Source of the DNA: an uncultured Phycisphaerales bacterium
GTDB taxonomy: Bacteria; Planctomycetota; B15-G4
Length of the DNA: 64,000 nucleotides
Assembly (NCBI GenBank): GCA_964490005.1
Contig: CAZBBB010000004.1
Coordinates: 888-64,887, forward strand
Direction of reading: 5' to 3'
The notes under the pieces were generated by a model. That model saw only the letters and a list, made by a program, of their open reading frames with translations. It did no database searches and had not been told where the DNA came from. A program made the translations under genes and the position numbers. This document shows positions 1 to 64,000 of the stretch, one piece after another; positions within the stretch are counted from its first letter, which is position 1, and every line of letters begins with the position of its first letter.

Positions 1-2547
1 CGCCCCCCGCTCTCGCCCACGACGTCGCGGATGGCGTGCGCCGCGTTGACGAGCAGGTTCAGGAAGACCTGGTTGAGGTCGGTGACCCAGCACTCGACCG
101 CCGGCAGGTCCCCGAAGTCGGTCTCGATGTCGGCCACGTACTTGTACTCGTTGCGCGCCACCGCGAGCGTGGTCGCGATGGCCTTGTTGAGGTCGGCCGA
201 GCGGCAACCCTGGTTGCCGGGGTGGCTGAAGTCCTTCATCGCGCGCACGATCGTCGTCACGCGACCGAGCCCCTCCTGCGTCTCGGAGAGCGCCGTCGGC
301 AGCTCGTCGGCGAGGAACTCGACGTCGACGCCGCTCGCCGCCTGCTCGAGGCGCTCGACCAGCTCGGCCGGCAGGCTGCCGGCGCGCGCCGCCCGGAGGG
401 TCTCGGGCATCAGCCTCAGCAGTTCGGTGACGGGCGCCACCGACTCGCTCACGAAGCGCACGTTGTCGCTCACGAACTGCATCGGCGTGTTGATCTCGTG
501 GGCGATGCCGGCCGCCAGCGTGCCCACGGCCTCGAGCTTCTGCGCGTGGTGCAGCTGCATCTCGAGCATCTGCTTCTCGGTGACGTCGGCGCCGATGATC
601 ACGAAGCCGCGCCCCTCGCCGAGCATCGTCGGGTTGACCGTGATGCTCACGGCGCGCGGGTCGCGCCCCTCGAGGGTGACCGCGAGGTTCTCGAGGCGGC
701 GACGCTCGCCGCGCTCGAGGCACTCCCGCACGGCCTGGGCGACGAGCACGCAGTCCCAGGGCAGCGGCAGCTCCTCGAAGCGGCGGCCGAGCGCCTGTTC
801 GTCGGAGATGCCGAGCAGTTCGGCCGCGACGCTGTTCCACTCCACGACGCGTCCGGCGGGATCGACGCCGACGAGGAAGGCCGAGAGCGAGTCGAGCACG
901 CGGCGCTTCTCGCGCGCCTCGCGCACGAGATTGGCCTCGGTGACGCGCAGGTGGCGCGCCTGCTCCTCGAGCGACTGGTTGGCTTCGCGCACGGAGGCCG
1001 CGTGGCGCTCGACCGAGGCCTTGGCCTCGGCCAGCGAGGTGGCGCGCTGGCGCAGCAGCTCCGACTTGCGGATCACGAACGACAGCGCCACGGCCAGGAA
1101 CAGGCCGAACCACAGGATGAGCGCGTTGCTCGCGTTGCGTGCGCCGCCGATCCAGGTCGAGTCGGCCTCGCCGGTGAGCACCCAGACGCGATTGCCGAAG
1201 GCCAGACGACCCGAGGTGAGCGAGTGCGGATCGACGTTCGCGGTGCGCCGGGGCGCGCTGCCCGTGCCGCGCGAGCGGTAGAAGGTCTGCCCGCCGAGCA
1301 CGGCCATGTCCACGTTGAAGGCGCGGCCGATGCCCTCGCCAAAGATCCAGTCGAACATCTGCTGCGCGTCGAGGACGTAGCCGACGACGGCGCCCGGCCC
1401 GGCCTCGCCTCCCGAGGCGGGCACCGGCACGAACACGCAGATGTCCCCCGCTCGCCCGTAGACGCTGACGGGATCGCTGACCGCGACCTCGCCGTCTCGA
1501 AGCGCCTCGGAGATGGCGTGGCGCAGCTCGGGCCGACTCTCGACCGCCCGCGAGAGCGACTCGTCGGACGCCCCGACCTCCCAGACCGGGCGACCCTCCG
1601 ACGAGAGGACGGAGACGCAACGCAGCCCGGGCAGGTCCGAGACGAGCCGTTCGGCCTCGGCCCGCAGCAGCTCGCCGTGGGCGTCCGCTCGGCGCGCCGC
1701 CACTTCCGCCGCGAAGCGCTCGAGCGTCTTCAGGCGCGACTGCAGCAGCTGGTTGGCGTGCGCCATCGCCGCCTCGTGGCTGCGCGTGGCCGCCAGGCTG
1801 TTCAGGCGCGCGTCGCTCGCGGACAGGCTCGTCCAGAGCGCCACGGAGAGGCCGGCGACTCCCAGGCCGACGACCCAGACCGACCAGTTGGGCAGGAAGG
1901 CCGCCGTCGGCGACTCGCGGTGCCGGAAGGTCAGCAGGAAGAACCCGATTCCCAGCGCCACGAAGCCGAACGCCGCGTGCGACTCCATGGCCGCGATGCG
2001 CGCCCAACCCGTCGACGTGGCCTGGCCGGTGACGAAACCGAGCAGGCCCGTGAAGCCGACGCCGACCATGCACGAGGCCAGCACGATGGAGAGGGCGCGC
2101 CGCGCCGGCGTGCGCACGCCCGGTGCGGCGGCCGTGAGCAGGACCCCGCCCGCCAAGGCGAGACAGAGCGCGGCCCCGGGCGACATCGACAGGGTCAGGG
2201 AGGGCGCCGCTCCGTCTCCGAAGATGCGGCTCACGATGCTCGCGCCGGATCCGGCAAGCTGATCGGCGAGCGACAGACTGCCCAGCCCCGCGGCCACCAC
2301 TCCGCCCCAGAGCGAGACTCGCCGCCAGCCCAGTCCATGGGCGACCAGCGCGATCCCCGTGACGACGAAGCCGATCGCCGTGCCGTACTGCATCGACATG
2401 CGCGACGGATCGGGCACGAGTTCCCGCAGGGCACCCAGCAGCCGGCTCACGAGCAACACCGCCAACGCGAAGGCGACGGCGGCGCCGATGAGCAGGTTGC
2501 GGTGTCCCGAGGATCTCTCCGGGGCGTGGCCGGACGGCTCCAGCATG
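1..2547 (-). CDS. Multi-domain membrane sensor histidine kinase (C-terminus beyond window start)
   Basis: Minus-strand frame is open from ATG near 2547 to the window edge; it is absent from the ORF track only because there is no in-window stop. Own translation shows an N-terminal polytopic TM region (NLLIGAAVAFALAVLLV...), a coiled-coil/PAS-like segment, a HisKA H-box LAAGIAHEINTPMQF (antisense of plus 470-530) and an N-box LLVNAAHAI. The long plus ORF 36..3401 is its antisense shadow. Confidence 0.7.
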
Positions 2548-2699
2548 CGGTCTCCGAGCCGGCGGCCATGCGGACCCGCACCCCCGGCGAGACCTCCTGT
2601 CGGCCGGAGCGCGCCCCGGCCTTCAGCCAAACTCGCGGCGACGGCCGGGGCCGCGGCCCGGACCCGCGGAGCGCGCGGGGCCCCGGGCGGCCGTGCCGC

Positions 2700-3251
2700 T
2701 CAGCTCTTGGGCGGGAGCGGGTGGCGGTCGGTGAGGGTGAAGCTCGGCTTCCAGGCGTCCTTGCCCGCGCCGGCGCGGTTCGACAGATCGAGCCGCAGCC
2801 GCGTCACCTTCATGCGCGTCGTGTTGCCTTCGATGTAGAGCAGGAAGTTGGCGATCTCCTGCCGCGTGAAGTCGTCCTTGCCCTGCGCCGCGCCGTGCAG
2901 CGCCGGCGTGAGCAGGAAGCGCGTGTCCCGGTAGCCCTCCGAGGGGTGGTCCTCGTTGGTGGGCGGCGCGATGTTGAAGCTCGTCTTGCCGATGCGGCTC
3001 TCGACGGCCTGCTTCTCGATGTACGCGAAGTTGCCGAGCTTGCCGCTGGCGATCGTGTCCTCGGCCATCTCGCGCTTGAGTTCGTCGATCTCCATCGCCA
3101 GCTCGCCGATCTCGGCGAGTTGGGCCTCGGCCGTGCCGAGTCCGGCCCGCAGCTCTTCGGCGACGCCGTTCTCCCAGACGATGAAGCCGATGCCGCCGAC
3201 GATCAACACGCCCATGAAGCCCAGGACGGCCTTCTCGAAGTCGAGCGCCAT
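2700..3251 (-). CDS. PilO/GspM-like bitopic membrane protein
   Basis: 183 aa with an N-terminal TM (VLGFMGVLIVGGIGFIVW), a coiled coil (AEAQLAEIGELAMEIDELKREM) and a periplasmic domain. Its start overlaps the stop of the upstream PilM-N-like gene. Confidence 0.5.
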   Translation of the reverse strand: MALDFEKAVLGFMGVLIVGGIGFIVWENGVAEELRAGLGTAEAQLAEIGELAMEIDELKREMAEDTIASGKLGNFAYIEKQAVESRIGKTSFNIAPPTNEDHPSEGYRDTRFLLTPALHGAAQGKDDFTRQEIANFLLYIEGNTTRMKVTRLRLDLSNRAGAGKDAWKPSFTLTDRHPLPPKS

Positions 3252-4837
3252 CAGCCCTCCTCCGCCGGGCCGGCGTCATCGAGCACGAGCTGGACCGAGA
3301 GGTCGGTGAAACGCAGCCCCGAGCTGGTCTGCTTGGTGCCCGCCGAACTGAGGTTGCGGAACATCGGGTGCGCCCTCAGGATCTCCTCGAGGGTCTGGTA
3401 GCGCGCGGCGTCCTCGACCTCGCCGGTCAGCGTGAGCACCTTGTTGCGCGAACCCACGTCGATGTCGAGCCGCTCGAGCGCGAAGCGACCGAGCGCGGCC
3501 TCGTTCTCGCGGATCAGCTCGAACAGCTCGATCCAGACCGCCAGACCCGAGGGCAGCTCGGGGATGGTCTGGCTGCGGCCGAGCTTCTGCGCGATGTCCT
3601 CGCGCAGGTCGCGGACGGCGGTGAGCAGCGCGCGCACCTGCGGCGGACCGCGCTCGCGGCCCCGCCACTTGGCGGCCGCCGCCTCGTCGTCGCCGAGCAG
3701 GGCGGCGAGCTGCTCTCCGCCGTGGCGCGTGATCTGGTCGTACTCGCCGAGCAGCCGGCGCGTGCGCATGAAGGCGTCGAGGCCGAGGAACGCGACCGCC
3801 AGAAACAGCAGGAACGAGAACACGATCAGGGGCGTCTTGACCTGATCGAAGCGCCGCGTGTACGCGGCCTCCTCGCGCCGGAAGTCGGTCCGCAGCGCAT
3901 CGACGCCGTTGAGCTTGAAGGCCAGCCCGATCGCGACGCCCAGGTCGGGGCCCAGGCGCGCGGCCTCGTCCTCGTCGAGCTTGTGGTCGACGTGTTCGAG
4001 CAGGTCGAGGCGCTCGACCGGCGCGCCGAAAATCTCGCCGAGCGCCTCGGACAGCCCCGGGAGCGAGCCGCCGCCGCCCGTGAGCCGCACGAGTTCGACC
4101 TGTCCCAGATCGGGCAGGTTGGTGAGCGTGCGGCGGATCTCGCGCGACAGCCGCTGCAGGTACTCGTGCTGCCGCGCCGCGGCGAGCTCGTCCTGCGGAC
4201 CGCCGCCGAGGCCGTGGCTGCCGATGCGCACCGACCGCAGGCCGTGCAGCCGGCCGTCGACGAGGAACAGCAGGTCGGTGGCGTGGTCCTGCGCGTTGAC
4301 GACGACGCAGCGCGCGGGCGTGGCGGCCAACCCCGTGGCGACGAGCGCGTTGTAGAGCGCGAAACCGTCGATCTCGACGAGCATCGGGTCGAAGCCGCTC
4401 TCGTCGAGGACGTCGAGCCGGTCGAGCAACTCCTCCTTCTTGACGGCCACGGCCAGGACGTGGCTCTTGTCGCGCGAACGACGCAGCACGGTGTGCTGCA
4501 CGACGTACTCGTCGAGGTCGCCCGGAAAATGGGGCTCGGCCTCGAAGCGCACGACCTTGTCGATCTGCTCGTCGCTCGTGAAGGGCAGGTCGAACTCGCG
4601 GAACAGCGCGCTGCCCGCGTCGATGCTCATCGCGGAGGGGTCGAGCGCCACGCCGGCCGCCTTGGTCGCCTCGGCGATCGCCGCGGCGCGCACGTCGTCG
4701 GGATCCTGGTCCTCGGCGGTGGCCACGTCGAGCGAGACCTCCTCGACGGCGAGCACGCGCACCTTGCGCCCCGAGCCGTCGAACTCGATCAGGCGGAGCC
4801 GGTGGCCCCCGTACTCGATCGCGGTCTGCGCGGCCAT
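3251..4837 (-). CDS. PilM-PilN fusion / GspL-like protein
   Basis: 528 aa. The N-terminal 330 aa match the PilM actin-like fold pattern (FREFDLPFTSDEQIDKVVRFEAEPHFPGDLDEYVVQHTVL; VLAVAVKKEELLDRLDVLDESGFDPMLVEIDGFALYNAL). It then has one TM (TPLIVFSFLLFLAVAFLGL) and a periplasmic C-terminal domain. Confidence 0.6.
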   Translation of the reverse strand: MAAQTAIEYGGHRLRLIEFDGSGRKVRVLAVEEVSLDVATAEDQDPDDVRAAAIAEATKAAGVALDPSAMSIDAGSALFREFDLPFTSDEQIDKVVRFEAEPHFPGDLDEYVVQHTVLRRSRDKSHVLAVAVKKEELLDRLDVLDESGFDPMLVEIDGFALYNALVATGLAATPARCVVVNAQDHATDLLFLVDGRLHGLRSVRIGSHGLGGGPQDELAAARQHEYLQRLSREIRRTLTNLPDLGQVELVRLTGGGGSLPGLSEALGEIFGAPVERLDLLEHVDHKLDEDEAARLGPDLGVAIGLAFKLNGVDALRTDFRREEAAYTRRFDQVKTPLIVFSFLLFLAVAFLGLDAFMRTRRLLGEYDQITRHGGEQLAALLGDDEAAAAKWRGRERGPPQVRALLTAVRDLREDIAQKLGRSQTIPELPSGLAVWIELFELIRENEAALGRFALERLDIDVGSRNKVLTLTGEVEDAARYQTLEEILRAHPMFRNLSSAGTKQTSSGLRFTDLSVQLVLDDAGPAEEG

Positions 4838-4900
4838 GCTCTCAGTCGCTCCGGGCCGCTCCCGCGGCGGCGGCGACCATACGTCGGCGTCGGCGGGACA

Positions 4901-5260
4901 TCAACGTCGCTCCGGCGTCGCTTCCGGCAGACCCCGCGAGAGCTCGACGTAGCGCGCCCGCTGGTCCGCGTCGAGGCACGCCAGCAGCTCCTGCTCGGTG
5001 CGCCGCCGGCGTTCGGCGACGCGATCGGCGAGTCCGGCCAGGCTGTCGGCGAGCCAGGCGTCGAGGTCGCGGTCCTCCGCGGTGAGCAGCGCGTCGATCG
5101 CCGCGACCTGGTCGGCGCGCAGGTCGAGAATGTCCGCCAGCTGCGTGAGGTACGAAGGCGGCGGCTCGGGTTCCGCCGGGAAGCGCCGCCCGAGGAGCAG
5201 GCCGCTCGCGAGCGCGAGCGCCATGCCCGCCGCCAGCCAGAGCCCGCCCGCGGTCCTCAT
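4901..5260 (-). CDS. Periplasmic LTXXQ-motif (Spy/CpxP/CnrX-like) protein
   Basis: 119 aa from an internal Met of ORF 4901..5701. Has a signal peptide MRTAGGLWLAAGMALALASG, then LTQLADILDLRADQVAAIDALL and a second helical repeat. Its start is ATGA-coupled to the upstream anti-sigma stop (5257-5260). Confidence 0.45.
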   Translation of the reverse strand: MRTAGGLWLAAGMALALASGLLLGRRFPAEPEPPPSYLTQLADILDLRADQVAAIDALLTAEDRDLDAWLADSLAGLADRVAERRRRTEQELLACLDADQRARYVELSRGLPEATPERR

Positions 5261-5745
5261 CGCGGGTCCGTCCCCGCGGCGCCGAAACCCGGATCGAGCA
5301 GACGCGCGCGCAGCCCCTCGATCACGGCGTCGGGCGCGAAGGGATGCGCGCGGAAGGCGTCGACGGCGTGGCGCCCGCGCTCGCGCGCCGACCCGGCCTG
5401 CAGAGCGGCGGGCCGGATCGCGTCGAGCGCCAGCGTGACGGCGAGCACGAGGCCCGCGGCGATCGCCAGCCGGCGCGCGAGCGTCGGCACGTCCGCGGAC
5501 CGCGCGCGCCGCGCGGCGAGCACGCGCTCGGTGAAGCCGGCGCGCGCGCGCAGCGGCGGCGCCTCCGCCAGCAGCGCGCGCCGCGCACGGAAGCCTTCCG
5601 CCGTCCGTCGCAGGTCGGGACGCGCGGCCAGCATGGTGCCGCAATACAGCAGCACCTGGGCGGCGATCGGACGCCCGTCGAGGCGCAGCGACTCCACCCA
5701 CAGGCAGGTCGTGTCGTCGGGCGGGATGTCGGCCTCAGCGCTCAC
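5257..5745 (-). CDS. Membrane anti-sigma factor (putative)
   Basis: 162 aa with one TM (LAIAAGLVLAVTLAL). Overlaps the ECF sigma stop by 4 nt (5742-5745). Its position matches an anti-sigma gene. Confidence 0.5.
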   Translation of the reverse strand: MSAEADIPPDDTTCLWVESLRLDGRPIAAQVLLYCGTMLAARPDLRRTAEGFRARRALLAEAPPLRARAGFTERVLAARRARSADVPTLARRLAIAAGLVLAVTLALDAIRPAALQAGSARERGRHAVDAFRAHPFAPDAVIEGLRARLLDPGFGAAGTDPR

Positions 5746-6302
5746 GGTTCGACGTCTCCGAGCAGGTCGCGCAGCTTGCAGCGCGCCCGGAAGATGCGCG
5801 ACTCGACGGTGCCGATCGAGACGCGCAGCAGCGTCGCGATCTCCTCGTACGTATGACCCTGCAGTTCGCGCAGGACGAGCGTCGTGCGGAACGGCTCGGG
5901 CAGGCGCTCGAGCGCCGAATGCACCGCGGCCGCGCGCTCGCTGCGCGCGAGCCGCGCGTCGGGCGGCTCGCCGCCGTCGTCCACGGCGTCGACGATGGGA
6001 CCCTCGGGGCCATCGATCGACACGACCGGCCGCCGCCGACGATGGGCGCGGAAGTCGTGGGCGACGTTGACGGCGATGCGGTAGAGCCAGGTGAACAGCG
6101 CCGAGCCGCCCTCGAAGCGATCGAGGGCCGCGAAGGCCTTGAGGAAGGCTTCCTGGGCGAGGTCCTCGGCGTCGGCGGGCGAACCCGAGACGCGCGCCAC
6201 GAGCGTGATGATGCGGTCGCGGTGGGCGTCGACGAACTCACGGCAGGCGGCCTCCTCGCCGGCGCGCATGCGCGCCACGAGGGAGGCGTCAGCGTCCCTC
6301 AT
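5742..6302 (-). CDS. ECF-type RNA polymerase sigma factor
   Basis: 186 aa. Region 2 is DLAQEAFLKAFAALDRFEGGSALFTWLYRIAVNVAHD; region 4 is TYEEIATLLRVSIGTVESRIFRARCKL. Confidence 0.85.
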   Translation of the reverse strand: MRDADASLVARMRAGEEAACREFVDAHRDRIITLVARVSGSPADAEDLAQEAFLKAFAALDRFEGGSALFTWLYRIAVNVAHDFRAHRRRRPVVSIDGPEGPIVDAVDDGGEPPDARLARSERAAAVHSALERLPEPFRTTLVLRELQGHTYEEIATLLRVSIGTVESRIFRARCKLRDLLGDVEP

Positions 6303-6348
6303 GCAGATCTCCGCGCCGGTCTGCCCCTCCGACGAGCCGCCGCGACGA

Positions 6349-7653
6349 CTATTCCCGCTCCGGCGGCGGCCCGGGGGCCTCCCCGGCCCGGGGGCCGCGG
6401 GGCGGGACGACGGGCAGGTCGAGTTCGTGGCCGAGCTTGTCGCGCTTGGCGTGCAGGTAGGCGGAGTTGTGCTCGTCGGCCGCGACCTGCAGCGGAACGC
6501 GCTCGGCGATGGCCAGGCCGTAGCCGCTCATGGCGTGGTACTTGCTCGGGTTGTTGGTCAGCAGCCGCAGCCGGCGCACGCCCAGGTCGCGCAGGATCTG
6601 CGCGCCGACGCCGTAGTCGCGCACGTCGACGGGCAGGCCGAGGGCCTTGTTGGCTTCGACCGTGTCGAGCCCCTCGGTCTGCTGCAGGTGATAGGCCTTG
6701 AGCTTGTTCGCCAGCCCGATGCCGCGGCCCTCCTGCTGGCGCATGTAAAGCACGACGCCCTCGCCCTCGTCGGCGACGCGCTGCATCGCTTGAGCGAGCT
6801 GCGCGCCGCAGTCGCAGCGCAGCGACGCGAGCACGTCGCCGGTCAGGCACTCGCTGTGCACGCGCACGAGGACGGGCCGCTGCAGGCCGTCCTGCAGCCC
6901 GGGGCGCGGTTCTCCGACGGTGAGGGCCACGTGCTCGCTCTGGTCGACGACGGAGCGGTACAGGTGCGCGCGAAACCGGCCATGGCGCGTCGGCAGATCG
7001 ATCGAGACCAGCCGCTCGACGAGCTGCTCGGTGCGCCGCCGGTGCTTGATGATGTCCGCCACCGTCGCGATGCGCAGCCGGTGCGTCGCGGCGAAGCGAA
7101 CCAGGTCGGGCATGCGCGCCATCGTGCCGTCGTCGTTCATGATCTCGCAGATCACGGCGATCGGGCGGCAACCTGCGAGGCGCGCGAGGTCGACGGCGCC
7201 CTCGGTCTGTCCGGCGCGGCGCAGCACGCCGCCGGGCATGGCGCGCAGCGGGAAGACGTGGCCGGGACGCACGAGGTCGGCCGGCGTGCAGGCCGGGTCG
7301 GCCGCCACCAGGATGGTGCGCGCCCGGTCGCCGGCCGAGATTCCCGTGGTGACGCCCGTCGCCGCCTCGATCGAAACCGTGAAGGCCGTGCCGAGGCGCG
7401 AGGTGTTGCGCTCGACCTGCAACGGCAGCTCGAGCCGGTCGGCGATGGCCTTCTCCATCGGCAGGCAGATCAGCCCGCGCGCGTACCGCGCCATGAAGTT
7501 GACCATCGCCGGGGTGATCGTCTCCGCAAGGCAGACGAGGTCGCCTTCGTTCTCGCGGTCCTCGTCGTCGACGAGGATGATCATGCGCCCGGCGCGCAGG
7601 TCCTCGAGCACCTCGGGGATCGACGCGCAGGCCGGCGTGCGATCCTCGCTCAT
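6349..7653 (-). CDS. ribBA: Bifunctional 3,4-dihydroxy-2-butanone-4-phosphate synthase / GTP cyclohydrolase II
   Basis: 434 aa. DHBP synthase N-terminus ([12 protein letters not shown]) and GTP cyclohydrolase II C-terminus ([20 protein letters not shown]). Confidence 0.9.
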
Positions 7654-10172
7654 GACGAAAGGCCGTCCGGGGCCGGCGGCGGAGCGTCGGGGTCGGCGTG
7701 CGGCTCGGCCGCGCCCTCGGCGGGCGTCGTGGCGCCGGCCTCGTCCCCGTCGACCTCGGGACTGACGCGCGCCGCCGACGCCACCGCGTCACCTTCCTGC
7801 AGCGTGATCAGCCTCACGCCCTGCGTCGCTCGGCCGATGCAGCCGACTTCGGCCGCCGGCGTGCGCACGACCTGCCCGCCCGTCGTGATGTAGATCACGT
7901 CGTCCCCGTCGCCCACGGCCCGCAGCGTGACGACCGGTCCGTTGCGCTCGGTCGTGCGGATGTTGATGACGCCCTGGCCGCCGCGCCCCTGCAGCGGGTA
8001 GTCGTCGTAGGCGGTGCGCTTGCCGTAGCCGTTGCGGCACACGGTGAGCAGCGTGCAGCCCGGGCGCACGAGCGCCATGCCGCAGACCCGGTCGCCCTCC
8101 TTCAGCCGGATGCCGCGCACGCCGGTCGCGGGGCGCCCCATGGCGCGGACATCCTTCGCGGCGAAGCGGATCGACTTGCCCTGCTCCGTGCCGAGGATGA
8201 TGTGGTCGTCGTCCTCGCACACGGCGACGTCGATGAGTCGGTCGCCCTCCGAGAGGCCGAGCGCGATGATGCCGCCCGCCTTGGGCCGGCTGTAGTCGGA
8301 AAGGCTCGTGCGCTTGGTCGTGCCCTGCGCCGTGGCGAAGATCAGCGCCCCCACGGAGAAATCGCGCACGGGGATGACGGCCTGGATGGTCTCCTCGGCC
8401 GGGAAGCCCGGGATCAGGTTGACGGCCGCGCGCCCCATCGCCGTGCGCGACAGTTCGGGGAGCCGCCAGACCTTGAGCCAGTGGACCTTTCCGCTCGCCG
8501 TGAAGAACAGCAGCGAGTCCTTGTTGTTGGCGAGGAACAGCCGCTCGATGAAGTCGCCCTCGCGCGACTCGCCGCCGCGGATCCCCGAGCCGCCGCGGCG
8601 CTGGCTGCGGTACGAGTCGAGGGTCATGCGCTTGAGGTAGCCCTGGTTGCTGATCGTGACGGCCACGGTGTCGTCGGGCACGAGGTCCTCGTCCTCGAGT
8701 CCGTCGACCGGCTCGCCGATCTCGGTGCGACGCGGCGAGGGGTAGGCCAGCGCGAGCTTGTCGAGCTCCTCGACGATGATCGCGTCGATCTGCTTCGGGT
8801 CGGCGAGGATGCCCTCGAGGCGCGCGATCTCGGCCACGAGCGCGCGCCACTCGGCCTCGAGCTTCTCGACCTCGAGGCCCGTCAGCGCGCGCAACCGCAT
8901 GTTGACGATGGCCTCGGCCTGCTTCTCGGACAGCTCGAAGCGCGCGCACAGCTCGGCGATCGCGGCGGCGGCGTTCTCGGCCGCGCGGATCGCGGCGATG
9001 ACTTCGTCGATGTGCGCGACCGCGATGCGCAGGCCTTCGACGATGTGCAGGCGCGCCTTCGCCACGCCGAGCAGGAAGCGCGTGCGGCGGCGGATGACCA
9101 CGCGGCGGTGTTCGAGGAACTCGCGCATCAGCCCGGCGAGCGAAAGCGTGCGCGGCCGGTTGTTCACGAGCGCGATGTTGATGACCGAGACCGTCACCTG
9201 CAGTTGCGTGAACTTGAACAGGTGGTTGAGCGTGACCTGCGGGTCCTCGCCCTTCTTGAGCTCGATCACGATCTCCATGCCGTCGCGATCGGAGTGGTCG
9301 TTGATGTCGTGGATGGACGCGAGGCGCCCGTCCTTGACCAGCTGCGCGATGGCTTCGATCAGGCTGGCCTTGTTCACCTGGTAGGGGATCTCGGTCACGA
9401 CGATGCGCGCGCGCCGGCCCTTCTCCTCGGGGACGCACTCGACCTTGGCCCGCAACAGCGTCGTGCCGCGCCCCGTCTCGTAGGCGTGCCGCACGCCCGA
9501 CTGGCCGCAGAGGATGCCCCCCGTCGGGAAATCGGGGCCAGGCACGAGGGCCATGAGTTCCTCGAGGCTGGCGTCGGGGCGGGCGATGAGCAGCTTGAGG
9601 GCCGCGAAGATCTCGCCCGGATTGTGCGGCGGCATCGAGGTCGCCATCCCGACGGCGATGCCGTTGCTGCCGTTGACCAGCAGATTGGGGAAGGCCGAGG
9701 GCAGGACGACCGGCTCGGTGCGGCTGCCGTCGTAGTTCGGGACGAAGTCGACCGTTTCCTTGTCGAGGTCGTCGAGCATGAAGGCGGCGGCGGCCGTCAT
9801 GCGGGCCTCGGTGTAGCGCATGGCCGCCGGCGGGTCGCCGTCGACGCTGCCGAAGTTGCCCTGCCCGTCGACCAGCGGGACCCGCAGGCTGAACTCCTGG
9901 GCCAACCGGACGAGGGTCGGATACACGACGCTCTCGCCGTGCGGGTGGTAGTTGCCCGACGTGTCGCCGGCGATCTTGGCGCACTTCTTGAACTTGGCCC
10001 GCGGACCGAGATTGAGGTCGTTCATCGCGACCAGCACGCGGCGCTGGCTGGGCTTGAGTCCGTCGCGCACGTCGGGCAGGGCCCGCGCGACGATGACGCT
10101 CATCGCGTAGGACAGGTAGCTGTCCTTCATCTCCTTCTCGATGAGGACGGGCGCGTCGCGAGAGTCAGCCAT
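7650..10172 (-). CDS. gyrA: DNA gyrase subunit A
   Basis: 840 aa. [11 protein letters not shown], active-site region [10 protein letters not shown], and a C-terminal beta-pinwheel repeat region. Its stop overlaps the ribBA start by 4 nt. Confidence 0.95.
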
Positions 10173-10390
10173 GGGGCGGTCCGCCGGGTCGGTGCGGGAA
10201 GCCGGGAAGGCGTTCGATCCGGCGCCCCGGCAAGCCTGTTATGATCGCCTCTCCGGCCGCGGATTACAACGGCTGGAGCGCCGTCTAAGATGCTGGCACG
10301 ACGGGACTTAACACCGATCGTCGCCGGCGCCCCACGACCGCGATCCCGTTCCGCTCCCACGCGTTCGCCCACGCCCCGCCCCCCCACTCC

Positions 10391-11278
10391 ATGCACGCCG
10401 ACGAGAAGGACCTGCTCGAACGCATCTTCGCGGCCGAGCCCGGGGCGTTCGAAGAACTCCTGGCGCGCTATCGCGCGCTGATCTACTCGGTGTTCGTCAG
10501 CCCGGGCTTCGACTTCCCGCGCGACATGCTCGACGACCTGTTCCAGTCCTTCGTCGTCGCCCTCTCGCGCAAGGACTACCACAAGCTGCGCGCCTTCGAG
10601 GGCCGCAACGCCTGCTCGCTCGCCACCTTCCTGCAGGTCGTCGCGACGCGCTTCGCCCTCGACGAGCGTCGCCGCCTGCGCCGGCAGCCGCGGGCCCGCG
10701 GCACGGCCGACCGCGGCGACGACGAGCCGAACTACGAGATCGAGGACGAAGCGGCCGCGCCCCCCGACAGCGCATCGCTCGAGAAGGAACGCGCCGACGC
10801 GTTCCACAACCTGCTGTTCTCGCTCGACTGGAAGCGGATCTCGGCCGTGCTCTGGGTCTTCCGGGACATCTCGCGCGAGCGCATCGCCGAGGTCATGTCC
10901 ACGTCGCGCGCGAACATCGACGCGCTCTACAAGCGCGCCAAGGACCAGATGGCGCGCCTGTACGCGGACGGCGCCTACTCGCGAGCCGAGCGCCGCCCGC
11001 ACGCCGACGTGCTGACCCCCGCCGTGGCCGAGGCGCTGCGCCGCCTCGTGCGCACGCCCACGCCGCTGCTGCTCGAGGCACTGCTTCAGCCCGGGGCCAA
11101 GCGCCGAGCCCTGCTCGGCCTGGTCCTGATCGATTATCCGCAGTATCTGTGCACCTTGGGCGAACTGGCCAAGCTCACCAAGGAACGGCCCGCAAACGTC
11201 GAATCCGAGTGCCTTTCGGTCCTCGAGGGCGTGGCGCTCACGCTCCAGGAAACCCCCATGCAGGAGGCGGGAGGGTGA
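10391..11278 (+). CDS. ECF-like sigma-70 family sigma factor with C-terminal extension
   Basis: 295 aa. Region 2 is DMLDDLFQSFVVALSRKDYHKL; region 4 is ISAVLWVFRDISRERIAEVMSTSRANIDALYKRA. An extra ~95-aa C-terminal part follows. Confidence 0.65.
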   Translation: MHADEKDLLERIFAAEPGAFEELLARYRALIYSVFVSPGFDFPRDMLDDLFQSFVVALSRKDYHKLRAFEGRNACSLATFLQVVATRFALDERRRLRRQPRARGTADRGDDEPNYEIEDEAAAPPDSASLEKERADAFHNLLFSLDWKRISAVLWVFRDISRERIAEVMSTSRANIDALYKRAKDQMARLYADGAYSRAERRPHADVLTPAVAEALRRLVRTPTPLLLEALLQPGAKRRALLGLVLIDYPQYLCTLGELAKLTKERPANVESECLSVLEGVALTLQETPMQEAGG

Positions 11279-11357
11279 GCGGCTGTCAGATCGGGAAGGG
11301 GGCGGGTCGTCTCGGCCCGGTCGGCTTCGGGTTCCCGGCGATGGAAGGATTCCACTG

Positions 11358-12053
11358 ATGACCAGCTTCGACCACGTCTTCGCGCTGCGGGGCCTGCTCT
11401 CCTCCCGGTCCGCGCCGCCGGGACCCGAGTGTCCGAACGACGAACTCCTCGCGGCCTACGCCGACGTGCTGCTCCCGATCCGGGCGCGCGAGAGTGTCGA
11501 GAACCACGCCCTGCACTGCGCCCCGTGCCACGAACTCGTGCGCGCGCTGGTCGATGCCGGCATCGTCCGGAGCGAACCGGTCCGCGTCGGATTGCGCGCG
11601 ACCAGCTCCACCCCGACGGTCGTCACCATCATCGGGCGCCTCGTGCAGCGCGGCATCGAACTGCTCAATCAGGCCGACCTGTCGTTCGGAGCGCGGGGCG
11701 CGCCCGTGCCGGTGCCGGCCCTCGGCGGATTGCGGAGCACGACCGCGGCGGCCGACCTCGTGTCCATCAAGGGTCCCGGTCACGGCATCGACGATATCGA
11801 GCTGCAGGTCCAGCCCAACGGCACGGCGCGGCTGGGTGTCCGCTGCGACGCGCTGCCCGACCTGCCGGCCGACGAGGTGCTCTCGATCGTCCTCGCGGTC
11901 GATGGCGCGCCGCGCGAGAAGCGGCCCTTCGACGGCAGCCCGGTGAGCTTCGCGCCGATCGGCCTCGGCCGCTACGAGATCCGCCTCGTGGCACGCGCGC
12001 CCGGCCGGCAGGCGCGCGAGTTGTCGCGCGCGGTGATCGACCTCAGCGCCTGA
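11358..12053 (+). CDS. Zinc-binding anti-sigma factor (ZAS-type)
   Basis: 231 aa with the HxxxCxxC motif HALHCAPCHELV near the N-terminus. It lies 79 nt downstream of the ECF-like sigma gene. Confidence 0.55.
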   Translation: MTSFDHVFALRGLLSSRSAPPGPECPNDELLAAYADVLLPIRARESVENHALHCAPCHELVRALVDAGIVRSEPVRVGLRATSSTPTVVTIIGRLVQRGIELLNQADLSFGARGAPVPVPALGGLRSTTAAADLVSIKGPGHGIDDIELQVQPNGTARLGVRCDALPDLPADEVLSIVLAVDGAPREKRPFDGSPVSFAPIGLGRYEIRLVARAPGRQARELSRAVIDLSA

Positions 12054-14664
12054 GTTCGGCGCGCCGCAGCTGTGCCGCGCGCTGCAGTTCCCGATCCGCG
12101 GCCTCGGCCTCGAGGCTGGAGCGCAGCACGACGGCCTTGAGCAAGGCGAGGCGCACGCTCGGCAGTTCCGCCGCGCTCGTCCGCTCCCAGACATCCGCGA
12201 AGCGGCCGAAGTCGCCGTAGAGCGCGAGCGGCTCCAGCAGCGCCTCGAGCGCCAGGGCGCGCCGCGGGTCGTCCCCGCCGACCTGTGCGTACTGTTCGAC
12301 CTCGCGCTCGAAGGCCCCCCAATCGACGTCGGGCCGGATCTCGAGCAGCATCTCGTTGACCTCGCCGACGCGGTACTCGTAGCCGGAATGGATGGCGAGG
12401 CCGTGCAGGAGCGGTCGCGGCCAACCCTGCGAGGGCGGCCCTCCGACCGCGACCGTCGAGAAGTCGGCGGATCCCGACGGCAAGCCGGCCAGCGCCGCCC
12501 AGCCGCGACCGCCCGCCCCGGCCGTCCGGATCAGGCGCGCACCGCGATGCGCCGGCGCGGACTCGGCGAGAGTTGACATTCCCGCGCCGTCCAGGAGCAG
12601 CAGGGCGGCCAGGTCGGCCGGGTCCCGCAGCCGGGTGCGGCCGGCAGCCGGTGCGAGTCGCGCGAGACGCTCGTGCAACTCCTCCGCATCGAGGCGCCCC
12701 GTCTCGTCGGCCCAGCCGACGAGGGCCACGTGCGGCGCGTCGAGTTCGCGCATCTCGACGAAGGCGGCGCTCGCGGCGCCGAACGCGGAAGCGAACGCCG
12801 CCAGACGCGCTTCCAGCGCGGCGGCATCGACACCCGAGGCATCGATCCACGCCAGGCAGCGTCCGCCGGGGCCCAGCAACTCCTGCGCCCGTCCCAGCGC
12901 CTCCGACGTGAGCGTGTCGTGGTCGTCCAAGGCGCCGAGCAGCACGATCGTGTCGAACTCGCCGGGCGCGGCATCGCGGAGAGCCACCGCCGGATCGAGC
13001 ACGCGCCCGGCCTGCCACCCCGACGAGCCGAGGGCCTCGAGCAGGATGCGCGTCAGCATCGATCCGAACGGGGTCGGACTGGCGACCATCGTTTCGCTCG
13101 CCAGCCCCGCGTCGTTCAGATCCGCCGCCAGCAGTTCGGCGCCGCGACCCGCAATCAGCGTGCGGCCCCGACGGGCGAACAGGCGCGTAAGGCGCGCGAG
13201 GCTGCCGCCCGGGCCGATGGGAGCCGCGCCCGCGAACGCCGTCCGGCCGCCGACCCGCAGCCCGTAGCAGCGTCGCGGTTCGGACGGCTCGCCCCCCTCC
13301 TCGTCGTCGTGCGTCGAGCTGGCTGCGAGGCGCTCGACGAGCCGCCCACCTTCGTCGAGGTCGTAGACCGGCTCGAGGCACGTGCAGGTGTGCTTCCACG
13401 CCGCGCGCCCCTCGAGACTGTGACTGCTGCGGTCGGGCGTCGAGAACAGCACCACGTCTTCGAGCGGCGCGCGCTCGAAGGCCTCGACCGTGAACTCCCC
13501 GGGGCGCCGCACTTCGTCGTAGGCCGGTCGCGACTCGGGCGCCACCACCAGGAACGGAACGGCCGCAAGCGGGGCCGCCCAGACGCCCCGCCTGCCGGCG
13601 AACCCGATCACCCCCGCGACCAGCGCCGCACCCGAGGCCGACAGCAGCATGAGCGCGGGCGACGTCTGCGGCGCGATCTCCGTGAGGACCGTCGCCGCCA
13701 GCGCCGCGCCGACGCCCAGGCACAACGCGCCGGCGGCCCGCGCATCGAGCGTCGCCAGCGCGAGTCCCGCCCCGATGAGCGGACGCGCCGCGAACATGAG
13801 CAACCACAGGCGCCAGTCGTCGACCAGCGGCCAACCGCGCCCGCCCCACAGCGCCAGCTTGCGCGTGAGCTCGACCTGGATCATGGGCTCGCGGTGGAGC
13901 GCGAGCGGCTCGATCAGCAGCACGAGGAGCACGGCCAGCACGAGACCGCCCGCACCGGCGAGCAGGCGACGCATCGGGCCCGCCGACGCCACGACGCGGC
14001 CCAGGGCGGCGAGCAGCGCGACGGGGACCGTCAGTACGCAAATGATGTCGGTGCTCGCGTGCGGTCCGGGCCCGACGTAGGCAGGGACGACGCGCGCCAG
14101 CACGAGGCCCAGCGCGCCGACGGCGAATCCGCACAGGGCGGCGCGCAGGCACGACCCGTCGCGCACGTCGCCGACGAGATGCTCCGGCTGTCCGCCACGC
14201 AGCGCCTCCCTGCCCGCCGTCAACGCGGTCGCGACGACGGCGCCCAGCAGCCAGGCGGGCATGAGCGCGCCCGCGCCCCACCAGGAGGCCGCAACCTGCG
14301 CAAGGGCGATGCCGAGCAGCGCGGTGGACAGTCCGCCGCGCAGGCACGGGTGCAGCAGCCTGCCCAGCACGAAACCGACGGGCAGCAGCGAAACGGCCGC
14401 CGCCAGGAGCAGCGCGGCGCGCCCCGCGGGGAGCACGCGCACCAGGACGTCGGCGATCGGGCCGCGCAGGGGAACGAGCAGCGCGAGCGCCACGCCGTCG
14501 GAGAGGTAGGGCACGCGGCGCCGCGACCGCAGGCCGATGCCGACGGCAGCCACGAGCAGGGCCGACGCCAGCGGCTCCTGCCGGAGCCCGAGGCCCGCCG
14601 CCGTTCCCGCCAGCAGCACCTGGACGAGCAGCGCCGCCGCGGCGACCGCCAGCAGCGGGATCAT
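12043..14664 (-). CDS. Polytopic membrane protein with spermidine-synthase-like C-terminal domain
   Basis: Internal start MIPLLAVAAAALL of ORF 12043..15288 (its first 208 aa are R-rich and overlap dapF in another frame). About 12 TM helices are followed by an aminopropyltransferase-fold region. Its ATG overlaps the dapF stop (ATGA at 14661-14664). Confidence 0.45.
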   Translation of the reverse strand: MIPLLAVAAAALLVQVLLAGTAAGLGLRQEPLASALLVAAVGIGLRSRRRVPYLSDGVALALLVPLRGPIADVLVRVLPAGRAALLLAAAVSLLPVGFVLGRLLHPCLRGGLSTALLGIALAQVAASWWGAGALMPAWLLGAVVATALTAGREALRGGQPEHLVGDVRDGSCLRAALCGFAVGALGLVLARVVPAYVGPGPHASTDIICVLTVPVALLAALGRVVASAGPMRRLLAGAGGLVLAVLLVLLIEPLALHREPMIQVELTRKLALWGGRGWPLVDDWRLWLLMFAARPLIGAGLALATLDARAAGALCLGVGAALAATVLTEIAPQTSPALMLLSASGAALVAGVIGFAGRRGVWAAPLAAVPFLVVAPESRPAYDEVRRPGEFTVEAFERAPLEDVVLFSTPDRSSHSLEGRAAWKHTCTCLEPVYDLDEGGRLVERLAASSTHDDEEGGEPSEPRRCYGLRVGGRTAFAGAAPIGPGGSLARLTRLFARRGRTLIAGRGAELLAADLNDAGLASETMVASPTPFGSMLTRILLEALGSSGWQAGRVLDPAVALRDAAPGEFDTIVLLGALDDHDTLTSEALGRAQELLGPGGRCLAWIDASGVDAAALEARLAAFASAFGAASAAFVEMRELDAPHVALVGWADETGRLDAEELHERLARLAPAAGRTRLRDPADLAALLLLDGAGMSTLAESAPAHRGARLIRTAGAGGRGWAALAGLPSGSADFSTVAVGGPPSQGWPRPLLHGLAIHSGYEYRVGEVNEMLLEIRPDVDWGAFEREVEQYAQVGGDDPRRALALEALLEPLALYGDFGRFADVWERTSAAELPSVRLALLKAVVLRSSLEAEAADRELQRAAQLRRAELRR

Positions 14665-15500
14665 CCGCCCGACCAGTGGCCGTCGAACACCAGGCGCGCC
14701 GGCCCCTCGAGCCAAGCCGAACCGTGGCCGCTCCACCGCACGTGCAGTTCGCCTCCCGGCATCCGCACCGCGACGCGATGCGTCTGCATCCAGCCCAGTC
14801 GCATCGCCACGGCGGCGCAGGCCACCGCCCCGGTGCCACACGCTCGCGTCGCGCCCGAGCCGCGCTCCCACGGGCGGGCGACGATCGTCTCCGCATCGGC
14901 AAGCCGGAGGAAGTGCACGTTGGCGCCGTCGGGCAGTTCCGGAGAACGCTCGATGCGGGCTCCGAAGCGCGGCAGGTCGACCGTCTCGGGCTCGGCCACG
15001 CGCACGACGACGTGCGGATTCCCGATGGAGACGCAGAAGCCCGCGTCCGGATCTGCGCCGAGCTCCGCCGGCAGCGGCAACTCGACGGGCGTCGAGCCGT
15101 CTCCGGCCCGCAGGACAGGGATCGCGTCCGGCGAGAAGTCGGGCGGCCCCATGTCGACCTCGGCGCGCGTCGCCGACAGCAGGCGGCCGTGCCGGAGCCC
15201 CGCGGCGGTCTCGACCGTGACCAGCGGCCCGGTCGCGCGTCCGCTCTCGACCAGCCAGCGGATCACGCAACGCAGGCCGTTGCCGCACATGCGCCCCTCG
15301 CTGCCGTCGGCGTTGAAGATGCGCATGCGCGCCACGGCCGCGCCGCGCGGCGGCCCGACCAGGATCAGCCCGTCGCTGCCGATGCCGCGATGGCGGTCGC
15401 TGACCGCCCGCGCCAGCGCGGCCGGATCGCCCACGCGCTCCTCGAACGCGTTGACCAGCACGTAATCGTTGCCCGCGCCCTCGATCTTGATGAAGTGCAT
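14661..15500 (-). CDS. dapF: Diaminopimelate epimerase
   Basis: C-terminal 279 aa of ORF 14661..16793: MHFIKIEGAGNDYVLVN...GNGLRCV...ACGTGAVA (two catalytic Cys regions). Confidence 0.85.
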   Translation of the reverse strand: MHFIKIEGAGNDYVLVNAFEERVGDPAALARAVSDRHRGIGSDGLILVGPPRGAAVARMRIFNADGSEGRMCGNGLRCVIRWLVESGRATGPLVTVETAAGLRHGRLLSATRAEVDMGPPDFSPDAIPVLRAGDGSTPVELPLPAELGADPDAGFCVSIGNPHVVVRVAEPETVDLPRFGARIERSPELPDGANVHFLRLADAETIVARPWERGSGATRACGTGAVACAAVAMRLGWMQTHRVAVRMPGGELHVRWSGHGSAWLEGPARLVFDGHWSGG

Positions 15501-15574
15501 GTCGTCGATCTCCGGCGGGCGAGAGGCCCGTCCGGGCCCTTGCCCGCGACGATACCCGAGCGCACCCCGGCCCT

Positions 15575-17040
15575 TCACGGGCCGGCCACCACGCCGCGCA
15601 GCACGACGAAGTCGCGCCCGCCGGCGTGCAGCTCGCCCACGGCCTCCACGTCCCGGAACGAGCGCCGCACCTCGTCGACGCGCCCGCCGCGCACGCTGCG
15701 ATGCGAAGCGCTCAGTTCGACGACGACCAGCGCGCGCTGCCCGGCCCGCTCCGGCAAGGCCGCGGTGTCCAGGTTCCACAACTCGTACTGCAGCCCCCGT
15801 CCGTGCTTCACGTTGAGCGGGTGGTCGAGCGCCACGACGGGCAGCGTCCCGCGCAGCCCGAACTCGAGCTCCGCGGCCGCGACGTAGTTGTCGGCCACGA
15901 CCAGGTCGACCGGTTCGGTGGCCAGCTCCTCGCGCACGCGGCTCGAGATCTCGTTCCAGCCCGAGAATCCGCCGGCCGGGGCGAAACCGGGCCAGCCGAT
16001 GACCGCATCGGCCAGCACGAGCACGAACAGCGCGGCGCCGAGAAGGGGCGCGGCGCGCGCCGCGAGCGACCAGGCCCGGCCGCGTGCCGCGGCCGCGGCG
16101 AGAACGCGCGGGAGCAGCGGGAGCAGCGCCAGATAGCCGAGCTGCGGCCAGTGCAGGAAGTTGTGGCGCGCATCCGTGAACGGGGCCAGCAGGAAGTACA
16201 GCCCCATCGGCAACGTGGCGAAGCAGGCCGCGCGGGCGCAGGCCTCGTCTCCGCGCCGCGCGGCCGCCCAGGCGCCCCACAGCGCCGCGAGCAGCGCGGC
16301 GTACATGAGCGGCGAGGCCACGAGCGCCTGCTCGAGCGGGTGCATCAGCCAGGCCACCGCGCCGCGCCCGACGCCGTGCCGTTCGGCCAGCTGGTAGCCG
16401 AGCTGCTCGAAGTCGTTCTGCAGGTTGAAGACCAGCATCGGCAGCAACCCCGTCGCCATCACGAGCAGCGCGATCCAGGGGCCGGGGCCGCGCAGGCGCT
16501 TCCGGCCGGCGCGGCTGCCGACCAGCCACAGGGCCGCGGCCGCAGGCAGCAGCACGAAGCGCACGTGGGACGCCAGACCCGCGGCGCCGCACGCCCCCGT
16601 CAGCAACCAGGCCGCCGTCGACCCGCGGCGCGTTGCCCGCTCGAAGGAGGCGATCAGCCCCGCACCGAAGAGCAGCAGCGCGGCGTCGGGCGTCATCAGC
16701 ATCGTCGTCAGCGTCAGCAGCGGCAGAGACAGGCTCAGCGCGGCGGCGCGCCGCGCGTCCCGCTCGCCCACGAGCTGGTGCGCGTGCCTCCACACGACGA
16801 AGGGCAGCGCCGCGCCGGCGAGCAGCGGCAGCAGCCGGACTCCGAAGTTCGTCTCGCCGCCCAGCCAGGCGCCCAGGCCGGCCCAGAGCGCCGCCATGAA
16901 CGGGTGGTCGGCGTAGGCGAGCTGCGGCCGACGCGCGCAGGCGCGGTAGAAGGCCTCGTCGCTGAACAGGTCGAGCTGCGTCGCGGCGAAGACCTTGACG
17001 GCGCAGGCCGCGACGATGCAGGCCAACAGGGTTCTCGGCT

Positions 17041-17044
<4 letters not shown>
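15575..17044 (-). CDS. GT-C family membrane glycosyltransferase (ArnT/PMT-like, GT39/GT83)
   Basis: 489 aa from a GTG start ([16 protein letters not shown]) of ORF 15575..18358. Has a DE motif in the first loop ([10 protein letters not shown]) and more than 10 TM helices. GTGA overlap with the upstream GT2 stop. Confidence 0.6.
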
Positions 17045-17838
<794 letters not shown>

Positions 17839-17870
17839 GGGGCTGTTCTAGGCGGCGCCGCGCGGCGCTG

Positions 17871-19064
17871 TCAATCGCCGCCCCGGACGCGACCGCCGTC
17901 GGCGGGCAGCCAGCGCGCGCGGTCGCGGGGCGACCAGATCGCCAAGGGCCGGCCGCGCCACGCCGAGAGCGGCGCCGGGCCGTAGTCGCGACCGTCACGG
18001 GAGCGGGCCGCGAAGTCGCCCAGGAGCAGCACGTGCCCCGGCGGCACGCGCACGCCACGGATCGGGTCGTGCGCGAGCCCGCCCCGTGCGACGTAGTGCA
18101 CGTCGCGCAGGACCTCGACCTCGAGCAGTTCGACGTCTCCGTCCTCGACGGCCAGGGCCGGCTCGTTGCGCAGCGGCGCGCCCGGAGGCTGCGTCGCGTC
18201 GGCGGGCACGTCCCGGCCGAGCAGCAGGCGCTCGTCGACGAACAGGCGCAGGCCGTCGTCCACGTTCCAGAACAGCACGCGCTGCCCGCGCCGCAGCCCG
18301 GCGAAGTCGGGTGCCGCCGCGACCACGCCGCCGCCCAGGTTGTGGTGCAGCGTCGCACCGCCCGACTCGGCCGGCGCGAGCCGCGCGCGGAACACGTCCG
18401 ACCCCTCGCGCAGTTCGAGCTCGAGCACGCCCCGGCAGTCGCCCACGCGCACGGCCAGGGCCGTGTCGTTCACGGCCACCTCGCCCGCCTGCCCCGGGAG
18501 GCCGTCGTCGATCGACGCCTCGTAGCGCGCCTCGGCGCGCCGGCCTTCGGAAGCCGACAGCCGCACGCCCGCGGGTTCGAGCAGCTCGCTCGTGCCGGGC
18601 CCCAGCCAGCGCCACGGCGAGGAGAGCCCTTCGCCGTGGTGCATCGTCACGAGCATGTCGGCGATGCGCGCCTCGTCGCGCGCCGCGCGCGGCGGTGCGG
18701 GTTCCGGGCCCGCGTGCAGATCGCCGTCGACGAGGGCAATCCACTCGCCGGGCAGGCCCGCGACGCGCTTGATCACGGCTCCGAGTTCGCGCGGCATCGT
18801 CGGATCGATCGCGCCGTCGAAGACCGCCAGGTCGTAGCGCCGCATCGGCCGCGGGTCGACCGCGGCGCGCAGCACGAGCAGGCGGTCGCCGTCCGTCTCG
18901 CTGCCGCGCAGCAGCGGCTCCATCGACGAGGAGCGGATCTGGAACACGTCGATCACGCATCCGCGCACCAGCAGCGCCGGCAGCAGCGCGATGCCCGCCA
19001 GGACCAACCCGCGCCTCGCGCGCGCGGCGCGCGGGACCCCGCCGCCAGCGCTAGTGGACGCCAA
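17871..19064 (-). CDS. lepB: Signal peptidase I (long form)
   Basis: 397 aa. N-terminal TM, an S26 catalytic Ser box (SSSMEPLL) and a C-terminal GDFAARSRDGR box. Confidence 0.7.
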   Translation of the reverse strand: MASTSAGGGVPRAARARRGLVLAGIALLPALLVRGCVIDVFQIRSSSMEPLLRGSETDGDRLLVLRAAVDPRPMRRYDLAVFDGAIDPTMPRELGAVIKRVAGLPGEWIALVDGDLHAGPEPAPPRAARDEARIADMLVTMHHGEGLSSPWRWLGPGTSELLEPAGVRLSASEGRRAEARYEASIDDGLPGQAGEVAVNDTALAVRVGDCRGVLELELREGSDVFRARLAPAESGGATLHHNLGGGVVAAAPDFAGLRRGQRVLFWNVDDGLRLFVDERLLLGRDVPADATQPPGAPLRNEPALAVEDGDVELLEVEVLRDVHYVARGGLAHDPIRGVRVPPGHVLLLGDFAARSRDGRDYGPAPLSAWRGRPLAIWSPRDRARWLPADGGRVRGGD

Positions 19065-20424
19065 GGACGCTCATGAGCGAGATGGCCACCGTGAAGTAGA
19101 TCGCGTAGCCGGTGAGATCGTTCATCGTCTGCAGGAACGGCCCGCTGGCGTAGGCGGGGTCGATCTTCACGCGCTCGCACAGGAACGGGATGAGCGTCCC
19201 CGACAGCGCCGCGACGGTGATCGAGCAGGGCAGCGCGACGCCGACCACCGCCGCCAGCCAGGCCTCCTGCGGCGAGGTCAGGGCCAGGAAGGGGCCCACG
19301 AGCAGGCCGGCGCTCAGGCCGATCATCACGCCCAGCAGCACCTCGCGCGGCAGCACGCGCATCGGCCGCTCGGGATCGACCTCGCCCGTGGCGAAGCCGC
19401 GCACCATGGTCGCCGAGGACTGGCTGCCCACGTTGCCCGCCATCCCGCCGATCATCGGGATGAAGTAGAGCAGCGACTTGTAGGTGCTCGGCACGTCCTC
19501 CAGGATCGGCCCGAACCAGTGCCGTTCGATCTCGCGCAGCAGCAGGCTCGCGCCGAAGCTGCCCGTCAGCGTGATCGCCAGCCACGGCGAGCGCGCGAGG
19601 TAGCGCCGCAGGAGCGGCTGCTTGGTGGGATTGCTGGCGCTCGTGCCCGCCAGGACGAGCACGTCCTCCTCGGCCTCTTCGCCGATGACCTCGATGATGT
19701 CGTCGACGGTGATCACGCCCAGCAGGCGATCGTGCGCGTCGACGACGGGCAGCGACGAGAGGCGATAGTGCTCGACGCGCCGCGCGGCCTCCTCCTGGTC
19801 GGCGTCGGCCCGCACCGAGATCACGGTCGGGTCCATGAGCTCGGCGACGCGGCCGTCGGCCGGCGCGCCGAGCAGGTCCTTGAGCTGCACGACGCCCACG
19901 AGCACCCCGGCCGCGTCGACGACGAACAGCGCGCTGATCGTCTCGGCCTGCTCGGCCTCGTTGACCTTCGCCAGCGCGACGCGCACGCTCGTGTCGCTCG
20001 TGACGGCCACGACTTCGGTCGTCATGATGCCGCCGGCCGTCTCGGGTTCGTAGCGGCCGAGCGCGCTGACCGCGTGGCGATGCTCCTCGTCGAGCGTCGC
20101 GAGCAGGGCCGCGCGCGTCTCCTCCGGGGCCGCCTGCAGGATGTCGGCCGCATCGTCGGGGTCGAGCAGCGCGAGCAGCCGACCGAGACGTTCGGCCGTC
20201 AACCCCGCGACGAGCGTCTCGCGCGTCGGTTCGTCCGTCTCGACGAGCACGTCGGCCGCCTTGGCGTCGCCGAGCAGCGAGAAGACGAGCTGCTGGCCGT
20301 CCTGGTCGAGATCGGGGAGCGCGCGCGCGATGTCCGCCGCGTGGACCTCGCCCCCGCGCGCCCCCACGCCCGCCGGCGCGTGGCGCAGATTCTCGATCAG
20401 ACGGGCGATGTCGGGGTGCTTCAT
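19051..20424 (-). CDS. mgtE: Magnesium transporter
   Basis: Internal Met (MKHPDIARLIENL) of ORF 19051..20469. Tandem CBS domains and a C-terminal 5-TM MgtE domain (GNVGSQSSATMVRG). Confidence 0.85.
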   Translation of the reverse strand: MKHPDIARLIENLRHAPAGVGARGGEVHAADIARALPDLDQDGQQLVFSLLGDAKAADVLVETDEPTRETLVAGLTAERLGRLLALLDPDDAADILQAAPEETRAALLATLDEEHRHAVSALGRYEPETAGGIMTTEVVAVTSDTSVRVALAKVNEAEQAETISALFVVDAAGVLVGVVQLKDLLGAPADGRVAELMDPTVISVRADADQEEAARRVEHYRLSSLPVVDAHDRLLGVITVDDIIEVIGEEAEEDVLVLAGTSASNPTKQPLLRRYLARSPWLAITLTGSFGASLLLREIERHWFGPILEDVPSTYKSLLYFIPMIGGMAGNVGSQSSATMVRGFATGEVDPERPMRVLPREVLLGVMIGLSAGLLVGPFLALTSPQEAWLAAVVGVALPCSITVAALSGTLIPFLCERVKIDPAYASGPFLQTMNDLTGYAIYFTVAISLMSVLGVH

Positions 20425-20525
20425 GGGCCTCCGGCGCGCAGGGTAGCCCCGCGGCCGGCACGTCACCATCCCGCGGCAGGGGTTACTCTGAGCGCCGGGC
20501 AGTCGTACGGGAGGCCCTTCGAGGA

Positions 20526-21575
20526 GTGCGCGGGTCGATGAACGAGCAGGAGGCGCTGGCCGCGATGCTGACCGCCGTCGACGAGGGGGGCGCGGGTCTC
20601 GACGCGCTCGTCGCGGCGCGCCCGCGCGAGGGGCTGTTCTTCGGCGAGTTGCAGCGCCTGGGACTCGACGACACGGAAGTCGAGCTGGTGCTCGCCGCGC
20701 TCGCGTCGCGCCTGTCGGGCGAACTGCCCTGCACGGGCGCCGAGCTGGCGCGCCGCACCGGCGCCGGATCGGCCCGGCGTCTCGCCGCCCTCGCCCGACT
20801 GACGGCCGACGGCGCGCTCGTCGCCCGCGGCCTGCTGCAGCCCGACATCTCGCCGCTCGACTCGGTCGAGGCCGAAGCGACGTCCTTCCGACTCGGCGAA
20901 CGCCTGCTGCGCGCGGCCAGCGGCCCCTTCGCGCCGCCGCCCGCCGCGCCGCCGCCCGACCCGACGCCCTACGCCTCCAACGCGGCGCTGCTGTCCGACC
21001 TGCGCCGGCTGAGCCAGGTCTACCGGCGCCGCGCCGCGCGGTTGTTCCGGCTCGACCCCTGGTCGGCCACCGAGCTCGATTCGAGCGCTCCGGCCGGCGA
21101 CCTGCTCGACCTGTCCCGCAGCGAGGCCGCGCGCGTGCAGCAACGCCTCGCGCTCACGACCTCGCGCGAGCAGCTCCCCCTGCTCGTGCTGGCCGACGAA
21201 CACCGCCTCGACCTCGACGCCCTCGTCGTGCTCGCGACCCTGCTTTTCCAGGAGGTGCTCGAGGGCGTCGGCGCCGTCGACGCGGTCGACCTGGTGCGCC
21301 TCGTCAGCGAGAGCGAGCACGACCTGATCAAGCGGCGCACCATGCTGCAGCCGCTCGAGCGGCGCGGACTGCTGCGGCTGGAGGGCGCCTACGCGGGCAA
21401 GGACCTCACCGCCGACGCCTCGCTGCCGGAGTCCGTGCTGCGGTCCATGCTGGGCTCGCCGCGCGTCATCGACACCGACGACCGCATCGACTTCCACGCC
21501 TACCTCAGCCAGCTCGACTCCTCGGATTCGTTCTTCGACGACCTGCACGGTCAGTCGCCGCCCGACGCCGACTGA
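20526..21575 (+). CDS. Hypothetical protein
   Basis: 349-aa ORF with ordinary coding composition. No recognisable motifs. Confidence 0.4.
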   Translation: MRGSMNEQEALAAMLTAVDEGGAGLDALVAARPREGLFFGELQRLGLDDTEVELVLAALASRLSGELPCTGAELARRTGAGSARRLAALARLTADGALVARGLLQPDISPLDSVEAEATSFRLGERLLRAASGPFAPPPAAPPPDPTPYASNAALLSDLRRLSQVYRRRAARLFRLDPWSATELDSSAPAGDLLDLSRSEAARVQQRLALTTSREQLPLLVLADEHRLDLDALVVLATLLFQEVLEGVGAVDAVDLVRLVSESEHDLIKRRTMLQPLERRGLLRLEGAYAGKDLTADASLPESVLRSMLGSPRVIDTDDRIDFHAYLSQLDSSDSFFDDLHGQSPPDAD

Positions 21576-21608
21576 GCGCGTCGCGGGCCGCGGGGCTTTC
21601 CCGCTAGA

Positions 21609-22868
21609 ATGGGCGGCATGAAGGACCTCTCCCGCGACGACCTCATCCACGACTGGAACACCACCGAACCCGTTCCGGCGCCTCCGCACCCGATCGAGTT
21701 CGACGACGAGACGCTGCGCGACGGGCTGCAGTGCCCGTCGGTGACTTCGCCGACCATCGAGCAGAAGATCCGCCTGCTGCACCTGATGAGCGGGCTCTCG
21801 CTGCGCTACGTCAACGTCGGCCTGCCGGGCGCCGGCCCGCACGTCGTCGCCACGGTGACGCGCCTGGTCGAGGAGATCCGCGACGGCAAGCTCGCCATCG
21901 AGCCCAACTGCGCGGCGCGTACGGTGGTCGCCGACGTCCGCCCCGTGGCCGAGATCCAGCAGAAGACGGGCGTGCCGATCGAGGTTTCGACCTTCATCGG
22001 CAGCTCGCGCATCCGGGCCTACACCGAGGAGTGGGACCTCGCCACGATGCTCGAGCACTCGCGCACGGCGCTGCGCTTCGCGCGCAAGGAAGGCCTCTCG
22101 GTCATGTACGTCACCGAGGACACGACGCGCGCCGACCCCGAGACGCTGCGGGCGCTCTACGGCGTGGCCCTCGACGAGGGCGCCAGCCGGCTGTGCTTCT
22201 GCGACACGGTCGGGCACGCGACGCCCGAAGGCGCGCGCAACCTGATCCGCTTCGCGGTCGAGCTGGTCGCGCAGAGCGGCCGCAAGGACGTCAAGATCGA
22301 CTGGCATGGCCACATGGACCGCGGCCTGGGGATCTTCAACGCGATCGCGGCGCTGCAGGCCGGCGCGCACCGCGTGCACGGCACGGCGCTGGGCATCGGC
22401 GAGCGGGCCGGCAACTGCCCGATGGACCTGCTGCTCGTGAACCTCAAGCTGCTCGGCTGGATCGACAACGACCTGCGCCAGCTCGGCGACTACGTGCGCC
22501 TGACGAGCGAGGCGGTCGACGTGCCGATCCCGATCGGCTACCCCGTCTTCGGGCGCGACGCCTTCGAGACGGGCACCGGCGTGCATGCGGCCGCCGTGAT
22601 CAAGGCGCTGCAGAAGGGCGATCCGTGGCTGGCCGACCGCGTCTACTCGGGCGTCCCCGCCGCCGACTTCGGCCTCGAGCAGGTCATCCGCGTGGGGCCG
22701 ATGAGCGGCAAGAGCAACGTCGTCTTCTGGCTGCAACAGCACGGGTACGCGACCGACGAGGCGCTCGTCGAGCGGCTCTTCCAGGCCGCCAAGGCGAGCC
22801 GCAGGCTGCTCGAGGACGGCGAGCTGCACGCGCTCGTGAAGGGTCGCGCGCCGGTCGGCAAGGCCTGA
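21609..22868 (+). CDS. 2-isopropylmalate synthase / homocitrate synthase family (DRE-TIM metallolyase)
   Basis: 419 aa. ETLRDGLQ, HGHMDRGLG and GIGERAGNCPMD motifs. Confidence 0.7.
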   Translation: MGGMKDLSRDDLIHDWNTTEPVPAPPHPIEFDDETLRDGLQCPSVTSPTIEQKIRLLHLMSGLSLRYVNVGLPGAGPHVVATVTRLVEEIRDGKLAIEPNCAARTVVADVRPVAEIQQKTGVPIEVSTFIGSSRIRAYTEEWDLATMLEHSRTALRFARKEGLSVMYVTEDTTRADPETLRALYGVALDEGASRLCFCDTVGHATPEGARNLIRFAVELVAQSGRKDVKIDWHGHMDRGLGIFNAIAALQAGAHRVHGTALGIGERAGNCPMDLLLVNLKLLGWIDNDLRQLGDYVRLTSEAVDVPIPIGYPVFGRDAFETGTGVHAAAVIKALQKGDPWLADRVYSGVPAADFGLEQVIRVGPMSGKSNVVFWLQQHGYATDEALVERLFQAAKASRRLLEDGELHALVKGRAPVGKA

Positions 22869-22883
22869 GGCGCGGCGCCGCGC

Positions 22884-23720
22884 TCAGCCGCGCAGCTTGG
22901 TGAAGGCCGCGCGCGCCGTCACGACCGGGTCGTGCCCGTGGCGCGGCAGTTCGAGCGTGGCCAGTCCGCGGTAGCCGATCCGCGCGAGCACCGCGCGCAG
23001 CGCGTCCCAGTCGACCACGCCTTCGCCCGGGAACAGGTGCGCGTGCACGCCCGGCTGCGCATCGGCCAGTTGCAGACCGCCGAGCCGCTCGGCGCAGCTC
23101 GCCACCGCCTCGTGCGCCGACAGGCTCTCGGTCACGGGCACGTGGCTCACGTCGAGCATGATCGCCAGCTCCGGGCGGTTCAGGCGCGCGAGGAAGGCGT
23201 GGCACTCGTCCAGCGTGGCCACGAACATGCCCGGCTCGGGCTCGAAGCACACGGTCAGGCCGCTGCCGCGCGCGCGATCGAGCACCGCCGCGGCGCCCTC
23301 GCACAGCCGATCGAGCAGTTCGTCGCGGTCCGCGGGCGCACCCGACGAGGAGGGCACGTAGCTGCCCGACCAGAACGAGAAGGTCTCGGCGCGCAGTTCG
23401 ACGGCGATCTCCAGGCAGCGCGTCAGCAGTTCCAGCCGACGCGCGCGCCCGGGCGCGTCGGAGAGCAGCGTCGGCTGGTGCTTGCGGCGCGGGTCGAGCA
23501 GGAAGCGCGCCCCGGTCTCGACCGCGACCGCCAGCCCCGACTCGGCCAGGCGCGGCTGCAAGGCCCGCGCCTGCGCCCGCCCGTCGCGCAGCGGGTCGAG
23601 ATGGAAGACGTCGGGCGTGATCGCGATGCCGGCATAGCCGATCTCCGCCAACAGCTCCGCCACGTCCTCGACGCGATGCTGCGGGAAGCCGTTCGTGTTG
23701 TAGCCCAGGCGCAGGCTCAC
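22884..23720 (-). CDS. Sugar phosphate isomerase/epimerase (xylose-isomerase-like TIM barrel)
   Basis: GTG-initiated 278 aa (VSLRLGYNTNGF...) within ORF 22884..23993. The upstream in-frame part is R/G-rich and rejected. Confidence 0.65.
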   Translation of the reverse strand: MSLRLGYNTNGFPQHRVEDVAELLAEIGYAGIAITPDVFHLDPLRDGRAQARALQPRLAESGLAVAVETGARFLLDPRRKHQPTLLSDAPGRARRLELLTRCLEIAVELRAETFSFWSGSYVPSSSGAPADRDELLDRLCEGAAAVLDRARGSGLTVCFEPEPGMFVATLDECHAFLARLNRPELAIMLDVSHVPVTESLSAHEAVASCAERLGGLQLADAQPGVHAHLFPGEGVVDWDALRAVLARIGYRGLATLELPRHGHDPVVTARAAFTKLRG

Positions 23721-25129
23721 GCGACGGCCCCCTCCCAACCCGCGACCAGCCGCCGAAGGTGCGCCGCGTCGGCGACGAACACCAGCTCCGAGCGCGTGGC
23801 GCGCAGACCGTGCTCGCCGGCCTCTTCGGGCTCGTGGCTGCAGACCGAGTAGACCAGCCGGCCGCCGGGCGCCAGGTGCCGGGACGCGGACGCGAGCAAC
23901 CGGCGCTGCAGGGCGGCCAGCTCCGTGATCGCCTCGGGCGTGACGCGCCAGCGGGCCTCGGGGCGCCGGCCGAGCACCGCCGTGTTGCTGCACGGGGCGT
24001 CGAGCAGGATCGCGTCGAACCCCGGCGCGGGTCGACCGGGAGGCGCGAGCGTGTCGAGCAGGTCGTGCACGGCGAAGCGCACGCGCTCGTCGAGCCCGAG
24101 GCGCGCGGCGTGCTCCTGCGCGCGCCGCAGGCGCGGCTCGGAGACGTCCGTCGCGAGGAGTCGCCCGCTCCCGCCCGCATCGACGCGCAGCAGACGCTCG
24201 GCGAGCTGGCAGGCCTTGCCGCCCGGCGCGGCGCAGGCGTCCCAGAGCTGCTCGCCCGGTCGCGGATCGAGGATCTCCGCCGCGTCCATCTGGGCGGCGT
24301 CCTGCACGCTGAACAGGCCCTGGGCGAAGCTGGCGGTCGCGAGCAGCCGGGCCTTGCCGGGACGCACGAGCAACGCGTCGTCGCCGTCGGGACGCGCGAT
24401 CCGCTCGGTCGCCACGCCCTCGCGCGCCAGGCGCTCGGCGAGCCCGTCGGCGGTCACGCGGCCGGCGCGCGGGCGCAGCGTGAGCGGCGGCGTGGCGTTG
24501 GCCGCCTCCATGCGCGCGACGGCCTGCGCCTCGCCCTGTCGCGCGACCCAGCGCTCGACCAGGAAGCGCGGATGGCTGTGGACGACCGAGAGCCAGCCGA
24601 GTCGGTCGCGCTCGGGATCGGGGAAGACGGCGCGCGAGAAGAACACGACGGCGCGCCCGGGACGGTGCAGGCGCTTGGTCGGGCTCGCGCCGCCGCGGTC
24701 GCGCTCCTCGGGCAGCTTGCGGCTCTCGCGCAGCACGCTGCGCAGCAGGGCGTTGGCGTAGCCGCGCGCCGAAGGACGCAGCGCGGCCACGGTCGCGCTC
24801 ACGATGGCGTGCGGCGGGACGCCGTCGAGGAACAGGTACTGGTGCAGGCCGAGGCGCACGACCTGCAGCACGTCCGGGTCGAGCGCGGCGGCCGGGCGTC
24901 GCCCCCAGGCGTCGTGCACCGCATCGAGCGTGAGGCGCCGGCGCAGCACGCCGAGCACCAGCTCGCGCACGAAGGGCGTGTCGTCGGGACCGAGCAGGTC
25001 CACGGCGCGTCGCCCCCGCTCGACCTCGAGCAGCACGGCCAGGGCCCGCGCGCGGCCGTCGTCCGCCCGCGCCTTGCCGCGACGCGGGGCCCCGCCGCCC
25101 GGAGCGCGTGGCCGCGGCGCACCGCTCAT
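23717..25129 (-). CDS. rsmB: 16S rRNA (cytosine967-C5)-methyltransferase
   Basis: Internal Met (MSGAPRPRAP..., 470 aa) of ORF 23717..25657. NusB-like N-terminus and MTase motifs DACAAPGGKA, FDAILLDAPCS and LVYSVCS. ATGA overlap with the fmt stop. Confidence 0.8.
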   Translation of the reverse strand: MSGAPRPRAPGGGAPRRGKARADDGRARALAVLLEVERGRRAVDLLGPDDTPFVRELVLGVLRRRLTLDAVHDAWGRRPAAALDPDVLQVVRLGLHQYLFLDGVPPHAIVSATVAALRPSARGYANALLRSVLRESRKLPEERDRGGASPTKRLHRPGRAVVFFSRAVFPDPERDRLGWLSVVHSHPRFLVERWVARQGEAQAVARMEAANATPPLTLRPRAGRVTADGLAERLAREGVATERIARPDGDDALLVRPGKARLLATASFAQGLFSVQDAAQMDAAEILDPRPGEQLWDACAAPGGKACQLAERLLRVDAGGSGRLLATDVSEPRLRRAQEHAARLGLDERVRFAVHDLLDTLAPPGRPAPGFDAILLDAPCSNTAVLGRRPEARWRVTPEAITELAALQRRLLASASRHLAPGGRLVYSVCSHEPEEAGEHGLRATRSELVFVADAAHLRRLVAGWEGAVA

Positions 25130-26052
25130 GGGCCGAGCCGTGCGCCGGCGGGCAGGCTCGTGCCGCGCAGGAACTCGGCCGCCTCCATCGGCCGGCGCCC
25201 CTCCCGCTGCAGGCGCGTGACGCGATAGGCGCCCTCGCCGCAGGCCACGAGCAACTCGCCGTGGGCGGCCAGCACCTCGCCCGGCAGATGCCCGGGCTCG
25301 CCCGCGACCGGCTCGCCGGCCAGGATCGCGAGCCGCGAGCGGTCCGCGAACAGCGCGAAGGCGCCGGGGCGCGGCGTCACCGCGCGCACGCGGCGGTCGA
25401 CGTCGATGGCCGCGTGCTCCCAGCGGATGCGCCCGTCGTCGGGCCCCAGCTTGGGAGCGCGCGTGGCGGCGCGCTCGTCCTGCGGCGCGCGCCGCACATC
25501 GCCCGACACCAGCGCATCGATGACCTCGAGCAGCAGCCGCGCGCCCGTCGCGGACAGCTCGTCGAGCAGCTCGCCCGAGGTCTTGCGGCCGACGTTCGTG
25601 GCGCGGCTCGCCAGGACGTCGCCGGCGTCCATGCGATCGACGACGTCGATCACGCACACGCCCGTCTGTTCGTCGCCCGCCAGCACGGCCGCCGGCACGG
25701 GCGCCGCGCCGCGCCAGCGCGGCAGCAGCGAGGGGTGGATGTTGACGCAGCCCCAGGGCGCGGCGGCGCGCACGGCCTTGCCGAGCTTCTGCCCGAAGGC
25801 CACCACGACGAGCAGGTCGGGGCGGCAGAAGCTCAGCCAGTCGAGCGCCGCCACGTCGTTCACGTCGTCCAGCTCCCGCGACGCCACGCCCAGCGCCTCG
25901 GCGCGCAGCGCGACGGGCGTGCGGCGCAGCCCCCGGCCGCGCCCCGCGGGCCGCCCCGGCTGCGTCCCCACGCTCAGTTCGTGGCCGGCCTGCACGAGGG
26001 CCTCGAGCGCCGGCAGGGCGAAGTCCGCCGAGGCGAGCAGCGTGACGCGCAT
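25126..26052 (-). CDS. fmt: Methionyl-tRNA formyltransferase
   Basis: 308 aa. NIHPSLLPRWRGAAP motif. Classic fmt-rsmB arrangement. Confidence 0.9.
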   Translation of the reverse strand: MRVTLLASADFALPALEALVQAGHELSVGTQPGRPAGRGRGLRRTPVALRAEALGVASRELDDVNDVAALDWLSFCRPDLLVVVAFGQKLGKAVRAAAPWGCVNIHPSLLPRWRGAAPVPAAVLAGDEQTGVCVIDVVDRMDAGDVLASRATNVGRKTSGELLDELSATGARLLLEVIDALVSGDVRRAPQDERAATRAPKLGPDDGRIRWEHAAIDVDRRVRAVTPRPGAFALFADRSRLAILAGEPVAGEPGHLPGEVLAAHGELLVACGEGAYRVTRLQREGRRPMEAAEFLRGTSLPAGARLGP

Positions 26053-26083
26053 CGGGCCGGGCGGCGGGCGCCCCGCCGCGCGT

Positions 26084-26422
26084 TCAGACCGCGACGCCGA
26101 AGACCTTGGCGAACTCCTTGCGGAGCTCGCCGGCGGTCTTCGTGCCCATCATCCGCCCGACTTCCTTGCCGTTGCGGAACATGAGCAGCGTCGGGATCGC
26201 CGTCACGCCGTACTTGTTGGGCGTGTTCGGGTTGGCCGTGATGTCGAGCTTGCCGATCGTGATCGAGCCGGACAGCTCCTTGGAGAGCGCCTCGATCGTC
26301 GGCGCGAGCGCCCGGCAGGGTGCGCACCATTCGGCCCACAGGTCGATGACGACGGGCTTGTCGGACTTCAGCACCAGGGCTTCGAAGTTCGCGTCGGTGA
26401 ATTCCGGGACGTTGCCAGCCAT
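26084..26422 (-). CDS. trxA: Thioredoxin
   Basis: 112 aa from an internal Met of ORF 26084..26908. WAEWCAPCR active site. Confidence 0.9.
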   Translation of the reverse strand: MAGNVPEFTDANFEALVLKSDKPVVIDLWAEWCAPCRALAPTIEALSKELSGSITIGKLDITANPNTPNKYGVTAIPTLLMFRNGKEVGRMMGTKTAGELRKEFAKVFGVAV

Positions 26423-26456
26423 GTCGAGCCTCTCTGCGGTTGCCGGTGGCAGGGCT

Positions 26457-27275
26457 TCACACGATACCGGTCTCGTCCTCGGCGGCCAAGGGGCGCGGCT
26501 CGGGCTCGGCCGCGGGCTCAGGCGCCGGCGCGTCGTCGGCGAACAGGCCCGCAAGCAGCGAATCGTCGCGATCCTGCCGCAGGGCGACCCGGATCTCGGC
26601 GCCGCTCTCCTCCTGCTCGACCACGATCTGCCGCGACTTGACCAGCTCGAGCACCGACAGGAACACGCCGAACACGCCCGCCGTGCCGCCGCTGGCGAGC
26701 ACCAGCTCGCGGAAGGGCCAGCGCTCGCGCGCCAGCAGGTTGTCGAGCACCGCGCGCAGGTAGGCCTTGAGCGGCTTCTCCTGGCGCAGCGTGTCGAAGC
26801 GGCGCTTGAGGCCCAGTTCCTCGACGAGGCGCGCGAAGCTCCCGACGAGCTCCCAGATGCCGATCTCGGCCAGCTCGGCGTCGACGGCCGGCGGCACCTC
26901 GTGCGCACCGCGCTCGTGGCGCAGCGCGCGCTCCTCGGCGCGCCGCTCGAGCTCGAGCGAGAGCGTCTTGAACTTGCGGTACTCGAGCAGCTGCAGGATG
27001 AGCTCGTCGCCCGGGTCGAGCTCCTCGGAGAGGTCGATCTCCTCGCGCGGCAGCAGGGCGCGCGACTTCACGAGCAGCAGCGTGCTCGCCATGACGAGGA
27101 ACTCGCCGGCCACGTCGATGTCGAGCTGTCGCAGCACCTCGAGCGCTCGCAGGTACTGGTCGCACAGGCGCGAGAGGTCGACCTCCGTGATCTCGACCTC
27201 CTGCTCGCGCACCAGGTGCAGCAGCAGGTCCATCGGCCCGCGGAAGTTGTCGAGTTCGAAGACCTGCTCGGTCAT
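26457..27275 (-). CDS. scpA: Segregation and condensation protein A
   Basis: Starts at MTEQVFELDNFRGPMDLLLHLV. ScpA/kleisin family. Its stop lies just before the M50 protease start and its start overlaps the M50 stop region by 4 nt. Confidence 0.8.
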   Translation of the reverse strand: MTEQVFELDNFRGPMDLLLHLVREQEVEITEVDLSRLCDQYLRALEVLRQLDIDVAGEFLVMASTLLLVKSRALLPREEIDLSEELDPGDELILQLLEYRKFKTLSLELERRAEERALRHERGAHEVPPAVDAELAEIGIWELVGSFARLVEELGLKRRFDTLRQEKPLKAYLRAVLDNLLARERWPFRELVLASGGTAGVFGVFLSVLELVKSRQIVVEQEESGAEIRVALRQDRDDSLLAGLFADDAPAPEPAAEPEPRPLAAEDETGIV

Positions 27276-28009
27276 TGGGCCGCCAGCCACGCCTGGGCGA
27301 GTTGGTCGACGACGCCGGCGAATCCGCCCAGCGCCTCGAGGAACACCCGCTGAACGTACCGCAGTCCGTCGAACACGAAGAACACGACGACCACCAGCAG
27401 CAGGCCGATGCGGTCGAGGCGGTACCAGGCCGGCTGCAGCCCCCGCGGCAGCAGCCAGCCGACGAAGCGCGAACCGTCGAGCGGCGGCAGCGGCATCATG
27501 TTGAAGACCGCCAGGATGATGTTGAACAGGAACGCGCTCTGCAGCCCGAAGCGCAGCAGGTCGCCGTCGCTGTCCCCCAGGATCGAGGGGGCGAAGACGT
27601 GGTCGGCGCCGAAGGGGTTGGCGACGACCTGGGCGGGGATGACGCCTTCGGCCACGCAGGCCGCGAAGATCAGCCCGGCGGCCATGGCCAGCAGCAGGTT
27701 CGAGCCCGGCCCGGCCAGCGCCACGAGCATGAAGTCGCGCGTCGGGTGCCGGAACTGCCGGATGTCGATCGGCACGGGCTTGCCGCCGCCGAACACGAAC
27801 GGCGATCCGACGAGGATCAGCATGCCCGGCAGCAGCACCGAGAGGAACGGATCGAGGTGCCGCAGCGGGTTGAGCGTGACGCGCCCGAGCTCGCGCGCCG
27901 TCGGGTCGCCGAGACGGTCGGCGACCCAGGCGTGCGCCGCCTCGTGCCAGCTCAGCGCGAGCAGCAGCACGCCGATGAAGATGGCGATTTCGTGGGGACT
28001 CTCGGGCAA
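27272..28009 (-). CDS. Site-2 protease family zinc metallopeptidase (M50)
   Basis: 245 aa. HEAAH motif, multiple TM helices and an LDG motif. Confidence 0.75.
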   Translation of the reverse strand: MPESPHEIAIFIGVLLLALSWHEAAHAWVADRLGDPTARELGRVTLNPLRHLDPFLSVLLPGMLILVGSPFVFGGGKPVPIDIRQFRHPTRDFMLVALAGPGSNLLLAMAAGLIFAACVAEGVIPAQVVANPFGADHVFAPSILGDSDGDLLRFGLQSAFLFNIILAVFNMMPLPPLDGSRFVGWLLPRGLQPAWYRLDRIGLLLVVVVFFVFDGLRYVQRVFLEALGGFAGVVDQLAQAWLAAQ

Positions 28010-28123
28010 GGCGGCGCGGCTTCCCGGTGCGGGGCAGGGCGAAGAATCGCTAATCTAGCGGCCGCGCGCGCCTCCGCCGCCGGGATTCCGGGCGTCGGCG
28101 CGCCCCGGAAGGCGCCACTGCCC

Positions 28124-29134
28124 TTGTCGAACGATCAGGACATCCTCGCGGGCGCCCGCGCGCTGCTCGCCGCCGAGGCCCAGGCGCTCGGGCTGATGCT
28201 GGAGACGCTCGATGCCGACTTCGTCCGCGCCGTGCGGCTGATCGCCGCCTGCGAGGGCCGCGTCGTCACGACCGGCATCGGCAAGGCCGGCATCATCGCC
28301 CGCAAGATCGGCGCGACCCTGGCGAGCACCGGCACGCCGTCCGACTTCCTGCATCCGTCCGAGGCGCTGCACGGCGATCTCGGACGCGTCACGCGCCGCG
28401 ACCTGGTGCTGGCGCTCTCCAACAGCGGCACGACCGACGAGCTGCTGCGGCTCGTCGGGCCGCTGCGGGACATCGGCGCCAAGCTCGTCGCCATCACGGC
28501 CGAGGCCGACTCGCCGCTCGGCCGCCATGCCGACGTCGTGCTCGACTACGGCCACGTCACCGAGGCCTGCCCGCTGGGCCTCGCGCCGACCACGAGCACG
28601 ACCGTCATGCTGGCGCTGGGCGACGCCCTCGCCATGGCCGTGCTGTCCGAGCGACGCTTCTCCCCCGAGGAGTTCGCCCGCTTCCACCCCGGCGGCAACC
28701 TCGGCCGCTCGCTGATGAAGGTCGAGGAGGCCATGCGGCGCGGCGAGCGGCTGCCGCTGCTCGCCGCCGGCTCGACCCTCGCGCAGGCCGTCGAGCGCAT
28801 GACGTCCACGCCGGGTCGGCCGGGCGCCGTGATCGTCGTCGGGCCCGACGAACGCTTCGTCGGCCTGTACACCGACGGCGACCTGCGCCGCCACCTGCTG
28901 GTGGCCGATCGCGAGGGCCGCTGGGACCTGCTGCGCCGGCCCGTCGACGGCTTCATGACGTCGACGGCGACGTCCGTGCGCCCCTCGCAGCTCGTCGCCG
29001 AGGCGCTGCACATCCTGCGCGAACGGCAGATCGACCAGCTGCCGGTCGTGGACGAGGCGGGCCGCGCCGTCGGCCTGCTCGACGTGCAGGACCTGCTCGC
29101 GATCCGCGCCATCGCGCCGTCGGGCGCGCCATGA
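28124..29134 (+). CDS. kdsD: Arabinose-5-phosphate isomerase (SIS + tandem CBS)
   Basis: TTG start (MSNDQDILAG) with GGAAGG upstream. Part of ORF 27275..29134. SIS motif VTTGIGKAG and a CBS pair. Confidence 0.85.
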   Translation: MSNDQDILAGARALLAAEAQALGLMLETLDADFVRAVRLIAACEGRVVTTGIGKAGIIARKIGATLASTGTPSDFLHPSEALHGDLGRVTRRDLVLALSNSGTTDELLRLVGPLRDIGAKLVAITAEADSPLGRHADVVLDYGHVTEACPLGLAPTTSTTVMLALGDALAMAVLSERRFSPEEFARFHPGGNLGRSLMKVEEAMRRGERLPLLAAGSTLAQAVERMTSTPGRPGAVIVVGPDERFVGLYTDGDLRRHLLVADREGRWDLLRRPVDGFMTSTATSVRPSQLVAEALHILRERQIDQLPVVDEAGRAVGLLDVQDLLAIRAIAPSGAP

Positions 29135-29640
29135 GCCCGCTGGCCGACCTGCGCCTGCTGGTGCTCGATGTCGACGGCGTCCTGACGGACGGCACGGTCG
29201 TGCTCGGCGCGGGCGAGGAGGAGCTCAAGGCCTTCCACACGCGCGACGGCGCCGGCATGGCGCTGTGGCGCGACGCCGGCCTGCAACTCACCTTCCTCAC
29301 CGGGCGCGGCGGCGCGGCGGTGCGGCGGCGCGCGCGCGAGCTGCGCCTCGACCGCATCTGGGAGCAGGCGCGCGACAAGAGCGCCGCCTTCGACGAGATC
29401 CTCGCGCACTACGGCGTCCGGGCCTCGCAGACCGCGGTCATGGGCGACGATCTGCCCGACCTCGCGATCCTCGCGCGCGCCGGGTTCTCCGCGGCGCCGG
29501 CCGATGCCGCCGCCGACATCCGCGAGCGCGTCGACCTGGTCACGCGCGCGCCCGGCGGCCGCGGGGCCGTGCGCGAACTCATCGAACACATCCTGCGCGC
29601 GACCGACCGCTGGAGCGCGTTGCTGGAGACCCTCCGATGA
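29131..29640 (+). CDS. kdsC: 3-deoxy-D-manno-octulosonate 8-phosphate phosphatase (HAD)
   Basis: 169 aa. LLVLDVDGVLTDG and GDDLPD motifs. ATGA overlap with kdsD. Confidence 0.85.
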   Translation: MSPLADLRLLVLDVDGVLTDGTVVLGAGEEELKAFHTRDGAGMALWRDAGLQLTFLTGRGGAAVRRRARELRLDRIWEQARDKSAAFDEILAHYGVRASQTAVMGDDLPDLAILARAGFSAAPADAAADIRERVDLVTRAPGGRGAVRELIEHILRATDRWSALLETLR

Positions 29641-32486
29641 AGCTGAACCTGCCGCGCCCCGTGCTGTTCGTCGCCATGGTCTCGCTCGGCCTGTTGACCG
29701 TCTGGCTGCTGTCGGACCCGGTCGGCGGGCGCAAGCACGTCGCCATCGGCGAACTCGAGCCGCAGCGCGACCAGGGGCGCGTGCGCATCACCGACAACCA
29801 GCAGGGCCGCGACGTGCAGGTGCTGCTGGGCGAGGTCGAGTTCGACGTCGTGCAGCGCGAGATCGGCGAAGACGGCCAGGTCAGCGAGCGGCCGGTCTAC
29901 AAGGTGCGCATGGTCTCGGGCGGGCCCGACCCGTCGGGCGCGTTTCTCGCCCACCAGCCGGTCATCCGGCTGCTCGACCGCCGCACCGGCGCCGAGCGCG
30001 GCGTGGTGCGCGCCGACAACGCGCGCTTCGAGACCGAGGGCGCCGTCGGCGGCACGGTCACGCTCGACTTCGGCCGCATGCGCGCGCAGAACTTCTCGCT
30101 GCTCGGCAACGTCGAAGGCGACTTCCCGATGGGCGACGGCCTGGCCGCGCACCTGAGCGCGGGCAGCCTCGAGGTCATCGGCCGGGTCGTGACCGGCCCC
30201 GGCTTCGTGACCTGGTCGCGGCCCGACATGGCGCTTTCGGGCTTCGACATGACCTGGGACGGCGAGGCCGGCCGCCTCAACTTCGACTTCGACGCGCACC
30301 TGTTCGTGGCCGCGACCGACGTGCAGCCCTCGCGCGAGTTCCACGCGCCGGGCGGGCTGACCTGGGTCGTGCCCCCCAGCGCGGAGGACGCCTCGCAGGA
30401 ACAGCACGGCGAACTGCGCGGGCGCGTGACGGGGGAGTCGGGCGACGGCACGCGGCTGCAGGCCGACACGCTGCGCTTCCACGGCGCCGGAGGACGGCTG
30501 GTGCTCGACGGCTCCTCGGTGCTCGAGCGCGACGTCGACGGCCGGCTCTCGCGCCTCACCGCGCAGCACATCCGGGTCGATTCGGACGAGCAGGGCCGGC
30601 TCGCGCTCGCGGAGGCCGACGGCGGCGTGCGGCTCGTCATGGCGCCGCTGGCGGTCATGCCGGCGTGGATGGTCACCGAGGAGCTGCGGCTCGAGGGCGA
30701 CGAGGCGCGCGCTCCGGGCCGCGTGACCTGGGCGCGCGACGACCTCGTCGCCACCGGCGTCGACATGACCTGGCAGCGCGCCGAAGGGCAGCTGGTGTTC
30801 GAGCGCGACGCCGAACTCGCCGTGCAGGAAGGCGGCGACCACGCGCTCGCCGGCGTGCGTCTCGTCGCCCCGGGCGGCATGAACTGGACGCTGCCGGAAG
30901 GCGCGTCCGCGATGGACGCGGCGCGCGGCGAGCTGCGCGGCGGCGTGAAGGGCACCGCGCCCGACGGCTCGGAGCTGGCCGGCGAGGTGCTGTTCTTCGA
31001 CGGGCCCGCGCGCACCTTCCGCCTGGAGGGCGACTCCTCCTTCACGCAGCACCGCGCCGAACGCGCCACGCGCATCGACGCCGAGCGCATCACCGTGACG
31101 GCCGGCGAGGACCGCAAGCTCGCGTTCGTCTCGGCCGAGGGACAGGTCCTGGTGCTCACCGGGCCGGTCGACCTGCTGCCGACGCGTCTCGTCACCGACC
31201 GGCTCGAGCGCCGCGACCGGCTCGTGACCTCGCCGGGCGTCGTGACCTGGATGCGCGACGACCTCACCATCGTCGGCACCGGCATGCGCTGGAACGAGCT
31301 GGAGGGGCACCTCGACTTCGAGCGCGACGCGACGCTGCACGTGCTCGACCCGGCCAAGCGCATCGACCTCGAGCTGGCGGCGGAGGGCGGTCTGTCGTGG
31401 AGGATGCCCCCCGAGAGCATCAACGTGCTCGCCGAAGGGCGCGGCGAATTGCGCGGGCGCGTCACCGGCAGCGCCTCGGACGGCTCGCGGCTCGAGACCG
31501 ACCGGCTGCTCGTCGACGGCCCGGCGAACACGCTTCAACTGCTCGGCCCGTCGACCGTCGTCGTGGCGGACGGCGCCGCGCCGACCTCGCTGAGTTCCGA
31601 CGCGCTCACGATCGAGTCGATCGACACGACGCCGCGCATCCGCACCGACCGGCCGGCGAGCTGGGTGCGCGAGGGCCTGCGCGGCCAGGGCACCGGCCTC
31701 GACTGGGATCGCGAGGCGGGCACGCTCGCGCTCGATCGCGACGTCTCGCTGGAGTTCGTCGACGCCGAGGGCCGGCCGCGCTGGACGATGCAGTCGGGCG
31801 GCAGCCTGAACTGGGAGCTGCCGCCCGGCGCCACCGACCTGCTGCGCGAGGGCCGCGGCGAGGCGCACGGCGGCGTCACCGGCACGGGCCCCGACGGCCA
31901 GCGCTTCGCCGCCGAGAGCCTCGTCGTGGGCCGCGAGGAAGGCCTGATGACCCTCTACGGCAGCTCCTCCTTCGAGCGCGGCGGCCAGGGCGAGCTGCTG
32001 CGCGTGGCGGCCCAGCGCCGGCTCGACGTGCGCTCGGGCCAGGACACCACCGCGCGGCACGTCACGGCCGAGGGCGCGGCGACGGGCTGGTTCGCCTCGC
32101 CCGGGGCGCCGACGACGCGCATCGCCGGCGACACGCTCGTCATGGACCGCGACGCCGGCCTGGCGCGCGCGCAGGGCACGGCCAGCTTCGAACGCGACGA
32201 GGACGGCCGGACGTTGAGTCTCACGGCGGCCGATCGCATCATCGTCCACACGGGCCCCGACGACGCGCTGCGACGCGTGGAAGCACGTGGAGACGTGATC
32301 GTGAAGCGCGACTTCGAGGCCCACGGCCAGGAACTCGTCTGGGACGTCTCGGCCGACCAGGCCACGCTCTCGGGTCGCTGCCGTCTGCTGTTCTCGGGCG
32401 CCTGGATGACCGCCGAGCGCGTCGAGCTGCAGCCGCGCGCCGAGACCTTCCGCATCCTCCGCTCGATCCTCAATCTCGATGGCTAG
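29637..32486 (+). CDS. Membrane-anchored periplasmic protein of tandem LptC/LptA (OstA-N-like) repeats
   Basis: ATG overlaps the kdsC stop (ATGA). 949 aa. TM anchor MKLNLPRPVLFVAMVSLGLLTVWLL, then at least four 150-170-aa repeats with the motif GELRG(R/G)V(T/K)G..(S/P)DG(S/T).L.....L...G....L.L.G.S, spaced by TW.RDDL..(T/S)G.DMTW....G.L.FERDA.L. Confidence 0.6.
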   Translation: MKLNLPRPVLFVAMVSLGLLTVWLLSDPVGGRKHVAIGELEPQRDQGRVRITDNQQGRDVQVLLGEVEFDVVQREIGEDGQVSERPVYKVRMVSGGPDPSGAFLAHQPVIRLLDRRTGAERGVVRADNARFETEGAVGGTVTLDFGRMRAQNFSLLGNVEGDFPMGDGLAAHLSAGSLEVIGRVVTGPGFVTWSRPDMALSGFDMTWDGEAGRLNFDFDAHLFVAATDVQPSREFHAPGGLTWVVPPSAEDASQEQHGELRGRVTGESGDGTRLQADTLRFHGAGGRLVLDGSSVLERDVDGRLSRLTAQHIRVDSDEQGRLALAEADGGVRLVMAPLAVMPAWMVTEELRLEGDEARAPGRVTWARDDLVATGVDMTWQRAEGQLVFERDAELAVQEGGDHALAGVRLVAPGGMNWTLPEGASAMDAARGELRGGVKGTAPDGSELAGEVLFFDGPARTFRLEGDSSFTQHRAERATRIDAERITVTAGEDRKLAFVSAEGQVLVLTGPVDLLPTRLVTDRLERRDRLVTSPGVVTWMRDDLTIVGTGMRWNELEGHLDFERDATLHVLDPAKRIDLELAAEGGLSWRMPPESINVLAEGRGELRGRVTGSASDGSRLETDRLLVDGPANTLQLLGPSTVVVADGAAPTSLSSDALTIESIDTTPRIRTDRPASWVREGLRGQGTGLDWDREAGTLALDRDVSLEFVDAEGRPRWTMQSGGSLNWELPPGATDLLREGRGEAHGGVTGTGPDGQRFAAESLVVGREEGLMTLYGSSSFERGGQGELLRVAAQRRLDVRSGQDTTARHVTAEGAATGWFASPGAPTTRIAGDTLVMDRDAGLARAQGTASFERDEDGRTLSLTAADRIIVHTGPDDALRRVEARGDVIVKRDFEAHGQELVWDVSADQATLSGRCRLLFSGAWMTAERVELQPRAETFRILRSILNLDG
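30300..32100 (+). repeat. Intragenic tandem protein-coding repeats (4-5 copies of about 450-500 nt)
   Basis: Repeated peptide blocks seen in the translation: EQHGELRGRVTGESGDGTRLQADTL; ARGELRGGVKGTAPDGSELAGEVL; GRGELRGRVTGSASDGSRLETDRL; GRGEAHGGVTGTGPDGQRFAAESL. Confidence 0.5.
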
Positions 32487-34734
32487 CCGACGCGCACTGG
32501 GCGCCCTGCTCGTGCTGCTGCTCGGCGCCGCGGCCGCGCGGGCGCAGCAGCCGGCCGGCGAACCGGTCGAGATCCGCCCCGGCGGGCCGCAGTACGGCTT
32601 CCGCGACGGCGAGGAGTTCGTCTGGGTGTTCCTCGGCGGCGTCGAGGTGCTGCAGGCCGGCCGGCGCATCCAGGGCGACACGCTCGTGGCGGTGCTCGCC
32701 GCCGACGGCGCGGCGCCCGCCCCCCCCGCCCCGGACGCCAGCGCGCCGATGCTCGTCGGCCACGACCGGCTGCTCGAGCTGTTCTTCGACGGCCACGTGA
32801 GCGTCGAAGAGGGTGACGAGTCGATCTCCAACGCCTCCACCTACCACCTCGACAACCGCACGGGCGTCGCGACGGTGATCGAGGGCGAGCTGCGTTCGTC
32901 GGTCAAGGGGCGCGCGCCGCTCGTCGTGCGCTACGCCATGCTGCGCAAACTGCAGGACGGCACCTCCGAGATGGAGGACCTGACCTACACGACCTGCACG
33001 TACGACAACGCGCACTGGCACATCAAGACGCCCTGGGCGCGCATCGACCCGACGCCGGAGGGCGACATCCTCACGACCGGCGAGAACACCGTGCGGGTCG
33101 GCGGCGCCTCGGTGATGTGGTGGCCGGGCTACGACGTCAACCTCTCGGACGACGACATCCTGCTGCGGCGCCTGCGACTCGGCAGCAGTTCGCGCTTCGG
33201 GACCGAGATCCGCACCGAGTGGGGCGGCAACGCGTCGGAGTTCGCGACCGGGCTCGCGGGCCTGTTCGGGCACGAGGGGCGCGTGAGCGCCAAGTGGGAG
33301 ACCGAGGCCAGCTGGCTCAGTGACCGCGGCTTCTTCTTCGCGCCCGAGCTCAAGTACCACACCGAACACACGCGCGGCCGGCTGCTCGGCGCCTTCATCG
33401 ACGACCAGTCCTCGACCGACGCGCTCGACGTGCCGGTCACCGACAGCTCGCGCGGTCGCATCGACCTCGAGCACCGCACGCGGATCGACGACCGGCGGAC
33501 CCTCGACATCGAGGTCTCGCGCGAGAGCGACTTCAACTTCCTCAAGGAGTACTACGAGAACGAGTACCGCAACGACAAGCCGCAGGAGACCTACGTCTCG
33601 TTCCGCGACGTCGTCGACAACCACGCCAGGACGGCGCTCGTCAGCACGCGCCTCAACGACTTCCAGACGCAGGTCGAGTACCAGCCGCAGCTCGAGGCGC
33701 GCCAGGTCGGCGAGCCGCTGCCCTGGGGCGGCTTCCTGACGGCGCGCGAGTTCATCAGCAACGCGCGCCTGCTGCCCGACGACAGCACCGGCGCCCCCAG
33801 CGCCCGCACGCTGCGCGTCGGCGCGAGCGCCGAGGCCGCCTGGCCGATCGACCTGCAGAACGGCGACCGCATCACGGTGACGGCCGGCGGCGACCTGACC
33901 GGCTTCGACGACACGCTCGCCGACGGCTCGGAGCTGCGCCGCGCGGCCAGCGGCGCCGTCGAGTGGCGCCGCACCTACAGCGGCACGAGCGATGCGCGGA
34001 GCGAGACCTGGAACATCGACGGGCTGCGCCGGATCGTCGAGCCGCGTGTCGGGTACACCAACCGCTTCGAGGTCTCGCACGCCCCCGCCGAGCTGTTCGC
34101 GATCGATTCGGTCGAGACGCTGGCCGAGACCGAGGCGATCACGGTCGGCCTGCGCGACCGCATCCAGACGCACCAGGGCGGCCGCGTCGTGACGCTGCTC
34201 GACACCGACATCGAGCTGCCCTTCTTCCCGCACGCCTCGCGCGACAACGGCGACGACAACTACGGTCCGCTGATGCTCGACACCGTCTGGCGCCCGGGCG
34301 CGAACATCACGGGCCTGTCCGACGCGACGTTCCGCTGGCGGCTCGACTTCGACATCGAGGACCAGCACTACGTCGAGTCCTTCGCCTCCTTCTCCACGAT
34401 GATCGCCGAGGGCCGGCGCCTGTTCATCGGCAGTGCCAAGACCTTCCACGTGCAGAACTACATGACCTACGGCCTCGAGTGGCTGCTCAACAAGCGCTGG
34501 TCGGTGGCGCTCGTCTTCCAGGAGGACGAGCTGACGAACCAGACCGCGCGCAGCGGCATCATCCTGAGGCAGCTGGCGCACTGCTGGATCATCGACTACG
34601 AGATCAGCTCGCGGCGCGGCACGAGCACCGCCGGCAGCAACGAGGACGAAGTGCGCTTCACGCTGCACTTCCAGCCCATCACGGCGGATCCGGGAGCCGA
34701 GCTGGCCGACGTGCTCGGCGGCTCGATCTTCTGA
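32479..34734 (+). CDS. lptD: LPS-assembly outer membrane protein LptD
   Basis: 751 aa. Signal peptide (ALGALLVLLLGAAAARAQQ), an N-terminal OstA-like domain and a large C-terminal beta-barrel region. Overlaps the upstream gene by 8 nt. Confidence 0.8.
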   Translation: MASRRALGALLVLLLGAAAARAQQPAGEPVEIRPGGPQYGFRDGEEFVWVFLGGVEVLQAGRRIQGDTLVAVLAADGAAPAPPAPDASAPMLVGHDRLLELFFDGHVSVEEGDESISNASTYHLDNRTGVATVIEGELRSSVKGRAPLVVRYAMLRKLQDGTSEMEDLTYTTCTYDNAHWHIKTPWARIDPTPEGDILTTGENTVRVGGASVMWWPGYDVNLSDDDILLRRLRLGSSSRFGTEIRTEWGGNASEFATGLAGLFGHEGRVSAKWETEASWLSDRGFFFAPELKYHTEHTRGRLLGAFIDDQSSTDALDVPVTDSSRGRIDLEHRTRIDDRRTLDIEVSRESDFNFLKEYYENEYRNDKPQETYVSFRDVVDNHARTALVSTRLNDFQTQVEYQPQLEARQVGEPLPWGGFLTAREFISNARLLPDDSTGAPSARTLRVGASAEAAWPIDLQNGDRITVTAGGDLTGFDDTLADGSELRRAASGAVEWRRTYSGTSDARSETWNIDGLRRIVEPRVGYTNRFEVSHAPAELFAIDSVETLAETEAITVGLRDRIQTHQGGRVVTLLDTDIELPFFPHASRDNGDDNYGPLMLDTVWRPGANITGLSDATFRWRLDFDIEDQHYVESFASFSTMIAEGRRLFIGSAKTFHVQNYMTYGLEWLLNKRWSVALVFQEDELTNQTARSGIILRQLAHCWIIDYEISSRRGTSTAGSNEDEVRFTLHFQPITADPGAELADVLGGSIF

Positions 34735-34735
34735 C

Positions 34736-35056
34736 GTGCTCGGGCTGCTGGACATCGGCCCGATCGAGTTTCTGATCCTCGTCGGGGCCGCGGTGATGCT
34801 CTTCGGGGGCGACCTGCCCGACGTCGCGCGGCGCGCGGGCCGGGCCGTGGCCCGCCTGCGCGAGGTGGCGTCGGAGTTCACGCGCTCCATCGATGCGCCG
34901 AGCGAACTGCGGCGTCCGCCCGAACTCGATCTGCACCACGAACCTTTCGCGCCCCCGTCCGAGGCGCCGACGGCGCCGCAGCGCGACGCGGAAGACCCTC
35001 CGCCTCCGGCCGCCGAGGACGCGCCGGGCGTCGAGCGCCCCGCGCCCCCCGCCTGA
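34736..35056 (+). CDS. tatA: Sec-independent translocase TatA/TatB family protein
   Basis: 106 aa. LLDIGPIEFLILVGAAVMLFGGDLPDVARRAGRAVARLRE matches the TatA/B TM plus amphipathic-helix signature. Pro/Ala-rich tail. Confidence 0.6.
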   Translation: MLGLLDIGPIEFLILVGAAVMLFGGDLPDVARRAGRAVARLREVASEFTRSIDAPSELRRPPELDLHHEPFAPPSEAPTAPQRDAEDPPPPAAEDAPGVERPAPPA

Positions 35057-35087
35057 GCCGGCGCCGCGCGCGGCGCGGCCGCGACGC

Positions 35088-37777
<2,690 letters not shown>

Positions 37778-37796
37778 GGGCGACGTCCCTCCCCGC

Positions 37797-38903
37797 TCAG
37801 GACGTGATCGGCATGACGACGTAGATCGAGTCGCCGCTTCCGCGGAACACGCCCGCCGAGGCGCGGTTCTTGAACGCGAAGTCGACCTGGTCCTCCGACA
37901 CCGTCTTGAGGTAGTCGCCGAGGAACTCGGGATTGAAGCGGATCTTGACCTCCTCGCCGTCGTACTCGACGCCGATCTCGCTGCGGCACTCGCCCAGACC
38001 GTCCTGCCGCGAACAGACCGCGAGCCGACCGGCACTGAATTGCAGTTCGACGGCGCGCGCTTCCTCGCCCGCCGTCACCGCCGCGCGCGAGATCGCCTCG
38101 ACGAATGCCGACCTGCCGATCGCGGCGCGGCAGGGCGTGTCGCTCTCCTTGGGCAGCACGGCGCGATAGTCGGGGAACTCGCCCTCCACGAGCAGGACGA
38201 TCACTTCCGTCTCGGCCAGACCGAAACCGATCTGGTTGTCGCGGACGTCGATCGTCAACTCGCCCGAGGCGTCGCTTGCGGCGCGGCGCAATTGGTCGAG
38301 GCCGCGCACCGGAACGATGGACGAGCAGGTCTCCGTCAGTCCCGTGCTGCAGCGCATCGAGGCGCGGGCCAGCCGCCGACCGTCGGTGGAGACGATCACG
38401 ATCTCTTCCGGGCCCAGTTCGAGCAGCACGCCGTGGAACGCGTAGCGCCCCATGTCGCGCGCGGCGGCGAAGGATGCGCGGTCGCACAGGTCGAGGAAGG
38501 CCGCGAGGGGCACGCGCACCGAAGCCTTCCCGCCGGCATCGAGCCCGGGAATCGCGGGAAACAAGTCCGCATCCTCCCCGTGCAGCTTGAAGGTGGTCGA
38601 CTCGCCCGAGATCTCGTGCAGGTTGCCCGACTCGCGGATGCTGAGTTCGGCGCTCGGCAGTGCGCGCACGGCGGACAGCAGCGTGGCGGCCGGCAGGGCG
38701 ACCCGCCCCGAGCCCGAGAGGCCTTCGACGTTGAGCCTGGTGCGGCAGGAGACCTCGCCATCGGTGGCGAGCAGGCGCACGCCGCCGTCATCGACCTCGA
38801 GCAGGACGTCCTGGAAGATCGGTCGGGGGCTTCGATTGGGTGCGAAGGAGGCTGCCAATTGCAGGCGCTGGAGGAAGGCTTCGCGGGGAGTATTCAGTTG
38901 CAT
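37797..38903 (-). CDS. dnaN: DNA polymerase III beta sliding clamp
   Basis: 368 aa with a three-domain clamp pattern (LLEVDDGGVRLLATDGEVS...; NPEFLGDYLK). Confidence 0.9.
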   Translation of the reverse strand: MQLNTPREAFLQRLQLAASFAPNRSPRPIFQDVLLEVDDGGVRLLATDGEVSCRTRLNVEGLSGSGRVALPAATLLSAVRALPSAELSIRESGNLHEISGESTTFKLHGEDADLFPAIPGLDAGGKASVRVPLAAFLDLCDRASFAAARDMGRYAFHGVLLELGPEEIVIVSTDGRRLARASMRCSTGLTETCSSIVPVRGLDQLRRAASDASGELTIDVRDNQIGFGLAETEVIVLLVEGEFPDYRAVLPKESDTPCRAAIGRSAFVEAISRAAVTAGEEARAVELQFSAGRLAVCSRQDGLGECRSEIGVEYDGEEVKIRFNPEFLGDYLKTVSEDQVDFAFKNRASAGVFRGSGDSIYVVMPITS

Positions 38904-39243
38904 GGAGGCGTCCTGCGGAACAGAGCAATCTTAATGAAATTCAGGTCTTCATCAGAAGAGCGAACGGATTGCGGATGGGCGGAGGAATGCATCACGCAAA
39001 GCGTTGCGGTGGAGGGGTTTATGGTATCGCAAAGACTGTTGATGAAGCTCGCGGAGAAGCGTGCGGAACGGTGCATGGCGACCGGTCGCTCGAGGGGAGC
39101 TGCCAAGCCGTCGCGCGGGTGCTGTGGAGGCTGCCCCGCCGGAGACCCTGGCCCTCCCGGGGATCTCCACAAGCGCGGCCGGGAATTCCGTCGAACCGCT
39201 TGGGGGCGACCCCGGCGCGCGACCCCACGCGTGCCGTTCGCAT
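38904..39243. promoter_or_regulatory. dnaA-dnaN intergenic region, candidate oriC / dnaN promoter
   Basis: 340-nt non-coding gap, locally AT-richer (38915-39060). DnaA-box-like 9-mers ATCTCCACA (about 39163) and TGTGGAGGC (about 39123). Confidence 0.3.
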
Positions 39244-40617
39244 TCATCGCTGGATGCGCGACTCGAGGTCATGAACGAGCTGCGAAAAGGGGCGATCGGC
39301 GTCGATGCGCTGCTTGACGCGATCGATCGCGTAGAGCACGGTCGAGTGGTCGCGCCCGCCGAAGTGCCCGCCGATCTCCTCGAGGGACAGCGCGGTCAGC
39401 CGGCGCGCGAGGAACATCGCGGTCTGGCGCGGCAACGTGACGGACTGCGTCCGGCGGCGCCCCTGCAGGTCGGCCACGCGCACGTCGAAGTGCTTGCAGA
39501 CGGCCTCCAGGATGCGCTCGATGCCGGTCAGCGGGCGCAGCGAGCCCCCGGGCGGACCGCCGAGCGCTTCGTGCGCCAGGTTCGCGTCGATCTCCCGATG
39601 GATGAGCTGGCTGTAGCCGATCACCTTGTTGATCGCCCCCTCGAGCTCGCGGATGTTCGTGTCGACGCGTTCGGCCAGCACGCCGAGGACGTCCTCGGGC
39701 ACGGCGACGCGGCGATCCTTCGCCTTGCGACGCAGGATGGCGACGCGCGTTTCGTAGCCCGGCGCGCCGATTTCGGCCTCCATGCCCCACTTGAAGCGGC
39801 TGACGAGCCGCTCCTTGAGCGAGGGGATGTCCTCGGGAGGGCTGTCGCTCGAGAGGACGATCTGGCGGCCGGAGTTGTAGAGCGCGTTGAAGGTGTGAAA
39901 GAACTCCTCCTGCGTCCGCTCCTTGTTCGCGAGCAGGTGGATGTCGTCGACGAGCAGGATGTCGACGTTGCGGTAGCGGTAGCGGAAGCGGTCGAGGTCG
40001 CGCTGCTCGATCGCGCCGATGAACTGGTTGATGAACGTCTCGGCCGACAGATACAGGATGTTCACCGCGTTGCCCGAGCGCATGGCCTGATGGCAGATGG
40101 CCTGCAGCAGGTGGGTCTTGCCGAGGCCGACGCGTCCGTGGAGGAAGAGCGGGTTGTACGAGGCGGCCGGGGCGTCGGCGACGGCGCGCGCGGCGGCGTG
40201 CGCGAGACGGTTGTTCGGGCCGACGACGAATTCGTCGAAGACGTATTTCTCGTTGAGCACGACGTCGGAGTGGTTGGCGAAGAAGTCGCGGTTCGTGTTC
40301 GCGGGCGCCGGGCCGGGAGCCGGCGCGGCCGTCGGCGGCGCCGGCCCGGCCGTGTCGGCGACGGAGCAGCGGAGCGGGGCATCGACGCCGAGCACGTCGC
40401 GCACGGCGGCCTTCAGCACGTCGCCGTAGTAGGCCGTGATCCAGTCGCGGATGAAGGGGTTGGCCACCGTCACGTGCACGCCCGCCTCGTCGGCGGAGAT
40501 CAGCGCGAGCGACGAGAACCACAGGTCGAACTGCTGCTTGCTGACGAGCCGGCGGATCGCCTCGACCAGGGCCGGCTGGCGCGGGGAGGGTTCGACGGCG
40601 GTCACTTCCTGCTGCAC
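39244..40617 (-). CDS. dnaA: Chromosomal replication initiator protein
   Basis: 457 aa. AAA+ motifs (GRVGLGKTHLL; ILLVDDIHLL) and the C-terminal DNA-binding domain (TLPRQTAMFLARRLT). Confidence 0.95.
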   Translation of the reverse strand: MQQEVTAVEPSPRQPALVEAIRRLVSKQQFDLWFSSLALISADEAGVHVTVANPFIRDWITAYYGDVLKAAVRDVLGVDAPLRCSVADTAGPAPPTAAPAPGPAPANTNRDFFANHSDVVLNEKYVFDEFVVGPNNRLAHAAARAVADAPAASYNPLFLHGRVGLGKTHLLQAICHQAMRSGNAVNILYLSAETFINQFIGAIEQRDLDRFRYRYRNVDILLVDDIHLLANKERTQEEFFHTFNALYNSGRQIVLSSDSPPEDIPSLKERLVSRFKWGMEAEIGAPGYETRVAILRRKAKDRRVAVPEDVLGVLAERVDTNIRELEGAINKVIGYSQLIHREIDANLAHEALGGPPGGSLRPLTGIERILEAVCKHFDVRVADLQGRRRTQSVTLPRQTAMFLARRLTALSLEEIGGHFGGRDHSTVLYAIDRVKQRIDADRPFSQLVHDLESRIQR

Positions 40618-40907
40618 GGCGATGCTCCTGCAAACGCGTTGGGCCTCGGGCGCAACGCACGGCCAGCGACGGAACGGAACTCGCCCCGACGCGCACTCTC
40701 CCGGTTGATCGCGCCCGGCTGTTGCCCGGTGCCGCTTCGCTCACAACGACTCGCCGAGTCCGCCACAGCCGCGTTCCCGCCGCGAGCCCGCGAAGCACGC
40801 ACGCCATCCGATCGCGAGCGTGACACTATGAGCGTTTTCACGTGCCTGTCAACGACGGCACCGCGTGCGCGCGTCGGCGCGACGCGGGACGAAGTGTTCG
40901 GATTCGA

Positions 40908-42035
40908 TCAGCGCGCGCGGACGGCGACGTCGCGCAGCGCGGTGGCGAGGCGCTCGGCGAACGCGGCGATGTCGGCGTCGGTGTTGCTCGGGCCGACGCT
41001 GATGCGCAGCGCGCCCTCGGCGCGCTCTGCGGGCCCACCGAGCGCGGCGATCACGGCCGAAGGTCGTTGCGAGCCCGACATGCACGCCGAACCGTGCGAC
41101 GCGCTCACGCCCAGCAGGTCGAGGCGCTGCACGAGCACGCTGCCACGGCGCCCGGGAAACGAGACGTTGAGCGTGTTCGAAAGGACGCGATCGACGGGAG
41201 AGTTCACCACCAGATGGGGCTCGACGTCGGTCATGGCCTCGAGCAGCCGAGCGGTCCAACCCGACCAGCGCGGTTGCGCGGCGGGGAGTTCCCTCAGCGC
41301 CGTCTCGGCGGCGGCGGCGAAGGCGTACGCCAGGGCGGCGGCCTCGGTTCCGGGCCGCAGCCCGCCCTCCTGGCCGCCCGCGGATCCGCCGCGCGCGGGC
41401 GACGCGAGCGAGCGACGCACGATGAGCGCGCCGATGCCGACGGGTCCACCCAGCTTGTGGGCCGAGAGGGTCATCAAGTCGGCGCCCGACGCGCGGAAGG
41501 ACAGCGGCTCCTTGCCGAACGCCTGGCTCGCATCGACGTGGAACAGGGCGTCCGCGCGCGCGGCGGCGGCGGCGAGCGAGGGCAGGTCCTGAAGCGTGCC
41601 GAGCTCGTGGTTGGCGGCCGCGACGCTCACCAAGGCAGCGCGCGTGGAGCTTGGCGCGGCGATCGAAGCGGGATCGACGCGTCCCCATGAATCGATCGCA
41701 AGAGCGAGGGGGCGACCGGTGCGCAGAACCGCCGCGAGGACCGAGGGGTGCTCGATGGGTGCGCAGGCGGCCGCGCCTCCGGGCGGAGTGAACGCGAGGG
41801 CGATCGCGTTGCTCTCGGTTCCGCCGGACGTGAAGACCAGTTCGTCGCGCTCGCAGTCGATGCAGCGCGCCAGGCGCTCGCGGGCCTCCTCGAGCCAGCG
41901 ACGCGCGCGTCGGCCGTCGGCGTGCGCGCTCGAGGGGTTGCCTGCGAGGCCCTCCTCGAAGCACTGCCACAGGCTCGACCGCGCCTCGGGGCGCAGCGGG
42001 CAGGTCGCGTTGTGGTCGAGATACAGGCGCTTCAT
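40908..42035 (-). CDS. Cysteine desulfurase (class V aminotransferase, NifS/IscS-like)
   Basis: 375 aa. FTSGGTESN, PLP-lysine SAHKLGGPVG and active-site SGSACMS. Confidence 0.8.
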   Translation of the reverse strand: MKRLYLDHNATCPLRPEARSSLWQCFEEGLAGNPSSAHADGRRARRWLEEARERLARCIDCERDELVFTSGGTESNAIALAFTPPGGAAACAPIEHPSVLAAVLRTGRPLALAIDSWGRVDPASIAAPSSTRAALVSVAAANHELGTLQDLPSLAAAAARADALFHVDASQAFGKEPLSFRASGADLMTLSAHKLGGPVGIGALIVRRSLASPARGGSAGGQEGGLRPGTEAAALAYAFAAAAETALRELPAAQPRWSGWTARLLEAMTDVEPHLVVNSPVDRVLSNTLNVSFPGRRGSVLVQRLDLLGVSASHGSACMSGSQRPSAVIAALGGPAERAEGALRISVGPSNTDADIAAFAERLATALRDVAVRAR

Positions 42036-43168
42036 GCGCCGGAACCGAGCAGCTCTTCGTAGATCGACTCGTGGCGCGCGACCGCCGCCTGCAGCGAAAA
42101 GACCTCTCGGGCGCGCTGCGCGCTGGCGGCGCCGAGTTGCCGGCGCAACGGGACGTCGTCGACGAGTCGCCCGACGGCCTCGGCCATGCCGGCCGTGTCC
42201 CCCACCGCCCGCAGATAGCCGGTCACGCCCTCGACCACCACCTCGGGCAGCCCGCCGACGCGCGAGGCGACGACGGGAACCGCGCAGGACATGGCCTCGA
42301 GGGCGGCCAGGCCGAACGACTCGGACTCGCTGGGAAACAGCGCCACGTCGGCGACCGCCGTGATGTGCTCGGCGTCGGGGATCTCGCCGAGCATGCGCAC
42401 GCGTCCGGCCAGGCCGCGCCGGCAGGCCTGGTCGCGAACGTGCTGCAGGTCGGGCCCGTCGCCGACGAGCATCAGGACGACGCGGCGCTCGGCGCCGAGC
42501 CGCTCGAGCACGTCGACCGTGTCGATGGCGCGCTTCAGGGGGCGGAAGTTGCTCGTGTGCAGCAACAGCGTCTCGTCGTCGGCGGCGAGTTCCCGCCGCG
42601 CGCGATCATCCTCGCGCGGCCGGAACCTGCGGGGGTCGACGAAGTTGGGCACGACATGGATCGGCCCGTCGTAGGCGAAGACTTCTCGCGTCTGCGCCTC
42701 CAGCCACGACGAGACGGAGATGACCGCGTCGCTCTTCTGCAGGCCGAAGCGGATGACCTCGCGGTAGCTCGGGTCGCGGCCGAGGATCGTGATGTCGGTG
42801 CCGTGGAGCGTGGTGACGATGCGGGTGCGCGAGGCCGGGAGCATCTCCCGGGCCAGCCAGGCGGACACGGCGTGCGGCACCGCGTAGTGCACGTGCAGGA
42901 CGTCGAGCGGCGTCGTCGCCATCACTTCGCGCAGCGTGGACGAGAGCGCCAGGTCGTAGGGCGGGTAGCGGAACAGCGGGTAGGACGAGACGCTCACGCC
43001 GTGGAACGTCACGCCGTGACGCAGCGCCGACAGTCGCGCGGGCCGCGAATAGCTGAAGAGATGGACGTCGTGCCCGCGGTCCGCAAGTGCCAGGCCGAGT
43101 TCGGTGGCCATCACGCCGCTGCCGCCGTAGGTCGGATAGCAGACGATGCCGATGCGTCGCCGCTTCAC
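42032..43168 (-). CDS. bshA: GT4 glycosyltransferase, BshA-like (N-acetyl-alpha-D-glucosaminyl L-malate synthase)
   Basis: GTG start (VKRRRIGIVCYPTYGGSGV...), 378 aa. EX7E-type motif (ESESFGLAALEAMSCAVPVVAS). 4-nt overlaps on both sides. Confidence 0.65.
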   Translation of the reverse strand: MKRRRIGIVCYPTYGGSGVMATELGLALADRGHDVHLFSYSRPARLSALRHGVTFHGVSVSSYPLFRYPPYDLALSSTLREVMATTPLDVLHVHYAVPHAVSAWLAREMLPASRTRIVTTLHGTDITILGRDPSYREVIRFGLQKSDAVISVSSWLEAQTREVFAYDGPIHVVPNFVDPRRFRPREDDRARRELAADDETLLLHTSNFRPLKRAIDTVDVLERLGAERRVVLMLVGDGPDLQHVRDQACRRGLAGRVRMLGEIPDAEHITAVADVALFPSESESFGLAALEAMSCAVPVVASRVGGLPEVVVEGVTGYLRAVGDTAGMAEAVGRLVDDVPLRRQLGAASAQRAREVFSLQAAVARHESIYEELLGSGA

Positions 43169-43902
43169 GGTGCGTGCCCGGTCTGTCCGTGGCCGCGCCC
43201 GCGGACGGCCGCCACCGGATCGTCGATCGCGAGCGGGCCCTCGACGATGTAGGGCTCTCCGTAGGTGGCGCCGATCATCGCGCCGCAGGTGCGATTGCCG
43301 GCGGCGATGGCCTCGAGGAAGTCCGGCGCGGAAATCGTCGTTCGCGGCTCGGTCGACGACGGATCGTGCAACTGGCTCGCGTGGGCGCGCACGGCCTCGA
43401 GCTTGCGTTCGAACACGTGGCTGATGTCGACGATCAGGGTCGGCTGGATCGGCTCGCGGGACGGATAGAACAGCACCCGACCGGGGCGCCACGGGTCGCC
43501 GGACGGACCGACGCGCGCGCACCCCGCCAGAAAGCGCGCTTCCTTCACGAGTTGACCGGTGCGCGCATGGTCCGGGTGGTCGTCGCTGATCCAGGGAGCG
43601 ACGACGAGCCGGGGGCGGTGGCGCCGGATCGCGTCGATCACGAGGTCGCGCGAGCTTCGATCCGATTCGATCGCACCGTCCGGAAGCCCGAGGCATTCGC
43701 GGAAGGCGAGTCCGAGGAGTTGGGCGCCGCGCGCCGCTTCCCCGGCGCGCCGATCGCTGGAGCCGCGCGTGCCCGATTCGCCGGCCGACATGTCGATGCC
43801 CCCCACCGTGCGTCCGCGCTCGCGCAGCGCGAGCACGAGACCGCCCGCGCAGATCTCGATGTCGTCGGGGTGCGGGCCGAAGACGAGGACATCAACCATC
43901 GC
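43165..43902 (-). CDS. bshB: LmbE/PIG-L family deacetylase, BshB-like
   Basis: Internal Met MVDVLVFGPHPDDIEICAGG (PIG-L HPDDE motif). 245 aa. Confidence 0.7.
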   Translation of the reverse strand, partial: AMVDVLVFGPHPDDIEICAGGLVLALRERGRTVGGIDMSAGESGTRGSSDRRAGEAARGAQLLGLAFRECLGLPDGAIESDRSSRDLVIDAIRRHRPRLVVAPWISDDHPDHARTGQLVKEARFLAGCARVGPSGDPWRPGRVLFYPSREPIQPTLIVDISHVFERKLEAVRAHASQLHDPSSTEPRTTISAPDFLEAIAAGNRTCGAMIGATYGEPYIVEGPLAIDDPVAAVRGRGHGQTGHAP

Positions 43903-45355
43903 GGCTCTCCGGGTCGGTGGTGTGGAGCACGTGGCGTGGCGGATCCAGCGGGCGCGCCAGGTCGACGAGTCGCCGCCCCCATGATGCAGGCCCTCCGTGC
44001 TCGAGCGCATCCGGAAGCCACGCGAGGACGGTGTCTTGGGGGCGGCCGCGCGGGCTGAGCGTCGCGGTCAGTAGCGAGCGCGGGCGGGTGTGCCAGGCGC
44101 GCTGTTCGGCCAGCCTGCGCATCGCGGACTCCGTCGACCGCCTCCAGCGCTCCGCGCGCGCCGCGATGCGCGCAGGTCCGTCGTCGAACGTGCGGGCGAA
44201 GTCGCGCAGGGCTTCACGCACGGCGTGCTCGGCAGGACCCGACGTGGACCGGGACGCGCCGAGGTCGAGCCCTTCCAGCCCGCCAGGGAGGCTGCCGAGG
44301 AGCGCCGGAGACACGAAGCTCGCTTCGAGGCGCGGCACCAGGACGGGGGCGATCAGTCCGAACTCCTGGTGCAGCAAACGTGCCTCACCCAGATAGCGCA
44401 GTTCGCTCGGCCCGCAGACTTGAGCGACCACCGGCAGCGACGCGGCCTGGACGAGGGGCCTGAGCGCGGCGTGGGGCGAGAAGTCTTCCGGCGATCGATC
44501 GTGGCGGCGGGCGGCCTCCCGATCCTCCGCAGCCACTCGCCGGCGTCGCCCGCCCCGCGACTCCATCACGAGCGGTCGCGGATCGCCGGCATCGAAGGAA
44601 GGCTGGAGACGGGCGGTCCGGGCGAGGTGCTGACCGCGCTCCAGGCTCGCGCGCAGTTGGTCCGGGCGGGTCAGGGCGCGGCGGATAATCTCATCGCCCA
44701 GCGGGCGCAGCGCATGCGCCTCGACCACGCGAAGCCCAAGAGGACCGAACGCGGCAAGCAGAGCGGCGCCATGGACTCTGGAGAGCTCGCAGAGCGCTGA
44801 ACTGTGAACGGATGTCGACTTTAAAACATCATTTAATTGATCACAACATGATTTCAAAGCACTTGTTAGAACCGAATCGTGATTCGTGGCGTACGTGCTG
44901 CGCCACGAAGCGTCGGAGCCGGGCAGGATGCGTGCCCTGAATCTCCGAATGCGGCCATCCAAATCATCGACAAGATCAATGTGATCCACCTCTGAAGAGT
45001 CGTGATCTTCTGTTGCGAGAAGGAACACCGGGACAACCGGACGAGACCAGGCGGACGAGAGATCGCGGGCGAGGGCGACCGCCGTGGCCGCCTTGTGGGC
45101 GATCAGGGCGGCGCCCGCTGCGAAGCAGGGCTGCTGTCCCGCGAGGACGACGAGTGCCCCCGAGGGAGCGGCTTCCCCGCGGAGAACGGCAAAGCCGCCG
45201 TTCCGTCCGGGATCGAGGGCCTGCGCGACGCGCTCGAAGCTTGCGAGCCCGGGCGCATGCCCCATCAGGGCCTGCAGCGACGGATCGCCCCCCCACCAAG
45301 CCTCCGTCCAGGACGCGTGCACCCTCGGCCTGGGCAGCCGACGCTCAGTGCTCAA
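43892..45355 (-). CDS. bshC: Bacillithiol biosynthesis cysteine-adding enzyme BshC-like
   Basis: 487 aa. LAGQQPCF...IAHKAATAVALA...PVVPVFLLATEDHDSSEVDH matches the recalled BshC N-terminal signature (GGQQ..G..HK...PVIPVFW.A.EDHD). Operonic with bshB-bshA. Confidence 0.55.
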   Translation of the reverse strand: MSTERRLPRPRVHASWTEAWWGGDPSLQALMGHAPGLASFERVAQALDPGRNGGFAVLRGEAAPSGALVVLAGQQPCFAAGAALIAHKAATAVALARDLSSAWSRPVVPVFLLATEDHDSSEVDHIDLVDDLDGRIRRFRARILPGSDASWRSTYATNHDSVLTSALKSCCDQLNDVLKSTSVHSSALCELSRVHGAALLAAFGPLGLRVVEAHALRPLGDEIIRRALTRPDQLRASLERGQHLARTARLQPSFDAGDPRPLVMESRGGRRRRVAAEDREAARRHDRSPEDFSPHAALRPLVQAASLPVVAQVCGPSELRYLGEARLLHQEFGLIAPVLVPRLEASFVSPALLGSLPGGLEGLDLGASRSTSGPAEHAVREALRDFARTFDDGPARIAARAERWRRSTESAMRRLAEQRAWHTRPRSLLTATLSPRGRPQDTVLAWLPDALEHGGPASWGRRLVDLARPLDPPRHVLHTTDPESRDG

Positions 45356-46251
45356 CGCGTGGCCTGGTGCGCAGCCTCGCGAAGCTGGTCGCGCAGCTTC
45401 TTCGCGGCGTCCCGAATGGGAGATTGCCAGTCGGCGCAGGCGGGATCGCCGAAGGCGTACAGAATCCCCCGCGACGAGTTCACGATCGCACCGAGGCCCG
45501 CCGAGTCGAAGGCGGCGGCGACATCGCGCGCCGTTGCGCCCTGGGCCCCGACTCCGGGGACGAGGAACCAGGCTTCAGGAAGCAGGCTTCGAAGCCGCGC
45601 CAGCTCGGCGGGCATGGTTGCGCCGACGACCGCGCCGACGCCGCAGTAGCCTCTCGAGGTCTCGAGCTGCGTCCCCCATTCGCGAACGAGCTGGGCGATG
45701 TGTTCATGAAGTGCGCGGCCATCGACGCGCAGGTCCTGCAACTCGCGGGCGGACGGATTTGACGTCCGGACGAGGATGAACAGGCCGGCGCCGGAACTGC
45801 GCGCCTCTCGCAGGAACGGAACGACGCTGTCCGACCCGAGGAGCGGATTGACCGTGACGGCGTCGGCGGCATGCGCGCCGCGCAGGTGGCCGGCGGCGTA
45901 GGCCTCGGCGGTCGAGCCGATGTCCCCGCGCTTGATGTCGCCGATGACGAGCAGGCCGGCGCGCTTCGCGGCGACGATGGCGGCCTCGTACGCCTCGATT
46001 CCCGGAGGCCCCCAACGCTCGTAATAGGCGCTCTGGGGTTTGACCGCGACCGCGTAGGGGCGGACGAGGTCGATGACGGCCGCGTCGAAGCGTCGAATGG
46101 CGTCTGCGGCGCGCGAGCGCTCATCCCCGCCCTCCGCGCGCTCGAGGATCGCCGCCGGGAACAGGGAGGGTTGCGGGTCGAGGCCGACGACAAGTGCCGA
46201 GTCCTTGCTCAGGACGGCATCCGCGAGGCGCTCGGCGAACGGCGAGGGCAT
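45352..46251 (-). CDS. pyrF: Orotidine 5'-phosphate decarboxylase (type 2)
   Basis: 299 aa from an internal Met (MPSPFAERLADAVLSKDSALVVGLDP) of ORF 45352..46581. DIKRGDIGST motif. Confidence 0.8.
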   Translation of the reverse strand: MPSPFAERLADAVLSKDSALVVGLDPQPSLFPAAILERAEGGDERSRAADAIRRFDAAVIDLVRPYAVAVKPQSAYYERWGPPGIEAYEAAIVAAKRAGLLVIGDIKRGDIGSTAEAYAAGHLRGAHAADAVTVNPLLGSDSVVPFLREARSSGAGLFILVRTSNPSARELQDLRVDGRALHEHIAQLVREWGTQLETSRGYCGVGAVVGATMPAELARLRSLLPEAWFLVPGVGAQGATARDVAAAFDSAGLGAIVNSSRGILYAFGDPACADWQSPIRDAAKKLRDQLREAAHQATR

Positions 46252-46832
46252 CAAGACTCCAGGAATGCCGCCAGGATCTGCCCACCGCATGGCGTCAGGA
46301 ACGACTCGGGATGGAACTGAACGCCGTAGTGGGGGCGCTCGGCGTGCCGAAGGGCCATGATATCGCCGTGCGGACTGCGAGCGGAGATGATCCACTCCCG
46401 GGGAAGCCCGACCTCCTCGACCAGCAATGAGTGGTACAGACCGGCATCGAAACGCGGAAGCGCTCGATCGAATGGAGGGCCGCCGTCGTGCGTGATCGAG
46501 ACGGCCCGCCCGTGCGTTGGTCTGGGGGAGCGGACGATCCGAGCCCCGGACGCGAACGCGAGCGCTTGGTGGCCGAGGCACACTCCGAGCAATGGGGTGT
46601 CCGGCCAGATGTCGCTGGCGACCAGCGAAGCTCCGGAGCGTCCGGGATGTCCTGGCCCGGGCGAGAGCACGACATGCGTGTACTCGCGGCGCTTCGAGTC
46701 CCCGACATCGACACGATCGTTGCGAACCACGGCAAGCGAGGCCCCTGGGCGGCAGAGGGCGCCAATGGCCTGATATAAATTATATGTAAACGAATCGTAA
46801 TTATCTATTATTAGTATATTCATATCAGACAT
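46251..46832 (-). CDS. pabA: Glutamine amidotransferase component of anthranilate/aminodeoxychorismate synthase
   Basis: MSDMNILIIDNYDSFTYNLYQ, catalytic GVCLGHQAL, HPES. The first ~25 codons are strikingly AT-rich. Confidence 0.85.
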   Translation of the reverse strand: MSDMNILIIDNYDSFTYNLYQAIGALCRPGASLAVVRNDRVDVGDSKRREYTHVVLSPGPGHPGRSGASLVASDIWPDTPLLGVCLGHQALAFASGARIVRSPRPTHGRAVSITHDGGPPFDRALPRFDAGLYHSLLVEEVGLPREWIISARSPHGDIMALRHAERPHYGVQFHPESFLTPCGGQILAAFLES

Positions 46833-46901
46833 CGCAGCGCGCGTCGACTTCAAAGGGCGGTCACGGCGTTGAGGCGGATAACGTCAATGTTAGTGGTAGA
46901 T

Positions 46902-48086
46902 TCAATATTCTATAAGTGAAGTATCGCTAACAGAGGCGCTCAGGAGCTCTCGGACGATGCTGTCCGCTCGCGGCAGCTCCTGCGGGGGGAGCGAGATGCC
47001 GTCGGAATCGTTCCGCACGAGCCCGATCGAGCAGAGCCGCGGGAGGGCGTCGCCAAGTACTGCCTTCCATGAGGGGCCGAAGCGTCGTTCCAAGCGTGCC
47101 CGCGGGATCCCGTCCCGCGTGCGCAGCCCCGTGGCCAGCGTCTCGAGCAGACGCTGGACCGGGGTCACTCGTTCGCAGGCGGCTCTCGCGGAGCGCGAAC
47201 CCTGGCAGGCGGCGCCGTAAGCCGCCAGCGTCCGCTGGTTGGTCCAGCGCCACGGATGGACGGAACTCGCCGCGCTGGGTCCGAGACCCACGTAGGAGTC
47301 GTTGCGCCAGTAGACCTGATTGTGTCGCGAGCGGTGCCCGGCGCGGCTGAAGTTCGAGACCTCGTAGCGCTGCAGTCCGCCGCGTTCGAGGAGTTCGGAC
47401 CAGGTGGCATCGAACGCGTCGCGTCGCGTGCTCGGCGCGACGACGATGCGGCCTTGATGCTGCAGGCGATGGAGCGGGGTGTCTTCTTCGATCGTCAGCC
47501 CGTAGACCGACACATGCGGCGGGCAGAACGCGAGCAACTGATTCACATCGGCGATGACGTCGGATCGCCGCTGCCCGGCCCATCCCACGAGCAGGTCCGC
47601 CGACCACGTGTGGGGCCAATGAGCGGCGACGAGGTCAAGCGCGGCGAGCACGTCGTCGGTCGAGTCGTGGCGGCCGAGGCGCGCCAGGACGTCGTGTCGA
47701 AACGTCTGTGTCCCGACGGAAAGCCGCGTGATGCCGAGTGCGTTCCACGCGCGCAACGCGGCCAGCGAGATGTCGCCGGGGTTCACCTCGAGCGTGACCT
47801 CGGCGCGCGCGGGCATTGACGTCGCTTCGCAAACGACGCCGAGAAGGCGTTCAAGCACATCGGGGGCGAGGCGCGACGGAGTGCCACCGCCGACGTACAC
47901 GGTCTCGAGCGCGTGTCCGAGGGGCGCCCGCCGCGCTTCGCGCGCGAGCGCATCGACGAAGTGCTCGTGCAGCGATGGGTCGTCGGGGAGAGTCGCGAAC
48001 GCGCAGTACGTGCAGCGGTCCCGACAGAAGGGAACGTGCACGTAGACACTGGACGGTGGGCCGTCCGGACCACGATCGAGCAGCAC
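46902..48086 (-). CDS. hemW: Radical SAM heme chaperone HemW (HemN-like)
   Basis: 394 aa. CRDRCTYCAF radical-SAM motif and HemN_C-like C-terminus. Confidence 0.85.
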   Translation of the reverse strand: MLLDRGPDGPPSSVYVHVPFCRDRCTYCAFATLPDDPSLHEHFVDALAREARRAPLGHALETVYVGGGTPSRLAPDVLERLLGVVCEATSMPARAEVTLEVNPGDISLAALRAWNALGITRLSVGTQTFRHDVLARLGRHDSTDDVLAALDLVAAHWPHTWSADLLVGWAGQRRSDVIADVNQLLAFCPPHVSVYGLTIEEDTPLHRLQHQGRIVVAPSTRRDAFDATWSELLERGGLQRYEVSNFSRAGHRSRHNQVYWRNDSYVGLGPSAASSVHPWRWTNQRTLAAYGAACQGSRSARAACERVTPVQRLLETLATGLRTRDGIPRARLERRFGPSWKAVLGDALPRLCSIGLVRNDSDGISLPPQELPRADSIVRELLSASVSDTSLIEY

Positions 48087-48103
48087 GGCCGAGGCGCCCT
48101 CGG

Positions 48104-48895
48104 TTAGACGGGTTCGCCCTCGGTCAGGGCAGCCAGCAGGCGGGCAAGCGCCTCGTTCTGGATTTGACGCACGCGTTCGCGGGTCAGACCCAACTCCTGG
48201 CCGATCTCCTTGAGGGTCATCGGCTCATCGTAGCCGAGACCGAAGCGCATCCGCAGAATCCGGACCTGCCTCTCATCCAGAGAGTCGAGGAGCAGCAACA
48301 TCCGCCGCTGCTCCTGTTGCTCAAGCATCGTCCTGCCCGGGTCGGGACTGTTCGGGTCGACGATGACCTCCGTGAGGTCGCCGTTCTCCTCGTCCTGCGC
48401 GAAGGACTGGGTATAGCGCGACGCGGTTCGCATGGCGGCCCGTACGGCGACGACGGCGTCGTCCTTCAGCTTCATGTGTCGGCCGACCTCCCCCGGCGAG
48501 GGCTCGCGGCCGAGCTCGAGCACGAGACGCTCCGTCGTCTGTTGCCAGCGCGACATGAGCTCGATCATGTAGGAAGGAATGCGCACGGTCTTCACCGTGT
48601 TCGTCAGCGCCCGGCGAATCGACTGCTTGATCCACCAGGTCGCGTAGGTCGAGAACCTGCAGTTCGCGTCGGGGTCGAACTTCTCGACGGCGCGCATGAG
48701 GCCGACGTTGCCTTCCTCGATGAGGTCGAGCAGCGCCATGCCGCGGTTCATGTAGCGCTTCGCGATGCTGACGACAAGCCGGAGGTTGGCGGCGGCAAGG
48801 TCGTTGCGCGACTGGCGACAGCCGAGCCGCACGCCGCGCGCGAGTTCCTTCTCCTGGTCAGCCGTCAGCAGCTTGACGCGGTTGATCTCCCGCAA
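48104..48895 (-). CDS. Group-2 sigma-70 family sigma factor (RpoS/RpoD-like without region 1.1)
   Basis: 263 aa. Region 1.2 [11 protein letters not shown]; region 2 [41 protein letters not shown]; region 3 [11 protein letters not shown]; region 4 [23 protein letters not shown]. Confidence 0.8.
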
Positions 48896-49047
48896 GTAAA
48901 TCTCGATCGACTGGTCGCCGGGAATCGGAGTCGCTCCGTGGAGAGGACACAGCGGGGCCCTCGTCGACTGCGTGCTGCGGCGGGCTTGAGGCGAAACCGG
49001 CCTCCGACCGACGAGAGTGCTATGCTGACGGAATCCGGGTCGGGCTC

Positions 49048-50343
49048 ATGACGCAGCAGGCCAAGTCACGCGACATCATCGTGCGGGAGGATGAATTCGG
49101 CCGCCTGCTCGCGGAGGCCGGCCTGAGCTGCGGCGCTTGGGCGGCGACGCTGCTGCGTGACCGTCGGCTGCTGGCCGATGAAGACGTGGTCGCCGCGTTC
49201 GTGCATCGGGCGCATGAGCTCGAGGCGTTCCTCGACGACTTCGGTGCACGCGAGAATCGAACGTTCGTGATGCTCGGCGAACTCGCGGCATCCCTGCACG
49301 GGCTCGCGACCGTGAAGACCAATGCCCTGCACCTGACCGCGCGGCTGCCGCGCTACCATGTGCTCATCGACAGCGGCCCGCTGGCTGCCGCGCTCGAGCA
49401 GGCGCACGTGATTCTGGACGACAGCCTGACCGCCCTGCTCGAAGCCTTCGCCAACGAGAGCCGCCGTTGGCTGCGAGACGACCTCGAGATCGCGCTGCCG
49501 ACGGGCGGACTGTCATCGCAGCGGCAACTCCTTCCGAGAAACCTCGACGAAGGCGAGACGGTCGACGAGCGCCAGCACATCGCGGAGATCGGTGCCCGGT
49601 TTCTGGCCATTCTTGCGACAAGCCGGAGCCTGGAACTCGGCCACAAGCGACCGATCAGGGAACTGCGGGACTTCGTGGCCGAGCACGCCACGGAGGCTCG
49701 CTGCCGCTGGTACGAGTCCTCCGTGCACAGCATTCAGTCCATGTACGACACCTACGTGCTGAACACCGCGGTGGAGCGCGACCACCCCTGGTTGAAGTCG
49801 ATGCGCGGACACGCGTCGGTTGCATTGCACCTGCTCGAGATGGCGACGGGGCTGGTGCACTTCTACGAGCGGCACGAGAACGACATCCGACATGAGCGGG
49901 CACGCCAAGCCATCGCGAAACTCGTGGCAAAGGACGAAGTCCTCGACGTCGCTGTTAATATAAGCCTAAGGCAGGCATATATTTACGTTGAGTCTGCGGC
50001 GGCAACGGCCAGTCAGATCTTGCGCACGTTCGTGAGGCATGGCGTCGCCAACCTGCGGCTTCTGCCGGGCATCACGCTGCACGCTCGGCCGCTCGCGCTC
50101 GTCGCCCAGGTTGCGAGGCATTACGGCACGCCGCTCGAGATCGACTTCGACGGCGACTCATGTGCCGCGGGGTCGCTCATGAGCCTGATCCTGCTCGGGG
50201 GCAAGCACCCCCGGCCCGTCGAGATCACGGCGCGAGGCGATGCCAGGGCGCTCCGAGACCTTGAAATTCTCTTCGCGGCGGGCCTTGGCGAGGGCGGCCG
50301 GGCATTGCCCCCGGAGCTCGACTACCTGCGCGCCAGGAATTAA
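49048..50343 (+). CDS. Protein with unknown 340-aa N-terminal domain fused to C-terminal HPr-family phosphocarrier domain
   Basis: 431 aa. The C-terminus LRLLPGITLHARPLALVAQVARHYGTPLEIDFDGDSCAAGSLMSLILLGGKHPRPVEITARGDARALRDLEILF matches HPr (His in GLHARPA; Ser region; GxxxxAxG). Confidence 0.6.
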   Translation: MTQQAKSRDIIVREDEFGRLLAEAGLSCGAWAATLLRDRRLLADEDVVAAFVHRAHELEAFLDDFGARENRTFVMLGELAASLHGLATVKTNALHLTARLPRYHVLIDSGPLAAALEQAHVILDDSLTALLEAFANESRRWLRDDLEIALPTGGLSSQRQLLPRNLDEGETVDERQHIAEIGARFLAILATSRSLELGHKRPIRELRDFVAEHATEARCRWYESSVHSIQSMYDTYVLNTAVERDHPWLKSMRGHASVALHLLEMATGLVHFYERHENDIRHERARQAIAKLVAKDEVLDVAVNISLRQAYIYVESAAATASQILRTFVRHGVANLRLLPGITLHARPLALVAQVARHYGTPLEIDFDGDSCAAGSLMSLILLGGKHPRPVEITARGDARALRDLEILFAAGLGEGGRALPPELDYLRARN

Positions 50344-50383
50344 CCGGCGGCCCCATTAGGGGTGGCGAGATGGTCGTCGGAGG

Positions 50384-50399
50384 TGTTTCACGTGAAACG
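50384..50399. promoter_or_regulatory. parS: parS centromere-like site
   Basis: TGTTTCACGTGAAACG matches the parS consensus TGTTTCACGTGAAACA at 15/16 positions. It lies about 85 nt upstream of parB. Confidence 0.8.
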
Positions 50400-50481
50400 C
50401 CTTGGTTGCCGCACCGACCGCGATTAGCCTTCCCACCCAAGCACTGAGCGTAAATCAACGGCGGCTGCGGAGGGTCAGATC

Positions 50482-51369
50482 ATGGGCGTGGATCGCAGGC
50501 TTGGGCGCGGGCTGGACAGCCTGATCTCCAGGACGACGGTAGAGGTAGGCGCCGGATCTCCTGCTGGGAGGCTCGTGGAGATCCCGGTGGCGATGGTCGA
50601 CCCGAACCCGGATCAGCCTCGCAAGTCGATGAATGAAGCCACTTTGGATGGATTGGCTGCCTCGATTAAGGCGCATGGGGTGCTGCAGCCGATCGTGGTC
50701 CAAGCCAGAGGGGCGCGTTATGAGCTCGTCGCCGGTGAGCGCCGACTTCGGGCTTCGAAGCGAGCGGGCCTCGAGACCGTTCCCGCGATCATCCTGGAGG
50801 TCGGGCCGGACAAGTCACTTGAGCTGGCGCTGCTCGAGAACATCCAGCGGGAGGACCTGGGAGCACTGGAAGAGGCATCGGCCTACGACGCCCTCATCGA
50901 ACGACTCGGCCTGACGCATCAGGCGCTTGCCGACCGCATCGGCAAGAGCAGGGCCTTCGTCACGAACAGTCTCAGGCTGCTGGAGCTGCCAGATGCCGTC
51001 AAGCGCCTGGTGCAGAGCGGAGCGCTTGCAGCCGGGCAGGCTCGTGCGCTGCTTGGCGCTCCGACTCCCGCCGATGTTGCCAGCCTCGCCATTGAGGCGG
51101 CGCGCAACCATTGGTCAACGCGCGAAGTTGAGAGCAGGGTGCGAGCCCTTTCGAAAGCCCGTGGGGGGCGCAAGGCGCGCCGCGTACACACCGAGATGAA
51201 GTCGCGATCAAGCGAAGAACTACGAACGTTATTCGGAACTAAGGTGACAGTAAGGGAGAACGATGGGCGCGGCGAGGTTGCGCTGGCGTTCTATTCGGCG
51301 CAGGATCGCGACAGACTGCTCCACTTGCTGCTCATCGGCGGCCGCAGTGCGGAGCGCCAGGGCGGCTAG
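50482..51369 (+). CDS. parB: Chromosome partitioning protein ParB/Spo0J
   Basis: 295 aa. GRGLDSLI N-terminus, LQPIVV, GERRLRAS box and HTH, plus a C-terminal dimerisation domain. Confidence 0.85.
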   Translation: MGVDRRLGRGLDSLISRTTVEVGAGSPAGRLVEIPVAMVDPNPDQPRKSMNEATLDGLAASIKAHGVLQPIVVQARGARYELVAGERRLRASKRAGLETVPAIILEVGPDKSLELALLENIQREDLGALEEASAYDALIERLGLTHQALADRIGKSRAFVTNSLRLLELPDAVKRLVQSGALAAGQARALLGAPTPADVASLAIEAARNHWSTREVESRVRALSKARGGRKARRVHTEMKSRSSEELRTLFGTKVTVRENDGRGEVALAFYSAQDRDRLLHLLLIGGRSAERQGG

Positions 51370-51382
51370 CAGATGACACGGG

Positions 51383-51418
51383 CTTCGCGTACCGCGAGCC
51401 GGCACGCGAGCCTTTTTT
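51383..51418 (+). terminator. Putative intrinsic terminator downstream of parB (convergent gene pair)
   Basis: GC-rich imperfect hairpin (GGCTTCGCG..CGCGAGCC) followed by TTTTTTT, then GGGGGGGG. Confidence 0.3.
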
Positions 51419-51458
51419 TGGGGGGGGCTTGGCCGCGGTTGCCCCCGGACGAAGCCAG

Positions 51459-51827
51459 TCAGGCCCCGGCGGTCGCGGGGGGGAAGCTGTCGACCGCCTG
51501 CAGGAGCTTTCGCATCCAGGGCGTTGTCGCATGCGACGGATTGCGAGCGACGGACTGCTCGGCGAGCTGGCGAGCGCGTTCGAGCGACCCGGCATCGCCC
51601 TTGTCGAACAACATCACGGCGAGTTGGTAATCCAACCACGGCATGGCTTCGGTCGACTCCGCTTTCACGCGGGCGGCTTCAAGGGACTCGACGGTCGCCC
51701 CGGAACTCGTGGCCGCGAAGAGCTCGTCCCAGCCCGCGCCCGTAGAGGCGGCCAACTGATAGCGAACGACCACCACGATCACCGCGGCGACCGAGACAGC
51801 GAGAAGAAGTCGAATGCCCTTGCTCAT
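51459..51827 (-). CDS. Small N-terminally anchored membrane protein, hypothetical
   Basis: 122 aa. TM LLLAVSVAAVIVVVV, then a helical soluble part. Confidence 0.4.
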   Translation of the reverse strand: MSKGIRLLLAVSVAAVIVVVVRYQLAASTGAGWDELFAATSSGATVESLEAARVKAESTEAMPWLDYQLAVMLFDKGDAGSLERARQLAEQSVARNPSHATTPWMRKLLQAVDSFPPATAGA

Positions 51828-52296
51828 GCTTTATTGGTCTTTTGAATGATGTATAGAATGATGTTAATGAAACGTTGATTCCATAATACATGCATCGCGA
51901 TCGACGCGTCCGAGGACTGCAATCAAGTCACCGCTCGTCGATCGACATCCGAAGCGCGTTTCGCTGCACGCGCTGCGCCTGCCGGCAAGGATGCGGCATG
52001 GAGGGCGCGTTCCCGGAAGCCAGCCGAGATCCACGGCCAACATCGGGGCACGCCGGACGCACGCATCGGAGACCGCAACACGCCGGCTCATTGTGATGCG
52101 CCTGAGTGCGCGGCACAAGCGAGGTCGTTCGGGACGATGTCCTTTCCATGACGGGGGCGTCGGACACCTTGTCGCGGTCGAGGGGCGTGAGCCAAGATCC
52201 GTTCCTGCACCTACGGCGGCCGCTCGGCCCTCCCCTGCTCGACCTGTCGTTCCCGAGCCCTCCGAGACCCGCGCCGCTTCCCCCAGGAGTCGTCCC

Positions 52297-54453
52297 ATGC
52301 TGATCGCCCTCGTTGCCGCCGCCGCCCTCGGCGTCGCGCCTGCCCCCAAGATCGATGACCCCGCAGCGCTGCTGCCGGCGGACACGCTGATCTACTTCGG
52401 CACGCACAGCGTGCAGGCGAGCGCCGCGGCGAATTCGAAGTCCGCGATGCACCTGATCCTCGGCGAGCCCGAAGTGAAGGCCTTCATGCAGAAGCCCGTC
52501 GCGGGCGCCGACCGCATGCTCAGGGCGCTTCTCGATGACGCCGGCGCCGACCCGGCCCAAGCGGAGCGCCTTTCGGTCTCGAAGCTCATGGCCGGCGAGA
52601 GCGTCGCTCCGATCGGCAAGCTGTTCGTCGCGCTGACGCATGTCGGACTGCCGGTGCCGGGCGACGGACAGCTCGGCGCGCCCGACGTGGGGCTCATCGT
52701 CGGAGTGGAACTGCTCGACGCCAACGACCTCGGGCTCGTCCGCCAGCTGTGGGACAAGATCCCGCTGCTGGAGGAGACCGGAACGCACGCCGGACAGGCG
52801 TACTTCCAGAAGACGAGCCCGGAGGGGATGGTGATCGGCCTCTCCTTCGTCGGCAACCTCGCCATCGTCAGCATGTCGATGAAGTCGCTGCGCGCCGCGC
52901 TCGATCGCGCGGCCGGACAGGGCGCGTCGCTCGCCGAAGCCGCGGACTACGCCAAGCTCGTCACGACGGCCGGCGGCATCGAAGCCGGAGGGTCGAGCTG
53001 GATCGTGCGCGCCGCGGACGTCTCGAAGCTCATCCGCGGCGTGATGAGCATGGCGCTCGCGATGGAGGCGGCCGACGAGCCGGAGCTTTCCGGCAAGCTG
53101 CTGGCGGTGTACGACAGCATCGGGCTGGATGCGCTCACCTGGCTGGGAGGCGTGTCGCACCGCGACCTCGCCGGCCGCGTGCATTCGACCAGCGCCGTCC
53201 ATGTCGATCCGTCGATCAAGGGTCTGATCGGAGACTGCCTCGGCGCCGGCATGACGCTCGACGCGGCGCGTCTCGACTCGGTGCCGGCCAACTGCCTGTC
53301 GATGACGGCGGGCTCGATCGACGTCCTTCCGCCGATCTACGACTTCGCCATGAAGGCGGTCGAGACCTTCGCTGCCGAGGAGTTCGGCGAGATCCAGGCG
53401 ACGATCAAGGGCGTGATGGGCGAGTACGACCTGAGGAACGACCTGCTCGCCAACGTGCACGGCGCCTTCCTGAGCTACTCGATGCCCGGCGAAGGCTTCC
53501 CGGGCACGCCGACGTCGGTCATGCGCATGGAAGTGCGCGACGGCGAGCGGTTCCTCGGCGCGATCTCGCAGCTCGCGAGCGGCCTGAGCGCGATGTTCTT
53601 CGCCGGGCAGCCCGTCACGCTCAAGACGAGCGAGCACGAGACCTGGGCCTTCAACGAGCTCGACATCTCGCGCACGCCGCTCGCCATGTCGATGATGCAG
53701 CCCGCCTTCGTCATCGACGGCCAGGAACTCGTGATGAGCCTCGAGTCGGGCAAGGCGCTCAAGACGGCGCTCAACGGGCTCGGCGGCGCCACGCCGCTGT
53801 CGAAGAACGCCGACCTGGCCGCCTTCGTGGCTTCCGCGAAGCGTCGCGGCGAGCTGTCCGCGCTGACCTATTCCGACAACGCACGCACCTTCGGCGCGCT
53901 CTACGGGCAGGTCGCGGGAATGGCCGGCATGATGGCGGGCGGATTGGGCGACCTGCCCGTCGATCTCGCGCTCATGCCGAGCGAGCAGTCGATCACCAAG
54001 CATCTCACGTCGAGCTACTCGGCGGCCTTCACGATGGACGGCGGCCGCACGTACGTCGGCGTCAGCGAATCCCAGTTCCAGGTCAGCGACTTCATGCCGC
54101 TGGCGGTGCTGGGAGGAATGCTCGTCGCTTCGGTCGCGACGGGCGAGTCGATCGAGGCGCCTCCGGTCGAACTCGACCCGGCCGAACGGGTGCAGCGCGA
54201 CCTGGCCGAGATCAAGGCCGGGATGACGGTGTTCAAGCTGGCGGAGAACCGCTACCCCGACTCGATCGCGGACCTGATCAAGCCGTTGGCGGACTTCCCC
54301 GAGGGTTGCCTGAACCGCGACAGCGTGCCGGTGGACCCGTGGGGCAACGCCTACTCCTTCAGGCTGAACGAGAAGGGCAAGCCGGTCGTGTGGAGCTTCG
54401 GCCCGAACGGCGTCGATGACTCCGGCAGCGGCGACGACATCGTCAAGGGCTGA
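52297..54453 (+). CDS. Secreted 718-aa protein with C-terminal T2SS pseudopilin GspG-like (T2SSG) domain
   Basis: Internal Met MLIALVAAAALGVAPAP (Sec signal) of ORF 51991..54453. The C-terminus LAEIKAGMTVFKLAENRYPDSIADL...DPWGNAYSFRLNEKGKPVVWSFGPNGVDDSGSGDDI resembles the GspG/PulG C-terminal domain. No GFTLIE prepilin leader. Confidence 0.55.
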   Translation: MLIALVAAAALGVAPAPKIDDPAALLPADTLIYFGTHSVQASAAANSKSAMHLILGEPEVKAFMQKPVAGADRMLRALLDDAGADPAQAERLSVSKLMAGESVAPIGKLFVALTHVGLPVPGDGQLGAPDVGLIVGVELLDANDLGLVRQLWDKIPLLEETGTHAGQAYFQKTSPEGMVIGLSFVGNLAIVSMSMKSLRAALDRAAGQGASLAEAADYAKLVTTAGGIEAGGSSWIVRAADVSKLIRGVMSMALAMEAADEPELSGKLLAVYDSIGLDALTWLGGVSHRDLAGRVHSTSAVHVDPSIKGLIGDCLGAGMTLDAARLDSVPANCLSMTAGSIDVLPPIYDFAMKAVETFAAEEFGEIQATIKGVMGEYDLRNDLLANVHGAFLSYSMPGEGFPGTPTSVMRMEVRDGERFLGAISQLASGLSAMFFAGQPVTLKTSEHETWAFNELDISRTPLAMSMMQPAFVIDGQELVMSLESGKALKTALNGLGGATPLSKNADLAAFVASAKRRGELSALTYSDNARTFGALYGQVAGMAGMMAGGLGDLPVDLALMPSEQSITKHLTSSYSAAFTMDGGRTYVGVSESQFQVSDFMPLAVLGGMLVASVATGESIEAPPVELDPAERVQRDLAEIKAGMTVFKLAENRYPDSIADLIKPLADFPEGCLNRDSVPVDPWGNAYSFRLNEKGKPVVWSFGPNGVDDSGSGDDIVKG

Positions 54454-54481
54454 GCGCCCCGAGGGCGCCCGCGCGCGTAGA

Positions 54482-55186
54482 ATGCGCCGTTCGATGACGG
54501 CGAAGGAAAGCGGACGCGGGTTGGGCGAGGAGCTCCGGATCGAATTCGTCTCGCGCCTCGGCGCGGTCGCGAACTCGGCCCTGTGCGCATTGACGCGCAT
54601 GCGCCTCGTCGACCCGCCCTACGCGCTGCGGCGACGGTCGGGTGCGGGCGCTGGCCGCTGCGTCTACGCGGTCTGGCACGAGAACCTCTGGCACGGCATG
54701 CACGCGCTCAAGCATCAGGGCGTGCACGCGATGGTCTCTTCGCACCGCGACGGCGAGATCATCGCCCGCATCCTGCGCCGCGCGGGCTTCGGCCTGCTGC
54801 GCGGCAGCAGCACGCGCGGCGGCGCCAAGGCCCTGCGCGACCTCGCGCGCGTGGCGCGCGAAACCGACGACGACATCGTCGTCACCATCGACGGACCCAA
54901 GGGCCCGCCGCGCGTCGTCAAGGAGGGCGTGCTCTTCGCCGCGAGCCGCACCGGACTGCCCATCGTCCCGATGGGGCTGGCGGTCGATCGCGCCTGGCGC
55001 GCGCGCTCCTGGGACCGCATCGTGATCGGCAAACCCGGCGCGCTCGTCTCGGTCGCGTTCGGCGAAGAACTGCACGTCCCGCGCGATGCTCGACGCGAGC
55101 GGCTCCTGCCGGAGTGGGGGCCGCTCCTGGCGGCGGCCATGGAGCGCGTCGAGCGACGCGCCGGCCGCGGCGAGCCGCTCGCCTGA
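54482..55186 (+). CDS. DUF374 family protein (lysophospholipid acyltransferase-like, Kdo-transferase associated)
   Basis: AVWHENLW...MVSSHRDGEIIARILRRAGFGLLRGSSTRGGAKAL...VTIDGPKGPPRVVKEGVLFAASRTGLPIVPM matches the DUF374 signature. Confidence 0.65.
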   Translation: MRRSMTAKESGRGLGEELRIEFVSRLGAVANSALCALTRMRLVDPPYALRRRSGAGAGRCVYAVWHENLWHGMHALKHQGVHAMVSSHRDGEIIARILRRAGFGLLRGSSTRGGAKALRDLARVARETDDDIVVTIDGPKGPPRVVKEGVLFAASRTGLPIVPMGLAVDRAWRARSWDRIVIGKPGALVSVAFGEELHVPRDARRERLLPEWGPLLAAAMERVERRAGRGEPLA

Positions 55187-55306
55187 AGGCCCGCGGCGCC
55201 GCGGGGCGCGCCGCTCGCCCCGGGCGGCGACGGCGCGGCGGGCCCGCGCCGTTCTGCTAGCATTTCCGCGCGGGTCGCCCCGGCCCGCGCCCCCGGGAGG
55301 CACACG

Positions 55307-56248
55307 ATGACCGCGAGGTCCGCCGGCACGCTCTCGCTCACCGGACGCGATCTCGTCTCGATGCGCGACTTCTCGCGCGAAGAGCTGCTCGCCTTTCTCG
55401 ACGAGGCGGCCGAGTTCGAGGGATACGAGCGCCCGATCCTGCAGGGGAAGGTGCTGGGCTCGCTGTTCTTCGAGCCGTCGACGCGGACGAACCTGTCCTT
55501 CTCGAGCGCGATGCAGCGGCTCGGCGGATCGGTCGTCGGCTTCGCCGACTCCAAAGTCTCGAGCACGGCCAAGGGCGAGTCGCTCATCGACACGATCCGC
55601 GTCGTCGAGAACTACTGCGACATCATCCTGATCCGGCATCCCCTCGAGGGAGCCGCGCGTCTCGCAGGCGAGAGCACGGTCAAGCCGGTGATCAACGCCG
55701 GCGACGGCACGAACCAGCATCCCACGCAGACGCTGCTCGACCTGTACACGATCCGGCAGCGGCGCGGCCGCCTCGACAACCTCAAGATCGCGTTCGTCGG
55801 CGACCTCAAGTACAGCCGGACGGTGCACAGCCTGATCGAGACGCTCACGCACTTCGACAACGAGCTGTACCTCATCTCGCCGCAGTCGCTGCGCATCCCG
55901 CCCGACTTCATCGAGGAACTCGAGACGCGCGGAACCGTCTACTACGAGAACGAGGACTTCTTCGCCATCGCTCAGGACGTCGACGTGCTCTACTCCACCC
56001 GCATCCAGCAGGAGCGCTTCCCGGACCCGGTCGAGTACGAGAAGGTGAAGAACGCCTATCGCATCGACCGCGCCTCGATCGAGAAGCTGGGCGGCAACAT
56101 CACCCTCATGCACCCGCTGCCGCGCCTGCAGGAGATCAACCGCGACCTCGACGACTACTCCGGGTCGGCCTACTTCGAGCAGGCCCGCAACGGCGTGACG
56201 GTGCGCAAGGCCGTGCTCAGCATGCTGCTGGGGGTGGCCCGTGTCTGA
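55307..56248 (+). CDS. pyrB: Aspartate carbamoyltransferase catalytic subunit
   Basis: 313 aa. STRTN, HPTQ and HPLP motifs. Confidence 0.9.
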   Translation: MTARSAGTLSLTGRDLVSMRDFSREELLAFLDEAAEFEGYERPILQGKVLGSLFFEPSTRTNLSFSSAMQRLGGSVVGFADSKVSSTAKGESLIDTIRVVENYCDIILIRHPLEGAARLAGESTVKPVINAGDGTNQHPTQTLLDLYTIRQRRGRLDNLKIAFVGDLKYSRTVHSLIETLTHFDNELYLISPQSLRIPPDFIEELETRGTVYYENEDFFAIAQDVDVLYSTRIQQERFPDPVEYEKVKNAYRIDRASIEKLGGNITLMHPLPRLQEINRDLDDYSGSAYFEQARNGVTVRKAVLSMLLGVARV

Positions 56249-56708
56249 GAAGGGCGTCGTCGAGCCGACGATCAAGGTCGCCGCGCTGCGCGAGGGGACC
56301 GTGATCGATCATCTCGTCGCGGGCTCGGCGCTCAAGGTGCTGTCGATCCTCGGCATCAGCTTCGACGGCGCGGTGATGATCGGCATGAACCTCGACAGCC
56401 GCAAGGCGGGCCGCAAGGACATCATCAAGATCGAGCGGCGCGAGGTGACGCCCGACGAGGTCGCGCGCATCGGCGTGATCTCGCCGCGCGCGTCCTTCTC
56501 GATCATCCGCGACTTCCAGGTGGTGAAGAAGTTCACGCCCGCGCTGCCCGCGGTCATCGAGCGCATGATCCGCTGCCCGAACCCGTCGTGCATCAGCACC
56601 GCGGAGTGGGTCGCGACGAAGTTCGAGGTGCTGCGGGCCGACCCGCTGCGCGTGCGCTGCCTGTACTGCGAGCGCTCGCTGAAGAAGGAGGAGATCGAGC
56701 TGCTGTGA
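56241..56708 (+). CDS. pyrI: Aspartate carbamoyltransferase regulatory subunit
   Basis: 155 aa. Allosteric N-domain and Zn domain CPNPSC...CLYC. 8-nt overlap with pyrB. Confidence 0.85.
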   Translation: MSEKGVVEPTIKVAALREGTVIDHLVAGSALKVLSILGISFDGAVMIGMNLDSRKAGRKDIIKIERREVTPDEVARIGVISPRASFSIIRDFQVVKKFTPALPAVIERMIRCPNPSCISTAEWVATKFEVLRADPLRVRCLYCERSLKKEEIELL

Positions 56709-57575
56709 TCAGCCGCCCGCGGCGGGGGCGCGCTCGCCGGTCGGCGCCGGCTGTCCGTTGACGACGAGGTTGACCACCGCGAGCACCTGTTCGTGCTTGC
56801 CCATGCCCGGCAGCTCCATCACGTTCGTGATGCGCGTCGGGATCGTGATCTCGCCGAACGTGGCGTAGAGCATCTGCGTCTGGCTCGTCTGGCGCATCAT
56901 GCCGCCGGCGATGTCCGTGAGGGTTTCCTGCCGGTCCATGAGCAGCGCCTCGTTCGTCTCGCTGGCCTTGCGCCACACGTAGCTGCTCGTGACCTTCACG
57001 GGCAGGGCGCCCATGGGCGTCTGCTGCTCCATCTCGATCACGCTGCGCCGCAGCGTGTTGTCCTCGTCGAAGTGGTACGACTGCGCCTTGACGCCGCCGG
57101 CCGCGGCCGCCGCGTCGGCGACGTTCACGACGACCAGGCCGTCCTGGGGCGCGGCCATCGTCGCCACGCCCGTCTCGAGCAGCGAGCTGAGCGGGCGGTT
57201 GAGCATGCTCACGAGCACCTGCTTGCCGTTTTCGATCGCGCCCGCGCGCACGGCCTCGGGCGGCACCTGGGGCGGGAGTTCGAGGGCGTCGTTGGCGGTG
57301 ATCGTCGCCGTCACGGGCGTGCCGGCGGCCCAGCTCACGTGCACCGTCCCGACCTTGCCGATGGTCGGCAGGTCGACGTCGACGTCGAAGGCCAGGCTGG
57401 CGAGGCCGGCCTTCTGCGGGTCGTAGAGCAGCGACTCGGCCTCCATCAGGTAGCCGCGCACCATCTCCGAGGTCTGCGGCGCGGCCTCCGGAGCGCCGGG
57501 CGCGGGCGTCGTCGTCTCGGGTGCGTCCTGGAACGCGCCCATGGCGAGAAGGAGGGCGATCAGCATGGTCGGCAT
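56709..57575 (-). CDS. Secreted hypothetical protein
   Basis: 288 aa from an internal Met of ORF 56709..59354 (MPTMLIALLLAMGAFQDA signal). The upstream part of that ORF is the antisense of purF and is rejected. Confidence 0.45.
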   Translation of the reverse strand: MPTMLIALLLAMGAFQDAPETTTPAPGAPEAAPQTSEMVRGYLMEAESLLYDPQKAGLASLAFDVDVDLPTIGKVGTVHVSWAAGTPVTATITANDALELPPQVPPEAVRAGAIENGKQVLVSMLNRPLSSLLETGVATMAAPQDGLVVVNVADAAAAAGGVKAQSYHFDEDNTLRRSVIEMEQQTPMGALPVKVTSSYVWRKASETNEALLMDRQETLTDIAGGMMRQTSQTQMLYATFGEITIPTRITNVMELPGMGKHEQVLAVVNLVVNGQPAPTGERAPAAGG

Positions 57576-57716
57576 GGCAGGGTCTCCGCGAAGGCGCGGC
57601 ATCGTAACCGAAGGGGCGTCGGCGAACGATTCGGCGCACGGCGCCCCCGGTGCGTGGCGGCCGTGCAGCCGCGCGGCTAGAATCGCTGGCTCCCACCGAG
57701 GCGGCGAGCGAACGAG

Positions 57717-59171
57717 ATGTGCGGATTCATCGGCATCGTCGGCCCTCCCGGAGCGGAGGTCTTCCCGCAGCTGATCTCGGGGCTGCTGGCCATCCAGCAC
57801 CGCGGCCAGGACGCCGCCGGCGCGCTCACCTGGGACGGCCGGTTCCACCTGCACAAGGGGCGGGGGCTGGTGCGGGACGCCTTCGGCGAGGCCGAGGCGC
57901 AGCGCCTGCGCGGCTGGGCCGGCATCGGCCACGTGCGCTACCCGACCGTGGGCGCGGGCAGCGTCGAGGACGCGCAGCCCTTCGTGATCGCCTATCCGTT
58001 CGGCATCGGCATGGTGCACAACGGCAACGTCACGAACTTCGACGAGATCAAGCAGCAGCTCTCCGCCGACTCGCACTGGCACATCAACAGCACCTGCGAT
58101 CTCGAAGGGCTGCTCAACGTCCTGGGCGACGAACTCGCGCAGCAGGAGATCGACACGCTCGCGCCCGAGCACGTGTTCGCGGCGGTCGAGGGCGTCTTCC
58201 GGCGCGTCAAGGGCGCCTACTCCGTCGTCGGCCTGATCGCGGGCGGCGGCATGTACGCCTTCCGTGACCCCTACGGCATCAAGCCGATCATCGTCGGCGA
58301 GCGCACCGACGAGCGCGGCCGCCGCAGCTGGGCCATCGCTTCCGAGAGCGTGCTCATGGACCTGCTCGACTTCCACAGCACCTTCGATCTCGCGGCGGGC
58401 GAGGCGCTGTACATCGACCCCGAGGGACGGCTGCATCGCCGCAAGCTCGCCGACAAGCCGCACTCGCCGTGCCTGTTCGAGTGGGTCTACTTCGCGCGGC
58501 CCGATTCCTTCCTCGACCGCGTCAGCGTCTACAAGACCCGGTTGCGGCTCGGCGAGTCGATGGCCGACGCTTGGCGCGCGACGGGCTGGAGCGCCGACGT
58601 GATCATCCCCGTCCCGGAATCCGCGACGACCTCGGCCATGGCGATGGCGCGCGCCCTCGACATGAAGTACCGCGAGGGTCTCGTCAAGAACCGCTACATC
58701 GGCCGCACGTTCATCATGGCGAGCAATCGCGTGCGGCAGTCCTCGATCCGCCAGAAGCTCAACACGATCCAGCTCGAATTCGAGGGCAAGGACGTGCTGC
58801 TGGTGGACGACTCGATCGTGCGCGGCAACACGTCGCGGCAGATCGTCGACCTCGCGCGCCGCGCCGGGGCGCGCAAGGTCTACTTCGCCAGCGTGTCGCC
58901 GCCACTGCGCCACCCGTGCATCTACGGCATCGACATGTCGACGAAGAACGAGTTCGTCGCCAAGGAACGCACGCCCGCGCAGGTCGCCGAGGCGATCGGC
59001 GCCGACGGCGTGGTCTACCAGTCGCTCGAGAACCTCGAGGCCGCCGTGATGGACGGCAATCCGTCGATCCGGCAGGCGTGCAGCGCCTGCTTCTCGGGGG
59101 TCTACCCCACCGGCGACGTCACCGAAGAGCAACTCGCGCGCATCGAAGCCGAGCGTCTCGTCCAGCAATGA
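57717..59171 (+). CDS. purF: Amidophosphoribosyltransferase
   Basis: 484 aa. MCGFIGIVG N-terminal nucleophile Cys, PRTase motif VLLVDDSIVRGNTS and C-terminal Cys ligands. Confidence 0.95.
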   Translation: MCGFIGIVGPPGAEVFPQLISGLLAIQHRGQDAAGALTWDGRFHLHKGRGLVRDAFGEAEAQRLRGWAGIGHVRYPTVGAGSVEDAQPFVIAYPFGIGMVHNGNVTNFDEIKQQLSADSHWHINSTCDLEGLLNVLGDELAQQEIDTLAPEHVFAAVEGVFRRVKGAYSVVGLIAGGGMYAFRDPYGIKPIIVGERTDERGRRSWAIASESVLMDLLDFHSTFDLAAGEALYIDPEGRLHRRKLADKPHSPCLFEWVYFARPDSFLDRVSVYKTRLRLGESMADAWRATGWSADVIIPVPESATTSAMAMARALDMKYREGLVKNRYIGRTFIMASNRVRQSSIRQKLNTIQLEFEGKDVLLVDDSIVRGNTSRQIVDLARRAGARKVYFASVSPPLRHPCIYGIDMSTKNEFVAKERTPAQVAEAIGADGVVYQSLENLEAAVMDGNPSIRQACSACFSGVYPTGDVTEEQLARIEAERLVQQ

Positions 59172-59265
59172 AGCGCCTCCGTTCCCGCCGAGGACGGCGC
59201 GCCCCCCGGATCCCGGCCCTGTCCCGCAGCCGGCGCCCCGCGCGCCGCGCCCCTGGAGACCAGAG

Positions 59266-59526
59266 ATGAAGAGCACGATGCTGTCGCTGCTGAAGTTCGG
59301 CTGCGACAACCCGCAGTGCCTGTTCGAGTGCTGGATCAACCGGAACAACAACATGCTGATCCACTACAACGCCGACATGTCGGCGCTGCTCGACTGGCTC
59401 TGCCCCGAGTGCAAGACCGGGCACCTGCGCTACGCCCCGGCCAACGCGCGCTTCGAGTTCGAGCTGCGCAAGAACCCCAAGGCCGAGTCGGGCGGCGGCG
59501 AGGGGCCGGCCTCCGAGGGCGGCTGA
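59266..59526 (+). CDS. Small 4-Cys zinc-ribbon protein, hypothetical
   Basis: 86 aa. GCDNPQC...CPEC. Coding-like composition. Confidence 0.4.
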   Translation: MKSTMLSLLKFGCDNPQCLFECWINRNNNMLIHYNADMSALLDWLCPECKTGHLRYAPANARFEFELRKNPKAESGGGEGPASEGG

Positions 59527-59527
59527 G

Positions 59528-59905
59528 CTATTCCGCGCCGGCCGAGCGCGCGTCGATGCGCTCGGTGCCGGGGGCCGGCCGGACGGCCGGCTCGAACCGG
59601 AACGAGATGCTGACCTCGCCGAGGTCGAAGGTGTCGAGCAGCCCGGTGGGCGTCTCGGCGCGGCGGTGCACGTCGGGCTTGAGCGAATAGTTGATGTGCC
59701 GGCCGTCGCGGCGGCTGCGGATGACGCCGGCGCTGCGCAGGATCGCGAGGTGATGGCTCACCTTGGGCTGGTCGAGCCCGAGCCGGTCGACGAGGTCCGA
59801 GACGCAATACTCGCCGGTCACGAGGATCGCGAGGATCGCCAACCGGTTCGGGTCGCAGAGGGCCTTGAGGCCCCGCGCCATCCGGATCGAGTCGAGCTGC
59901 TGCAT
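59528..59905 (-). CDS. ArsR/SmtB family transcriptional regulator
   Basis: LKALCDPNRLAILAIL...CVSDL...QPKVSHHLAILRSAGVI (wHTH). Start taken at MQQLDSIRM. Confidence 0.7.
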   Translation of the reverse strand: MQQLDSIRMARGLKALCDPNRLAILAILVTGEYCVSDLVDRLGLDQPKVSHHLAILRSAGVIRSRRDGRHINYSLKPDVHRRAETPTGLLDTFDLGEVSISFRFEPAVRPAPGTERIDARSAGAE

Positions 59906-60090
59906 ACGGCCCTCTATGCGCCTGCCCATGCTGCCCGCATCCCTCCCGAGGGACACGCCGGGCTCCATTATGGACTACCGTCGGCGGATCCCCGCACGAT
60001 TCTGTCGACCCGGCGGGCGGATGACCGGAGCCTTCAAGGCGCGCACGGCGCCCGGTCGACAGGGACCGCTCGGCGCAAGCGGGGCGGCCT

Positions 60091-61626
60091 GTGCTCCGAC
60101 GCGCTATGATCGCCCGCTTTTCCACGGACCCGTCGCCCCGGAAGCCTCGCGTGACCCCCCCGACCAGCGAGCGTCCGGCCGGCCCCGTCGTGATCGTGGG
60201 CGCGGGCATGGCCGGCCTCGGCGCCGCCCTCACGCTGCAGCGCGCGGGGCGCGACGTCGTCGTGCTCGAACGTCTCGACGTCGTGGGCGGCCTGGCGCGC
60301 TCGGTCGAGGTGCGCGGCCACGTCTTCGATGTCGGGCCCCACTACTTCTTCCTCGACGTCTCCGAGGAGGTCAATGCGCTGGTGAAGTCGTGCGTGCGCC
60401 CGGAGGAATGGCGCCCGATCGACTTCAAGATCAACGCGCTCATCGGACGCGCCGACGTCCCCTGGCCGCCGACGGCGAGCGCGGCCTTCAAGCTGCCGCC
60501 GTCGGGCATCTACCGCTTCCTGCGCAACGCCATCAAGAGCGAAGTGCCTCCGCACAAGCTGGCCCGCGACTTCCTGCAGCGCTGCTACGGCGACAAGATG
60601 TACCGCATCTTCCTCGGGCCCTATCTCAAGAAGAAGGTGCCGCCTTCGAACGGGGCCGAGGCCCTGCACCGCGACTGGTGGAACCAGACGGCGCGCACGA
60701 TCCACAACCTGCCCGACGCCAAGCGCGACAAGATCCTCCAGACCGAGCCGCAGCTCGTGGAGCGCTATCTCGCGCGCTACCCGCAGCCCAAGCCGGCGCC
60801 CGGCGCCGCGGCGCCGGCCAAGCCGCCCGCGCCCACCGGCATCAAGCGCGTCTGGCGCATCGCGCAGGGCCTGACGCGCACGGCCTTCGCGGCCAACTAC
60901 AAGAAGGTGCTCTACCCGCCCGGCGGCGTGGGCCAGATCACCGAGCGCATGGCGGAGGACTACCGCGCCAAGGGCGGGCCGCTGCACCTGCGCGCGAGCA
61001 ACGTCGCGCTGCAGCACGACGGCCGGCGCGTCACGCGCGTGAGCTGGGACGGCGGCGTCGTCGAGGACCCGGCGCACGTCATCTGGACGGGTTCGATCCA
61101 CCGGCTGTGCTCGCTGCTCGGCGTGCCGCGCGAGGAGCTGCCCTTCATGACCATCCTGCTGGGCATGCTGCTCGTCGACAAGCCGCTCAAGGCCGGCGAA
61201 GACCTCTACACCTACGTCGCCGACCCGCAGATCGTGTTCAACCGCATCTACTATCCCAACCGCTCGGTCGGCGGCCTGTGCCCCCCGGGCAAGGACAGCG
61301 TCTGCGTCGAGATCACGCCCTACGACGAGCGCGACGTGGCCGACCCCACGCGCCTCACCGACGCGATCAAGGAGGGTCTCGCGAAGCTCGGCGTGTGCCG
61401 GCCGCAGGACATCTCGCACGTGCACTACATGTTCGTGCCCGACAGCTATCCGGTGTACCCGATGGACTACCGCGAGAAGCTCGACCGCATCTGGGCGCAG
61501 CTCGGGCGCTTCGAGAACGTGCACAGCATCGGGCGCTCGGGACAGTTCTGGTACAACAACATGGCGCGCTCGATGCGGGCGGGCATCGAGACGGCGCAGG
61601 ACGTCCTGGGCACCTTCAAGGCCTGA
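60091..61626 (+). CDS. FAD/NAD(P)-binding oxidoreductase (amine-oxidase / mutase-like fold)
   Basis: 511 aa. VVIVGAGMAGLGAAL dinucleotide-binding motif. Confidence 0.65.
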   Translation: MLRRAMIARFSTDPSPRKPRVTPPTSERPAGPVVIVGAGMAGLGAALTLQRAGRDVVVLERLDVVGGLARSVEVRGHVFDVGPHYFFLDVSEEVNALVKSCVRPEEWRPIDFKINALIGRADVPWPPTASAAFKLPPSGIYRFLRNAIKSEVPPHKLARDFLQRCYGDKMYRIFLGPYLKKKVPPSNGAEALHRDWWNQTARTIHNLPDAKRDKILQTEPQLVERYLARYPQPKPAPGAAAPAKPPAPTGIKRVWRIAQGLTRTAFAANYKKVLYPPGGVGQITERMAEDYRAKGGPLHLRASNVALQHDGRRVTRVSWDGGVVEDPAHVIWTGSIHRLCSLLGVPREELPFMTILLGMLLVDKPLKAGEDLYTYVADPQIVFNRIYYPNRSVGGLCPPGKDSVCVEITPYDERDVADPTRLTDAIKEGLAKLGVCRPQDISHVHYMFVPDSYPVYPMDYREKLDRIWAQLGRFENVHSIGRSGQFWYNNMARSMRAGIETAQDVLGTFKA

Positions 61627-61653
61627 GCGGCGACGTGGCCGACAACATCCTGA

Positions 61654-62774
61654 TGGTCTCGGCCGACCGGTGGGTCGTGGCCGGCGACAAGGGGCCCTTC
61701 CACTACATGCTCGAGGCCTTCGCGCCTCACTGGGGCCGCGTCGACGTCATCGGCCTGCGCCCCGAGCGGCGCGTGCACGCGACGGTCTTCGGCAACGTGC
61801 ACCTGCACCACCCGACGGGCGGCAAGCTGGCGCAGGCGGGATTCATCGCGAAGACCGGTGCGCGCCTCGCCCGCGAGCGCGACTACGCCGTGATGACCAG
61901 CCACGACTACAACCCCTTCTACAACGGATGGGGCGCGTGGCGCGTCGCGCGCGCGACGGGCATTCCGTGGGTCTCGGAGATCCACCACGTGCCCGGTCAC
62001 CCCCGCGCCGCCACGATGCGCGAACGCGTCGATCGTCTCGCCACGCGGCGCTGGGTGCGCTGGGCCGCCTCGCGCGCGGCCGGCTTCCGCGTCGTGAACG
62101 GCGTCGAGCTGCCGACGCTGCTGCAGGGCTGGGGCGTGCCGGCCGGCAGGATCCACGTGTTGCCCTCGCTGTATCTCGACCTGGAGACCTTCACGCCGGA
62201 AGGCCCGCGGGCCGAGCCGGTCGACCTGCTCATGGTCGGGCGGCTCGTGCCGAGCAAGGGCGTGTTGCAGGTGCTCGACGCCCTGGCGCGTCTCGCGCGG
62301 CGCGGGTTGCGCGGCACGACCCTGCATCTCGTCGGACGCGGCCCGCAGGCCGCGCGCATCCGCGCGCACGCCGAGCGCCTCGGTCTGCGCTCGCAGCTGC
62401 GCACGACCGAATGGATCGCGGATGCGGCGGGCCTCGCCGCGGCGTATCGCTCGGCGCGCTACCTGGTCATGGCCTCGACCAGCGAAGGTGGACCGCGCGT
62501 CGCCGCCGAGGCCATGGCCTGCGGCACGCCGGTCATCGGCACCGCGGTCGGCCTGATGCCCGAGCTGGTCCGCGACCGGCACAACGGGCTGCTCTACGAC
62601 GGGCGCGTCGAGGGCCTGACGCTGACGCTGCAGCGCGCGCTCACCGATCCGAGCACCGAGACCGCCCTGCGCGCGGCGCTGCCGGGCGACCTGTCGGCCT
62701 ACGGACGCGAGCGGGTCATCGCGCGGCTCGCCGAGGGGCTCAGGAGCCTGGGCGCGGCGCATCGCCGCCCCTGA
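61654..62774 (+). CDS. GT4 family glycosyltransferase
   Basis: C-terminal about 373 aa of ORF 59763..62774 (MVSADRWVVAG...). EX7E-like motif STSEGGPRVAAEAMACGTPVIGT. Confidence 0.65.
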
Positions 62775-64000
62775 GCGCGGGGCCGCCGGGCAGGCACACG
62801 AAGGGCTTCCCGTCGAGCCGCAGGCAGACGGTGTCGTTCTCGACGGCGAGGCGCAGCTCCTCGACCCCGTCGAAGACCTCCGAGACGGCGGCGTCGCTGA
62901 GCAGCGAGATGACCATGCGCTCGACGTTGCGTTCGACGTGCCGCGCCCCGAGGCGCGCGTCGTAGCCGCGCGTCGCCACCAGCTTCACGACCTCGTCGTC
63001 GAAGACCAGGCGCTTGCCGCGCGACGTCCAGCGCTCGGTTTCCGCGGCGAGGATGCGCGCCGCGATGTCGAGCATGTCCGACTCGTCGAGCACGCGGAAG
63101 GGCACGATCTCGTCGATGCGGTTCACGAACTCGGGCGGCAGCACGCGCAGCAGGTGCTCCTGGACGGCGTCGCGCAGCGGCCCGCCGGCCGCCTCGGAGC
63201 GCCCGAAGCCGATCGGCCGGTCGCCCGTCATGGCGTACAGCTCGCGCCCGATGTTGCTCGTCATGATGATGACGGTCTCGGAGAAGTCGACCACGCGGCC
63301 CTTGCTGTCCGTGAGCCGCCCGTCGTCGAAGACCTGCAGGAACAGGTTGAGCACCTGGGGGTGGGCCTTCTCGATCTCGTCGAGCAGCACGACCCCGTGT
63401 CCCAGCCGCGCGATCGGGCCCGTGAGCGCGCCCTCCTCGCCGTATCCGACGTAGCCGGGCGGGGCGCCGACGATGCGCGCGATCGAGTGCGCCTCGAGGT
63501 ACTCGCTCATGTCGATGCGCACGAGGTGGCTCTCGTCGTCGTACAGCGCGCGCGCCAGCGAGCGCGCCATCTCCGTCTTGCCCACGCCCGAGGGCCCGAG
63601 GAACAGGAACACGCCGTCGGGGCGCTCGGGGCGACGGTCGAGCCGCAGCTTGGCGAGACGCACGCGCCGGGCGACGGCGTCGGCGGCGAAGGCCTGCCCG
63701 AGCACGCGGGCCGACAACGCGTCGGCCAGGCCGGCGAGCCGTTCGCGGCTGAACACGCGGGCCTCGCTCGGCAACTCGTCGTCGGCCGCGCGCGCGACGT
63801 GGCCGGCCGTGACGAGCCCCTGACCGGCGGCGCGGGCCATCGCGCAGGCCTCGTCCACGAGCCGGATCGTCGAGCCCGGCGGCAGGTAGTCGGCGGCGCC
63901 CTCCGCGAGCGAGCGCGCGACGGCGGCCTCGAGCGCGGCGTCCTCGATCTTGAGCTTGAAGTGCCGCTCCAGGCGCGGGCGCAGGTCGTGCAGGATCTCG
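62740..64000 (-). CDS. ClpA/ClpB-family AAA+ ATPase (N-terminal part beyond window end)
   Basis: D2 AAA+ domain (FLFLGPSGVGKTEMARSLA; sensor/arginine region). The reading frame continues upstream to the window edge with a D1 small-domain-like LPPGSTIRLVDEACAMA. It overlaps the GT4 stop, so the two genes converge. Confidence 0.7.
   Translation of the reverse strand, partial: EILHDLRPRLERHFKLKIEDAALEAAVARSLAEGAADYLPPGSTIRLVDEACAMARAAGQGLVTAGHVARAADDELPSEARVFSRERLAGLADALSARVLGQAFAADAVARRVRLAKLRLDRRPERPDGVFLFLGPSGVGKTEMARSLARALYDDESHLVRIDMSEYLEAHSIARIVGAPPGYVGYGEEGALTGPIARLGHGVVLLDEIEKAHPQVLNLFLQVFDDGRLTDSKGRVVDFSETVIIMTSNIGRELYAMTGDRPIGFGRSEAAGGPLRDAVQEHLLRVLPPEFVNRIDEIVPFRVLDESDMLDIAARILAAETERWTSRGKRLVFDDEVVKLVATRGYDARLGARHVERNVERMVISLLSDAAVSEVFDGVEELRLAVENDTVCLRLDGKPFVCLPGGPALRGGDAPRPGS

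Follow-up and report, generated by a model that had tools for sequence, protein, structure and literature searches.

A conserved Planctomycetota protein family with a GspG-type pseudopilin module behind an exported DUF3352-superfamily domain

To our knowledge, all type IV pilin-like proteins studied to date use an N-terminal class III signal that is cleaved by a dedicated peptidase. The first part of their long helix, alpha1-N, serves as both the anchor and the filament core. Among these proteins GspG (PulG, XcpT, EpsG; PF08334, TIGR01710) has a basic leader of 6-25 residues, a glycine at position -1, F or M at +1, E at +5 and a continuous, strongly hydrophobic alpha1-N, and is encoded in a gsp operon. 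The Planctomycetota have many pilin-like paralogs that are unexplained, and the planctomycete prepilin-like proteins of the DUF1559/H-X9-DG type (PF07596, TIGR04294) lack a DUF3352 domain in their canonical form and begin with a normal class III signal. Proteins of the DUF3352 family (PF11832) are uncharacterised and about 540-575 aa long, and a literature search found nothing on their function or structure. In the modular type IV pilins PilB and PilC of Streptococcus sanguinis a pilin moiety and a large functional module are joined in a single polypeptide (PMC8179133); their class III signal is N-terminal and the module follows the pilin moiety, such that they are processed and polymerised.

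The window analysed here is a 64,000-nucleotide stretch of DNA from an uncultured Phycisphaerales bacterium, and it encodes a protein that likewise joins a pilin moiety to a large module, although in the reverse order, with the module (aa 20-593) preceding the pilin moiety (aa 594-718). The features of the locus are as follows.

51459-51827, minus strand: divergent gene for a 122-aa protein with an N-terminal membrane anchor (open reading frame).
51828-52296, no strand: divergent intergenic region of 469 nt (GC profile and alignment of relatives).
52285-52289, plus strand: Shine-Dalgarno sequence AGGAG, with the ATG 7 nt downstream (sequence).
52297-54453, plus strand: complete fusion gene for a DUF3352-like domain plus a GspG-type pseudopilin, 718 aa plus stop (open reading frame and translation).
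52297-52347, plus strand: apolar N-terminal segment, aa 1-17, a presumed Sec signal (homolog alignment).
52354-54075, plus strand: DUF3352-superfamily alpha/beta domain, aa 20-593 (AF2 model and PF11832 matches in relatives).
54073-54090, plus strand: putative relic prepilin processing site, with Q593 at the position of G-1, F594 at F+1 and D598 at E+5 (hmmsearch to PulG, hhalign).
54082-54147, plus strand: weakly apolar alpha1-N-like helix, aa 596-617 (AF2 helix at 596-615).
54148-54177, plus strand: acidic, proline-containing linker, aa 618-627, that breaks alpha1 (AF2).
54178-54450, plus strand: GspG head, aa 628-718, with alpha1-C, the DPWG motif, two strands and a Ca2+-type loop (Pfam, Foldseek, hhalign).
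54391-54438, plus strand: C-terminal Ca2+-type loop, aa 699-714 (alignment to PulG).
54482-55186, plus strand: homolog of DUF374/LpxJ-family acyltransferases (Pfam PF04028, E 2e-24).

The maximal open reading frame of the fusion gene extends from 51991 to 54453 on the plus strand, but the actual start is the ATG at 52297. No other in-frame ATG, GTG or TTG is present between 52096 and 52297, the aligned methionine is the called start in all but one of 19 homologs, and in the exception (P0007), which was called with an upstream extension, the same methionine is present. Purine runs resembling Shine-Dalgarno sequences (AAGGA, AAGGAG, GGAGGA and GAGGA) precede the aligned methionine at the related loci L001, L003, L005 and L010. 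The length of 718 aa given in a preliminary description of this DNA, made from the sequence alone, thus agrees with both the ribosome-binding site and the homolog starts, and the strings quoted there (KLAENRYPDSIADL, DPWGNAYSF and WSFGPNGVDDSGSGDDI) are all found in the translation.

The C-terminal 125 residues match mature GspG from end to end. Pfam T2SSG (PF08334) matches aa 631-714 significantly (E 1.8e-7; 31.6 bits, cut-off 21), a family profile identifies PulG among PDB sequences (5wda_A, E 6.8e-9) with an alignment spanning profile positions 595-715 and PulG residues 2-125, and hhalign of the family C-terminal module to 15 canonical GspG sequences gives a probability of 99.5% (E 2.4e-23). 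With an AF2 model of aa 588-718 the top 12 Foldseek matches in the PDB are all GspG, PulG or EpsG (probability 1.00, TM 0.5-0.6), and the fold is that of GspG, with a long alpha1-C, an alpha-beta loop and two or three strands. The score against the TIGR01710 equivalog is 24.4 bits, below its cut-off of 88.85. The GspG/PulG resemblance noted earlier is thus well founded, although it had been placed in a globular domain of only ~90 aa; by sequence comparison the similarity covers a complete mature GspG-type pseudopilin homolog, aa 594-718, beginning at the processing site.

The head, with its DPWG core and acidic C-terminal Ca2+-type loop as in GspG, is the best-conserved part of the protein; P681, W682, G683, D713 and D714 show no variation across 25 sequences with identities down to 27%. 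The calcium ligands of PulG are D117, S122 and D124/D125 together with backbone carbonyls (PMC13081927). D713 and D714 align to D124 and D125, N704 takes the position of D117, where family members have N or D, and the putative Ca2+ loop is 2 residues longer than that of PulG. In this C-terminal loop the head is close to PVC-type GspG, and it is of GspG type rather than DUF1559 type.

At the aligned processing site F+1 and the acidic +5 residue of GspG are kept, and F594 and D598 are invariant in 20 close homologs. Position -1 differs, being Q in the window protein and Q, E or H in the family instead of G, and 593 residues precede the site, such that a Sec-type signal and a 570-aa domain stand in place of the GspG leader. 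The N-terminus itself has no class III signal, and the description of the protein as lacking a prepilin leader is correct. Because the alignment reaches the processing site and the alpha1-N-like helix, it raises a topology problem that had gone unnoticed in the preliminary description.

Unlike the continuous alpha1-N of GspG, that of the window protein is broken by the linker and is about 7 kcal/mol less hydrophobic on a simple scale. With scale values added without position weighting, the sum over the 19-residue alpha1-N is +5.7 for the window protein and +4.6 +/- 1.7 in 25 family members, versus -2.5 +/- 0.7 in 59 canonical GspG proteins. Kyte-Doolittle values for the helix are 1.3-2.2, which is borderline for a transmembrane segment. 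AF2 predicts no helix at 616-627 (pLDDT about 62), and the linker differs in sequence and length between homologs. The 15 residues past the helix have a mean net charge of -2.4 in 61 GspG-type fusions; in distant GspG-type members (L011-L013) the net charge directly after the helix, judged by eye, is +1. The pLDDT values for aa 591-610 are 82 and 77 in the full-length model versus 56 and 70 in an isolated C-terminal model, a hint that the helix may be buried. A different origin for the helix and its acidic residue, from the C-terminal anchor of DUF3352 itself, is disfavoured by the hhalign match to GspG and by the PDB matches of a mixed-class profile, which fall at pilin alpha1 (PulG, Geobacter PilA-N and T4 PilA).

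The ~570-aa N-terminal part is, through intermediate sequences, assigned to a divergent DUF3352-superfamily domain. PF11832 has no match to the window protein at E <= 5 (gathering score 26.8 bits), which places it in a divergent DUF3352 branch, but sub-threshold matches occur in 9 of 25 family members (best 24.6 bits) and 34 of 63 relatives found with an N-domain profile match PF11832, the best at E 3.1e-23. An earlier suggestion of DUF3352 therefore holds at the superfamily level and not as a direct match of this protein. In the AF2 full-length model (pLDDT 81.6, pTM 0.76) the N-domain consists of two similar beta-beta-alpha-beta4-alpha modules, and the sub-threshold PF11832 matches fall at two places within it, indicating an internal duplication. 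Neither profile sequence search nor Foldseek finds relatives of the N-domain in the PDB. Its mean column identity is 57%. The window protein differs from DUF3352 proteins in adding the C-terminal pilin module.

The preliminary description had the protein begin with a classical signal peptide. A signal-like N-terminal segment is present, but it is not classical, as MLIALVAAAALGVAPAP has no basic n-region; AF2 pLDDT is below 50 across aa 1-17. In more distant orthologs the Sec signal is canonical, with R/K and AxA, and the signals of most relatives are canonical as well.

PF08334 is carried by 20 of 20 homologs (38-99% identity), and the architecture is encoded as a single open reading frame in these 20 close homologs, in 7 species-level genomes from independent assemblies and in 36 representative clusters. 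Searches with the N-domain profile find 2308 protein clusters, and among 117 full-length representatives 62 have a pilin-like C-terminal module of either the GspG type or the DUF1559/H-X9-DG type. The latter, a sister architecture, accounts for 26 of the 117; in these the helix ends with ..LLPSLSRAREL.. and the C-terminus has ..VLFxDGxV.. where the GspG head would be. Pfam matches among the 63 relatives are to DUF3352 (34), DUF1559 (10), T2SSG (8) and DUF2950 (2). A [SY]-[GS]-P-[FWIM]-G-x-[ED] motif is conserved ahead of the helix in relatives. The recurrence of this design with both GspG-type and DUF1559/H-X9-DG-type modules points to a functional partnership between DUF3352 and pilin modules. 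We conclude that this is a conserved Planctomycetota family with a pseudopilin behind an exported domain, a design undescribed so far; a literature search on T2SSG/PF08334 found nothing on a DUF3352-pseudopilin architecture. NCBI gives some members the name 'type II secretion system protein GspG', which is a misnomer, and such labels in databases would be corrected.

Some syntenic orthologs (class b, e.g. P0079 in L088) are headless; at their C-terminus SPFGPE is followed by a helix rich in Gly and Ala and then by a basic tail such as RRGF. They share the three-part layout of motif, helix and basic tail with PEP-CTERM and GlyGly-CTERM sorting signals. The window protein differs from the PEP-CTERM type, with the helix followed by 100 more residues instead of a basic tail, and matches no NCBIfam sorting-domain model; no NCBIfam sorting-signal or family model matches the headless or DUF1559-type relatives either. 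The helix of the headless class may still derive from the DUF3352 family's own anchor. Helix and basic tail together resemble a true membrane anchor in these orthologs, which speaks against a periplasmic placement.

The divergent gene, described earlier as encoding a small anchored protein, does so. The 122-aa product has no Pfam or NCBIfam match, and BLASTP aligns it to the protein encoded at L011:1770-2777 with 30% identity over 91 aa (E 2e-4). The latter and its L013 counterpart carry PF00160. Distant relatives have an anchored TPR-cyclophilin at this position, and the 122-aa protein is probably related, as a short form, to its N-terminal part. The gap between the divergent genes had been called AT-rich and ~470 nt long. 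Its length is indeed 469 nt, but its overall GC content is 0.63, versus 0.71 for the window, and only 51828-51927 is AT-rich (GC 0.30-0.50). A block at about 52133-52205 is conserved in the alignment of relatives. The intergenic region contains no consensus sigma-70 promoter, a scan of the locus for consensus promoters and terminators showed nothing of note, and no Rfam family matches anywhere in the window including this region. Distant relatives have a gene of ~480 aa ahead of the fusion gene, of which tblastn finds no remnant in the 469-nt gap.

DUF374 corresponds to LpxJ (PMC6148475). The DUF374/LpxJ lipid A acyltransferase homolog, with start candidates at 54416, 54482 or 54494, is probably co-transcribed with the fusion gene. 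Among the related loci, which were read as 16-22-kb stretches, the fusion gene is followed by a DUF374 gene in L001, L003, L005, L012, L013 and L086, directly in five of them and after an intervening 84-aa open reading frame in L086. In the same six loci parB comes first, then the gene for the anchored protein, the fusion gene, the DUF374 gene and pyrBI, and the family sits at a fixed origin-proximal locus among housekeeping genes. The LpxJ adjacency comes from one lineage in which the region is wholly syntenic, and it may reflect gene order only, which counts against an envelope link. None of the T2SS or T4P genes gspD/E/F, pilB/C/D or a prepilin gene is found within 8-10 kb at any of the loci examined, and the fusion gene differs from gspG in having neither gspC-M nor a prepilin peptidase gene within that distance. 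A search for gspD/E/F, proposed earlier, finds none in the window, where there is also no GspE Walker-A or prepilin motif. The sole T2SS/T4P-type Pfam match among the 30 window open reading frames scanned is a PilM/GspL-like gene at 3251-4900, 47 kb away.

A non-pilus role, as proposed at the outset, is the most reasonable reading, and we tentatively favour one in which the pseudopilin has been exapted as a non-polymerising module of a periplasmic DUF3352 protein acting in envelope or outer-membrane biogenesis. The protein would be exported by Sec, and its weak helix with an acidic C-terminal flank would fail to stop transfer, leaving the mature protein in the periplasm, where the helix would lie against the DUF3352 domain or associate only loosely with the membrane. 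With a bulky domain on the N-terminus of alpha1, neither cleavage and methylation by PilD/GspO nor stacking into a pseudopilus would be possible, and the head would act outside filaments, binding a partner as a calcium-stabilised module and so holding the DUF3352 domain to it. The neighbours are lpxJ-type, chaperone-like and housekeeping genes and never those of a T2SS or T4P, which argues for a constitutive envelope role over one in a secretion apparatus. If the helix were instead transmembrane, standard topology rules would yield a type I membrane protein, with the signal peptide cleaved, DUF3352 in the periplasm, the helix spanning the inner membrane N-out C-in and the head in the cytoplasm in a new non-pilin role. 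The headless orthologs, whose SPFGPE, helix and RRGF-like tail look like a C-terminal anchor with a cytoplasmic tail, are consistent with this, as are the +1 charge after the helix in L011-L013 and the Kyte-Doolittle values reaching 2.2. However, the close-family helix has just 14-18 apolar residues, mostly small, with a sum of about +4.7 on the same unweighted scale and a C-flank charge of -2.4, and an acidic Ca2+-type loop with invariant D713 and D714 would fit poorly with the sub-micromolar calcium of the cytoplasm. We also know of no cytoplasmic pilin-like domain, and consider this topology unlikely.

The protein could also serve as an accessory to a T2SS or type IV filament machine whose genes lie elsewhere in the genome. 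The head would dock on pseudopilins, GspC/L/M or the secretin and so place the DUF3352 domain, which could be a cap, a terminator, a plug or a module for substrate docking. The head's genuine GspG fold, the repeated fusion of DUF3352 to at least two pilin-like head families, which suggests a link to pilin biology, and the PilM/GspL-like gene in the window all fit such a role, but the lack of apparatus and prepilin genes within 8-10 kb holds for members down to 25% identity, neither motif of such a system occurs in the window, and a fixed housekeeping locus beside lpxJ-like and pyrBI genes is unlike that of accessory secretion genes. Judged by established pseudopilus structures such as 5wda, the filament core has no normal place for a subunit whose alpha1 carries 593 residues at its N-terminus. 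We regard the accessory role as somewhat unlikely, and the T2SS/T4P accessory or substrate-docking idea of the preliminary description remains speculation, as the operon-like partner is LpxJ/DUF374 and no apparatus is linked. It is very improbable that DUF3352 is a giant pro-region, removed near Q593/F594 by a protease other than a prepilin peptidase to release a leaderless pseudopilin for assembly. Invariant F594 and D598 at F+1 and E+5 and the conserved motif before the helix would suit a cut here, but after Sec export the site would be periplasmic, whereas a pilin can be extracted only from an N-in transmembrane orientation; the hydrophobicity of the helix is too low to keep it in the membrane, the linker breaks alpha1, NCBIfam sorting-signal models do not match the motif, and an N-domain that is conserved (57%) and widespread alone is unlike a disposable pro-peptide. 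The chance that a frameshift or misassembly joined a DUF3352 gene to gspG is negligible, given the continuous reading frame, the absence at the junction of a start codon bearing a Shine-Dalgarno sequence, and the recurrence of the architecture in 20 close homologs, 7 genomes and 36 clusters.

In the family and its wider relatives a large Sec-exported domain sits exactly at the place of the leader. If functional, the module would represent a pseudopilin fold reused outside any filament, and would give a first handle on the function of DUF3352, a widespread domain without literature. These proteins also suggest, in testable form, that pilin-like modules of the Planctomycetota may be linked to the biogenesis of the envelope or of lipid A. 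A broader reading, which we think quite unlikely, has DUF3352 as a periplasmic receptor or intramolecular chaperone for pilin alpha1, with the fusions forming a filament-independent, Sec-exported branch of type IV pilins in the Planctomycetota; by Rosetta-stone logic from the fusions, stand-alone DUF3352 proteins in other phyla would then handle pilins or pseudopilins in trans. DUF2950-type relatives are a possible third type of fusion for this alpha1-chaperone reading.

The stretch flagged in the preliminary description, 51828-54453, consists of a 469-nt intergenic region and one + strand gene, whose maximal open reading frame spans 51991-54453 (+). ATG 52297 is the true start, since AGGAG lies 7 nt 5' of it, no other in-frame ATG, GTG or TTG is present between 52096 and 52297, the aligned Met is the called start in all 19 homologs except one (alignment A1; in P0007 the call is extended upstream, yet the same Met is present), and Shine-Dalgarno-like purine runs occur at the same place in four related loci (L001, L003, L005 and L010). 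The product is 718 aa in length, as described, and the translation contains the strings quoted earlier. The small anchored membrane protein thought to be divergently paired with it is a 122-aa gene with an N-terminal anchor (51459-51827, -), across a 469-nt gap. This gap had been called AT-rich, which holds for the first ~100 nt only; overall its GC is 0.63 versus 0.71 for the window.

The proposed GspG-like C-terminus is recovered by Pfam as T2SSG (PF08334) at aa 631-714 (E 1.8e-7, 31.6 bits versus a gathering score of 21), although the NCBIfam GspG equivalog is reached at only 24.4 bits versus a cut-off of 88.85. The A1 profile (20 homologs) matches full-length PulG (5wda_A) at E 6.8e-9, with profile positions 595-715 paired with PulG residues 2-125. 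Compared by hhalign, the final ~130 residues of the family (A5) and 15 canonical GspG proteins drawn from the fetched loci (A8) match with a probability of 99.5% (E 2.4e-23, 123 columns); the alignment begins three residues N-terminal of the cleavage site and pairs Q593 with G-1, F594 with F+1 and D598 with E+5; F594, D598 and P601 are invariant across 20 close homologs. An AF2 model of aa 588-718 has pLDDT 75.8 (86-90 in the globular head, aa 628-718), and its 12 best Foldseek matches in the PDB are GspG, PulG and EpsG (prob 1.00, TM 0.5-0.6). The GspG likeness thus stands, but not the suggested extent of ~90 aa, as homology begins at the processing site and the C-terminal part is a whole pseudopilin, more than a head. 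The acidic C-terminal loop is retained, with invariant D713/D714 aligned to PulG D124/D125, and N704 (N or D within the family) at the position of PulG D117, all three of which are Ca2+ ligands in PulG (PMC13081927). Mean column identity is 61% in this module versus 57% in the N-domain.

As a pseudopilin this module is predicted to be disarmed. Prepilin peptidases require Gly at -1, a position occupied by Q, E or H within the family, and the reported lack of a prepilin leader is confirmed, with 593 residues preceding the aligned site in place of a short basic leader. The alpha1-N-like helix (596-615 in the AF2 model) is short, with many small residues. On a biological hydrophobicity scale, summed over the best 19 residues without position weighting, the window protein scores +5.7 and 25 family members +4.6 +/- 1.7, versus -2.5 +/- 0.7 for alpha1-N of 59 canonical GspG proteins, and the two distributions do not overlap; on the Kyte-Doolittle scale the helix scores 1.3-2.2, which is borderline for a membrane span. 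Alpha1 is interrupted by a variable linker (aa 616-627) that is acidic and contains proline, and across 61 GspG-type fusions the charge of the 15 residues past the helix averages -2.4.

AF2 models the full-length protein with confidence (pLDDT 81.6, pTM 0.76), with aa ~20-592 forming an alpha/beta domain that has two similar beta-beta-alpha-beta4-alpha modules. Sub-threshold DUF3352 matches occur in 9/25 family members (best 24.6 bits versus 26.8). Model positions ~104-233 fall around aa 115-256 in some of these proteins but at aa 410-532 in another, which would fit an internal duplication. Searching 1.84 billion representative proteins with an N-domain-only profile (A3) yielded 2308 clusters at E <= 1e-3, of which 722 reach E <= 1e-10. 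Among the relatives so found, 34 of 63 scanned match PF11832 (best E 3.1e-23), which makes the domain a divergent DUF3352-superfamily member; the early pointer to DUF3352 is therefore good at superfamily level but not for the window protein itself, whose N-terminal part has no Pfam match. Most N-domain relatives have canonical Sec signals. The window protein's close family is unusual in having no basic residue ahead of the apolar core, so that the N-terminus is Sec-type as described, but not classical in form.

C-terminal classes were counted in the 117 representatives of full length that the 150 best hits of this search include. GspG-type heads are present in 36; 26 have a helix ending ..LLPSLSRAREL.. 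and/or a C-terminal ..VLFxDGxV.. (the planctomycete DUF1559 / H-X9-DG pilin-like family); 41 end soon after the helix, often with 'SPFGPE', a Gly/Ala-rich helix and a basic tail; and 14 end otherwise. Pfam finds DUF1559 in 10, T2SSG in 8 and DUF2950 in 2 of 63 relatives, and a mixed-class profile matches the alpha1 region of PulG, Geobacter PilA-N and one type IV PilA in the PDB. A headless ortholog, P0079 (L088), occupies the same syntenic position. Headless class b relatives (L088:7543-9426; P0058, P0060, P0066, P0079 and P0086 among others) recurrently carry [SG]P[FW]GPE, a Gly/Ala-rich helix and a short basic tail, arranged like a C-terminal sorting signal; no NCBIfam model matches these tails.

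The region of the chromosomal replication origin appears to lie within the window, given a dnaA/dnaN/gyrB cluster on the - strand, gyrA further on, and a cumulative GC skew minimum near 34-36 kb.

Origin-region and partition genes of the window
7650-10238, gyrA
35088-37544 (-), gyrB
37797-38930 (-), dnaN
39244-40740 (-), dnaA
50482-51369, parB-like gene

Locally, sigma-70 is followed by a 431-aa HPr-domain protein, ParB, the small anchored protein (-), the fusion gene, DUF374, pyrB, pyrI and purF, an order shared by L001, L003 and L005. In distant members (25-31% identity; L011-L013, L086) DUF374 is still 3' of the fusion gene, directly or past a small ORF, and the divergent neighbor is an anchored TPR-cyclophilin of 333-335 aa, whose N-terminus the window's 122-aa protein weakly matches (E 2e-4). 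A conserved secreted protein without a Pfam family (~480-500 aa in these members, ~450-530 aa across the loci listed below; 29% identity, E 9e-54, between L011 and L013) is encoded directly 5' of the distant relatives' DUF3352-type gene, where the close family has a 380-550-nt non-coding gap; no remnant of this ~480-aa protein's gene is present in the window's 469-nt gap.

Secreted-protein genes 5' of DUF3352-type genes
L011, 4080-5585
L013, 4103-5689
L086, 5786-7237
L088, 6080-7444

DUF374 corresponds to LpxJ, a family of late acyltransferases acting on lipid A (PMC6148475). Two relatives of other classes adjoin glycan or lipid-modification-type genes: GT4, GT2, deacetylase and WecA-like genes in L087, and DegT, epimerase, PMT_2 and polyprenyl synthase genes in L091.

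The two-part architecture is solid, whereas the mechanism is inferred. A Sec-type N-terminus would place the DUF3352 domain outside the cytoplasm. Were the helix to span the membrane as a type I anchor, the GspG head would be cytoplasmic, which is unlikely: the helix and basic tail of headless orthologs resemble a real anchor, but a cytoplasmic head conflicts with the conserved periplasmic-type Ca2+ loop. Because the helix is weak, its C-flank acidic and the head under strong constraint, we tentatively favor a fully translocated mature protein. Its helix would be shielded by the DUF3352 domain, or membrane attachment would be only loose, and the head would be a binding module outside any filament, with a function linked, together with the LpxJ homolog, to constitutive biogenesis of the envelope or outer membrane. 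A role as accessory to a T2SS/T4P machine whose genes lie elsewhere is doubtful; no such machinery genes were seen in any flank examined, no GspE Walker-A or prepilin motif is present in the 64-kb window, and a 549-aa PilM_2/T2SSL-like ORF (3251-4900, -), 47 kb away, is the window's only T2SS/T4P-type gene. A pro-protein cut at Q593|F594 is very improbable, and an artefact scarcely credible.

The window protein shares the GspG fold and is probably calcium-stabilized like GspG, but it departs from GspG in three defining features, having no class III signal, no hydrophobic alpha1-N and no gsp context, and therefore should not be filed as GspG, though NCBI so names some members. Modular type IV pilins carry their module after the pilin moiety (PMC8179133), of which this protein is the mirror image. 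A literature search for DUF3352 found no mention, nor was a published description of DUF3352-pilin fusions found; the fusion is a first handle on DUF3352, and an N-terminally blocked, Sec-exported, conserved pseudopilin would surprise a pilin specialist.

Beside the PilM_2/T2SSL-like gene (-) are a 191-aa ORF without a Pfam match (2700-3275) and then a PAS-domain protein (3-2699). At E <= 1e-4 Pfam matches none of several large ORFs with high third-position GC at 28959-34734 (+), 23621-25228 (+) and 12043-15711 (1175, 774, 535 and about 1000-1200 aa); in the 12-15.7 kb stretch, two ORFs that overlap on opposite strands are indistinguishable. The 431-aa protein (49048-50343, +), of which only a C-terminal HPr domain (aa 344-409) is recognizable, holds its place between parB and the sigma-70 gene in every relative examined. 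In L001, L003 and L005 an Aminotran_3 gene follows pyrI; it is absent from the window (56709-57680), where pyrI ends at 56708 and purF (57681-59171) begins about 1 kb later. A block at 52133-52205 (GTCCTTTCC..TGAC...CTTGTC...AGATCC), partly conserved among relatives about 100-160 nt 5' of the start codon, matches no Rfam family or consensus sigma-70 promoter and may be a promoter or operator. The window's lowest-GC 80-nt spots (44791-44900, 46751-46860 and 51801-51910; 0.31-0.36 GC versus a 0.71 background) may be promoter or origin-related AT-rich elements.
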